From NCBI GenBank assembly GCA_038087875.1, contig CM075989.1, forward strand, positions 25,110,001 through 25,174,000: 64,000 nucleotides of DNA. Reading direction: 5' to 3'. How positions within the stretch are numbered: the stretch's first letter is position 1; each line of letters starts with the position of its first letter. This document shows positions 1 to 64,000 of the stretch, in pieces. The notes under the pieces are model-generated. The model searched no databases. It was given only the letters and a program-made list of their open reading frames with translations, and was not told where the DNA came from. The DNA is from Malacoraja senta (Eukaryota). The position numbers and the translations under genes were made by a program.

Positions 1-2167
1 GGATATGAACCCGTTTGACTCAAATGTAGACTCAAAGAACTAAATGTTTTTACTGATAAATTTCAGTGAGCATTGAGCCAGAAACCTTGTACTTTTTACC
101 AATGTATTAAGGACTTCTGCACTGTTTTGTATATTTTTTATTCTGAATAAAGTTTACTTTTTGAAATATAAATTAACAATGGCTTTTCCCCTTCACATTC
201 TCCAGATCATTAACACTGCATTACTTAGTGACATTTTATGATTTTGTTTCAGTCTTCTAACATGTTACATTACCATGAAGTGTTATATAGTATTCCTGAC
301 TGATTTGTTTCCTTGTTCTTTTGATGGTTTTAACAACTCAACAGGTGGCAGAGTTACCCAGTGAAGAGGATGGTCACTTTGAGATAACTTTTCAAAAAAA
401 TGAGTAATTCCTAAATGGTGCTATTCTTGATATTTGTAATAATGGAATCATGGTTTACATGGTCTGAAATGAACGCCTTACATTTTAAAGCTGATCATTT
501 TGCACTGATTACTGCAACATCTCTGCAATGTATTTGTAAACAAATTTCAAGTAATAATAAAGAAAATAATTTCAAGTATAAAAAAGAAAACTGCTTTTGT
601 CTCGACTTTCTGATGTAGCAATTATAAATTTATATAAATTGTGACCAATCGGGACTTAAATTTTTTTTTTTAAATCTTGCATGCCATTTGTAGGCAGCAA
701 ATCAGTTTCATCTAATTGCAAGTTTCCAAGTCAGAAACTTGTGGATTGGAGTCTTGTTCTATAAATTGGATATCTGCTTGAGGCAGATGCCTCAATGGTC
801 ATGTTTTACACTCAGGAGAGATGGTAAAGGTATGTCCCATCTGCATTCTCAGAAAAACACTGAAGATTTGGGCCCATGCAAACGGTTCATTAATTCATTG
901 GATGCTGCATTATCGATGTTATTTTGTTAGGAATTCCCTATTTTTAAAAACTTGCTTTGAATAATTTTTGTTAACGTTTCCTGGTGTGTTACACACTCAG
1001 TGATTATTGTTCATTTTTTGTTTCCATGAGAGTATTAGGTGGAGTGAAAGACAATTGAATGCCCTGAGCATCTCAGACAATGTATACATTCCCCTGGAGA
1101 TAGTTGGGATTTCTACAAGAATAGAAAAGTTGTTGAGAGTTCAACAAATTTCATGCTGCTAGTCCAAAAATCAATAGTTACCACTTAAAAATGGTGGCAT
1201 TTTAAACTTTGTGGATTAAAGATGGTAGTTTATAGTATTTTTATGTTGTACATGAATGAAACTTTGTGGGCAAATACTTTAAAAACAAACACAGTGAGTC
1301 CTGTATATTACTGGAGCTGTACACATTACAATAAATCACATGAAACAAATATCTTTAGTGTTAAAGGCTTTGGATAAATGATATCTCATACAGTAGAACA
1401 CAGAATTCCTTCAGTTTGAAGAAAGGTCCTGACCCGAAAGATTGCCGATCCCTGTCCTCCAGCGATGCTGCCTGACCCGCTGTGTTATACGAGACTGCAA
1501 AATTCCAGCATCTGCAGTTCCTTGTGTTACAACTAATAATGTTCAGAATAGAAATAACCAGTTTGATTTCTAATTGATGGTAAGTTAGCTGATATCAGTT
1601 AACTAAGCAATTGTGGTCACTCTTGTGCTCGGCATCAATGGGCTAGATAGAATGAAAATTGCCTCCTGAAGTTGTTTCTATGGATCACAATCCAGTGGCC
1701 CAGGGGAATTGCGCAGGTACAGAGAGTAATCCGGGAATTGATCGGGTGCAGTTATAATTAGATTGTGACAGCTGCTGCAAGTTATCCAGTGTTACAAGAA
1801 GATTGGGACATGGAGAATGCTGTACCTACTGGTAGCAGATCACCATCATACAACATGCATTCATGTAACACTTTATTACACCAGTTTACTACAGCAAATC
1901 AATTGCGTTGAAAGTTCAATCATTTACTATGAAATTTATCAGCTGATTTGCAAGTTGCAGGATTCCCACCAAATAAAATTAAGCGAGTATTATGGCTAGG
2001 ACTGCACCAAGAACACGGCTATTTCTTGTACAATGCCTTTTGATTTTTAACAGTTACATTTATATTTAACAAGATTATCCAGGACCTATACTGTAGAAAC
2101 CTATTTTTTATGCTTCACCAGTCAGTGCTAGTCTTTGTGCACCACTTAAACCATTCAGTAGTTATGA

Positions 2168-2640
2168 ATGCAGAGAAGGTTTACAAGGATATTGCCAGGA
2201 TTTGAAGGTCAGCTATATGGAGAGGTTGGGAAGGCTCGTACTTTATTGCTTGGAGTTCAGGAGGATGAGGGGTAATCTTATAGAGGTGTATAAGATCATG
2301 AGGATGATAAATTAGGTAAATGCACTGAGTCTTTTATCCAGAATAGGGGAATCAAGAACCAAGGGACATGGGTTTAAGATGCAAGGGAAAAGATTTAGTA
2401 GGAACCTGAGGGGCAACTTTTTTTATACAGAAGGTGGTAAATATATGGAACGAGCTGCCTGAGGTGGTCGTTGAGACAGGTAATCTTACAACATTTAAAG
2501 ACAATTTGACAGGTATGTGGATAGGAAATGTTTAGAGGGATATGGGCCAAATGCGGCAGGGGAGACTCGTGTAGGTGAAGCGTCTAGTCGCCCTAGACAA
2601 GTTGGGCTGAAGGACCTGTTTCCATGCCACATGACTATGA
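2168..2640 (+). mobile_element. Decayed CR1-clade LINE 3' fragment
   Basis: Same family as 14312-14857 (ggtaatcttatagaggtgtataagatcatgagg; gaacctgaggggcaactttttt). Confidence 0.8.
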
Positions 2641-3232
2641 CTAGCGCTTTTTAATCAGCAAAAATCCTGATTATGTTTTATTTTGAAATGGCAATCACTT
2701 GCATCTGATGGAAATGCCATAAGCAGTACAATGCTGTCGTGCTACTACATGGTAAATACCGCATGTGTGGACTGTAAACCTAGTTGCTATCCTGTAGCTT
2801 TGCTTTTGAAGTTCTGTTATTCAAGAGTGAAGAGCATGCATTTATGTAGGGTCTTTCATAACCTCAGTGGCCCAATATTTTGCAGCTGTTAAAGCCAATC
2901 TCTGGCTGTGTACACAATGTGATAATTGGCTGATCATTAAGGGGTCTGCCATTTAGCTTTGAGATGAAAATACATTTCTTCACAGGTGTTGAATCATTTA
3001 CAACAAAACAGATTTCAGGATATGAAACGATCAGGGGTTATGGAGATTTTCCTGCACTGTGGCTGAAGTTCACGAACTCAAGCTCAAAGAGTTCATCTTC
3101 ATCTGTTTTAGGTGTTGGTTGAGAGAGAAATGTTCTTCATGCATCCAGATGTTCCTCTTCAATTAGTCATGGATTTTTCTTGTGTCTAATAGAAAGGCCA
3201 GACAGGACTAAGTTCAACCTCGCAGTTGAGAA

Positions 3233-3360
3233 ACGGCACCTCCAACGGCAGCTGTATCTCAGTATTACAAGGAGATGTCAGCCTGGAGATTGAACTTGAA
3301 TCTGGTGTGGAAATTTAACATGCATGGTTCTGACACAAAGATGCGATTGTTACCTCTGTG
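3233..3360 (-). mobile_element. Decayed DeuSINE (SacSINE1/AmnSINE1-like) fragment
   Basis: acggcacctccaac...tcagtatt...gtcagcctggagattg...ttctgacacaaag resembles the Deu-domain and tRNA head as I recall them. Confidence 0.5.
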
Positions 3361-3445
3361 GTTCAACAGATGAAACATTCCTACCACATTCAGTGTCACA
3401 TGAACTTGTCACAGTATCAAGTTAACTCGACGCTTCAGATTAAAT

Positions 3446-3760
3446 AAGTCAAGTCACATTTATTTATATAGCACATTTAAAAACAACTCTCGTTGACCAA
3501 AGTGCTTTACATTTGTTATAAGAATAGTATACACAAGCAAACTACATACATATATACAAATAGCCCTCGCTCAGAGGACGTCAGGAAAGGCTTGGGAGAA
3601 CGGATACGTTTTTAGTCTAGACTTAAAGGAGTCGATGGCGGGGGCAGTTCTGATGGGAAGGGGGATGCTGTTCCACAGTCTAGGAGCTGCAACCGCAAAG
3701 GCACGGTCGCCCCTGAGCTTATGCCTAGACCGCGGGACATTCAGCAACCCCAAGTTGCTG
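3446..3760 (-). mobile_element. L2-clade LINE 3' end
   Basis: LLNVPRSRHKLRGDRAFAVAAPRLWNSIP..IR....FKSRLKTY.F..AF*; 3' UTR with gtaaagcactttgg...tgtgctatataaataaa and a (GACTT)n tail. Confidence 0.8.
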
Positions 3761-4013
3761 ACTGATGTGTTTGTCACAGGCAGTGAAATAAGCTCAAACC
3801 ATTCCCTGAACAAGTAAAATCAGCTAAAGATTACCTGCAGAGGGCAAAGGCCACTAGACCAAGATATTCAGAGAACGTTTCTTTCATCTCTTGGAATCGC
3901 CTCAGACCTCTGAAAGTTTTGATATTATAGTTTTACAACACATACAATTAATTAACTTTGTATATTAAAATTGGTTAAGTACTCTCCTTTAAATTGTTTT
4001 TAATCTTTTTCAG

Positions 4014-4619
4014 CTGACCCCACTGTTAAAGATCTAATTGGAGGCTTCACTGCTCTGCATTATGCAGCCATGCATGGTCGAGCAAGGATAGCACGCTTGA
4101 TGTTGGAATCGGAACACAGACCTGATATAATTAATGCTAAAAGCAATGACGGGTGGACCCCTCTCCATGTGGCTGCCCATTATGGCAGAGACTCGTTCGT
4201 CAAACTTTTGCTGGAGTTTAAAGCTGAAGTTGACCCTCTCAGCGACAAAGGCACTACCCCACTTCAGCTGGCCATTATCAGAGAACGTTCAAGCTGTGTC
4301 AAGATTCTTTTGGACCACAATGCCAACATTGATATTCAGAATGGTTTCCTCTTGCGATATGCGGTGATCAAAAGCAACCACTCTTACTGTCGAATGTTCC
4401 TTCAAAGAGGGGCTGACACAAATCTTGGGCGGTTGGAGGACGGACAAACCCCGTTACATTTATCTGCGCTGAAAGATGATGTGCTTTGTGCAAGGATGTT
4501 ACATAACTATGGTGCAGATTGTAATACCAGGAACTATGAGGGACAGACCCCTCTAGCTGTCTCTGTAAGTCTATCTGGAACTAGCAGACCCTGCCTGGAT
4601 TTCTTGCAGGAAGTTACAA
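4014..4619 (+). CDS. ASB7: Ankyrin repeat and SOCS box protein 7, penultimate coding exon (ankyrin repeats); earlier exon(s) lie upstream of the window
   Basis: Acceptor tttttcAG at 4012-4013, donor A|GTAAGT at 4620; 606-nt phase 1-1 exon. It encodes (A)DPTVKDLIGGFTALHYAAMHGRARIARLMLESEHRPDIINAKSNDGWTPLHVAAHYG...RPCLDFLQEVT, nearly identical to human ASB7 as I recall it. Confidence 0.97.
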
Positions 4620-5035
4620 GTAAGTCATTTTTATTTAAAATGTTTTCGGTTTGAAAATCAAATCTTCGGAAGCAGGCTTCCAGCAATTGCTTTAAGTGCA
4701 CTTTTCAGCATGGAATCAAACCAATTTTAGGAAAAACAATTTGTCTTTTCAAAATCCTGATTGGAAGTTCACTATAAAAGTTTAAACAAAGCATCTTTTC
4801 AAATAATGGTATAAAGTATAATGAAAAGAAAGATCTTGTAAATGTAAAATGCTTTTTTTATTCTCAGGGCATGTAAGGTTCTTCATACTTGATGAATTAT
4901 TTTTGAGTTGCAGCGGATGATTAGTTAATCTTATTGTAAAGGATGATTATTAGCTGACTGGAGAGTAATTTCATTTTCTGACTATTTCACATCCCAGAGT
5001 GTAGAAGATCCCATAGGTCAGCATCGTCCAGGAAG

Positions 5036-5130
5036 GTAGACACAAAATGCTGGAGTTACTCAGCGGGACAGGCAGCATCTCTGGAGAGAAGAAATGGGTG
5101 ACGTTTCGGGTCGAGACCCTTCTTCAGACT
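5036..5130 (-). mobile_element. Short Penelope-pLTR-derived insertion with intact minimal hammerhead core and 9-bp target-site duplication
   Basis: Minus strand reads GU-CUGAAGA-A-GGGUC-UC-GACCC-GAAACGUC-ACC (5097-5129). Flanked by TCCAGGAAG at 5027-5035 and 5131-5139. Confidence 0.8.
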
Positions 5131-5945
5131 TCCAGGAAGTCCACGTAGTTGGAAGTGAGGATTTTCCTTCTCCCACCTTCACGTGTATACTTGCGTGGAT
5201 CGAAACGGCTCACTGGTTACACCACTTCACTACTTGCTTGAAACCTCCCTTTGAGGTTATACTTTACACAACTTGCCTGCTGAAACAGCTGTGATTGTTA
5301 TAGCTCCTGTTGCCAGATCTCATTGTTTGAACCCGAATCCTGCAGTAAATTCTTTAATTGTTTGCAGCCCTCATTTCTGCTCCTCGGTCTGCCCGTGTCG
5401 TAGAATTTCTCCTTGATATTCTCAATCCTTTCGTCCCTTAGCCCCACCTAAAGCAACTTTTCCCAATGACCTCACCTTCTATCTCAAGCCGTCTTGTATA
5501 TTATAATTTCATTGGCCTCCCCCATTATGAACATCCCTACCTTCATGGTCAATACCTGGCTATGAATCTATGTAATGTTTAATCACTTTAATTAAATTTA
5601 TTTACCTCTGAATTCCAATCTTATGCAGCCCGAGTCCTACAATTACATTACATCCATGCTGCTGTTTAAAACTCTCTGCTGAACACGGCCATGATCTGAG
5701 ACACTGTGCAACACATTCCTCACCTGTGCATTACACTTGAGATAAATCGTACATTAATCGGCATCTATGATTGCTGGTTCAGGTCATTTAACTGTTACTG
5801 AACCCTTGACTGTTCCTCAATAACGTTTCTTTTTGGAATTGTGATCTTTCATTTCTTCACATTGAATTCAACCTACAGTCAAAGTGCATCATTTGTCCTC
5901 TGCCAACCCCTTCATAAATAACTCTTCACCCACATCACAGGATTA

Positions 5946-6220
5946 CAGTAGAACACCGATAATCCACTCAAACTCTGATTTGTGCAGGAAATCCTGATGG
6001 TTTATCACCTGTCTCACTCATTAGTCTGTAGTGTGAGCTGGTGGTCGGTCCACAGTTGGTGTGTTTCATGTAGTTCGTTCGCAGTTATTACACTGTACTG
6101 CATGCAAAAGCAGTGAAATAAAAATATGTTTGCAGTTGATAGGAGTAACATCCATTAGTCTGGGAAACCTGCTAATACTGTTCATCTTGCCCAAATCCCA
6201 AGATAATTGGAGTTTTACTG
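5946..6220. mobile_element. Tigger/pogo-like MITE
   Basis: TA|CAGTAGAACACCGATAATC ... GATAATTGGAGTTTTACTG|TA imperfect terminal inverted repeats with TA duplication; a second partial right end lies at 6329-6402. Confidence 0.55.
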
Positions 6221-7754
6221 TATTTGGAAATAGAGATGATTTGGCATCGAGCTCACTTTATTTGACTGCGATGTAACATCTTAAACAAAAAAGTGAATAA
6301 ATAGTATATTGCGTATTAATTATATTAATATCCATCAGTCTGGAAAATCTGCCAATCTAGCAATCCCAACGTCCCATGTGCCAGGTGATTGGTGGTTTAC
6401 CATATGTCTAATACACTGTGCTTTCACTTTGTGTGACATTGTTTGCTGTATGTTATTATGTTCTTCTATCCAATGTATCAACGAAAGGTCTCAAAACATT
6501 CCGATACATTCTATTCTTCATGAGTATACACAGACTATATTTTGTTGACGTCATCCCAGATCATTTCCTTGGACCTGATTGCAAATTTATAGTTATCAGT
6601 GCTGAGGTAAATAACTCCAAGTTAAATAACTCTTTTTTTTAATCCACAGGCACAGTTTCTGAAACTGGAAAACGAATTAATCGTTTAATATGTTATATTC
6701 CCCATTACAGAAACAGTATGACAGGAGATTCTGTGACTGTTTGGCCCCGTGAGCCGTTTCCACCACTCGTTGTCTTTCTTGGAACCCCCGCTCCCTCAGC
6801 CCTTACACTGTGCACTCACTCCCCTCATTCTGACAAACTACATGCTCATTCTCTCTTGACATCTGGTGCTTTATAAGTAAGTTGTAATAATACTCAGTCT
6901 GACAGTTCTCAATTTTAAGCACTGAAACATAGTTGGATTAATAGTAATGGTAGATTTCCTTGTGTTGGACTGGAATTCTAGCAGGTGGGAGGTTCATATC
7001 AGCAGAATGTCAGATTTATTTTCACTGGGGAAGTTAAAGAAATTGGGTCTCTAAAGTTGCTGGTTGAGGAGCACAACTGTGAGGAGCATAACATAAAACT
7101 GCCTTGCTAGAAGCTAAAGGGAGCATCCTGATCCATTCAGGGTAACACCACCCATCTACGTACAGGATCCAACATGGAGGAGACTTTGTAAGATTTGTTT
7201 TAAGTATGATTTACATATCATAGTTCCAGCATTCAGTTTTTTTTCATTCTAGGTAATTATCCGTCCACACCTCAACTGCGCTTTATTTCATAAGTCAATA
7301 ATGTCTCAACCAACATCTTCACATTGATTTATTACAGGTAGTTCTACTATACGATAGCTGCATTCCTCAAACCCTTATGTTATATATAAATCGTGTTATT
7401 CAAACAGTTGTGGCAATGGGGAAAAGGTGATTAGGGACTAGAATGTTTCAGACTCACAATGACCGAGTTATCTTTCCTGCAGGATTTTAAATAATAAAGG
7501 TGTTTTTTAGTTATAAATGTACTGTCTACTTAAAATCAAGACACACTGCATAAAATAAAAAAACATGGAATAAATGAGTGAAATGAATAAATTTATTTTA
7601 GAGTTAAGGCAGTGTTATGGTGAGTAGGTTGGGGGTCATCAATATCGCATGAAAGATGAGCTCTTGGCACTCGAGATGTCATGATGGAATATGTCACCAA
7701 GTCTAGAAAATCATCAGTGTCAACAAACTAAATGCAGTTTAAATTACAGTTTAC

Positions 7755-8545
7755 AGGCTCATTTATTGTCAGAATCACCAGGCTAAAATGAAATACTTGT
7801 TCACATGAACTCAGAGTAAACAATATAGATGCAGTAATGGTAAATGCAATAAAACAAGTATAAAACTGTAGGACAAGATTCTAGTGGAAATAAAATAAAT
7901 AGTGCAAAAGAATACCAAAGTACAATAATGAATAACCATTGGGTTGAGTTAAGAGTATATGGCAACACCTTTGTGAATGGGCTGTACAACAAATGATTGG
8001 TACAGGAGACAGAAAAGAGTTGGGAAAAAGCTGTTCTTTAGTCTGGGCATCTGAGCTTTCAAGTTCCTTGACCTCTTAGAAGGTAGAAGAGAAAGGGGAT
8101 AGACACAAAATGCTGGAGTAACTCAACGAGACAGGCAGCATCTCTGGAGAGAAGGAATGGCCGATGTTTCGAGTCGAGACCCTTCTTCAGATTGTGTCTG
8201 TCTTCGGTTTAAACCAGCATCTGCAGTTTCTCCACAGGAGAAAGGGGAATTGCTAAGGTAGCAGGCAACCTTGACGGTACCGATGCAGTGTGTGTGAAGC
8301 TGGAATGGATTGAAGGGTAAGACAAGCCTGTGATGGACTGGACTGTCTTCACACTCTGCAGGTTAAAGCGGTCAAGACCAGAGCATTTGCCAAACCAGGC
8401 TGAGATGCATCCTGTCAGAATACCTTCTGTTGCATGGAAGTTCAGGGAAATCCTTGTGGGTATGCTGAATCTTCTCTGATGCCTAAGAATGTAAATACGC
8501 TGATGTACCTGCTTGAGCGCCGCATGAGTGTGAAGGGGTCAGGTT
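7755..8545 (-). mobile_element. Decayed Rex1/Babar-type LINE 3' part (hosts the 8100-8237 insertion)
   Basis: gcatttgccaaaccaggctgagatgcatcctgtcagaat (minus strand ILTGCISAWFG) and the aagctgttcttt motif. Confidence 0.6.
8100..8237. mobile_element. pLTR-derived insertion with internal inversion and 11-bp target-site duplication
   Basis: 8100-8191 is the hammerhead unit on the minus strand, 8192-8237 is the continuing tail on the plus strand. GAGAAAGGGGA flanks it at 8089-8099 and 8238-8248. Confidence 0.75.
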
Positions 8546-10253
8546 GTTGCTGCTAATGCCTTTATACTTGCAGCTGTCAGCCATCTCCACAGCAGCTCCA
8601 TTCAACAGGACAGGGTTGCGTTTTTTTTTAAGGTTTCAAGATCAAAGTGGGGAATGTACAAAATTGAAATTATTTCTTCCAGAAAATAAAAGACAATTGT
8701 TAGCCTTTTTAGCTTTTCCAGAGGGCACAATATTGTTTTGATAAAACCTTTGAGAAGTGGAACAAAAGAACAGATTTTAAAAGTCAAATCTCTGTTATGA
8801 GTTTTTATAGCATTATTGTTGAGGTCCATTGCCTGGAGAATTGGTATCCATAGACTATCGATTTAATGTAACCGGCTAAATATTCAGGGAAAGAGAATAC
8901 TTTTTATTTGGTAAGGAACTATGATCTGGATTTTACTGGAACACGACAGGTAAATCTTTTCAGAAGGTTAAGGATATAAAGGGCTATGTGGATAAAGGCA
9001 CTTCTAAATTGTAGGGCAGTTTTCAGAAAAGTTGTTTAAAGTGATCTATGGAAATTAGATATTGAACCATGTTCAGTATTATTCTGTCACGTTGAATTAA
9101 ACAAAATGAACATGTCCAAATGCTTTTGTTAGAGATTCCCGGGAATCTGGACCACATTTCAGCAGAATGTTGGTGTCTCATTCCTGGCTGATATTGTTTT
9201 TTGAATTATCCACCATAGACTGAGTGTTTGACATCATTGAACTTGCAGAAGGAGCTGGAGCACGATTGAGTTTATGACAATGTTTTATTGTCACACTAGT
9301 GACAGGCGTGTGTCTTTATGTTCACTTTGGACAACTTCAGGTTGATGCACTGTCCATGTCTTGGTTACAATATACAAGATTTCCAAACCTGCTCATTGGT
9401 CTTGCATTCTTTTCAAAGCAAAGGACTATTAGCATACCAGAACAGATTACTTGACCACAAACCTTTTGAAACTAGCTTCTACTTGTGCATTTTCCTGACA
9501 ATGTAGCATTGTGTACTGCTACTCTTTATGTGGTTATTGAACCACTTACGGTTCTGATTGTCTACCATTTGGACTTTGTACATATGTAAATTAGCGTCAC
9601 CCCCTGCAATAGCTGTAAACCGTCTTCTTTCAAACACATCCTACATCCACTAATTTTCTACTGAGGAATCTGCTTCAATATGGTTGTAATCAACCTGGTA
9701 AAATATAACTCATTAACAGAAGTTTTAATAAGGTAGACGTATCACAGAATCAATCAGGGGTAAGTAACATCACTGTTTTGAAGACATTTTATTACCTATT
9801 TTTACAGAATTAATTAACTTGTGCCACCCTTTCCAATATGGAGTTAAAATAATTAAGAGAACAAGTTGACTTCTAATAGAATGGAAAATGGAGCTTTTAA
9901 AATCTGCAGGCAAAATAAATTTAATTTAATTTAATCCCAAGGCTGTGTCTAATTGTTTTGATCCAGGACTTGGCTGTTAATGTAATGGTTTGAGATGATT
10001 AAATATCTACTGAGTGAATTCTTAATCCTGACCAACGTGACACGACCATCAAGCTTCAAGGCTTCCTCAGCATCACGCCAGCAACAAGAACATTCTTGAC
10101 AGCAAATAATTTATCTTAATTTTTTTTTCAGAAAGCCCTTATTAGCTGAAGTTTGCTTGACTTGTGTCTATTGTACGCCTAGCAGTACTTGATATAAATC
10201 TAATGTTATAGTCATGAAACATTAATGCTTCTTATATTTTCTTCCTCCTTTAG

Positions 10254-10393
10254 GACAGCCTAGAAATTTACAGGATCTGTGCCGAATTAAAATCCGACAA
10301 TGTATAGGCTTGCAGAATTTGAAAGGACTGGAGGCACTCCCTCTTGCAAAAGTCATGAAAGACTATTTGAAGCACAAGTTTGATGACATCTGA
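10254..10393 (+). CDS. ASB7: ASB7 last coding exon (SOCS box) with TGA stop
   Basis: Polypyrimidine tract plus tAG at 10252-10253. In phase with the previous exon it reads RQPRNLQDLCRIKIRQCIGLQNLKGLEALPLAKVMKDYLKHKFDDI*, with a BC-box (xLQDLCR) and an LP cullin-box. Too short to appear in the ORF track. Confidence 0.97.
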
Positions 10394-13300
10394 ATGTAAA
10401 AAGTTGAAGTCTTGAGAGATTGTAGTAGGCATGGCCTTGCCCCAAGTACATTCTATGCAATTCCCAATTTGATTACATTTAAAGTCAATGCGGGCGTCCG
10501 TACCTCTCTCAACTTGTCATAATAGATCCACTCCAGGAGAACCTCTGATCACTTCTAAACAAAAGTTCTAAACTAACATATTTAACTGTTTAAGTTGGCT
10601 ATGTTCATTATTTCCTCCCTCACAATTTAACCTTTTCAACAAATGCTTATTATTTTAATGCTGAGATGATAGAATTTACTCAACTGGAACAGGTGACATT
10701 TGAATGATAATGAAATTAAAAAAATAACTTTTGCTAAATTTTTGGTGCACCTGCAAGTTTCTATCAAGATTGATCTAAATCAAATTTGAGATTTACAGCA
10801 GAGGTGGAATAAAGGTTATTCAGCATCTGCATAAAAAATGTACACGACATTTGTTGAGAAAAAGGGAAAATTGAGAGGGAAATCAACAAACTTGAAATAG
10901 TGCATTGAATGATGCATCAGATCATTTCTCATTCAAAAAAAACTTGAAAGCTGCATCAATAACTGAGGCAGTTGGGAAGCTAAGGAAAATGTTATGAAAG
11001 GTATCACGACCAAGATAATCTGCTTCATCATCCAACCACATTATTCTCTTTGCCCTTCCCTTCTATCCTCAACCCTACCTTTAGTATTAACATGTTTTAT
11101 TCCATTAATTTGTTTTCTGTTCTTTAAAAATGGAGCTCAAATTGTTGCAGTGTGCTTTCTACAGATGCACACTGCCATGGTATGTCTTCTGTTACTATAA
11201 CAGATTCTTGTTTTTACATAAGCAAAAAAATTAAAGGTGCCATTGCAATTTGAAGTTTTATTGCAATACTTTCCATACCTTTTTTCTTTTAGACTGATCC
11301 CAAAACTGCTTATGTTCTTCACTTCTCTGTTATAAAGTGTGTGCTTTAGCATTACTGGTCACGTGCTGGAATACGGTAGAATATTGGGGGATGACACGTG
11401 AGTGTATCATAATGAGATTCTCATATAATAAATATGTCTTCACTCAGTGTTGTTCTGTCCTTAGTGCCCTCTCATCAGTTTGTGCTGTTATCTAGTCTAC
11501 CAGTATCTTTACCCTCAAGTCATTATGCACTGGAATTGGCTCCTCCACTTATGTCCATGACAGGGACTCATTAACTTGACCTACATTGTAGAGTCGCCTT
11601 TTCCATCATTTTTCATATTTAATTTTACTCTGATATGATGTAGGCATCCAGTTCATTCTTTTAGTTTCCCAAGCATATGGCCACCTGGAGTTGTTTCAGC
11701 ACTAAAGACAGAGGTGTCAGTGGATAGTATCACCTGTGTGTCTGCCCAGTCATATTTGTACCTACAAGGGATGTTTCATAAAAATAAATCCTTAAATCTT
11801 ACAACTTTTTAATGCATGTTGTCCAGTCTAAAATTAGATGTTACCATATTTTTCACTCGAGTCAAATTCTCAGCAGAACAAGTGTGAGTGTTTCTCATTT
11901 AAAATTCTGAACAGAGCCTTGGATTTCTAACTAAATTAAATTATAAACTGTTGTAAAGAATTATAATTTAATATTTGATTGCTTTTAAATGAAACACTTT
12001 TAAATGTACACCCTGCTTCTAGTTTGTCTTGTCGTTTTTATAGAGGGGAATAATGTTCTTCATGTTAACATGAATCAAAACCAGTAGCAGTAAGTTGGGA
12101 TGTCCCTGGGTAGCAGGGAATGGCTCAGATTGGTGTCTCGGATGTTCAGCACTTCAATGGTAAATGGTTGGGAACAAGCCATACGAGACGATTGATGACC
12201 CTGATCTATTCTTTGCCCTATTTCTCCTTTGCCTCTACACACACTAATGAGCAGGAACATTGGGGCTTGTAAACACAGAGAAAATAAGACCAAGGTTTTC
12301 TCCCTGCCTGCCAGACTAAAATTAAGCTTCAAGTGAACAGAATTATGGAAAATCCTAATTGGTTCTGCCAGAATATTGAAAACAATGATGCTAGTACAAC
12401 AGCTGGCACTGAGCAAATGGCCCTGTTTGTTGTTGACTTGTTGCGTTGTTCCCATCTATAGGAAAGTTGTTCACTTGTGAAGTAAGGAGTTTAACCTGGT
12501 GAGAGAACTGGACTGTTTCTCAGCAAAGGTCTTAGGAACAGAAGTCACTGATGCACCACTTCCCTCCTTTATCTTTCCTCAATGTACCCCCAGCCTGAGT
12601 AAAGTAAATGTACAATAAGCAGTGGGATCCACTCAGTTTCCACACTTGGTAAAATCGCTAGGAATCAAAAGTAAAGGTAAGAATATGCTTTAGCCACCGA
12701 GACACGAGAGATTCATTCTACTTTTTGTTTGCAGGTTTTGTGGTTTAGGTCTGTATTTTATAGCAGGTGGGGGTGTTAATTCAACTAGGAGTGTTCAAAG
12801 TTACTACCATCAGTATGCTCCCTTTCTGACTTGGGTGGAAACAGGACTGGAGGTAGTGGCTGCATGTTTGCATGTCCCATACCATAACATTCTTATTTAC
12901 AAATGTAAATAAGTTTCAAAGACCCATGCTTGTTTTCACATCAGTGGCAATGTAACGTGTTCCACTAAAGAAGTTAGTGACTGATTGATTCAGTTGAGTA
13001 TGATACTGAATTATGCCTTTGCAAAACGCAAGAAGTAAAACTATAATTAAGTGTCTACATGTTGGAACACTGGCACTGATGTTGTACGAAACACTGGTGT
13101 TTACTTTGCAAATATGAAATGCCTTATACAGTGCATCTAACACTGGTCTAACACTGGAGTGCTCTCACTGCAATGACATATCAAACTAAAGAAATAACGA
13201 GGAGAATGAGTCGGAGCCTCAGCATTCTAGAAATCATCATTTTTAATTTTCTCACCTTAAAGAAATAAATTTATAATAATTGAAGCTTGAGCTGTTTCTG

Positions 13301-14070
13301 GCTTTTTTTCAGGTAACACTGTATTTGATAGGAATACAAGGACTCAGGAGCATTTAACTGCATATAATCCTCTTATGAGTTTTGGTGGTGGCTCAACTAT
13401 ATTTTGCCTTGACCCCTTGGCACTAAAACTTTTTTCTTCTTCCGCTAGCAGTTTGTTCACTGCTGATCCTAAATGTTATAATGGTGGGCTGTGAAACTAG
13501 TGATGTACAGGGTTTATGTGATCCCAAGAAGCATGTTGTAATGAGAGTTTATTGAGATGTCAAGGTATATTGGGGAACTACTGTCTTGAAAACTCAAACT
13601 ATTTTGCTTTAACTGTAACAATCAAAAGGAGATTCAGTAAGAGGCCTTTGGAATATAAAATAATACTAATTGGGAGAGTTAAACAGCTTTGATGACCAAA
13701 TGTTATTCTGCATCGTTTCTAGACTTGATGGGTTGGGATCCAATCCTTCAGTAAATACAGAAATGTATGAACAATTTTTTTGTGGACAAATGCTATGATG
13801 CATAGGGTCATAGATTTTTTTAAATGTTTTTTTTGTACGTTTTCTTCTTAACTTGAAATACCAAAGAGAAACAAATCTTCAAGAATTCATTGGATGAATT
13901 TTTTTGTACAGTTTTATAACTGGTAATGTACCAACGGAACTATTTAATGTTTGAAGAAATGGACCACTAATTTTTGTAAATGTTTTGTGTTCTAAATGTA
14001 AAAAGATTAATACATTTTTGGAGTATTTAAAGGACGCAATTCAATAAAATATTTAAGTGTTATGTTATAT
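10394..14070 (+). other. ASB7: Probable ASB7 3' UTR (~3.7 kb)
   Basis: AT-rich stretch with no recognisable transposons between the stop codon and the AATAAA at 14043; LINE fragments resume at ~14312. Confidence 0.6.
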
Positions 14071-14080
14071 TGTTTGTGTT
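14043..14080 (+). terminator. Distal polyadenylation signal of ASB7 with downstream GU-rich element
   Basis: AATAAA at 14043-14048, several upstream TGTA (CFIm-type) motifs in 13830-14000, and downstream tgttatattgtttgtgtt. Other AATAAA occur at 10808, 11783 and 13264. Confidence 0.65.
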
Positions 14081-14311
14081 CAGCTACTTTGAATGTGAAT
14101 AAGATATCTGTTCAGGGTACATGTCACCCTGAACCCTTGATGAACTAATCACCAAGATTGAGAAAATATTTTGTTTTATTAATTGGTTTCTATCTGCAAG
14201 AGTTTCTGAACATTTTAAAGTTTATGCTCTTATCAGTCTCACTCAAGCTCATTGGTCAGAAATTGTCATCTAACCAAATGGAAACAGAAGGATCCTTTGT
14301 TACTGCCTTTT

Positions 14312-14857
14312 AGAGTCATAGAGTGATACAGCGTGGAAACAGACCCCATCATCCCAACTTGACCACACCGCCAACATGTCCCAGCTACGCTAGTCCCAGC
14401 TGCTAGCATTTGGCCCATATCCCTCCAAACCTGCCCTATCCATGTACCTGTCTAACTGCTTCTTAAATGTTGGGATAGTCCCTGCCTCAACTACCTCCTC
14501 TGGCAGCTTGTTCCATACACCCACCACCCTCTGTGTGAAAAAGTTACCCCTCAGATTCCTATTAAATCTTTTCCCCTTCACCTTAAACCTATGTCCTCTG
14601 GTCCTTGATTCACCTACTCTGGGCAAGAGACTCTGTGCATCTACCTGATCTATTCCTCTCATGATCTTATACACCTCTATAAGATCACCCCTCATCCTCC
14701 TGCGCTCCAAGGAATAGAGTCCCAGCCTACTCAACCTCTAACTATAGCTCAGACCCTCTAGTCCTGGCAACATCCTCGTAAATCTTCTCTGTACCCTTTC
14801 CAGCTTGACAACATCTTTCCTATAACATGGTGCCCAGAACTGAACACAATACTCTAA
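14312..14857 (-). mobile_element. CR1-clade (HER1-like) LINE 3' fragment
   Basis: RLGLYSLERRRMRGDLIEVYKIM...FFTQRVVGVWNKLP; tail ends in (ACTCTATG)-like repeats. Confidence 0.88.
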
Positions 14858-15324
14858 CTTTATACATCTTAATTTATTTGAAATGATGATACCTAAACCA
14901 GAAAGCTACTCAGAAGTATTACAGGTTTCAAGTAAGGATTGTGGTTGGAGAAAATATTTTCTTCTTGAGTCTCACCAACAACCTTTGACAAAGCACTGCA
15001 TGGCTGGGATATTCAGCAGTTTCTGATGAATGCAGTTTGCAGGCAGCATGTTCATTAGTCTTTCTGATGATTCCAAATTAGTAACCATGCAATAACTTTG
15101 TATTGTTCTGACAGTAAAATCCATTCATGTGTATATGAATGGACGACAGCTGCTGGAAAATGTCAATTCTTATAATTATTGTTTAAAGCAACACTTCACC
15201 ATATCATCGTGAATCTTGCACAACGTTAGTGGTACAAACTCTGCTGTGCTCTGTGCAGTGTATCCATTTTGTTACCATCTCTATTATTATCATCCAGGAT
15301 GTTTGCTATCCTGCTGTGTCATTT

Positions 15325-16660
15325 ATGTTCCAGGCGTACACTGGCCCTATCCCTGAACTCTATCTCCGTTACATTGACGACTGCATTGGTGCTACCTCCT
15401 GCACCCATGCAGAACTCATGGACTTCATCAACTTCATCACCAATTTCCATCCTGCACTCAAATTTACTTGGACCATCTCCGACACCTCCCTCCCCTTTCT
15501 TGATCTCCGTCTCCATCACAGGAAATAGACTATTGACTGACGTCTATTACAAACCCACTGACTCCCACAACTATCTTGACTACACTTCTTCCCACCCTGC
15601 TTCCTGCAAAGACTCTATCCCCTACTCTCAATTCTTCCGTCTAAGCCGCATCTGCGTCCAAGATGAGGTGTTCCATATCAGGACATCCGAGATGTTCTCA
15701 TTTTTAGGTGAACGCGGATTCCCCTCTCCCATCATAGATGAGGCCCTCACTCGTGTCTCCTCCGCACCCACAGCTCAGCCCTTGCTCCCCCTCCCCTTAG
15801 TCCTTACCTTTCATCCCATCAGCTGTCGCATACAACACAATCCTCAGAAATTTCCTCCACCTCCAACAGGATCCCAACACTCATCACATCTTCCCATCTC
15901 CACCCCTTTCTGCCATCCGCAGATACCGTTCCCTCTGCAACTCCCTGGTAAACTCATCCCTTCCAACCCAAACCACCCCCTCCCCAGATACCTTCCCCTG
16001 CAACCGCAGAAGATGCAACACCTGTCCTTATACCTCCTCCCTTGACTCTCTCCACGGACTCTCTCCACGGACTGGTTAGGCAGAGGTTCATCTGCACCTC
16101 CTCCAACCTCATCTACTGTATCCGTTGTTCAAGATGTGGACTCTTATACATCGGTGAGATCAAACGTAGACTGGGCGATCTTTCGCCGAACACCTTTGCT
16201 CAGTCCACCTGAACCTACCTGATTTCCCGGTTGCTAAACACTTTAATTCACCTTCCCATTCCCACACAGACCTTTCTGTCCTCGGTCTCCTCCATTGTCA
16301 GAGTGAGGCTGCACTCAAATTGAAGGAACAGCGTCTCATATTTTGCTTGGGCAGCCTACAGCCCAGTGGTATGGATATTGACCAAGTAAGCCTGGTATTC
16401 CCTCTCTCTCTATCCCTCCCTCACCCGTCTTGTTTTCACACAACAAACTGCTAACTATGGCCTTTTTCCTTTATCATCGTTGCTTTTTTGCATATCTGTT
16501 ATTCATTGTTCTTTATCTCTCTAGGTTATTGTCTATATCTCTCATTTCCCTTATCCCTAACTAGTTTGAAGAACGGTCTCGACCTGAAACGTCACCCATT
16601 GATTCTCTCCAGGGATGCTACCTGTCCCGCTGAGTTACTCCAGCATTTTGTATCTGTCTT
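15325..16660 (+). mobile_element. 5'-truncated Penelope-like retroelement (Neptune-type): RT C-terminal half, Cys-rich linker, GIY-YIG endonuclease, 3' pLTR with hammerhead motif
   Basis: Frameshifted ORF pieces: YLRYIDD, LPFLD, DVYYKPTDSHNYLDYTSSHP, FPCNRRRCNTCPY, NLIYCIRCSRCGLLYIGE..RRLGD..AEHL. Ends in ttgaagaacggtctcgacctgaaacgtcacc (~16565-16595). Confidence 0.88.
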
Positions 16661-17089
16661 CATTTATAAAGGTGATACGGTATCTACATCTCCATGTTGC
16701 GTTTTTGGGTAGAAAATGCAAAATATCTTCAAATTCAGGATTAACTTAGGTCCCATTTTAATTCACTACCCCCAAATATTCAGGAAATCAACCAAGAAGC
16801 GTCCCTTCACAGTCCACCCCATCTCCAGCCACAGATCCGTTCCTGGTACCACGACTATTCCCCGATGTTTTGTGTATCTCTGTCAAGCTGCAGCAGCAGT
16901 ATTGTGTTTCTCCTTTTGCATGTCCTCGCATTCCTCTGCTCTCCCGGAGCCTCGACTATGGCATGCACCCCAAGTACAACTCTGCACATCCCCTCATTGG
17001 GGCAAATGGCTGAGTCTGCTCGTACCTTTCTAATTCTCCAATATATCAGTCACATCCATCGCCTGCCATCCTTCGAACGGCTCCAAACA

Positions 17090-17400
17090 AACACGCAGTG
17101 CTGGAGTAACTCAGCGGGTCAGGCAGCATCTGTGGAGAACATGGATAGGTGATGTTTCACAGAGTGCTGGAGTAACTCAGCGGGTCAGGCAGCATCTCTG
17201 GAGAACATGGATGGGTGACGTTTCACAGAGTGCTGGAGTAACTCAGCGGGTCAGGCAGCATCTCGAGAACATGGATAGGTAATTCTTCAAATTCTTCAAA
17301 TGTCACCTATCCATGCTGCTGCCTGACCTGCTGAGTTAATCCAGCACTTTGTGTCATCTTGTGTGTTAACCTAGGTGTGTCTGCAACTCCATGTTTCTAC
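17090..17400. repeat. Three tandem 66-bp pLTR-derived units followed by an inverted partial copy
   Basis: ctggagtaactcagcgggtcaggcagcatc starts at 17101, 17167 and 17233; inverted copy at 17301-17400. Confidence 0.85.
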
Positions 17401-18037
17401 ACTCCTGTTCCTCTTGAAGAAACCTGTACTCTAATGCACTCAGTGCCCTGCTCTCTCAAACAGCAACACCACTAACTCAATAACAGTAATGTTTATGCTT
17501 TGTTATTGCATGCATAAGTGAAAATGAGATCACGCCATGAATGGAACATCCTTAATCAAACATACACTACACCACCAGTTTTCTTATCTTCTTTTGCCTT
17601 CAGTAAGCAATGAAATAAATGTTGAATGCCTGGAGATAATTCACTCTCCTTGTAATAAAGTTTCCCCTGTTCTTTCTTGAAGTCTGTTGCATTCTCACAG
17701 CTCCTCATTCAACCAGGTAAAAGGCCACACCTCCCAAATCCCCATAACCTCAGTTATTTCTGCCAACACCCTGTATTCTGCACTTTTATGGAGAGAAGCA
17801 ACTTTTGGGATGTTAATTTCTCAACTAATTATTTTTTTAGTTGATGGTGTTGAAGGAAAACTCAAGTTTTGTGATGTTATTTTCCATTTTTAAATCAGCT
17901 TTGTTGATCTTGCTACCAACTGTTGATTGGTATGAAACTGTATGGTGGTGTCAGGAGTAGCCAGTAGATGGCGATGTCCATTGCTAGATGTATCTAATCA
18001 CTCCAGGAATAGATCAGAACAGCACAGGAACCGATGG

Positions 18038-18295
18038 ACAGAGTGCTGGAGTAACTCAGCGGGTCAGGCAGCATCTCCGGAGGACATGGTTAGGTGCCAT
18101 TTCGGGTCAGGGCACTCTTTCAGATTGACTTGAAACGTCACCTATCCATGTTCTCCACAGATGCTGCCTGACCCACTGAGTTACTCCAGCACTCTGTGAA
18201 ACGTCACCTATCCATGTTCTCCACAGATGCTGCCTGACCCGCTGAGTTACTCCAGCACTCTGTGCCCTTTTGTGTAAATCTACTTGTTTTTACAG
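18038..18295. repeat. Head-to-head palindrome of pLTR units (one minus copy with decayed core, two plus 66-bp copies)
   Basis: Left arm 18038-18127 is the reverse complement of the units at 18131-18265. Confidence 0.8.
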
Positions 18296-21200
18296 CACAG
18301 AAGCCCAGTGATTATCAGCAGCCACAGTAAAACTTGCCTACTCTGAGACCTGAGGTTATTTTAGTTTCCAAAAAGAAGTGCTTCAAGTTATTAGTCAATA
18401 TTATGGAAAAATATACTTCTGTAATTTTCATGCTGAATAACTCTGCCTTTAATCACTGCTGGGCATAATTAATTCCATTGCCATTGCACATTGAGGTGCC
18501 TCTCATTGGTGTCTAGTGTCCAGCCGTTAACACCTGTTAGACCCCCTGTTCCTGCTGAATGATCTCCATTTCAACTGTGCCGTCACTTCTTGAAAACACT
18601 TCGACTATAACATGATCATGGGGGCACACTGAGCTCAGGAATATAAGTTTCTCTTTCTCCCGTAAAGAAAAAATTATATTTTCATCCAATTTGTGTCCTG
18701 CTTCTCTGATTAATTCTTAATATATTTAATGACTTTGAGGAAGTAATACTCTGCTACATTGTGTGTTCCTATTATCTGAGCTCAGCAAGATGCTTCTCAG
18801 TAATCTGCCATCATCTTTGTTGCCCCAGGCATCTGCTTGACCCGTGAGCCTGAGCTAGGGAATGGTGTGACCAAGATTGAATTCAGTTTTGAGATCGTGA
18901 GCAGAATTGCTTGGGCTGTCGTGTTGTCGAGTTTATTGGTATTTCAACGCGAAGATAGAACAGTGCAGCACAGGAACAGGTGTCCACAATGTCCACGCGA
19001 AACATCACGCCAAGTCACAATAATCTTCTCTGCATATCCATCTGCCTATTACAAGCCCCTTGAATGCCACTAATGTTTCTGCCTCCACATCGCCCCTGGC
19101 TGCATGTTCTAAGCACCCACCCTTCTCTGTGGGGGGGAAAGAAATTGCCCCACACACCTGCTTTAAATTTTGACCCTCTCATCTTCAAGCTGTGGTGTCT
19201 AATCTTTAACATTTCCACCCCTGGGGAAAAAGGTCCTGAATGTCCGTCCTATCTGTGCCTCATAGTTTTACATATTTCTATCACATCCTCCCTCCGCCTC
19301 GGACAATCCAGAAAAAAACAATATGTTTATAGCTAATACCCTCTAATGTTTCCAAATCTGCATTGTTTGCACACATTCAGCTTTGTGGTCATCCTTGTGC
19401 AAAGTCTATTGATACAGAGTCATTATATATCATACAAGTACTTTAATTAGATTACATACAGAGACCATCGAAATGAGTACTGAAGGCTCGGAGAGGTAAG
19501 TTGAACTAACTAACATGGCTGCCCACATGCCACCAGGTGGTGGTGTGGAAAACCTGACATGGATTATGGATCAGGTCATCAGCAGCAAAACCAGACACAG
19601 ATCAAATCAAAACAGCAATACTGTTTGATCTACAATCCCAAGGTTGCCACGCGTTGTTGAGAGTGAGAACATTTGGTCATGGCACTAGCAGGTTGGGATC
19701 ACAATGGGATTCTCTCACTCCTGTTGCTGGAGCACCAGGGTCTTTGATTCACCAAAGGACACAGAGTGCTGGAGTAACTCAGCAGGCCGGGTCGCAGCTG
19801 GAGAACATGGATAGGTGACTGGGCTCGACCCTCAATGAGTGAGTTACGGCTAGAAGAAAGAGAGAAGCCTTCCATCTGTGTCGCCACCCAACGGGATGAC
19901 TAGCTTCCCCACCATTCGGCCTCTGACAGGCTTGAACGGAAACCATGAGGTGGTCTCCTTTCCCAGTTCCTATTTCCGTGCATTAGCTGATGAACAAGCA
20001 CACCACTCAGCTCGGCTGAGGAATGGAGACCGGAGACACTTGGGTAAGAATGTGGAGGCTGACCTTGACTCTAACTCTCTCCAACCTCTGTTCTCAATAG
20101 TTGAGAAAAAGTCATCAAGGTAACGGACTCTTCAGTTGCAATCCTGCCTGTGATGTACCTGCACCACGGTGTGGCAGCTTGCATTTGCCACAAGGAGCTC
20201 AGGTAAGGTACTGTTTGTTATTTTGGGATTTCCAGAGCATAAATGTTGCTGGTAATGTCAACATGTGTTGACAATTCTTAATTACCCATTGATACATAGA
20301 CAATAGGTGCAGGAGTAGGCCATTCAGCCCTTCGATCCAGCACTGCCATTCAATGTGATCATGGATGATCATCCTGCAAGTCCCTTTATATACTCCGATT
20401 TCTGGATTCTCCCCCATTTAGAAAATAGTCTACGCCTTTATTCCCTGTCCTAAATTCATATTGACTCCACCCAAGTCTATTATTTCCCAGTTTCTCACTA
20501 TTACAATGAATGAACAACGGGAGGAACTCAGCTGGTCAGGTGGCATCTGTGGTGGCAGAGTTTGGTCCTTGCATCGGGATTTGAGAGTGCAGAGGGGAGA
20601 TGGTCAGAATGAAGAGATGAGAGAGGACTGGCAGGTGACAGGTGGAACCAGGTGAAGAGGAGGATAAAGGGCGAATGGAGGAGGTGTAGATCGTGGATGA
20701 TAGATGAGGAGTGGGATAGGGTGAGGAGATGCAGACATTTGGGGGAAGTAGAGGGGGATCTTGAAACAGAAGAATTTGTTTGCTGTCTTTATATCTCAGT
20801 AATGGTGTTACATTTGTACCATCCACCTCTGTGGGAAACATTCTTGAATCCATGGAATTTTGGAAGATGATAACCTTGTATCCATAGGAACCTCCTTAAG
20901 GCGTAGGAAGCAGTGTGAGATGCTGGGCATTTACTGCCTTTCAATCCCATTAATATTTCCATTAGTAGATATTTGCTAATCCTTTACTCTCATCCTCCAC
21001 TGTCGAGGAGATATTCTTTCTCCTCTCCCCTGAAGGCAAACACACAATATTTGTTTAATTTCTTTGCCTTACTGTATTCACAAGTAAAATTTCTCTTGTC
21101 TAAGTTTCTTAGGGTCCCACTTCTGTTGATCATTTCCTCTACAAATGTGAAGAAACTTACAATCTTTTATGCTTTTTGCAAATATCTTATATTCTTCTTC

Positions 21201-24200
21201 CTTTTGCTAAATTCTGAACTTTCCTAATTCTCACTTTTTCTTAACATTCTAAGTCTTTACCTTTGATTTAAAATTGCTTTTAACTTATTTTGATAACAAT
21301 AGTTGAAACATTATTCCTATGCCTATGCTCTGGCTTTATGTTATATGTGTAAAACGTTACATATTAGTCATTGCTTCTTTCCTGAAACAGCTTTTAACGT
21401 AGTTTTCTAACTTACCTGAGCCAGTATCCTCCTGACTTACTTTATTCAGACAAGACCTGGTTTCAGATTGCACTAAATTGCTTTCAATCTTTATATAAAA
21501 TTCCACCACTTTATGATCACTATTCCCTTAAGGCACGTTAGTTACCAGAAAATAGCCAGTTCCCTTATTGGTACCTCAATATAGTGAGCCATCTATTTTA
21601 CACTCAGTGAATGTGCCGCTGGTATTCTGCTTGTCTTTATGTATCCTTTCCCATGATTATTGGATTACTTTAGGTGCATCTCAACTTTCCTGACATATTT
21701 GGGGGCCTGCATGTAACTCCCACCAATGTGATCATTACATGGCTCCACCCAAACTGATTTTACTTTTGATTTTTTTACACCTTCCTCTGTTGCCTTGATT
21801 CCATTCTTTAAAATCAAGGGCACCAGTTGCCTCATAAAAGAGTATCTTTTAAAGGATATTAAAAGACATTTGGACAGGTACATGGATAGGAAAGGTTTAG
21901 AGGGATATGGGCCAAAAGCAGGCAGGTGGGACTAGATGTAGATGGGGCATAAAGTGCTGGGGTAACAATGGGTCAGGCTGCATCTCTGGAGAAAAAGGAT
22001 GGGTGATGTTTTCAATCTCCCAATATAATTGTCATTAAAATGTGCCGCTTTATTTCCATTTGTGCCATTAATTCACCTCGCTTGTTATAAATGCTGCAAA
22101 CATTCACATAGAACCTTCAGTGTTGTATTCACAGCAGTTTCCCTGTCCTAACTAATCAGAGGTGCACTCGGATTTTGTATACACCGTAACATCCTGACTG
22201 ACTTTGGTTATCGTTACTCATTTTGAACCCAACATTATTGTGTTTTCTCTCTGACTTCCAAAATACATTCATCTGCAGAACTCAGCCCAACCTACCTCTA
22301 CACACAACTTAATCTAAAGTGAATATACACCCCTAGTTATCCAATTCACTGGAGTACTGGTCTCAGCTAATTCAAGATATCTGTCCCTTTTGCCTAATAT
22401 CTTTACCTAATCAATCTTTGAGGCACGCATTCAAGTGTCTGATCTATTGACATCATGACAACTTGCACAAGATTTGGGGGGTAATACAGAGGTTATCATT
22501 TTGAAGTTATGTTTTTTAATTGGCCGATGCTGCTGATAATTACCTGATTAGAGCCACCTCCTGCATTGGTTTCCACGGACAAATAGGTCACACTGCTCTT
22601 GCTGCCAGCTTCCCTGCACTCAACTAAGCCAAAAAGTCTTGAATTGGTTCCTTCATCCCCATGGGACATTTGAATCTGTCCCAGGCTTTAGAAAACCAGG
22701 AAGAGCAGGTTCATTTTGTTGCTTGTTTGATTTTTATCAGACTCCACTGTCCATTTTGCAAAGTCAGGTTGTTAAACGGGCAACTAATCCAAGACCATCG
22801 GCTTCCCAGCAGGAGAGCAGAATTAACGTACATCATCAGCCTGAAAGTCCAAGTCTGATTCAAGCTTTGCACATGAAACCATTAACTATTCCGGGACTAT
22901 GGAGCTGCTGATGAATCTGCTGTATATTTGCAGCAATATTTTTATTAACTTCAGGCTGGTAAACCCTGATTTTAATTTGGAACTGTGGCCCTGTGACTGG
23001 TCACCTTAACTGCATGAGGTTGTAAATCCTTCGCCTCAGCCCATCAGCAGATCAGGTCCCTCCTATGCCAGCAGAACTACCTGCTGCTAGCTGGATGGAG
23101 TGTGAGACCAGCGGTCGGGGAGAGGACCCCTGACCCTCGTCTTGAAGGAATTCCTTGTTGAATCTCCCTATTCACGCTCAGTGGCTGGAAAATCTGCTCT
23201 TGTTTTTGTGTGGTCAGCAAGTTTAAGCAGCTTACACTGACTGGTGTCCTTCAACCGGCAGTGTATTGGGGGGGGGGGGGGGCTGCAGGAAGAACCTTTC
23301 TCCAAGTCCACTCACTCATGTACATTCTTCTGCTTTCTAATCAGCAGCTCATCCAGCCTCTGATTCCCGGGGACTTTCCAATTAATGAGGGATTTTCCAT
23401 GCGGAACTTTATGAAAATATTTCTGTAGGTTTAAATAAATTGTGTGAAATGTTACTGGAGGAGGTTTCTCGGAGAGAGTTCCCCTGCTAACTGTCTGGTC
23501 CACTTATCCCCACACATCTTCCCCTCCAACCTCTGCCCTGCCACTGCATCATCACCACTGATGTTTGGCTAATGGGCCTAATTGGACATTATGAAGAACT
23601 GGTAATGACTGTCGGATATCTTTCAGCACAATAAGGATGGGTTTAGTGCACTGCTGCTGTCTGTAAATTAAAAACCTTTAGAAGTAAAATTCAGATTGAC
23701 TGTAGAAATTTACTGAACGTTTGTTTCATCAATGAAGCTACTTAGAAAAGTTAATACATTGTAAATTCTTGAATTTAATTATGGTAAATGATCCATACTC
23801 TAATTAACTCGCATTCTTCAGAAACTAATATTGTCCAGGTGCACTGATTGTAAGATTGGGGCTTAGCTTGAATATCCATTTCCCTACTTTATTGATTGGG
23901 CACTCTACAGTTTGACAGGGTTAATTCCACCCAGTGCAAGGAATGTTGTTGCAATAGTTCAGGTTAAACTTCTGATCCCACTCTTATTAGAGTAAATCCC
24001 CCTCTTGCTGATGGGATCTTTCAAATATGTGGCCATTTTACAATGCTTTTTAATGGGTCTGGTCAGGTCACAAACAAACATCCCTTTACTAACAGAGTTT
24101 GGTGAAACAAGATGCAAAACGCAGAGAATTCTGGATTCAGCATTTGACATGTGTACTTGTAATGAGAGAGGAAAAGGAACTTTGATGATAAATTTGTGCA

Positions 24201-25361
24201 AGGTTGAATCCAAAACAGGTCCATATTATTCAAGCATAACTTTATAGTTTAGTTCAGAGATACAGCATGGAAACAGGCCATACTGACCATCGATCAGCCA
24301 TTCACACTAGTTCTACACATCTTTGGGATGTAGGAGGAAACGAGCATCCAAATAATAACCAATATTTGGAATATGCTTTGATAAATTAATAAATAGTTGA
24401 ATACAATTTGTACCTAAAGGATGCCCAATTAGAGAACTAGAGAAGAAAAACACTATTGTAGAAGAAATGTCTAAAGCTGCCTGGTAGTCTGAGGACAAAC
24501 CATCTCTGCTGCAACGTTTGACTCCATTTGCTGAATTCATTTGGGGTCTACAGATGTTGAATTGGTTCTCTCGTGGCATTGGTTGCACAAGCATTCACTC
24601 TTCTGGTGTGAGTCGTGCCAGGCACCAAAATAATGCAGGTGTTAGTTTGTCCAGAGGGAACATCTATTGGAAGAAGTCAGAGCGGGCAGATTATGGAGTT
24701 ACAGTTTGTCACCAGCAATGTCAGTTTGGAGCTTTCCTATAACTAATGGAGAGTGCAAGAACCTACCAGGACATTTTAAGTGATCATTGACCATCGGTAG
24801 GTTAGATGTTCATTCATTTTTTAAAATAATGCTACGATGTTTAATATTTACCAGAGTTCCAGAAAGTCAATCAAAGGTGGTGTTCAAAACTTCTACACAA
24901 ATCATTCTCCCAACTGTTCACCTTGGTGCAATGTGACTGGGAAAGTTGTAGGCATTGTGAGATCAAGAACCCGTGGGTAATTGCCAAGGAAGCAGGTTTA
25001 AGGAAGATCTTCCTCGGTGCAGGCTGGGGACCTTCCCCATGGCTGGTCAACAACTGAAGGATGTGAGTAGTGGTGTCATTATTATTATTTTCACCATTAC
25101 CGTTTGCAGAGCCCGGCTGCTGAAATAATGTGGGTGTTATCCATGGACTCGCAGTGCAAATCTGTAAATGGCCTTTCTGTTCATCCTCATTTAATGAATA
25201 CTTGATTTTCTTTTCTCCAAAAATGCAACAATCACATCTTCAGCAGCTTGTTCTCTCTGTAATATATTTGCCTGTCCTCATCTGTTATTTGCATCATCTG
25301 CAGGCTCTTGACTTTGTGTTTCCACACCCAAGTAGCCAGCAAAGCCCAAGGTCAAAGCTGG

Positions 25362-26107
25362 CCTGTACTGACCAGGGGTACTCCACCTGTACTGACCAGG
25401 GGTACTCCACCTGTACTGACCAGGGGTACCACACCTGTACTGACCAGGGGTATTCCACCTGTACTGACCAGGGGTACTCCACCTGTACTGACCAGGGGTA
25501 CCACACCTGTACTGACCAGGGGTACCACACCTGTACTGACCAGGAGTACCCCACCTGTACTGACCAGGGATACTACACCTGCATGGACCAGGGGTACCAC
25601 ACCTGTACTGACCAGGGGTACCACACCTGTACTGACCAGGAGTACTCCACATGTACTGACCAGGGGTACCACACCTGTACTGACCAGGGGTACCACACCT
25701 GTACTGACCAGGGGTACCACACCTGTACTGACCAGGGGTACCACACCTGTACTGACCAGGGATACTCCACCTGTACTGACCAGGGGTACTACACCTGTAC
25801 TGACCAGGAGTACTCCACCTGTACTGACCAGGGGTGCTACACCTGTACTGACCAGGGGTACCACACCTGTACTGACCAGGGGTACCACACCTGTACTGAC
25901 CAGGGGTACCACACCTGTACTGACCAGGAGTACTCCACCTGTACTGACCAGGGATACTACACCTGCATGGACCAGGGGTACCACACCTGTACTGACCAGG
26001 AGTACTCCACATGTACTGACCAGGAGTACTCCACATGTACTGACCAGGGGTACCACACCTGTACTGACCAGGGGTACTACACCTGTACTTACCAGGTGTA
26101 CTCCACC
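25362..26107. repeat. 24-bp minisatellite, ~31 copies (CCTGTACTGACCAGGGGTACCACA)
   Basis: Direct tandem units with few variant positions and no indels. Confidence 0.95.
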
Positions 26108-27489
26108 ACCTACCTTCTCCTGTCTGAGCAGCAGCAATTACCCCAGCTCCTTATTTCCAGTCCATCAACCAACCCTCTGTCCCCAAATTACACTAAACCA
26201 AGAGAACTGAGACAAAGCTTTTATTTCTCTTCATAAAAGTTGTTCATCTGTGAACATTTAAATCAAACCATAAAGGGCCGACTATTCCAGAAGTGACAGA
26301 GATGATGCATTCCAGCAAATTATATTTGTGCTTTGAAATGGGATATTGGGCCTCTGAATATGCAGTCATGCATGGAATTGAAGATTAAAAGTGCAGTAAT
26401 ACTTATTGAGAATGCGATCTGCACTCTGAATAACGTTGCTGAGACAAGACATAATAGTATGACATGCACTGCACTGTAAATGCTTAGAATGCCATGTCTT
26501 TTCTGTCACAACTGCAAAACAAAAGTACAGAGAATCGTCCCATTTAGCCAGCAGTGAGGACAAATGGTCTCACTAATAAAGTTTCTGCTTTATATAATCC
26601 AAGTGGCTGTCCCCGTCTTTGTTACAATGTTAATGGGAGATTGGTGCTTCCCACACAGACAGATCTGCAGTTAGTGAATGGGCTGACACAAAATGCTGGA
26701 GTAACTCAGCGGGACAGGCAGCATCTCTGGAGAGTAGGAATGGGTGACGTTTCTGATGGAGATCCATCTTCAGATTCAAGACTCCACACCCATGCCCCCA
26801 TTATCCCGCTTGTTACAACCTCAGCCTTGTCTTTCGTAGATCCCTGTTGCACCAACCTGTTACTGTTTACTCTGTCACCTCTTCCTTCATAATGGATTGC
26901 AGTGTTGTCTCTACGGCTGGCTTCAGGCTGATTATGCCCCTGCTTTCTCCTCCTCTTGTCTGAATCGTGCAATTACATTTGCTAACTTCCAGTGGCAACC
27001 ATTCCAGAATACAACGGTTTGGAAGATGGCATCTTCTGTCCAGAACTGTTGCTGTCACATTCAGCAGTGGTCACTAGGCCCACCTCACCACCCCAACCCC
27101 AATCATTTCCCCAGTTCCAGTTTGCTACTACTGCTAATTCCTTTGAGTTAATTCCCATTGCTCGCTCCAATGTATGTGAGGGATTTTTGTGCCTTCAGCA
27201 AAGACAGACACAAAGAAATGTGTTTAATTGTCTAGTTCCCCGGTATAATTTCTCCTGCCTCCACATGAACATTTGGGAATCTTCACCTTCTCATATTTTA
27301 GATGGTCTTAAAATCATTCGTGAGATCACTCTCATATTCTGTTTCCAACTCCTTGGCCCTTCTTTCCTAAACTCTGGACTTTCCCCAAATCTCAAGCCAT
27401 TATTTTGCTGCTGATGTTATCAACCTTTGATCCACTCCTATCTTACACCCACAGCTGGGCCATTTTTCCTGTTGGGAATTTTCTATCCT

Positions 27490-27662
27490 ACACACACTAG
27501 GGACAGTTTCCATTTATAAAAAGCCAATTAACCTACAAACCTGTACATCTTTGGAGTGTGGAAGGAAACCAATGATCTCAGAGAAAACCCACGCGGTCAC
27601 GGGGAGAACGTACAAACTACGTACAGACATCACCCGTAGTCGGGATCGAACTCGGGTCTCAC
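27490..27662 (-). mobile_element. HE1-like V-SINE, joined directly to a pLTR unit at 27663-27770
   Basis: Reverse V-domain tttggagtgtggaaggaaacc...acccacgcggtcacggggagaacgtacaaact; B-box-like ggatcgaactc. Confidence 0.75.
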
Positions 27663-28198
27663 GAACGTCACCCATTCATTCTCTCCAGAGATGCTGCTTC
27701 TCCCACTGAGTTACTCCAGCACTTTGTGGCTATCTTCAGCGTAAACCAAGCGTCTTCAGTTCCTTCCTACTCCATTCTCTCTCTGCCAGGTTCTGGTGTT
27801 GAAGCATAACCAGAGTAGAGCCCATTGTTGTATCACAGTGTCGCCCATCACTGCCGCATGTCCTGAGCCCACAGTGTACCATCACTCCGCACGTCTCTAA
27901 AGAGCAAGGTGCAGGGTTGCCATTCATTATTAGATGAACAATTATCTGGTGGTGTGTAATGAAAAGAGCATCTATCCTGCTTTCCTCTGGACAAACTGTT
28001 AAACATTCACAGTCTCACACAATGTAACATTGCAGGGTATTTGCATTAAACGCCATTTGATGAACTAGCTGCTGGCAAATAGTTTGCCATGAGTCCCAGT
28101 GACAACACATCAAAAGTATTTCAATGGCAGCAAAGCATTCCACAGCCCAAGGCCATGTCAGTATCATATAAATATAAATAACTTTATTAATCGACAAG

Positions 28199-28642
28199 TG
28201 CATGTGTGTGGATGCAGGTGTGTACATGTGTGTGGATGCACATGTGTGTGGATGCAGGCGTGTACATGTGTGTGGATGCACATGTGTGTGGATGCAGGCA
28301 TGTACATGTGTGTGGATGCAGGCATGTACATGTGTGTGGATGCACATGTGTGTGGATGCAGGCATGTACATGTGTGTGGATGCACATGTGTGTGGATGCA
28401 GGCGTGTACATGTGTGTGGATGCACATGTGTGTGGATGCAGGCGTGTACATGTGTGTGGATGCACATGTGTGTGGATGCAGGCGTGTACATGTGTGTGGA
28501 TGTACATGTGTGTGGATGCAGGCGTGTACATGTGTGTGGATGCAGGCATGTACATGTGTGTGGATGCAGGCGTGTACATGTGTGTGGATGCACATGTGTG
28601 TGGATGCAGGCATGTACATGTGTGTGGATGCACACGTGTACA
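28199..28642. repeat. Compound minisatellite of 16-bp (CATGTGTGTGGATGCA) and 24-bp (same plus GGCRTGTA) units
   Basis: Visible alternating tandem units. Confidence 0.93.
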
Positions 28643-29564
28643 GATTTTCCAGATGTTTCTCTTGATGGTTGGAGGTTGAAGTGAGATGATGGATATAAAA
28701 TGATGAGAGACAGAGACAGGGTAGACAGTCCAAACCTTTTCTCCAGGGTGGGAATGTCCAACACTAGAGGACAGAGCTATACGGTGCGAGAGGGGGACGC
28801 TTAAAGGAGATGTGCCTGGCAAATGTTTTTACACAGAGGGTGGTGGGGTCTGGAACGCGCTGCCAGGCGTGGTGGTGGAGGCTGATACGATAGAAACAGC
28901 ATAGGAACGGACTCCTATGCTGTTCCGGTGAAGTCTAGTGCAGACTTATGGAACAGCACCTCTCATTTTGAATGGGCATGTTGCAATCTTCCAGGCTCAG
29001 CAATGAATGCGACTATTTCTGATCCTCAGCCATTCCAGAATGGTGCTCCAGAATTCAGGATTTTTCTCTTTGGTAATTTCAGATTTCATTTATCTTCTCC
29101 CAAACACACCTCTTCCATCATTGTTTACCCACCCACCCACATCTTCATTCCATCCTCCCCTCCATCACACGTTCTTCCCTTCTCTCTTCATTCTCCCCCT
29201 CCCCACCATCTAATCAATCCGTTCCTCAGTTCCTCAGTTAATCCTTGTATTATTTTTAGCTTTTTCCACTCCTGATGAAAAGTCACCAAGCTAAAATGTG
29301 AACCCTGTTTCACTCTCTATAGATGCTGCTTGACACCCATGAGTATTTCCAGTATTATCTGCGGTATTTCAGGTTTCCAACTATTGCAGCATTTTCTTGT
29401 TTCACATCACAGGCGTGCGATGTAACCACGATATGCCTTTGCTTCTGAAGAACCTTTGGGCCAACCCGGACATTAGCAACACAAGACTCACCACCTGGCT
29501 GTATTCACCATGAAGAGGATTCATTGTCCAACACATGGTGCAGGCTGCAGAGTCAAAGCTATGA

Positions 29565-29782
29565 GCCTGAAGAAGGGTCTCGACCTGAAATATCACCTGT
29601 CCATATTCTCCAGAGATGCTGCCTGACCCGCTGAGTTACTCCAGCACTCTGTGAAACGTCACCTATCCATGTTCTCCACAGATGCTGCCTGACCCGCTGA
29701 GTTACTCCAGCACTCTGTGAAACGTCACCTATCCATGTTCTCTAGAGATGCTGCCTGACCCGCTGAGTTACTGCAGCACTGT
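29565..29782 (+). mobile_element. Hammerhead head plus three 66-bp tandem units, with 10-bp flanking direct repeat
   Basis: CTGAAGAAGGGTCTCGACCTGAAA at 29567-29590; GTCAAAGCTA at 29552-29561 and 29795-29804. Confidence 0.8.
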
Positions 29783-31944
29783 TTCTTTCTGAAGGTCAAA
29801 GCTACTCAGGGACAGGGATTCATTGCCCAATCCTCAGCTCACAGGCTCCTCAGAGGGAAAGTCCATTGGTATCAAGAACAGTGAGACATGACATCTATTT
29901 TATTTCAATATGAACTTCTGGACAATCTTCAGGCCATTTTTGGCTCTGATATTTGAATTGTATAACTGGGCTGTGTGTAAAATCATCAGTTCCAGAAACT
30001 CCCTGTGTGGTTAAAAAAACTTTGTATTTACAAATCTAATTATTTAAACCATGTTGGAATTTTAAATTTCCTAAATTAATCAGTCCTTAATGAGTCTTTG
30101 CTTCCTGGAATTCTCTGACAACTTCTGTATCATCAGCTTTCTCCTTTAGTCTTTTGTTTTCACTAAATTTGATTTGTTCCATTTGTCTGGAGGGAGTTTT
30201 GGGGGAAAGTCCAGGCAGAGAAATAAAGATCTGGTCCAGTGGAGGCACTATTCAGAATGATCCATTCATGTCACTGCCTTTTGCTCGATCCATGTACAGG
30301 AACAAACACTCTGTCTCTTTGGACTCCCCAGATCTGCTCATCCTATCTCCTAGATCTGATTATTCCACAGAGGAGATGGAATTCCATTTCCATCTATCTT
30401 GGATGAAGGCCAGGTAGGGTTTTTTTAGCTCGTGTTTACACATTTTACAATAACCAGAAAGTGACATAAATCTGAAGTTGCTCAAGCCCTTTCATTTTTG
30501 CAATGACCAACTTTAAGCTCAAGACGAATTCATTAGATTTAGCCTTTATGTATTTACTTGCGGTTTCAGAATATATCAGTCAGACATCAGTGTGTGTGCC
30601 AAAGTCTCTCCCTCCAGCCTTTCCTGGAAATCTATGCTCTACAGAATTCCGGTAGTACAAATGTTTTATTTAGAATTCAGTCATGTCATTCAGAACCCCA
30701 TTGTCTCACACAATGCTCTTGCCATAACAGCACAGAATACTGCTTCATATTGTACCAGGGTTCTAAGTAACGGGTGCCTGCAGGTCAGGGCAGACTCAGT
30801 GGGCTGAATGGCCTGTTTCCATGCTGAACAAGTCTAAGGCACACTTTATGGTCCTTCTGCAGTCAATATGCCGCGTTCAATCCTCATAAAGAAGCAGTCG
30901 CTGCTCGTGGCCTGTTCAGTCCAAGAAGCCCACATGATGTCAGGAGAAGATTGGCTGCACAGGGGTGATGTGTAAAGGGCACTCGCAAGGTAGCGACTTT
31001 GTACCTATCCATGTTCTCCACAGATGCTGCCTGACCCGCTGAGTTACTCCAGCACTCTGTGTCCTTTTGCGTATAAACCATCATCTGCAGCTCTTTGTTT
31101 CTACAATGTAGCGCAGTCTATCTAACAAAGGTGCTGATAATGTTCACTAACTAATGCACAAAACAGTGGTCAGTATCAGGGCTTCATGGATTCTTGGAAA
31201 TATGGGGCTATTCAGAGTTAAGTGATCGAAATGTGGCACATTTTTCAGATACCTTGGGACTAATTATTAAATTTTTCTTTTTAAATTGGAATCGTTCTTT
31301 TCAGCTGTTAGCAACAGAAACAATTGTTTTATTGTCAGTGTAATAGTGACTTGAAATGTAGATGTAACCATTGGTATCAATTAGCAGGTTGGGAGGCAGC
31401 CAGGTCTTGCTAACAATACATTGATTCTTCACTCTGAGCCACAGGCTCCGCTGCTCTGGGCTTTATTTCAACGTAACATGTGGATCCAGTTTCAGTTGTA
31501 TAGTTTAATCTGAAAAATATCCCACTACCTTCATTTTCAAGCACAACAAATATGGGTAGAGCAGTTTAAAAAAACAAGAGCAGGTTTTATAACAACTAGG
31601 AAAAAAGGTTCACATTTCTACTCCACTCATTAATCGGATGTGTAACTGATCTCTTAGAAGAGCTGACGAGGGAAAGTCACGATGCACAACTTCACTGGGA
31701 AGAAGGGAGATTCTCCTCGGGAAAGTTTATCAGGGATGGCTGAAGGGACGAGATTTTTCCTATTCCATGACCCGGGTGTGGTAAAGGCTGGACACAGAGT
31801 GCTGGAGTAACTCAGCGGGTCAGGCAGCATCTGTGGAGAACATGGATAGGTGACGTTTCACAGAGTGCTGGAATAACTCAGCGGGTCAGGCAGCATCTGT
31901 GGAGAACATGGACAGGTGACATTTCAGGTTCAGGTCCCAAAAGT

Positions 31945-32200
31945 GGGGAAAGATTTAATAGGATTCTGAGGGGTAACTTTTCCACTCAAAGGGCGGTGGG
32001 TGTATGGAACGCGCTGCCGGACTTGAGGCAGGGACTATCGCAACATTTAAGAAACATTTAGACAGGTACATGGATAGGACAGGTTTAGAGGGATATGGAC
32101 CAAATGCAGGCAGGTGGGACTAGTGTAGATGGGGCATGTTGGTTGATGTGGGCATATTGTGCCAAAGGGCCTGTTTCCACGCTGTAAGACTCTGACTCTA
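31945..32200 (+). mobile_element. CR1/HER1-like 3' fragment, representative of many small copies (~18950-19345, 21850-21950, 28700-28890, 34870-35035, 40865-40960, 45860-46295, 48160-48330, 54915-55110, 57670-57980, 58745-59055, 60846-60992)
   Basis: Shared tail gacaggtacatggatagg...gagggatatgg...ggcctgtttcc. Confidence 0.75.
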
Positions 32201-32692
32201 TGAAAGAGCGAAAACAAATGAATTGCAGAGAATGTGGGGGAGAGGGATGGAAAAGTCAAGGGAATATCTGTGCTGGGAAGGGCAGGATGAGTATGGTGAT
32301 AATTGTGGAGGGCATCATGAAGATAGGTTAATGCGGGGAGTTAGAGAGGAAGGAAATGGAAAAGAAATAGAGATGAGTGCAGAGAGTGAGAATGCAACAA
32401 AAGGAAGTGGAAAGGTGTGAAACGCAGAAGGTCAGACTGTACAAATGGAGAGCAAAAACAGAGCCAAACTGACAGAAGGATGACCCTCAGTGCAACTGGC
32501 CAGATGCAATTAGCTGACCATTGAAAATTGAACCTTATGCTTACAGAATTAATTATTAAACTTGTTCCACACTAATATGATAAAAATAATTTCAAAGCAT
32601 TTTGAATCCATATTAAATATTCCATGTATGCTTATTATAGTTTAGGTTTATTATTATTATTAATGTTTAATATTGTCAGGTGTTCCGAGGTG

Positions 32693-34030
32693 ACTGATCC
32701 ACACTGACCCCCCCACTCTGACCCACACTGACCCCCCCACACTGACCCCCACACTGACCCCCCCACACTGACCCACACTGATCCAGTCCGACCCCCACAC
32801 ACTGACCCACACTGACACCCCCACACTGACCCCCCCACACTGACTCACACTGACCCCCCCACACCGACCCCCACACACTGACCCGCACTGATCCAGTCCG
32901 ACCCCCACACGCTGACTCACACTGACCCCCCCACACTGACCCCCCCACACTGACCCCCCCACACTGATCCCCCCACACTGACCCCCCCACACTGCCCCCC
33001 CCACACTGACCCCCCACACTGACTCACACTGACCCCCCCACACCGACCCCCCCACACTGACCCGCACTGATCCAGTCCGACCCCCACACGTTGACTCACA
33101 CTGACCCCCCCACACTGACCCCCCCACACTGACCCCCCACACTGACCCCCCACACTGACCCCCCACACTGACCCCCCCCACACTGACCCCCCCCCCCACA
33201 CTGACCCCCCCCCACACTGACCCCTCCCCCCCACACTGACCCCCCCACACTGACCCCCCACACACTGACCCCCCACACACTGACCCCCCCACTGCCCCCA
33301 CCACTGACCCCCCCCACCGAACCCCCCCACCGAACCCCACCCACCGACCCCCCCACACCGACCCCCCCACCGACCCCCACACCGACCCCCCCACACCGAC
33401 CCCCCCACACCGACCCCCCCACACCGACCCCCCACACCACCCCCCACACTGACCCCCCCCACACTGACCTCCCCCACACTGACCCCTCCCCCCCACACTG
33501 ACCCCCCCACACTGACCCCCCACACTGACCCCCCACACACTGACCCCCCCACTGCCCCCACCACTGATCCCCCCCACCCGAACCCCCCCACCGACCCCCC
33601 CACACCGACCCCCCCCACCGACCCCCACACCGACCCCCACACCGACCCCCACACCGACCCCCCCACACCGACCCCCCCACGCCGACCCCCCACGCCGACC
33701 CCCCACGCCGACCCCCCACGCCGACCCCCCCACACCGACCCCCCCACACCGACCCCCGCACATCGACCCCCACATCGACCCCCCCACACCGACCCCCCCA
33801 CACCGACCCCCCACACCGACCCCCCACACCGACCCCCCCACACTGACTCTCCCCACACTGACCCCCCCACATTGACCCCCCCCCGACACTGACCCGCACT
33901 GATCCACCCCGACCCCCACACACTGACTCACACTGACCCCCCACATTAACCAACACTGACCACACTGACCCCACTGACCACACTGACCCACCGCACTGAC
34001 CCAAACTGATCCCACTGACCACACTGCCCA
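32693..34030. repeat. C-rich minisatellite (ACACYGA-Cn), ~1.3 kb
   Basis: Roughly 14-16-bp units with variable C-runs. Confidence 0.95.
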
Positions 34031-35417
34031 AGCACCTCACACTTCCACAAACATTTGCGTGTCTCATTTTCCAGGCACTCTCTCCGGAAACTCTTGAGTG
34101 AAGTATTTGTGTTGCTTGAGCGGGCTGTGGGGCCACATATCATTTCCTTCATGATGTAACCGTGTACGTGATGTAATACAGTCCCTCTCACACTTCAGCA
34201 TGGTCCAAGTGATTTACGGTCCACAGAGACTCGTTCTAGTGGTTGTGTACCATGCTCACAGCTCCCACACAGGGGAGTATGCCAATGTTCAGGTCTTCTG
34301 CTTCTCTGCGTTGCTTACATTATTAAATAATGTTCAAGTATCGGTGAGAAAGAGGAGACATTTGACATCTACCTGGGAAGCCCTGCATTAACTACTGCAA
34401 CAACCAGCCATGCTCTGTATCCATGCACCATTGCATTGGTTTCTCCATTGAGTCCATGACCTGATTCAGAAACAGGAATGTCCCCAATGGAGGAGGAGCT
34501 CAGTGGGGCAAGCCAATCCCAGAGAGTCAGAAATCCAACCTCAATCTGACATTCCCTGCAAATACTTTCTTCAAATCTCTGCTAATAATCCTCAAACACA
34601 GTTACAAATGATGATAGAAACATAGACATGTATTCCATTAGGCATGTATTGAACATACACATGTATTCTACAGGCTCTATCAGCCCACCGCATCCATGCC
34701 AAAACATCCAATTTTACCTGAATTGCAAATCTCAGTCAGTAAAAGCCATTCTAATTTGACGTGCTGCTGTGATGATGTCAGGAGATTGTGTTTAAACATC
34801 ATGGGAATTTTTCCACAGTCTTTCTCTGGAATGCTTGAACAGTGTAGAAGGCTGTGGAGGCCAAGTCAATGGATATCTGTCAGGTGGAAATTGATAGATT
34901 CTTGATTAGTAAGGGCGTCAGTGGTTATGGGGAAGAAGGCAGGAGAATGGGGATTGAGAGGGAGAGATAAATCACCCATGATTGAATAGCTGTGTAGAAT
35001 CGATGGACCGAATGGCCTTATTATGCTCCTAGAATGAACTTAAGAAAGGTTATTGTTGCTGCTCCTGCTCTGGGCTGAAGCTGCTTTCATCTGTGTTCTG
35101 CACAAGATGTCATCCCACCAATGTAAAGGCTGCTTGATGCACTTCAACAAGTTGGTGGCCATTTGTTGGGTGCGCCCTGGCCTGTATTTTGATGGCAGGG
35201 CCTGACCTCTTGTCTTTCTACACAGTGGTTTGCTGTGTAGGTGTCAGCAAACTAGCGGAGAGGATTCTAAGGAATGCTTCACGTTGAGTTACCTCTGCTC
35301 GTCGTTTGTTGCAGGAAACATGAGGGAACATTCTGAAACACATCCTCTGACTTTAGCCACACCAAATATGCAAATCACCTCTTTCAACAATGAACAATAG
35401 TTAGTCTTTAGCTGAAA

Positions 35418-35510
35418 AGACACAAAGTGCTGGAGTAACTCAGAGGGACAGACAGAATCTCTGGAGAGAAGGAATGGATGACGTTTCGGGTCGAGACCCT
35501 TCTTCAGACT
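35418..35510 (-). mobile_element. pLTR-derived monomer with intact hammerhead core
   Basis: Plus strand gacgtttcgggtcgagacccttcttcagac at 35480-35509. Confidence 0.78.
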
Positions 35511-35639
35511 GTTGTCACCACAGGGCATCGTTGCTGTGCATCACCAGTGCTGTCTGCCACAGGAGGTTTGAAAGCTGTGGTGTGAGTTGTACAACGGCCT
35601 GCTCAGTGAGAGGAGCAGTGTTTAAAGGAGATAAGTTAA

Positions 35640-35868
35640 TAAGTAGTAGGAGCAGAATTAGGCCATTCGGCCCATCAAGTCTACTCCGCCATTCAATCAT
35701 GGCTGATCTTTCTCTCCCTCTCAACCCCAATCTCCAGCGTTCACCCCATAACCCCTGACACCCGAACTAATCAAGAATGTGTCAATCTCCGCCTTAACAA
35801 TATCCATTGACTTGGCCTGCACAGACTTTTGTGGCAATGAATTCCCACAGATTCACCACCCTCTGACT
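35640..35868 (-). mobile_element. Older CR1-type 3' fragment; continues at 39062-39185 after the nested insertions
   Basis: ...ttcaccaccctctgact (35868) joins aaagcagttcctccatctcc...tcctagactctcctactagtggaaac (39064 onward). Confidence 0.72.
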
Positions 35869-36828
35869 GGGCAAGACTGACCATAATATGGTTGAGTTCT
35901 TCATTAGGATGGAGAGTGACATTGTTAATTCATAAATGTTCGATTATTGTAAGACACACTTTAATACAATTTAAAATTTTACATAGATTATATTATTCCA
36001 AAACTAAATCCATAAAATTTTCCCAAATGTATCATCCATTTGTGATAAATGTCAATCCAAGAAGCTACTATAGCGCACTCATTTGTTTTCTGTACAAAAA
36101 TTCAAAAATTTTGGAATGAAATTTTTCAAAATCTTTACAAAATTATTTAAAATAAAACTGATACCCAAAGCAGAATGGATTATCTTCGGAATAACGGAAA
36201 GATGGTCCAGAACTAATGTGTCTCAAAAGAAACTAATAGACTATGGGTTAATAACTGGAAAAAAGCTAATCCTAAAATTTTGGAAGAAGGCTCCAATACC
36301 AACTATAAACATGTGGATTTCAAATATGTTCGAACATTACACCTAGAAGAGATAAGACTCCTCCTAGCAGGTAAACCAGATCACTTCCACCTGACGTGGT
36401 CTGCATTTATAGAATTATTACAAATATAGGGTGCAAAGGTACCTTAAAAAAAATTGAGGTCAGGTAATGGGGGATGATAGTTGAAGAGTTGGTATGTCCC
36501 ATTTACGTAATGCTCATAAAAACTATTTGTTTCTCTCTTTTCCTCTTTCTCTTTCTCCTTCTTTTTTAGGGTCTATTTCTTAACTCTTTTTCTTTTGTTT
36601 TTAATTTTGTTCTTATAGGGTCTTCGTTCTTTCTTGTTGTCACATTTTCTACACTCTCACTTTTTCCTTCACTTTCTTTCTTTACAATCGTATCCTTTCC
36701 TTTTACTAGTGTAAAAAACAAACGGAGTACATTAATTGTAAGAAGACATAAGTGACGAGTACTAATGTATGTGGTTGTAATGTAATGTACTTCTAATAAA
36801 TAAAAAAAAATTAAAAAAGAAAAAAGAA
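35869..36828 (+). mobile_element. L1-clade LINE 3' end (ORF2 C-terminal cysteine-rich domain, 3' UTR, polyA)
   Basis: LIQFKILHRLYYSK, then after a frameshift CDKC..H....C..FW, then WIIFG and KKLILKFWK...MW; AATAAA and A-rich tail at 36795-36828. Confidence 0.8.
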
Positions 36829-39063
36829 ACAAGGGTTCTGAACTTAAAGAAAGGTAACTTTGAGGGTATGAAATGTGAATTGGCCAAGATTGACTGGCAA
36901 TTGATTCTTAAAGGGTTGACGGTGGATATGCAATGGAAGGCATTTAAAGACTGCATGGATGAACTACAAAAATTGTTCATCCCAGTTTGGCAAAAGAATA
37001 AATCAGGGAAGGTAGTGCATCCGTGGATAACAAGGGAAATCAGGGATAGTATCAAAACAAAAGATGAAGCGTACAAATTAGCCAGAAAAAGCAGCCTACC
37101 AGAGGACTGGGAGAAATTCAGAGACCAGCAAGAGGAGGACAAAGGGCTTAATTAGGAAAGGGAAAATAGATTATGAAAGAAAACTGGCAGGGAACATAAA
37201 AACTGACTGCAAAGGTTTTTATAGATATGTGAAGAGAAAGAGATTAGTTAAAACAAATGTAGGTCCCTTGCAGTCAGAAACAGGTGAATTGATCATGGGG
37301 AACAAGGACATGGCAGACCAATTGAATGACTACTTTGGTTCTGTCTTCACTAAGGAAGACATAAATAATCTGCCGGAAATAGCAGAGGACCGCGGGTCTA
37401 ATGAGATAGAGGAACTGAGTGAAATCCAGGTTAGCCGGGAAGTGGTGTTAGGTAAATTGAATGGATTAAAGGCCGATAAATCCCCAGGGCCAGATAGGCT
37501 GCATCCCAGAGTACTTAAGGAAGTAGCCCCAGAAATAGTGGATGCATTAGTGATAATTTTTCAAAACTCCTTAGATTCTGGAGTAGTTCCTGAGGATTGG
37601 AGGGTAGCTAATGTAACCCCCTTTTTTAAAAGGGAGGGAGAGAGAAAACGGGGAATTACAGACCAGTTAATCTAACATGGGTAGTGGGGAAACTGCTAGA
37701 GTCAGTTATTAAAGATGGGATAGCAGCACATTTTGAAAGTGGTGAAATCATTGGACAAAGTCAGCATGGATCTACGAAAGGTAAATCATGTCTGACGAAT
37801 CTTACATAATTTTTCGCGGATGTAACTAGTAGAGTGGATAAGGGAGAACCAGTGGATGTGTTATATCTGGACTTTCAGAAGGCTTTCGACAAGGTCCCAC
37901 ATAAGAGATTAGTATACAAACTTAAAGCACACGGTATTGAGGGTTCAGTATTGATGTGGATAGAGAACTGGCTGGCAAACAGGAAGCAAAGAGTAGGATT
38001 AAACGGGTCCTTTTCACAATGGCAGGCAGTGACTAGTGGGATACCGCAAGGCTCAGTGCTGGGACCCCAGCTATTTACAATATATATTAATGATTTGGAC
38101 GAGGGAATTGAATGCAACATCTCCAAGTTTGCGGATGACACGAAGCTGAGGGGCAGTGTTAGCTGTGAGGAGGATGCTAGGAGGCTGCAAGGTGACTTGG
38201 ATAGGCTGGGTGAGTGGGCAAATGCATGGCAGATGCAGTATAATGTGGATAAATGTGAGGTTATCCACTTTGGTGGCAAAAACAGGAAAGTAGACTATTA
38301 TCTAAATGGTGGCCGATTAGGAAAAGGGGAGATGCAACGAGACCTGGGTGTCATGGTACACCAGACATTGAAAGTAGGCATGCAGGTGCAGCAGGCAATG
38401 AAGAAAGCGAATGGTATGTTAGCATTCATAGCAAAAGGATTTGAGTATAGGAGCAGGGAGGTTCTACTGCAGTTGTACAGGGTCTTGGTGAGACCACACC
38501 TGGAGTATTGCGTACAGTTTTGGTCTCCAAATCTGCGGAAAGACATTCTTGCCATAGAGGGAGTACAGAGAAGGTTCACCAGATTGATTCCTGGGATGTC
38601 AGGACTTTCATATGAAGAAAGACTGGATAGACTCGGCTTGTACTCGCTAGAATTTAGAAGATTGAGAGGGGATCTTATAGAAACTTACAAAATTCTTAAG
38701 GGGTTGGACAGGCTAGATGCAGGAAGATTGTTCCCAATGTTGGGGAAGTCCAGGACAAGGGGTCACAGTTTAAGGATTAAGGGGAAATCCTTTAGGACCG
38801 AGATGAGGAAAACATTTTTCACACAGAGAGTGGTGAATCTCTGGAACTCTCTGCTACAGAAGGTAATTGAGGCCAGTTCATTGGCTATATTTAAGAGGGA
38901 GTTAGATGTGGCCCTTGTGGCTAAAGGGATCAGGGGGTATGGAGAGAAGGCAGGTACAGGATACTGAGTTGGATGATCAGCCATGATCATATTGAATGGC
39001 GGTGCAGGCTCGAAGGGCTGAATGGCCTACTCCTGCACCTATTTTCCATGTTTCTATGTTTCT
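36829..39063 (+). mobile_element. Young 5'-truncated CR1-clade LINE (ORF2 reverse transcriptase, several frameshifts)
   Basis: [58 protein letters not shown]; (TTTCTATG)n tail at ~39042-39063. Confidence 0.93.
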
Positions 39064-39769
39064 AAAGCAGTTCCTCCATCTCCTTACGAAAGGTATATAC
39101 TTTTATTCTGAGGCCACTGCTCCTAGACTCTCCTACTAGTGGAAACATCCTCTCCACATCCACTGTATCTAGGCCTTTCAGTAGTCGTCTCCTTACACAG
39201 ATGATGGTGGGTGCCTGGAACGTGCTGCCACGGGACATGGTTGAGGTATTTATGATAATGGCATTTAGGAGAGTTTGGATAGGAATGTGGATTATGTGTG
39301 GCCTTGGCATCAGGTCCAGCAAGGACATTGTGGGCCGAAGGGCCTTCCTACACGGTACTTTTTTGTGTTCCATGTGTCTACGTTGTCTGTACTGGGTTCC
39401 AATGATTCAACATTCCACTGATCATTGCTGATAGACTTTCATCCATTTTACTGTCGGGCTTTCCCCACCGTCTCCGATTATTTCTTCACACTGAACCTGA
39501 ATCTCCAGATATTTGATTAAACCATTGTATCAAATATTCCCTTTGAAATCTCTGGCAAGAATTTAACGTTTAGAAAGGTTTTCCCAGTTGAGAAATCCCC
39601 AGCACAAAATGGCCAGACCTACAAGCAGTGCTTGGAGTCAGAGACACGGAACAAAACATCCCTCTCCCACCCAGCCTGCAGCTGCCCCCAAACAAATGCC
39701 TTTCCTCTTCTGGTCCTGAAAATGCATATAGATAGTGTTCACTTTAATTCACAGGGTTCTCATTGATTG

Positions 39770-40050
39770 AAAGACTCGGCCATCTGCCCACCGAGTCCAT
39801 GATGACCATCGATCACCCATCCACACTAGTTCTATGTTATCCCTCTCTCATCTACACATGAAGGGCAATTTACAGAGACCAATTAACCTACAAATCCACA
39901 CATCTTTGGAATGTGGGAGGAAACCAGAGCACCAGGGGGAAACCTACGCGGTCATTGGGAGAACGTGCAAACTCCACACAAACAGCAGCCGAGGTCAGGA
40001 TGGATCTCTGGCGCTGTGAGGCAGTGGCTCTACCTGCTGTGCCATTGTGC
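39770..40050 (-). mobile_element. HE1-like V-SINE
   Basis: tgtgggaggaaaccagagcacc...gcaaactccacaca...ggcgctgtgaggcag. Confidence 0.75.
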
Positions 40051-41059
40051 TGCCTTTGGCCTAGAGTCAGTCTGTGGATAGGTGTGGTGAGAAGTAATAG
40101 TCCACACTCCACTCTGGACACCAATGGCAACTGGGAAATGTAAACAATGTTCTGTTATTCCATGAGCTCTGTCTCACTACAGTCATGATCTATTTTCCTT
40201 AGATGAGATGCTGATAACGTCCACGACATATAATCCTCCTGCCTTGCTTTGAGTATTACAATTAAACAGTGTCTATACAAGGCAGCGAGCGGGCCCATCC
40301 TGCAGGCAATTCCCCACAACACACATCTATCTATAAGCCCTTTATCTTTGTCCAACTCCCTCATCTCTGGGCACTCTTTATTAAATAAAATCATATTAGA
40401 AGGCTTATTGCTGTGATGTATTGAGCACAAAGATAGTTCTATGAGAGCTGACTGCCTCGTCTGACACATCAAAGCCAGGCCATGCACTCACCTCACCCTG
40501 CTCTCTCCAGCCCTGCTCTGCCTTTGAATAGACCTGGACGTTTATATAAACCACTGACATCTTGGGTCAGATTTACAAATACAAAATCAGCCAACCAATT
40601 ATCCTGATGCTACAACACGTGAAATAAACAGATTGATAAGGAGTTAATGTCCCAAACCACCAGCCGTCTGTAATGAAGGGAAAGCACAGAAATGCACTGT
40701 GTATCAACTACTGTTAAAATTAACAATACCAGAAATAAAACAAAGTATGTTCACAAATTCCTCTGGACATCCACTAACTAACACAAGATTCAGTACTGAC
40801 CCCATAGCGCAGTCTGGTGCCAATCCCACTGATACAGTCCAGTACTGATCCATCCACACAGTCACATGTCCTATCCACACCAGTCCCACCTGCCTATGTT
40901 TGGCCCATATGCCTCTAAACCTGTCCTATCCATGTACCTGTCTAAATGTTTCTTAAATGTAGAAAAAGGAGATGCAGCCAATTCCTGCTTCGGTACATTC
41001 ACCGTACATATTCCTGCCGCAGTACAGTGTTCATTGTACATATTCCTTTGGTTGGTTTC

Positions 41060-42640
41060 CAACCCAAGGATATGAACTTTGAATTCTACAATGTTAGGTA
41101 ACTAAACATCCACTCCCTCCAACCCTCTATCTTTTTCTCCCCCCCTCTCTCCCCAGTGGCCACACTGGATGTGCACCCATTTCTCCCACTATCACGCCTT
41201 ACTCCTCCCCTTCCCCATCCCGTTCCGCCAACATTCCTTCCTCTTCGCTCCATATCCCACAGCCTTGTGTCGCCTTTTCATCTTTGGCCCTTGACCAACC
41301 ATCTAATACCACCCCCTTGCCCACCTGTATCCACCTATCACTTGCAAAGCTTTGTCCCATCCTCGCCTCTTTTCGAGCTTTGCCCTCCAATCAGTCCGCA
41401 GAAAAATCCTGACCTGAAATGTCACATAGATACATAGATACATAGAAAATAGGTGCAGGAGTAGGCCATTCGGCCCTCCGAGCCTGCACCGCCATTCAAT
41501 ATGATCATGAATGATCATCCAACTCAGTATCCCGTACCTGCCTTGTCTCCATACCCCCTGATCCCTTTAGCCACAAGGGCCACATCTAACTCGCTCTTAA
41601 ATATAGCCAATGAACTGGCCTCAACTACCCTCTGTGGCAGAGAGTTCCAGAGATTCACCACTCTCTGTGTGAAAAAGTTTTTTCTCATCTCGGTCTTAAA
41701 GGATTTCCCCCTTATCCTTAAGCTGTGACCCCTTGTCCTGGACTTCCCCAACATCGGGAACAATCTTCCTGCTTCTAGCCTGTCCAACCCCATAAGAATT
41801 TTGTAAGTTTCTATAAGATCCCCTCTCAATCTCCTAAATTCTAGCGAGAATAAGCCGAGTCTATCCAGTCTTTCTTCATATGAAAGTCCTGACATCCCAG
41901 GAATCAGTCTGGTGAACCTTCTCTGCACTCCCTCTATGGCTATAATGTCCTTCCTCAGATTTGAAGACCAAAACTGTACGCAATACTCCAGGTGTGGTCT
42001 CACCAAGACCCTGTACAACTGCAGTAGAACCTCCCTGCTCCTATACTCAAATCCTTTTGCTATGAAAGGTAACATACCATTCGCTTTCTTCACTGCCTGC
42101 TGCACCTGCATGCCTACTTTCAATGACTGGTGTACCATGACACCCAGGTCTCGCTGCATCTCCCCTTTTCCTAATCGGCCACCATTTAGATAATAGTCTG
42201 CTTTCCTGTTTTTTGCCACCAAAGTGGATAACCTCACATTTATCCACATTATACTGCATCTGCCAAACATTTGCCCACTCACCCAGCCTATCCAAGTCAC
42301 CTTGCAGTCCCCTAGCATCCTCCTCACAGCTAACACTGCCCCCCAGCTTAGTGTCATCCGCAAACTTGGAGATGTTGCCTTCAATTCCCTCATCCAAATC
42401 ATTAATATAAATTGTAAATAGCTGGGGTCCCAGCACTGAGCCTTGCGGTACCCCACTAGTCACTGCCTGCCATTGTGAAAAGGACCCGTTCACTCCTACT
42501 CTTTGCTTCCTGTTTGCCAGCCAGTTCTCTATCCACATCAATACTGTCACCTATCCATGTTCTCCACAGATGCTGCCTGACCCGCTGAGTTAGTCCAACA
42601 GTTTGTATTTTGCTCAGGATTCCGGCATCTGCAGTATCTT
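41060..42640 (+). mobile_element. Penelope-like 3' fragment (41060-41425 and 42545-42640) split by a CR1 LINE
   Basis: End of an endonuclease-like ORF (ccaaggatatgaactttgaattc), pyrimidine-rich spacer, decayed core cctgacctgaaatgtcac; resumes at tgtcacctatccatgttctcc. Confidence 0.7.
41426..42546 (-). mobile_element. Young CR1-clade LINE 3' fragment, same family as 36829-39063
   Basis: Nearly identical RT C-terminal translation; (TATCTATG)n tail; TGTCAC duplicated at both ends. Confidence 0.93.
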
Positions 42641-42699
42641 GGAGGTATGTTGAACAATAAACATTGGGGTAAATGTAGCAGAGATGAACAACATGAAGT

Positions 42700-43196
42700 G
42701 AGAGAAAAATAGAAATGATAAGAATGTATTTGGTCATCATAGAAAACAGAATTTGGAGAAATGCCATATGGATTTATTACAGACAGGGAAGATTGCATCA
42801 AACATGAATATATTACGTGTGGTGAGATTGCAAGCAATGGTGCCATGAAACCTTACAAAATAATTCCACATCTGGAGACCAAGCACAAAACATCAAAGGA
42901 GAGGCAGTGGAATGTTTGCAACGAAGTGAGATGAAGTGATGTTTTAACAAAAACTACTCAGTAATACAATAAGGACAAACAAAGAAATGTTAAAAGCGTC
43001 GCATCTCCTGGCTTTTCACATTGCCGGATGCAAAGCACCATTTACAAATAGGGACTACTTAATAATGCCTTCAGTAATAAATACCTGTCATTTAGTCCGG
43101 GGTAATATACCTGCCAAAAAACTAACCACATTCCTTTATCAAATGATACGGTCTCACATAGAATTACTGATGTTGCAGAAGATATTGAATTCCAGT
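42700..43196 (+). pseudogene. Decayed hAT (Charlie/Buster, ZBED5/SCAND3-like) transposase fragment
   Basis: Frameshifted pieces YGF...ITCGEIASNGAMKPYKIIPHLETKH, TNKEMLKASHLLAFHIAGCKAPFT and IPLSNDTVSHRITDVAEDIE match Buster-type motifs. Confidence 0.75.
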
Positions 43197-43429
43197 GCAA
43201 CGTCAGCTCCTGGCGTGGAGGTAGGTAGCGGACTGTAACGTTGGGGTTAAGGGGTTCAGGTGGCTAACCTGTGACAGGGCTTTCCTGAAGCTTTAGTCTG
43301 CTGTGAACAAAATGCACTGCTGCTGAGATTTTGTGGGTTCTGCATGGGTGTGTGAGCAGCAGCTGAGCCTAATGCACTTGTGAAGGGCTGCAGAAAGGTG
43401 TCTAAAGATGTCTAAAGACCTTCAATGTC

Positions 43430-43605
43430 TGGAGAACATGGATGGGTGCCGTTTCATGGAGTGCTGGAGTAACTCAGCGGGTCAGGCAGCATCTGTGGAG
43501 AACATGGATAGGTGACGTTTCACGGAGTGCTGGAGTAACTCAGCGGGTCAGGCAGCATCTCTGGAGAACATGGATAGGTGACGTTTCGGGTTGGGACCCT
43601 TCTTC
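43430..43605 (-). repeat. Tandem 66-bp pLTR units with partial hammerhead head
   Basis: Two full units plus gacgtttcgggttgggacccttcttc. Confidence 0.75.
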
Positions 43606-44394
43606 TTTGCTGCTGTGTGTCATTGCATTGGTTCTGTCCTTCATAGTTTTGCCAGAGAATAAGGCTGGGTGATGTTTCGTGTCACTCTTCTCTGCCTGTT
43701 GATTCTTCTAAATAAATGTTGTGCCGACATTAACATTGAGATATAAATAGCACTGGAGATCTGGAGTTTTCCAACTCTCTCCTGCCCATTAAAGCAAAAA
43801 ATTCATGTTGGAATGTTGCGGTTTTGAGGACTTTGTTTAAACTCCTCTAAAGGGGTTCCTGTATCCACAGTCACGTTTTAAAATATTGCTGATTTATTTT
43901 CCAGTTGGCCTGGGATTTTCCAGAAGGTTACTCCATTGTGACTCCAATCGAGACCAGGTTTTCCAGGATGTGAGTTCACATCCCAGAGTAATTTCTGGGT
44001 ATATCTAAAACACTTTTTCACTCAATCCTTGACTGTGGTGAGAGCCCTCAGCTCGCAAGTTTCAGAGATCATGAATTTACTGTAATTACAGAGGTTTACT
44101 TTCTGTGCAAACATTTGTACTTGTTACAGAACCTGCAGGCTATTTACAATACAGAAGTGTCCTGACAATAGTAATCAGAAATTATCAATAGTTTTTATTA
44201 ATCTGATGGCAATATTCTACCTGAGTTGAGGTTGCATTGGGGAGCAGTACAATCGGGACCGTTGCATCACGGGCTCAAGCAGCAATTCTGGAGCAAACTG
44301 ATGTCGGAGGGCAGCTGGGATTAGGGTCACATCCCAGACAAAGGGACATGATGTGGTTGTTGGACATTAATCATCACAGCCCCATCGCTGTGGA

Positions 44395-44941
44395 ACCACC
44401 ATAGTTGTAGAATAAGGGGGGGCTCTTTTAAAACTGAGATGAGGAAGAACTTCTTCACCCAGAGGGTGGTTAATTTATGGAATTCACTGCCCCAGGGAGC
44501 AGTGGAAGCAGAAACATTAAATATATTTAAGTCTAAAATAGATGGTTTTTTAGCTGCCAAGGGGATAAGGGGCTACGGGGAGAGGGCAGGGATATGGACC
44601 TAGGTATGGTTAGTATAGTAAGACCTAAGTGATCTCCTGGACAAGTGTCGATCGCCTGGATTGGGGTCGGAGAGGAATTTCCCGGATTTTTTTCCCGAAT
44701 TGGACCTGGGTTTTTATCCGTTTTTTTGCCTCCCCCAGGAGATCACGCGGTTCTTGGGGTGGAGAGGGGTGATAGCGGTATAAAGGGGAGGGTAGTGTCT
44801 TGTGTTCTGTGTCTTGTGTCTACTGTTTGTGGGTAAGGGTGTCTGTTTAGTGTTCAGCCATGAGCGAATGGCGGTGCGGGCTCGATGGGCCTGGTGGTCT
44901 ACTCTCGCACCTACTTTCTATGTTTCTATGTTTCTATGTTT
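44395..44941 (+). mobile_element. CR1-clade LINE 3' end of a different family with a long 3' UTR
   Basis: FKTEMRKNFFTQRVVNLWNSLP-type end and (TTTCTATG)n tail. Confidence 0.78.
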
Positions 44942-46439
44942 CCACTTGCTCAGGGGCGTTACTGATGGGCAATATAAATGCCCACATCCCAAAACATGAA
45001 TAACTAAAATAAATTGTGCCTAAACCTAGTAATGGTTTGGAAATGTGTCTTTTTTCCTGAGTTTTGCTTCAAACCCATTCACAATAGGTTTAGTGGACAG
45101 CGAAGAAGGATGTCCAAGGTTGCAACAGGATCTGGATCAACTGGGAAAGTGGGCAAGAGAATAACGGATGGAATTTAACTCAATGGCAAAGTGTTGCATT
45201 TTGGAAAGTTAAATCAGACATGGACCTACACGTTGAATGACAGGTTCCACGGCAAACCACTTGTTTCCCTCCATTATCACCACCTATCATGTTCTCCAGA
45301 AATGCTGCCTGACCCGCTGAGTTACTCCAGCACTCTGTAAAACGTCACCTATCCCTGTTCTCCACAAATGCTGCCTAACCCGCTGAGTTACTCCGGCAGT
45401 TTGTGTTTTGTATTCAGCGGGTCCGGATTCCAGCATCTGCAGTATCTTGGAGGTACGTTGAACAATAAACGTTGGGGTAAATGTAGCAGAGATAAACAAT
45501 ATGAAGAGAGAGAAAAATAGAAATGATAAGAATATCTAGACAGCATCTGCAGTTCCTTGTTATTACATTGATATTAAGCCAACTAGTCTTTTGTTGTTGA
45601 TTGGCTTTGGCTTTCAAACATTGGCAGGATTAGATGTATGATTGTTTCTGCTAACAAGATTGATAAATAAAGATTATTTACTGTAAATGTGATTCAGCGG
45701 AAGAATGAATAAATATGAAGTTTACATGAATAAATACTGGACTTGCATTTGAGCAAATTCAGCAGAATGAGACTGTTGAACACTGGGCGGTGGCCACAGT
45801 ATTCGTGACTCCTGCTCTCCTCACTGCCATCTTTCATTTGTCATTGCAATTCATGACATGTTACGGATGTACAAGATGCTGGTGAGGCTGCACTTGGAGT
45901 TTCGGTCACCCTGCTGCAGGAAGGATGTCGTTAAGCTTGGAAGAGTGCAGAGAAGATTTATGACAATGTTGCCACGACTTGAGCCTGAACTATAGGGAGA
46001 GGTCTCTATTCCTTGGAGGACAGGAAGTGTCTTTTATCCAGAGTTGGGGAATCATGAACCAGGGAGCATAGATTTAAGGGGGAAAATGCAAGGATCTTCA
46101 CACAGAGGGTCGTATGTATATGGAACGAGCTGCCAAGGAGGTAGTTGAGGCAGGTACACTTGGACAGGTACATGGATAGGAAAGGCTTAGTGGGATATGG
46201 GCTAACGCAGGCAAATGGGAATAGCTTAGATGGGGACTATTGGCCAGCATGGATGAGATGGGCCAAAGGGCCAAAGTTTCCATGTTCTGTGACTGTGACA
46301 TATTCAACCAATTTTGGCATTGCAGGAGTTTCCAGGACTATTGTTATCTGTCCAACCTATATTGCTAATAACTTTGTAGCAAACGTCAATGTAACCTGTG
46401 GTTTCTCTTGTCAACTCCATACCCAATTCCTGTTTTGCT

Positions 46440-46921
46440 CCCCCCCCGCCCCCGTGGTCCCAGCATGCTCCTCCCCCGTGGTCCCAGCATGGAGCTCCCC
46501 CACTCCGTGCTCAGCATGCTCCCCCACCCCCGTGGTCCCAGCATGGAGCCCCCCTCCCCTGTGGTCCCAGCATGGAGCTCCCCCACCCCCTGTGGTCCCA
46601 GCATGGAGCCCTCCCCCTGTGGTCCCAGCATGGAGCCCTCCCCTTGTGGTCCCAGCATAGAGCCTTCCCCCTGTGGTTCCAGCATGGAGCCCTCCCCTGA
46701 GGTCCCAGCATGGAGCCCTCCCCCTGTGGTCCCAGCATGGAGCCCCCCCCCCGTGGTTCCAGCACGGAGCTCCTCCCCTGTGGTCCCAGCATGGAGCCCC
46801 CCCCTGTGGTCCCAGCATGAAGCCCTCCCCCTGTGGTCCCAGCATGGAGCCCCCCCACCCCGTGGTTCCAGCACGGAGCCCTCCCCCCGTGGTCCCAGCA
46901 TGGAGCCCCCACCCCCGTGGT
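46440..46921. repeat. ~27-30-bp minisatellite (GTGGTCCCAGCATGGAGCCCTCCCCCT)
   Basis: About 17 tandem units. Confidence 0.93.
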
Positions 46922-48335
46922 CTCCACATTGAATAGACAATGTACGTGTGCGCAGTAACACTACTGTTTCCAAATTATGTAACACCCAACTTAGGCAAGG
47001 GTCCGCAGGATGTAATACTCACGTAAGTCGGGGAGCAGCTGCTGCGGAAGATAAAAAAGAACAAATGAGTGTAAATAGTATTAAAATACTGTCAGATGTC
47101 ATTGACTGTTTGACAGAGGAATGCCTTAAACAAGACCCAGGAGAGGGCATCAGATGCCTCCCAAACACACTGCATTGTCTAGGATGGTGAATGGAGGTGA
47201 GAGTGAATTATCCCCCATGGAGGGTGTGATCATGGAACGAGATGCCAGAGGAGATGGTGGGAGCAGATACAATGACACCTTTGAAGAGGCACTTGGATAG
47301 GAACGGAGAGAGATATGGGATTAGCGTAGATAGGCATCACAGTCGGCGTGGATGAATTGAGCTGAAGGACCTGTTTCTATGATCCTTTAATAGACCAAAC
47401 CTGAAGGACTGTGTTGACATGAGTCGCTGGAAGACACTGACAGAGGTTGTGCTTTACTTTATGTGTTGAATTTCCCTTTCACTAACATATACCTGTGTAA
47501 TTGTAAGGCATTGTAACTAACTGTTCTCTGTACCTACTGCAACAGTAATATGTGAAGCAATTGGTGGAATCAATTGCTTAACTGGGAGGAGAAATATCAG
47601 TGATCTCTTTGTAAGTTATTTTAATAAAGCCCTTTGTTATCTTTAACTTACTGTGCGTGTAATTTGCATCAGTACGTCAGGCAGTGAATCTGCACTGACC
47701 TGAGAGAGTATAGACATGATGGTGTCCCCATCAAGACCAAAGCCCATGCAGTAAAACTGGACGTAACACAGGGAGGAAACAGAGAGAGGTGGTCCATGTG
47801 TCTGGGGAAAGTGTACAGTTAGTTCCCCAGAGGCAAGTAATATATATCTTAATGGTTTGACTTTGGGTATCTAGACTATTATTATGTAACTTGTAGATGT
47901 GTCAAAGCTGGGAAGTATCCTGAAAGGTGAGTAGCATAATGATAGATTTAAAGAGATATCGGCGAGCTGGGAAAGTGAGCAAGGTGCCTGATGAAACCTA
48001 ATGCAGACAAAGGTTAAGTGGAACCTTTTGGTGGGAAGAATCGGGGGGAAGGAAAATAAAGTTCAGGACGCAATTCTACAACAGTCCAAGAACAGAGAGA
48101 TCTGGGGATATGCACATGTGAATTATTGAAAGTGATAGGGCAGGTCGAGCAATTGGTTAGACATAGAAACATAGATAATAGGTGCAGGAGTAGGCCATTC
48201 TGCCCTTCAAGTCAGCACCGCCATTCAATATGATCATGGCTGATCATCCAAAATCAGTACCCTGCTCCGGCTTTCTCCCCATATCCCTTAATTCCCTTAG
48301 CCCTAAGAGCTAAATCTAACTCCCTCTTACAAAAT

Positions 48336-48631
48336 TGGGGTTGCACAATAGTAGAGTTGCTGCCTCACAGCACCGGAGACCCACCGGAGTTATTCTGACT
48401 ACGGGTGTTGTCTGTACGGAGTTTGTACGTTCTCCCTGTGACCTGCGTGGGTTTTCTCCTGGTGCTCCTGTTTCCTCCCACACTCCAAAGACATACAGGT
48501 TTGTAGGTTAATTGGCTTTGGTAAAATCGTCCTTAGTGTGTGTAGGATAGTTTTAGAGTGCGGGGTGATTGCTGGTCGGCATGGACTCGGTGGGCCGCAG
48601 AGCCTGTTTCCGTACTGTATGTATAAAGTCT
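48336..48631 (+). mobile_element. HE1-like V-SINE (tRNA head, V-domain, LINE-derived tail)
   Basis: gtagagttgctgcctcacagc head, gtgggttttctcctggtgctcctgtttcctcccaca V-domain, gcctgtttccgtactgtat tail. Confidence 0.8.
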
Positions 48632-49359
48632 AATGGAATCTGTGCTTCATAAATTGAGACACAGTGCAACAGCTACAAGTCATGGTGAGTGTTTATAAAA
48701 TGCTGGTTCAGCCACAGTTGAGATATTGTGTCCTGTCCAACCACACAGTCGGGAAGATGAGGGTGCAGAGGAGATCGACGGGAATGGGCAACTAATGGAT
48801 GGACCAGAAAGGCAAAGGTTGTTCTCCTCTGAATAGAAGCTGAGTGAGGATTTAATAGGCAAATTGAAAACTATAAAAGGTTTAGATTATAACAGGGAGA
48901 CATTTCTCCCATTGGCCATTTGGTTTGACATGAAAGCAAGAAGGCAGCAGCAGCAGAATCAAAGGAGATACAAGGAAACAGATTTGTAAACAGTGATTCC
49001 TCAGCGTTTGAAATGCACGGCCAGAGAGACTGGTGCAGATAGATGTAGTTTAGTTTAGTTTAGAGATACAGTGTGAAAACAGGCCCTTCGGCCCACCGAG
49101 CCCGAGCTGACCAGTGATCATCAATTCACAAGCACTATCCTACACCCTAGGGACAATTTACAGAAGTCAATTAACCTACAAACCCACACCTCTTTGGAAT
49201 TGTGTAGGACTGAGCCAGAAAGTCTAGTTCTGCTGTGACTTCAGTACATTTACATGGGAGACGTCAGGTCATCACTGGCATCAATGTTCCTTATTCACAG
49301 GGACCAAGAGTAACCAGTCGCTACCTGGTGTCTTCAACTGAATAAGGCTTGCAATATTC

Positions 49360-49750
49360 TGTAGAAACAAAGAACTGCAGATGCTAGTTAATACACAGAA
49401 GGACACAAAGTGCTGGAGTAACTCAGTGGGTCAGCCAGCATCTCTGCAAACATGTTAGAGAGCAGGAGGAATCACAGAGGGGGAGCAGTGATAGAGAGTC
49501 TCACAGAACTGCCCTCAGAGAGAGGAGAGTCTGAAGACGAGTCTCGACCTGAAACGTTACCTATCCATGTTCTCCACAGATGCTGCCTGACCTGCTGAGT
49601 TACTCCAGCACTCTGTGAAACGTCACCTATCCATGTTCTCCAGAGATGCTGCCTGACCCACTGAGATCCTCCAGCACTCTGTGAAACGTCACCTATCCAT
49701 GTTCTCCACAGATGCTGCCTGACCCGCTGAGTTACTCCAGCACTCTGTGT
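49360..49750. mobile_element. Inverted pLTR tail (49360-49450) plus hammerhead head and three 66-bp units (49529-49750)
   Basis: CTGAAGA at 49531; GAAACG at 49551, 49617 and 49683 (66-bp period). Confidence 0.8.
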
Positions 49751-51087
49751 AATCATTGGACTATTCTGTTATTCACTGTAGGTGTGGACAGGGGAGGTGA
49801 GTTGTTAGACTAAGTTCAGCCAAGCGATTGATGCTTGAGATTCAGATTGGAAGCTGACCTCAACAGGCTGCATTCTGATTTAGATATGCTTTGCTCCTTT
49901 TAGAAATGCTAAGAAATATCCTGGAACTATGCTGTGGTTGATTCACTAAATGCAAGCATGGAAACAAATATCTGTAGACCGAATGGTTCTGGGAAATGTG
50001 TGAAACCTGTCTTTTCATTTTATTGTTGCAATGAAAACACATTGTCTGAATATGTCATTATCTCCCAGCTCCAAATTATTTAGTGAAAACCTGTTTTGTG
50101 AAAGGCAATATAGCCGAGAAAGTTCCCCGGCTCATTTTCTCATTATCTGCTGATGGATTCCAAATCTAATCTCTTTTCTTCCCAGCTCCCTCCTAAAGCA
50201 TTGCTTATTTGCTCTGATCTCTGAATGCAGAATGAGCTCAGGCCAGATCATGATAGATCAACCTCTCTGCCACGGCACAAGTGCCTGAAATGGTGAAAAT
50301 TACACCGGATAAAATATCCTGAAAGCCGCAGCTGTCAGGTTTCTGCACCTTTGACGGCGAACGATGAAGAACAGAGATAAGTGGACGGGGCTAATTGAAA
50401 AGTTATGCATTTAGCTGGCTTCGACTAATCTGACAGGATTTGTTCTCTTGCCTCTGCTCAGCATCAATTTATTCTTAAATAGGTTGGAATTGGAGAAGAA
50501 TATTTTGTTGGTGATTTAGACAAACATATGTGAATGGCAGAACCTGAACCAGTCAGCATCAACAAAAGTACCATTGGAATCAGCGCTGATCAGAATGCAT
50601 TCAGACTTGGTGATGAAAGGGAGAAGCAACAAACCACATTTGCTGGAAATTTGAAATGAAACAAAATTAAGATCAAGCATCATGTGTGGAAAAGGGAACA
50701 GTTTGTGTTTCAGGTTGAAGAACTCGTCCGAATGACGTTGCTTTTCATGTCTTTATGATGAAACAGGCAAATTCTCTGCACCCCGATAATCCTCTATCCA
50801 ATCCCGGCCCCAGCCCTTCACAGGGAACCCAGAGTTTGTGTCCAACTTGGACATAAGTCACTTGCTCCCCTCGAGTCGGGCTGGTGTAATGGTTGGGGAT
50901 TATCTTTCACTTCTGCTGTCAGTGTGCAGCAGTCCATACTCACTGTTGATCTCAACAGAAAATACCTGACAGAATCCTAGTCTGCTCATCAGCACCAATT
51001 CCTCCCTCAGGAACATGTAGAGAAACACAGAGAGAAGTTGTGAGATGCACATTGGCCGAACAACACTGAATTGTTGTAGACGAAATG

Positions 51088-51580
51088 TGTAGAAGGAACT
51101 GCAGATGCCAGCTTACACAGAAGATAGACACAGAGTGCTGGAGTAACGGAGTGTTTGAGGGGGATTAGGGGGTTGAGGAGGAGTGAGGGGGGATTGGAGG
51201 GGCGGGGGGGGGGGGTTGTGGGTGAGGGGGGGGGGCTGTGTTTCAGGAGGGGGCTGTGTTTGAGAGGGTGAGGATGGGTGGAGGAGGGTGTTTGAGGAGC
51301 AGCTCTGACATTTGGACAAAGGGGCAATCCTGAGTCTTTGGCACGAAGACTAGGGGTGAAATAAGGTGAGTTATTTTATTTTCACAAACTCCTCTGGAGG
51401 TCCTACATCGGTGTGGTCCTCCTGCAGGATGTAGGAGGTCAGATGAAGTCTGAAGAAGGGTCTCGACCTGAAACATCACCCATTCCATCTCTCCAGAGAT
51501 GCTGCCTGTCCCGCTGAGTTACTCCAGCATTTTGTGCTTATCTTCGGTTTAAACCAGCATCTGCAGTTCCTTCCTACACA
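51088..51580. mobile_element. Inverted pLTR tails enclosing ~300 bp; right arm (51448-51580) is a full hammerhead-plus-tail unit
   Basis: tgtagaaggaactgcagatgc...tgctggagtaac on the left is the reverse complement of gttactccagca...gcatctgcagttccttcctaca on the right. Confidence 0.7.
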
Positions 51581-51759
51581 AGAGGCACAGTGAGGTCAGT
51601 GTGGGGAATACAATGTTAGGGCAGTTTGCCGTCAATAAGAAGGATGTGTTGGAGCATTAAGGTGGATAAATCCCCAGGCCCCAATGGGATATATCCCAGG
51701 TTATTGAGAGAGGCATGAGAGGAGATTGCCATGACTTTTTAGACCACTTGCTCACCCAC

Positions 51760-51955
51760 TCCCTACACACAGGGCCAGGTCACCTACAAACCCACACGTC
51801 TTTGGGATGTGGGAGGAAATGGTGCACCCAGAGGAAACATATGTGGTCACGAGGAGAACCTGCAAACTCCACACAGACATCAGCTGAGGGTTGGATCGAG
51901 CCTGGGTCTCTGGCGCTGTGAAACAGCAGCTCCACCCGCTGCACCACCATGCTGC
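51760..51955 (-). mobile_element. HE1-like V-SINE
   Basis: Same motifs as the other copies; further partial copies at 24245-24345 and 49045-49200. Confidence 0.7.
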
Positions 51956-53949
51956 CACTGGGGTGCTCACCTCTCTGTGGGACAGGGGTCCCCCCCGGGA
52001 TGAAGCTTCTGTAGATGAAGCTCTCTGCAAGAGTTCCCTCGTTGGATGGAACCAGTCACTGACGTCGATCAGACACTGTAGGGCAAGAGGCTGTTGTGGC
52101 CATTGGAGTGTATCACTGTTATAAGGAAGGAAGTTTCGATGTCGTAAAACTGGAAGTGGCAACTATCAGGGTGAGGCTGCATCTGTGGAAGGCGACAGAG
52201 AATTAACCATTGGCCAAGTTGCCAGCGAGCTTGTTGGCCGAGCCCACACAGGAAGCTTCAGGTAATCCCCCGCTCATTCCGCTCACTCAGTCAGCAAACC
52301 AGCTTTCAGCATCTTGTGCAGTCCCTCAGGATGTTCCTGTCTCTCCCTGTTTGTTCTAACTCCGCCCAGGGGAGAGTCCTGGGTCATTGTGTATCCAAAT
52401 AATGAAGTGCCTCCAGGCCGAGGATCTACAGCAGGTCAACAGGATGTGTCTGCCCCCTCTGTGATGGTCACAGCTGGGATAGACTTGGCCACAGGTTGAG
52501 TGAGGTTGGTGCCCTCGCTATCTAACGTGTCAATGCCTGAATTTGCCAGGTGCTTCTTGATGTGACAGTGATGGCCACGAAACAACAAGCACATTGGATC
52601 TGCTCCACAGATAGCCCAGTGTCCTGCAGGCAGCACATATCATTGTTGTCTAAATGATATTCATTGTGCTGGAAATAACCGTGGCCCATTCCCCAGAGAG
52701 GGTTGGCTCCAACATGCCTGAGCCTCAGCTCCGGCTCAGACCCAAAGTCAGACCAAAGGACATGAAAGTACATTTGTGACCCACTCATTCTCTCCCACCC
52801 AACATGGGATCCCTTCAGTGCTGGTCCTGTCCTTCCCTCTGTCCACCCCGCCCTCCTTCCCATTCCCCTTCTCACTACAGTACCAGCATTCTTCCTTCTC
52901 CACTCCAATCTCTCCCCTCCACCCTCGTCTCTCCCCCACTCCATCCCCATCTCTCCCCTCCATCCCGTCTCTCCCCTCGCCCGCTCTGCTTTAACTCCTC
53001 TGCTCCGGTTTCCTCCGTGTTCCTTCTCCCTCCTTTCCCACTCCACATGATTTGTTGTCCATCCCCCTCCCGTCCTCCATTCCCAAGTGTTGGAGATGCG
53101 CTGAAGTGCACAATGAGCCTGTGAAAGTTGGTTGTGGTAATTAAAGTTTGACAAGAGGAGCGAGAAGAGGCGATGGAGGGTGAACAATGGCCACAGTGTT
53201 CGGAGTCCCCGGCCAGCCCTCCTCACTCTGGGACAGCCTTTCTTTTAGAGAACAAAAGCATTTGTTTACATGTGTTAACTCCAGCAGTCTGCAGCTTGAT
53301 GTCACAGAGCCAGGTGCAAGAACATCACTACTCATCACACCTCTCCCAGCCTAATGGGGCAGTCATTCGTCAGAACTAATAATCCACAGCCACATATGTG
53401 CACCACTTCAAAGTTACTATGTTACAATATAAATATTGTGCTCAGAAACAAATTCAAAATCATTATTTTCAATGCAGGGCAATGTCAGACAGATTAGAAC
53501 AAAATTCCTAACTTTATTTTGGTTTGAGAGGATTGTAAGGGCTTAACTCAGTGTTAATGATGGGCCTGTGATCATCAAGCTGCCACTAGGTGTTGGTCCA
53601 TCTGCCGCCCTGGCCCATGACTGGGAATAACGGAGACCAGATGAATTGGACTACTTCACTAAAATTAATTGGCACAATTAAAGTCACAAACTTTCAAACT
53701 TTAATAATTGTAAAAGGTACTGATCACAACTCCCTGACTCTGCATTGCTGGGACATAGTTTGTGAGTTAAACACTTATAAATCTTATCATCCTATTTTTT
53801 CTCCTGTGCTTTTGTTGCTTTGAGCTATAAAATACATTTCTTTAGTCTGGGTGCAAGGTTACCCAATTCCAACCTGTGGGGTGAGTTAAGAACTGCTCTG
53901 AACTGTTTGTTAAGACCCTGGATATTTGCCCATTTGTTATCCATCCTAA

Positions 53950-54165
53950 AAGTGCTGGAGTAACTCAGCGGGTCAGGCAGCATCTGTGGAGAACATGGAT
54001 AGGTGACGTTTCACAGAGTGCTGGAGTAACTCAGCGGGTCAGGCAGCATCTGTGGAGAACATGGATAGGTGACGTTTCACAGAGTGCTGGAGTAACTCAG
54101 CGGGTCAGGCAGCATCTGTGGAGAACATGGGTGGGTGATGTTTTGGGTCGGGGCCCTTCTTCAGA
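53950..54165 (-). repeat. Three 66-bp pLTR units ending in a decayed hammerhead head
   Basis: Near-identical tandem units, then ttttgggtcggggcccttcttcaga. Confidence 0.8.
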
Positions 54166-55234
54166 TGGAAAGTCCGGCAGAGCTTTGACAAATGGAATTT
54201 AATCCCAACAAATGCAAGATGCTGAATTTGGGGAAATCTAACAAGGAAGGACATACATAGTAAATAGTCGAGCACTAGGTAACATAGGGTTTCATGTCAA
54301 CCTGGTGACTTCATTTCGGACTATCAATTTATTTTAAATTCCCCAGCGTCAGTAGTGAGCTACAAATTATTGTTTTGATCCTATGGATTACTAAACTTGT
54401 AATATAACCGCTGAAATAATTCATCCCCAATGTGGGAGGATGAGAAGAGGAGCAGATTTGAGTCAGTGTTATATCATTAAGTGAATAACATTATGATAGA
54501 CGGAAAGGCTTGTAGAGTCACTGCGAGCTACGTCGCCCATATGTGTCATTGTGGCAATCTGTGAGAATTAGAAAATCATGTCCTTATTGGTCAGGTTATT
54601 GATTTACATATATTTAGCGCCCTTCTTGATTTCATTACATCTAAAGCACTTAGTACCCAATGAAGGTACTCTAGAAAGAAAAGGTGTGATAAACTGCCTC
54701 TCTAGGTTCTCTGGAGTTCAATGCAGACGATGAACTATGATGCAGTCTTGGAGTTTTGTAAACATTACCGAGGCTAATCAAGCTAAAATTATTTATGTCA
54801 CTAATTTGACAGCTGAAGTGCTCTGGATAGATCTGGGAAAGATGAAGCTAATGCCTGTACAAGAATTGATGGGATGGTGCTCATAACGTAGGGCTTCACC
54901 TGCATGGATTTCATAAGTTTATGTGATAGGAGCAGAATTAGGCCATTCAGCCCATCAAGTCTACTCTGCCATTCAATCGTGGCTGATCTATCTCTCCCTC
55001 TTAACCCCATTCTCCTGCCTTCTCCCCATAACCCCTGACACCAGTACTAATGAAGAATCTATCTATCTATGCCTTTAAAATATCCATTGTTAGCCTCCAT
55101 AGTCTTCCGGAGGTTGGGGAAGTTAGAATTAGAAAAGTTTACTCAGTGCTTCTGTGGCTCCAGAGATTTTTTCCTGGGCAGAAAGTTTTGATAAATAGAC
55201 AAAAGGATTTTCCATCTAGTGATGACCAAAAATC

Positions 55235-55450
55235 AATGGTCTGCTTCAATTCCATAAATCAGAATAAGGTCATATCTCAACTCCTGGACCATTGGCCTTG
55301 GGACCACCACCACCTGCAACTGGTTTCTGGACTTCCTGACCAGCAGATCTCAGTCAGTTAAAATTGGTCATTTCCTCCATGTTGACCCATGATACAAATA
55401 CAACCTTAGGGTTGTGTGCTCAGTCCCTACACCACTCCCTGCACACGAAT
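55235..55450 (+). mobile_element. Decayed Rex1/Babar RT fragment
   Basis: CNWFLDFLTSRSQSVKIG and GCVLSP-like translation. Confidence 0.6.
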
Positions 55451-55454
55451 ATGA

Positions 55455-58400
55455 ACTGTAAAATGGGGTGGACAATCGTTATTGAAAGCCAGTAGTCATC
55501 GATGAGAAGGTGAGTGTTGATGGTTCAGAACTGTCAGACATTGATTGTAAAAGCAGATGAATTTTAATTGTTAATAGATATCAGATATCAAATACAATAA
55601 TGAAATGCCAAACTGCATGATAACTGAAGCCAACTGGATAAGGTTGTTGAAGTACACTGACTGGATCAGGTTGTTGAAGTTGAGATTTTTATTCTGAATT
55701 TGGAGAAACATTAATTATTGAAAGATAATAGATATTGTTGAAAATTAGACACACTGAATATTGAAATCAATCAATCAATCATATTTATTCATCACATACA
55801 CAATAAACTTGCCAGCAACGGTACAATCAAAAAGAACACACAATACAAAGCTCATCGATATTGATTACAAGGACATATAATTGACATTGACAGTAATTTA
55901 TTGTAAACTAGGATGTTTGTTCATAGTTGAATGATAATGGATGTTGATTATAATATTACTTTTGAAAACTAATGGGTTATTGATTGTAAAATTAATTGAA
56001 AGTGTTTTGAAATCTTTAAGATTGCACACGGCACTGACAGCTAATGGCCATTGATTTTCAAACTGGATCTGCAACGAGTTTGAAGCTGAAAGGTATTTAA
56101 TTTTAAATTGGCTGTGTTATGATTATTGAAAAATGATGTTTATTGATTTTAAAATGAGATCGTTATCAATTATTGAACACTGATGTGAATTGTTTGTGGT
56201 GCAGTAAGGCTGATAATAGAAATGAAATCAATTTTTGATCAAAGGAAAGGGGTAGAATATTGTCAGGATTGAGAACATTTCAGAATTCAGTAAGGAAACA
56301 TCTTCAGCAAGATGTTGTCAAGGAAAGAGAGAGTAGAGTGCAAGAATAATCTAATGAGAAGAATAAAAACATACAAGATATTTCGGTGGTCTATAAATGC
56401 TGTTATAGACATGTTTAAAGCAAAAGATTAGCAAAGGTTTATATGGGTCTGGCAGCTCCTATAGAAAGAGAAACAAAGTCTCAGGTCAAAGACCAGTCAA
56501 GGGAACTGGAAAAGAAAGAAAACAAGTTGTATCATGCTGCACAAAAATCAGGGGAAAGAGCGGATAGGACAGGGTGATCGGGTGAAGTCAGGAACAATGA
56601 CAATAGAGAATCAGGAACGGGCACCTAAACATGGCAGAAAATACAGAAAACCTCCCGGTAATAAACTGATCTCGAGTGACGGAGGAACTGACAAAAGTCA
56701 GCATCAGAAACAGTATTGGAGAAATTAATGGAACTAAAAGGCAATACATCTCCAAGGACTGATAATCGCAAGTGGACAGAGACCGGGTTCAATCGGGATG
56801 GACGCCGATGGCTGATAATTGTTTGATTATCAAATAAAAAATGAGATGCTCATTATTATTAAAAAACGGTATTCTAAAGATTGTAAAATACGATGAACAC
56901 TGGGATTAAAAGCCGCTGCGTATTGATTGTAAATTTAGATGGATCCTGAAGAGCAATGGACATTGATCGTAAATATCAGGAAGTCGTGGATATTGATTAG
57001 TAAATGATTGTCAATAACTAAACATGATAATTGCCAAATTGAAATGGGTAATACTTTTAGCAAGCTGATTGTATGGAGTTGGTAAAATAGCATGGATTAT
57101 AGAACAGCTTGAAAATTGTTTCCAAAATCCGATTTGAGTGATGATTATTGAAATCTGATGGTTATATATTGCAACATGTAGTGGACAGTGATCATTAGAA
57201 ACCTGATAATTGTCAAATTGAACAATGCTTCTGGAAAGTGTATGGATATTAATGGTAATACAGAATACATAGGGGCATTGATTGCTGAGGGGTACGGATT
57301 GTGAAAATAGACGCTGACTGTTGCAAACTGCTGGAGGTGAGTTATGCATCAGTGGAGTGATTGTTATTGAAACCTGGTGGATACGGTAAGTAATATTCTA
57401 CATACCGTAATCATTATATGTGGGCAGGTGTTGATTGTAAAATCAGGTGGACACTGATTATTGTAAACTAGAGGATGTTGTGTAGAATCAGATGGAAGCT
57501 AATAATGAAAAGTTGCTTACGAAATGTGAAGTGCGGCAATCATATTAATTAAAGTGGGATTGGCAAAATTTTTAACTAGCTACTGGATAAAATAGCATGG
57601 ATATTGATTGTTACACCTTGATTATTAAACTATTGAATTCAAATATTTGATTAAAAATTGTTTCATATTTATTATCTCACCTTCAACTTATGCTGTCTAG
57701 CGTTGGACTCCCCTACCCTAGAGAAAAGACTAGCAATCCATCTTATCTATGCCCCTTATTGGTTTATAAACTCCATATGGTCACCCTCAGCTTTCTTCGC
57801 TCTGGGTAAAACAATCCCAGCCGATCCAGCCTCCTGGTAACTCCAGCTCTCTGGTCCCAGCACCCTTGGGAATCTTTTCTGCACCCTCTCCTGCTTCATT
57901 TCATCCAACCTATGTTATGATAACTGGAAATTAACATAATATTCCAGGTGCTGTCTCACAAATGTCTTCAACATCTGTAATCTGAATCCCAACAGTGGGT
58001 ATTCGAAGCTGATGAATGGCGTTTGCAAACTTTTTGATAAATATTGATTAATTGTAAAATAACACCGTCACTGATACTGAAAACCAATAGATATCAGTTC
58101 CAAACTCAGATGGTCCTGATGATGGATATTGATTGTAGAATGTAATGAATGTTGAATATTGGGGATTGATGTATATTGATTATAAAATAGAATAAATAGG
58201 GATTATTGAAAGCAGGTTGTAAAAAAGATAGATGCTGATTATTGAACTGTGAAAGATAATATTTATAAAATCAGATGACCACTGAATATTTAAGATGATG
58301 GATATCGCTGTAAAATCAGACTCTCATTAAACACGTGTGTTTTAAGTTGTAGTCAGTGGAAGGGTGCAGGGAACACGGGATGGAATTGTCCCAGTGTCAC

Positions 58401-60330
58401 GTACACTGTTGCCACCCAAGACAGGACAATGCACATTTGTTAATAAAAGCTGAAGGAGTTGTAAATAGAGGAAGATGAATGACATGCAGAAAGATAAGAT
58501 TAATGTGAGAATTGTGAAATGCAGAAGATAGCAGTTGTTAGAAATATGAACTAAACAAAAGTACTTGATATATTCACCAAATCAGGTAGCAGCTGCAGAG
58601 CGAGGAAATTAGTTATTCTTACAGGTGGAATAAAAAATAATGGATTTCACCTGCATAGTGAGTGGGCTATAGAAACCCATGGTAGATTGTAAAATCAAAA
58701 TGTGGGATGAACACTGAGAATTGATCTGATCTGTACTGATCATTAAATGCTTCTGACTAGTGGGAGAGTCTAGAACCAGAGGGCACAGCCTCAGAATAAA
58801 ACGGTGTTCCTTTAGATAGGAGACGAGAAGGAATTTCTGTCGCCAGAGGGTGGTGAATCTATGGGATTCATTACCAAGGTTGGCTGTGGAGGCCGTCGTT
58901 TGGTATTTTTAACGCGGAGATTGAAAGGTTCTAGTTTAGTAAGGTATCAAAGGTTACAGGGAGAATGCAGGAAAATGGGGTTGGGGAAAGATAGATCAAT
59001 CATGATTGAATGGCGGAGTAGACTAGATGGGCCGAATGCTCCTATAACTTATGAAGATTATTTTACTGGCAAATCCGATGAACACTGACAAGTGAATATT
59101 AATGCACAGTGATTGTAAACTTAAAAGGAGAGTGATCATTGAAGGCTGATCAATAATGATCGTAAAATACAATATGTATTGGTTAATTTTGCTTGCAAAA
59201 TTTGATGTAGTTAAGAGAAGGCTGATGGATATCGATTTTAAAAATTACATTGGACAATCATTTTAGAAAGATGATAGATATTATTTTCAAAATAAGATGT
59301 GCACTGAACTCTGAAATTTAATGGATATTAATTGTAAAATAAGATTGTTTTTGATCATTGAATGTTGATCAATATGATTGTAAAATCAAATGGATGCTGA
59401 TTATAGATAATGGGTGATGATTCTAAAATCAGATATGATTATTGAATCAAGGTGATTATTAAAAGCTTGTAAAAATTACATTCTTTTTTATAGGCTGATT
59501 GAACTTGACTACAGAACCAGATGAAAAGTGCTTACTGAAAATCTCGGATATTTATTTTTAAATCAGATGAATAAAAGAATGCTAATGGATATTGATTTAA
59601 AAATTAATGGTTGATTTTTGAAACTTGATGGGTATTGATCATAATCATTGGATGGATATTTATTATAAAATCAGATGGACATTAATTATTACACGCTGCT
59701 GAATTTTAATTATATATTGTAGTGAATACCAATATTAGAAGTCTAATTGTTATTGATTATGAAATATGATGGATGATGATTACACAAAGCTGGTGGATAT
59801 GAATCTGAAAATGTGGACACTGTCTTACAGCAGGCTGAGGAGTACACTGTGAAATGGATTGACTTGGATTATTGAAGAATGACAGATATTGAATATTAAA
59901 TTGATATTATATTGATCACTGAAAGGCCAATGATACCTGCAATAAAGTATCAATCAATCAATGTAAAATCAGGTGAACACTAATTATTAAAAGTTGCTGG
60001 CTTTTGATCGTAAAGTCCGATGTACACTGATTGTTGAAAGCTGCTGGATGTTGCATGTCTCATTGAACGGATAGAGATTATTGATAAATGCTCCATTTTG
60101 ATTTTAAAATTGTATCAACAATTTGTTGATTACTGATTGATATTGACTGCAAAATTGGATGGTTACAAGGTAGTGAACACCAATGTAGATTGGTGTAGAA
60201 CTCATGTAGATTGGATGGAAGATTATTATTTAAATATGTTGGACATTGATTGCAAAATTGGATGGTTAAGACTTATGGATTAATAATGTACATTGGATGG
60301 AAAGTTATTGTTTAAACTAATGGGTATTGT
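55455..60330. repeat. Highly degenerate ~47-bp AT-rich satellite, interrupted by LINE fragments
   Basis: Recurrent GATGGATATTGATTGTAAAATCA-GATGGACACTGATTATTGAAAGCT; anchor spacings 59287/59334/59380 (47, 46) and 59963/60010 (47). Confidence 0.8.
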
Positions 60331-60462
60331 TCCCTAAGACTTGGAACTGGGTGGTGGGAACATGGAGCCAGCTGCCAGGGTAGGTGAGGGGTGCAGGTGA
60401 GAGATTCGGACATTGGGAGGTCAGAACACAGAGTGCAAAGTATAGAGAGGAATGGGGAGCAA

Positions 60463-60479
60463 AGGTCATTAATAGGTCA
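60463..60479 (+). promoter_or_regulatory. Perfect DR5 nuclear-receptor element (candidate retinoic-acid response element)
   Basis: AGGTCA-ttaat-AGGTCA; more AGGTCA at 60418 and 60502 and AGGTTA at 60484. The motif is certain; function is inferred. Confidence 0.5.
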
Positions 60480-60621
60480 GCAAAGGTTAACAGTCAGTAA
60501 AAGGTCAGCAAAGTGTCCAGAGAAATGGGAAAGTTTGGACAGAGATGTCCACATGGCGGTTTAGGCATGAGAGAGAGAGAGAGATTTGGACAGGGAAGGG
60601 CTTAAACATGAGAGTTTCTAA

Positions 60622-60731
60622 CAGTGGGTGAGTTTCAGACAGTGAGTGAGTTTCGGACAGTGAGTGAGTTTCGGACAGTGAGTGAGTTCGGACAGTGAGT
60701 GAGTTTCGGACAGTGGGTGAGTTTCGGAGTT
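60622..60731. repeat. 18-bp tandem repeat (CAGTGAGTGAGTTTCGGA), 5-6 copies
   Basis: Direct tandem units. Confidence 0.88.
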
Positions 60732-61204
60732 TCGGCCAGTGAGGGATGGGGAGAGATGTAATACTGGCGGGTAACTCGAGCGCTGACCAAGACTCGGAAA
60801 CCGAGAAAATCGGACAGTCGGTGAGAAACATCAACAGTGATTTCGGTCATAGAGTGATGCAGTATGGAAGCAGGCCCTTCGGCTCACACCGGCTAACATG
60901 CCCCCTCTACGCTAGTCCCACCTGCCCGCATTTGGTGTATATCCCTCCAAACTTGTCCTATCCGTGTACCTGTCTAACCGTTTATTAAACATTGCGTAAA
61001 CGGGCCGAGGGAGTTTGAACCATTCTAGTAATTAATGTTTCCACACCTCAGATACAGCGCGAGAGAGAGAGCGCGATGGGGGCAGCGAGACCCTCGGGCA
61101 CTGCGCTCCGGACACGGGGACCGGGTCAATGGGAGGGGGGGTGGGTGGCGGAGTGGGGGAGCGTGGGGACTGTGAGAGGTGGGAGTAAAGGCTGCGAAGG
61201 GGGT

Positions 61205-61712
61205 GGAACTATGGGGGTAGGACTATGGGGGTACAGGGGCAGTGGGGGGGGGACAGTGAGGATATTTGGGCCGTGTGGAGGGGGGGTAGGGACTATGGGG
61301 GTACAGGGGCAGTGGGGGGGGTAGGGTCTATGGGAGTATTGGGGCAATGTGGGGGGGTGGGACAGTGAGATTTGGGCCGTGTGGGGAGGGTAGGGACTAT
61401 GGGGGTACAGGGGCAGTGTGGGGGTGTGTGTAGGGACTATGGGGAAGGGGTAGTGTGGGGGGGGTAGGGACTATGGGGGTACATGGGGCAGTGTGGGAGG
61501 GGGTAGGGACTATGGGGGTACAGGGGCAGTGGGGGCAGTGGGGGCAGGTAGGGACTATGGGGGTACAGGGGCAGTGGGGGGGTAGGGACCATAGGGGTAC
61601 AGGGGCAGTGGGGGGGGTAGGGACTATGGGGGTACAGGGGCAGTGGGGGGGTAGGAACTATGGGGGTACAGGGGCAGTGTGGGGGGGGTAGGGACTATGG
61701 GGAAGGGGCAGT
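61205..61712. repeat. G-rich ~33-36-bp minisatellite (GTAGGGACTATGGGGGTACAGGGGCAGTGn) upstream of ALDH1A3
   Basis: A dozen or more tandem units. Confidence 0.9.
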
Positions 61713-61849
61713 GAGCACACTGACGGTCTCGGCAGATTGACCAGGTGGACACATGGCGGATAATGTCAGCGCCGAGACAAGTATCGCTGCGCCTCCAATG
61801 TCCAACTCTTCCCCGGGTTCCCAGCCTCGGCTCCGGACACCAGGACACT

Positions 61850-61968
61850 GGGAACTGCAGGCGCTAGTTTACCAAAACAGACACAATGTGCTGGAGTAAC
61901 TCAGGGGTCGGCAGCATCACTGGAGAACATGGATCGGTGACGTTTCGGGTGGCGACCCTGCTTCAGAT
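61850..61968 (-). mobile_element. pLTR/hammerhead-derived insertion in the ALDH1A3 proximal promoter region
   Basis: ggaactgcag...tgctggagtaactcag...gacgtttcgggtggcgaccctgcttcaga. Confidence 0.75.
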
Positions 61969-62149
61969 TTCTTTCTCCTCCTTTCTCCCTCATCTTTAGC
62001 TGTGGATGGGGCAGGGTTGGGGTTCGATGGTCCACCCACCTGCCCGCCTGCCCACCCACCTATGTGGGCGCTGGGTCACCTGTACGACAGGTCGCGGCGC
62101 TGGGACGGCAATGAATGAATGAATGAAGGGGAGTCTGTGCCAGGAGTGT

Positions 62150-62225
62150 CGCTTTAAAACAGGCGGGACCGGCTGCCTGAGGTGGGACCGACCAATGGGT
62201 GTCTGTAGCCCGGCGCTTAAAGCCC
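62150..62225 (+). promoter_or_regulatory. ALDH1A3 core promoter: GC box, CCAAT box, TATA-like element
   Basis: aggcgggacc at 62161-62170, CCAAT at 62192-62196, cTTAAAg at 62216-62222; implies a transcription start near 62245-62255, ~45 nt before the ATG. Confidence 0.6.
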
Positions 62226-62296
62226 GCAAACCTGACCGACAGACAGCTCGATCCCGCTCCCGCACCGTCAGACTGAGGCAACGGGGCAGCGCGGCC

Positions 62297-62410
62297 ATGG
62301 CGGAGAACGGAGTGACGGACAACGGGGAGGTGGGCAGCGGGGAGATGGGCCGAGCGGCCCCGGCACCGCCGCCGAGACCCGCGAAAAACCTGCGGGTCAA
62401 GTACACCAAG
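62297..62410 (+). CDS. ALDH1A3: Aldehyde dehydrogenase 1A3 (retinaldehyde dehydrogenase 3), first coding exon
   Basis: Strong Kozak context gcggccATGG. Encodes MAENGVTDNGEVGSGEMGRAAPAPPPRPAKNLRVKYTK then GT, matching the human N-terminus as recalled ([33 protein letters not shown]|intron, phase 0). CpG-rich context and synteny downstream of ASB7 support the call. Confidence 0.9.
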
Positions 62411-62420
62411 GTGCCGTGAG

Positions 62421-63123
62421 AGGGTCGGTGGGTGGATGCGGGGTGAGGGTGGGGGGTGTGGGTGGGTGCGGGGTGTGGGTGGGTGGATGCGGGGTGTGGG
62501 TGGGGGGTGTGGGTGGATGCGGGGTGTGGGTGGGGGGTGTGGGTGGATGCGGGGTGTGGGTGGGTGCGGGGTCGGTGGGTGCGGGGTGAGGGTGGGTGGG
62601 TGCGGGGTGAGGGAGGGTGGGTGCGGGGTGAGGGAGGGTGCGGGTGAGGGTGGGTGCGGGGTGTGGGAGGGTGGGTGCGGGGTGTGGGTGGGTGCGGGGT
62701 GTGGGTGGGTGCGGGGTGAGGGAGGGTGGGTGCGGGGTGTGGGTGGGTGCGGGGTGTGGGTGGGTGCGGGGTGAGGGAGGGTGGGTGCGGGGTGAGGGTG
62801 GGTGGGTGCGGGGTGAGGGTGGGTGCGGGGTGGGTGGTGGGTGCGGGTGAGGGTGGGTGCGGGGTGCGGGGTGAGGGTGGGTGCGGGGTGCGGGGTGGGT
62901 GCGGGGTCGGTGGGTGCGGGGTGTGGGTGGGTGGGTGAGGGTGGGTGCGGGGTCGGTGGGTGCGGGGTGTGGGTGGGTGAGTGAGGGTGGGTGCGGGGTC
63001 GGTGGGTGCGGGGTGTGGGTGGGTGGGTGAGGGTGGGTGCGGGGTGAGGGTGGGTGCGGGGTCGGTGGGTGCGGGGTGTGGGTGGGTGAGTGAGGGTGGG
63101 TGCGGGGTGAGGGTGGGTGGGTG
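62421..63123. repeat. G-rich tandem repeat (GGGTGGGTGCGGGGTGW) at the start of ALDH1A3 intron 1
   Basis: About 700 bp of GGGT-based units beginning 10 nt after the donor site. Confidence 0.93.
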
Positions 63124-64000
63124 AGATGGGCAGCGATGGGCGGGCTCTGTGATTGGGGTTCGGTGCTGAGCTGTGTGATCCGAATCCAATGCGGATTGTG
63201 ACGGGTCGGGCAGCAACTGTGGAGGGAATGGACAGCGGGACTGATGCTTCTTCAGACTCTGTCTGAGTTGATGAGTTCCTCCAGTATTTTGTCTTTTGTT
63301 CAGGATCCTAGTATCTGCAGTTCAATGTGTCTCCAATGAGGAACCGGAGCGGTTTCCAGTCTCCGCCGTGAACGGGTGGGACAAGTTGTCCCGTGTGTAG
63401 TCCGGGTGCGAGCTGAACGTCCCGGGGGGGGGGGGGGGGGGGAGTAGGGGAATCGAGGACTAGAGGACATAGGTTCAAGGTGAAGGAGCCGGGTGGTGGA
63501 GGGTGGTGGTGGGGGGGGAGCCGGGAACTTGCAGCAACTGATGCCGGGTGGAGTTTCGCTGCTCGCGGGTCTTGGTTACAAGACTCTGGCGACGTTACCC
63601 TGATCCGGAGTGAGTCTGGACCCGGGACCCTGCAAATTATCATGGGAACATGTACAGGAACAGGCCCTTCGGCCCACAGTGTCCCTATCCAACACGATGC
63701 CACCCGTGGGGTGGACGTGGTCACAGTGCGAGAGGAGGGGGTCGCAGTGGGGGGGGGGGGATTTCCCTGGATGGCGCCTGGGTGGGAACGCCACGCCGGC
63801 GAGGAGAGACCAGGCGCTGCCCGAGTTTTCTCGGAGCGGAGGAGTCTCGACCATTGCATCTCTCCACAGATGCTGCCCGACCCGCTGAGTTCCTCCAGCA
63901 TTATGTGTCTGCCTTTGTCTGAGGAAGGTTCTGTATGTACACAATTGTGAGCGGCGCGGGAGAGATGGGAACACACGTTTGTTTCCCTTTAGCGGAGTCT

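Follow-up and report, generated by a model that had tools for sequence, protein, structure and literature searches.

Upstream of a gene for a retinoic acid (RA) synthesizing enzyme, the DNA of the skate Malacoraja senta contains a perfect DR5, AGGTCA-TTAAT-AGGTCA, which lies within a cluster of further AGGTCA half-sites. This raises the question of whether RA acts through this element directly on its own synthesis gene, as put forward in the original prediction on this locus, or whether the cluster is a by-product of the repetitive DNA in which it is embedded. We address this question by asking which gene lies downstream, which motifs are present, how the cluster and its surroundings are built, and how often such a cluster would be expected by chance. 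Throughout, the window refers to the whole stretch of DNA that was analysed (64,000 nucleotides), and the coordinates of the features under discussion are compiled in Table 1.

Results

Identity of the downstream gene

Coding exon 1 (38 aa) is the sole coding part of the downstream gene that lies inside the window. Among solved structures (PDB), this exon matched human ALDH1A3 only; the matches were weak (E = 0.05-0.07), colinear through the PRP.(R/K)NL.VK.TK end, and included no ALDH1A1 or ALDH1A2 chain. About 58 kb further upstream, on the same strand and with no called genes between, we found the large coding exon of ASB7, which shares 98% identity with the ASB7 sequences of the elasmobranchs Mobula hypostoma, Carcharodon carcharias and Narcine bancroftii (E = 1e-117 to 1e-124). 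The gene order lins1-asb7-aldh1a3-lrrk1, with asb7 as the upstream neighbour, is conserved in vertebrates (PMC2682703). From the exon 1 matches together with this asb7-aldh1a3 synteny we conclude that the downstream gene is ALDH1A3, as originally predicted, and the predicted distance of 1.8 kb agrees with the 1.83 kb that we measured from the DR5 to the start codon at 62297.

The promoter of ALDH1A3 is CpG-rich, and a putative core promoter could be read from its sequence (Table 1). At 62123, upstream of the ALDH1A3 start and in frame with it without an intervening stop, a further ATG opens a 98-aa ORF (62123-62419, plus strand) that spans exon 1; this ATG probably lies 5' of the TSS. No record of the 98-aa ORF was found by exact look-up, and a homologue search with it gave no match at E <= 10. 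When the 38-aa exon 1 was used as a (short) query in an exhaustive phmmer search, a single match was returned, a 1745-aa repeat protein (P0121; no Pfam family, BLASTP E = 96), which was rejected as false. Two spurious ORFs run over the half-site cluster (109 aa on the minus strand, 57 aa on the plus strand); neither is on record by exact look-up, and the 109-aa ORF gave no match in a homologue search. Likewise, scanning metagenome contigs with an exact 28-mer yielded no match.

Table 1 Features of the window discussed in the text, in order of position.
Feature	Position	Strand	Basis or remark
ASB7, large coding exon, ankyrin repeats	4070-4651	+	98% identity to elasmobranch ASB7
LINE 3' coding-end fragment (RVVG.W..LP region)	60349-60400	+	81% over 37 bp to 14493-14529
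AGGTCA half-sites	60418-60423, 60463-60468, 60474-60479, 60502-60507	+	exact positions confirmed
Isolated AGGTCA half-site, 45 bp upstream of the DR5	60418-60423	+	
AAAGGTCA, NBRE-type extended half-site, overlaps the 5' half of the DR5	60461-60468	+	
Perfect DR5, AGGTCA-TTAAT-AGGTCA	60463-60479	+	
Two tandem 28-bp units	60463-60490, 60491-60518	+	20/28 identical, inner register ~10-11 bp
DR4-like AGGTCA-GCAA-AGGTTA	60474-60489	+	second hexamer not consensus RGKTCA
AGGTTA	60484-60489	+	position confirmed
Decayed DR5 duplicate, CAGTCA-GTAAA-AGGTCA	60491-60507	+	family D6, 19/21
3' half-site of the decayed DR5 duplicate in AAAGGTCA context	60500-60507	+	
18-bp minisatellite (GAGTTTCGGACAGTGAGT, ~6.6 copies)	60612-60744	+	TRF score 192, 93% matches
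LINE 3' end, facing the 60349 fragment	60846-60996	-	77-81% identity to four copies
G-rich 34-bp minisatellite between cluster and promoter	61213-61713	+	
Copy of a very abundant ~66-bp short interspersed unit	61851-61971	+	33 matches in the window
Putative core promoter: CCAAT box and TATA-like CTTAAAG, ~70-105 bp before the ATG	62186-62230	+	inference from sequence reading
ALDH1A3 coding exon 1, 38 codons, then GT donor	62297-62410	+	PDB matches and synteny

Half-sites and the perfect DR5

The AGGTCA and AGGTTA half-sites and the perfect DR5 lie, to the base, where the original prediction had placed them, and the same applies to the NBRE contexts that it had assigned to two of the half-sites. 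With two RGKTCA half-sites in direct orientation and a 5-bp spacer, the element at 60463-60479 conforms in sequence to a DR5-type RARE, and it is the sole perfect AGGTCA direct repeat with a spacer of 0-8 on either strand of the 64 kb. Relaxing the half-site to RGKTCA yielded one extra DR5 in the window, at 14146 on the minus strand, with about 0.3 relaxed DR5s per window expected by chance (our estimate from half-site density). This RARB-type element, AGTTCA-TCAAG-GGTTCA (14146-14130), adjoins a LINE 3' end and lies about 48 kb upstream of ALDH1A3.

The AAAGGTCA octamer, which is the NBRE, the monomer site of NR4A, occurs just twice in the whole window, both times inside the cluster, and no perfect RORE or ERRE was found there. 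The DR5 spacer and its flanks are A/T-rich, and the cluster as a whole is CpG-poor DNA outside the promoter CpG island. AGGTCA is not enriched window-wide (36 sites observed versus 46 expected). Judged by established half-site rules and the consensus, RAR/RXR would be expected to bind the naked DNA of the cluster with high affinity, and NR4A, NR2F and other nuclear receptors that read AGGTCA could bind it as well.

Internal duplications of the cluster

The original prediction had also described the cluster as built from micro-duplications, and repeated segments of several lengths confirm this. An exact 9-mer, AGCAAAGGT, occurs twice at a distance of 21 bp (60458 and 60479) and an exact 12-mer, AGGTCAGCAAAG, twice at a distance of 28 bp (60474 and 60502), while the 21-mer at 60465-60485 recurs at 60493-60513 with 19 of 21 positions identical (90%). 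These recurrences are joined by the two tandem 28-bp units (Table 1), and 60420-60456 is 70% alike to 60493-60529. When the repeats are put in register, the sequence runs AGGTCAttaat / AGGTCAgcaa / AGGTTAac / AGTCAgtaaa / AGGTCAgcaa, that is, as head-to-tail copies whose identity reaches past the AGGTCA motif, as in a slippage array. The perfect DR5 itself has a sister copy, the 5' half-site of which has decayed to CAGTCA. TRF at score 30 made no call for the array at 60463-60518, which is too degenerate.

Since the 9-mer, the 12-mer, the 21-mer and the 28-bp units all recur, the half-sites are not independent of each other. Moreover, the identity extends beyond the hexamers, which suggests that they arose by recent copying rather than by selection on the hexamers alone. 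A dispersed-repeat origin of the cluster was considered and rejected: apart from the 37-bp LINE piece, 60300-60800 has no other copy in the window, and the 12-mer unit is local only.

Repeat surroundings of the cluster

Repeats make up most of the 4 kb that precede the promoter. An AT-rich, internally repetitive stretch runs up to about 60340 and is followed by the first of the two LINE 3' fragments listed in Table 1 (local alignment of 60349-60400 with the minus-strand LINE copy at 14300-14620, z = 6.1); the second fragment, at 60846-60996, matches four LINE copies in the window (14315-14467, 32039-32193, 40864-40957 and 21859-21950). The cluster is thus wedged between two facing LINE 3' fragments. 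LINE homology of the first fragment was not detectable past about 60400, and the AGGTCA stretch could not be explained as a diverged LINE 3' end, as 60400-60530 scored no better than shuffles against four LINE tails; 3'-end homology is therefore seen in the two flanking fragments and not in the cluster itself. LINE copies with reverse-transcriptase-region ORFs and a conserved RVV..W..LP motif at the C terminus, located at 37229-38967 (plus strand), 41524-42550 (minus), 14390-14734 (minus) and 46000-46300 (plus), served as references for the flanking fragments.

Diverged pieces resembling the 18-bp minisatellite unit (families D1, D2, D4 and D7) bracket the cluster at 60398-60417, 60519-60545 and 60567-60611. 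Because such diverged units are present on both sides, we place the cluster in the decayed flank of the 18-bp minisatellite. Arrays that adjoin LINE 3' ends, such as 60612-60744 next to the LINE end at 60846 and the larger array near 32193, resemble LINE-tail-associated minisatellites, whereas the AGGTCA stretch itself is without demonstrable LINE homology.

Other repeats of the window were noted along the way. The abundant unit of about 66 bp often forms tandem dimers or trimers (17158-17280, 18132-18264, 29653-29779, 43461-43605, 49530-49750 and 53949-54166); the copy at 61851-61971 precedes the ALDH1A3 ATG by about 330-450 bp, and another is found in intron 1 (63851-63916). At the start of intron 1 lies a G-rich minisatellite with a 17-bp unit, about 700 bp in length (62430-63119, plus strand); in the opposite orientation it shows about 70% similarity to 33328-33944, part of a larger array (32660-34136) that begins about 470 bp from the LINE 3' end at 32039-32193. 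A minisatellite with a period of 24 bp at 25130-26236, in which several frames are open (TCTDQGY-type repeats), accounts for the peak seen at period 24, where 578 same-hexamer repeats were counted.

Chance expectation

Under a first-order Markov null, none of 150 simulated windows contained four AGGTCA within 90 bp (analytic expectation about 8e-5 per window), and a perfect DR5 was present in 4 of the 150 (about 1-3%). The window itself is rich in local duplication: tandem arrays make up 10.8% of its length and 26.5% of the part between 58 and 64 kb, and identical complex hexamers at a spacing of exactly 11 bp were counted 34 times against 10.6 expected, which is three times the null. Same-strand clusters of four copies within 90 bp were formed by 86 of the 3528 complex hexamers (2.4%), compared to 0-1 in simulations. 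The Markov null ignores local duplication, and a cluster of any given hexamer is therefore a per-cent-level event per window here. From this we conclude that the AGGTCA cluster is improbable in comparison with random sequence, but not in comparison with the window's own repeat structure; in a genome of this kind, such clusters of a given hexamer should number of the order of a thousand.

What is left as a coincidence is the position beside an RA-synthesis gene. According to a rough estimate under a repeat-aware null, chance alone would provide a few percent of such genomes with a perfect DR5 in the 2 kb preceding one of about 30 RA-pathway genes. The position is thus suggestive, but not compelling, especially as it was chosen after the fact.

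Discussion

The reading that we favour, with a probability of roughly 60%, is that the AGGTCA cluster is a by-product of slippage and has no selected role in the control of ALDH1A3. The cluster would represent a short degenerate tandem array, with units of about 10-11 bp nested in the 28-bp units, which replication slippage or small duplications would have built in repeat-derived DNA; the setting would be the decayed edge of the 18-bp minisatellite, between the two facing LINE 3' fragments. A unit of 10-11 bp that carries AGGTCA, once duplicated, gives DR4 or DR5 spacing, so that a single duplication would suffice for a perfect DR5, without selection. An old and constrained element is disfavoured by the LINE and minisatellite setting, the recently copied half-sites and the already decayed DR5 duplicate, and the duplicated flanks with the decayed sister copy fit neutral turnover. 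Against the by-product reading, ALDH1A3 is exactly the type of gene that is expected to bear a RARE, a perfect DR5 so close to an RA-pathway gene would arise in only a few percent of genomes, and four consensus half-sites together with two NBRE contexts amount to an unusually strong predicted site.

The main alternative is a lineage-specific working RARE that was likewise born by slippage in repeat DNA but then kept, with RAR/RXR on the DR5 tuning ALDH1A3 up or down, a possibility that we regard as doubtful. In its favour, the DR5 is perfect and the only such element in 64 kb, further half-sites are nearby, and so is the CpG-rich ALDH1A3 promoter. In addition, there is precedent for control of ALDH1A genes by RA and RAR. 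For human cells, a review describes RA/RAR-RXR feedback on ALDH1A3 and its control by RAR-RXR/YAP (PMC9857290, citing Bauzone et al. 2021); in zebrafish, RARaa ChIP-seq sites were assigned to aldh1a3 (PMC11040003); and the Aldh1a2 promoter contains a conserved single RARE half-site next to the TATA box (PMC4008585). Repeat-borne RAREs exist as well, since DR2 elements carried by Alu can act as RAREs and some of them bind RAR in vivo (PMC1785376). On the other side, the presence of a motif alone predicts RAR occupancy poorly, because in mouse cells RAR leaves at least 150,000 good DR2/DR5 matches unbound and occupies fewer than 2,000 sites (PMC3091300). The same duplicated flanks and decayed sister copy that match neutral turnover, and the location of the cluster in repeat-derived DNA that is poor in CpG and lies beyond the promoter CpG island, also speak against a working RARE. 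As for the RA feedback proposed in the original prediction, the qualification that it is possibly lineage-specific is its best-supported part.

The validated DR5 RAREs of RARB, CYP26A1 and HOXA1 are imperfect, with GTTCA-type halves, and are deeply conserved and experimentally validated, which further weakens the case for a working RARE in the skate. The skate element shares with them the two direct RGKTCA half-sites, the 5-bp spacer and the location upstream of an RA-pathway gene, whereas it differs in being a perfect AGGTCA pair in repeat-derived DNA. Another parallel is offered by the DR2 RAREs of primate Alu elements (PMC1785376), which are also consensus direct repeats that arose in repetitive DNA, and which are partly RAR-bound and lineage-specific. 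However, Alu is a dispersed SINE and its DR2 elements originated by CpG deamination, whereas the skate cluster is a local slippage array, single-copy within the window and with DR5 spacing. With the known cases of RA feedback on ALDH1A genes (PMC4008585, PMC11040003 and PMC9857290) the skate element would share the proposed logic of a product acting on its own synthesis gene via RAR/RXR; the known cases are backed by data on binding and expression. The Aldh1a2 site, a conserved single half-site by the TATA box (PMC4008585), is also unlike the distal perfect DR5 of the skate.

A more specific form of the working-RARE reading is that slippage of an 11-bp unit in a LINE-associated minisatellite gave rise to the element de novo in skates and wired ALDH1A3 into direct RA autoregulation, possibly with participation of NR4A via the two AAAGGTCA octamers; we consider this still less probable and, overall, unlikely.

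The cluster might instead serve other readers of AGGTCA than RAR, which we judge to be improbable. DR5 elements mediate the action of NR4A-RXR heterodimers, and NR2F factors recognise direct repeats of various kinds. Candidates would be NR4A, either as a monomer on AAAGGTCA or together with RXR on the DR5, as well as ROR/Rev-erb for the half-sites flanked by A/T and COUP-TF/NR2F for the direct repeats. That the only two AAAGGTCA octamers of the window sit in the cluster and that spacer and flanks are A/T-rich is consistent with such a role, but the arguments for a neutral origin apply equally here, the cluster lacks a perfect RORE or ERRE, and no link of NR4A, ROR or NR2F to ALDH1A3 was found in the literature searched. 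Least probable by far is an ancient RARE common to cartilaginous fishes or vertebrates that was later ringed by repeat insertions: RAR binding near zebrafish aldh1a3 suggests old RA control (PMC11040003), but the recently duplicated flanks are common to the element and its neighbours, the location is between LINE fragments in minisatellite DNA, and neither the rest of the window nor the collections searched contained a similar sequence.

In the by-product reading, both the slippage origin and the absence of function are inferred from the duplications and the repeat context described above. If the site does not work, which is the more likely case, the locus calls for caution, as perfect elements and half-site clusters arise readily by tandem duplication in a repeat-rich genome, and motif quality together with a plausible neighbour gene is therefore not evidence of regulation. 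Even if the skate site works, DR5 RAREs as a kind and RA feedback on ALDH1A genes, in mammals and zebrafish, are already known. A working site would nevertheless be a clean case of a nuclear-receptor enhancer made by micro-duplication, and it would constitute a lineage-specific feedback loop on RA synthesis in a cartilaginous fish, which would bear on the tuning of RA gradients in the development of the skate fin, eye and nasal region. If, in particular, the RARE was indeed born de novo, the locus would offer a dated and mechanistically transparent example of the birth of an enhancer from a tandem repeat in developmental signalling.
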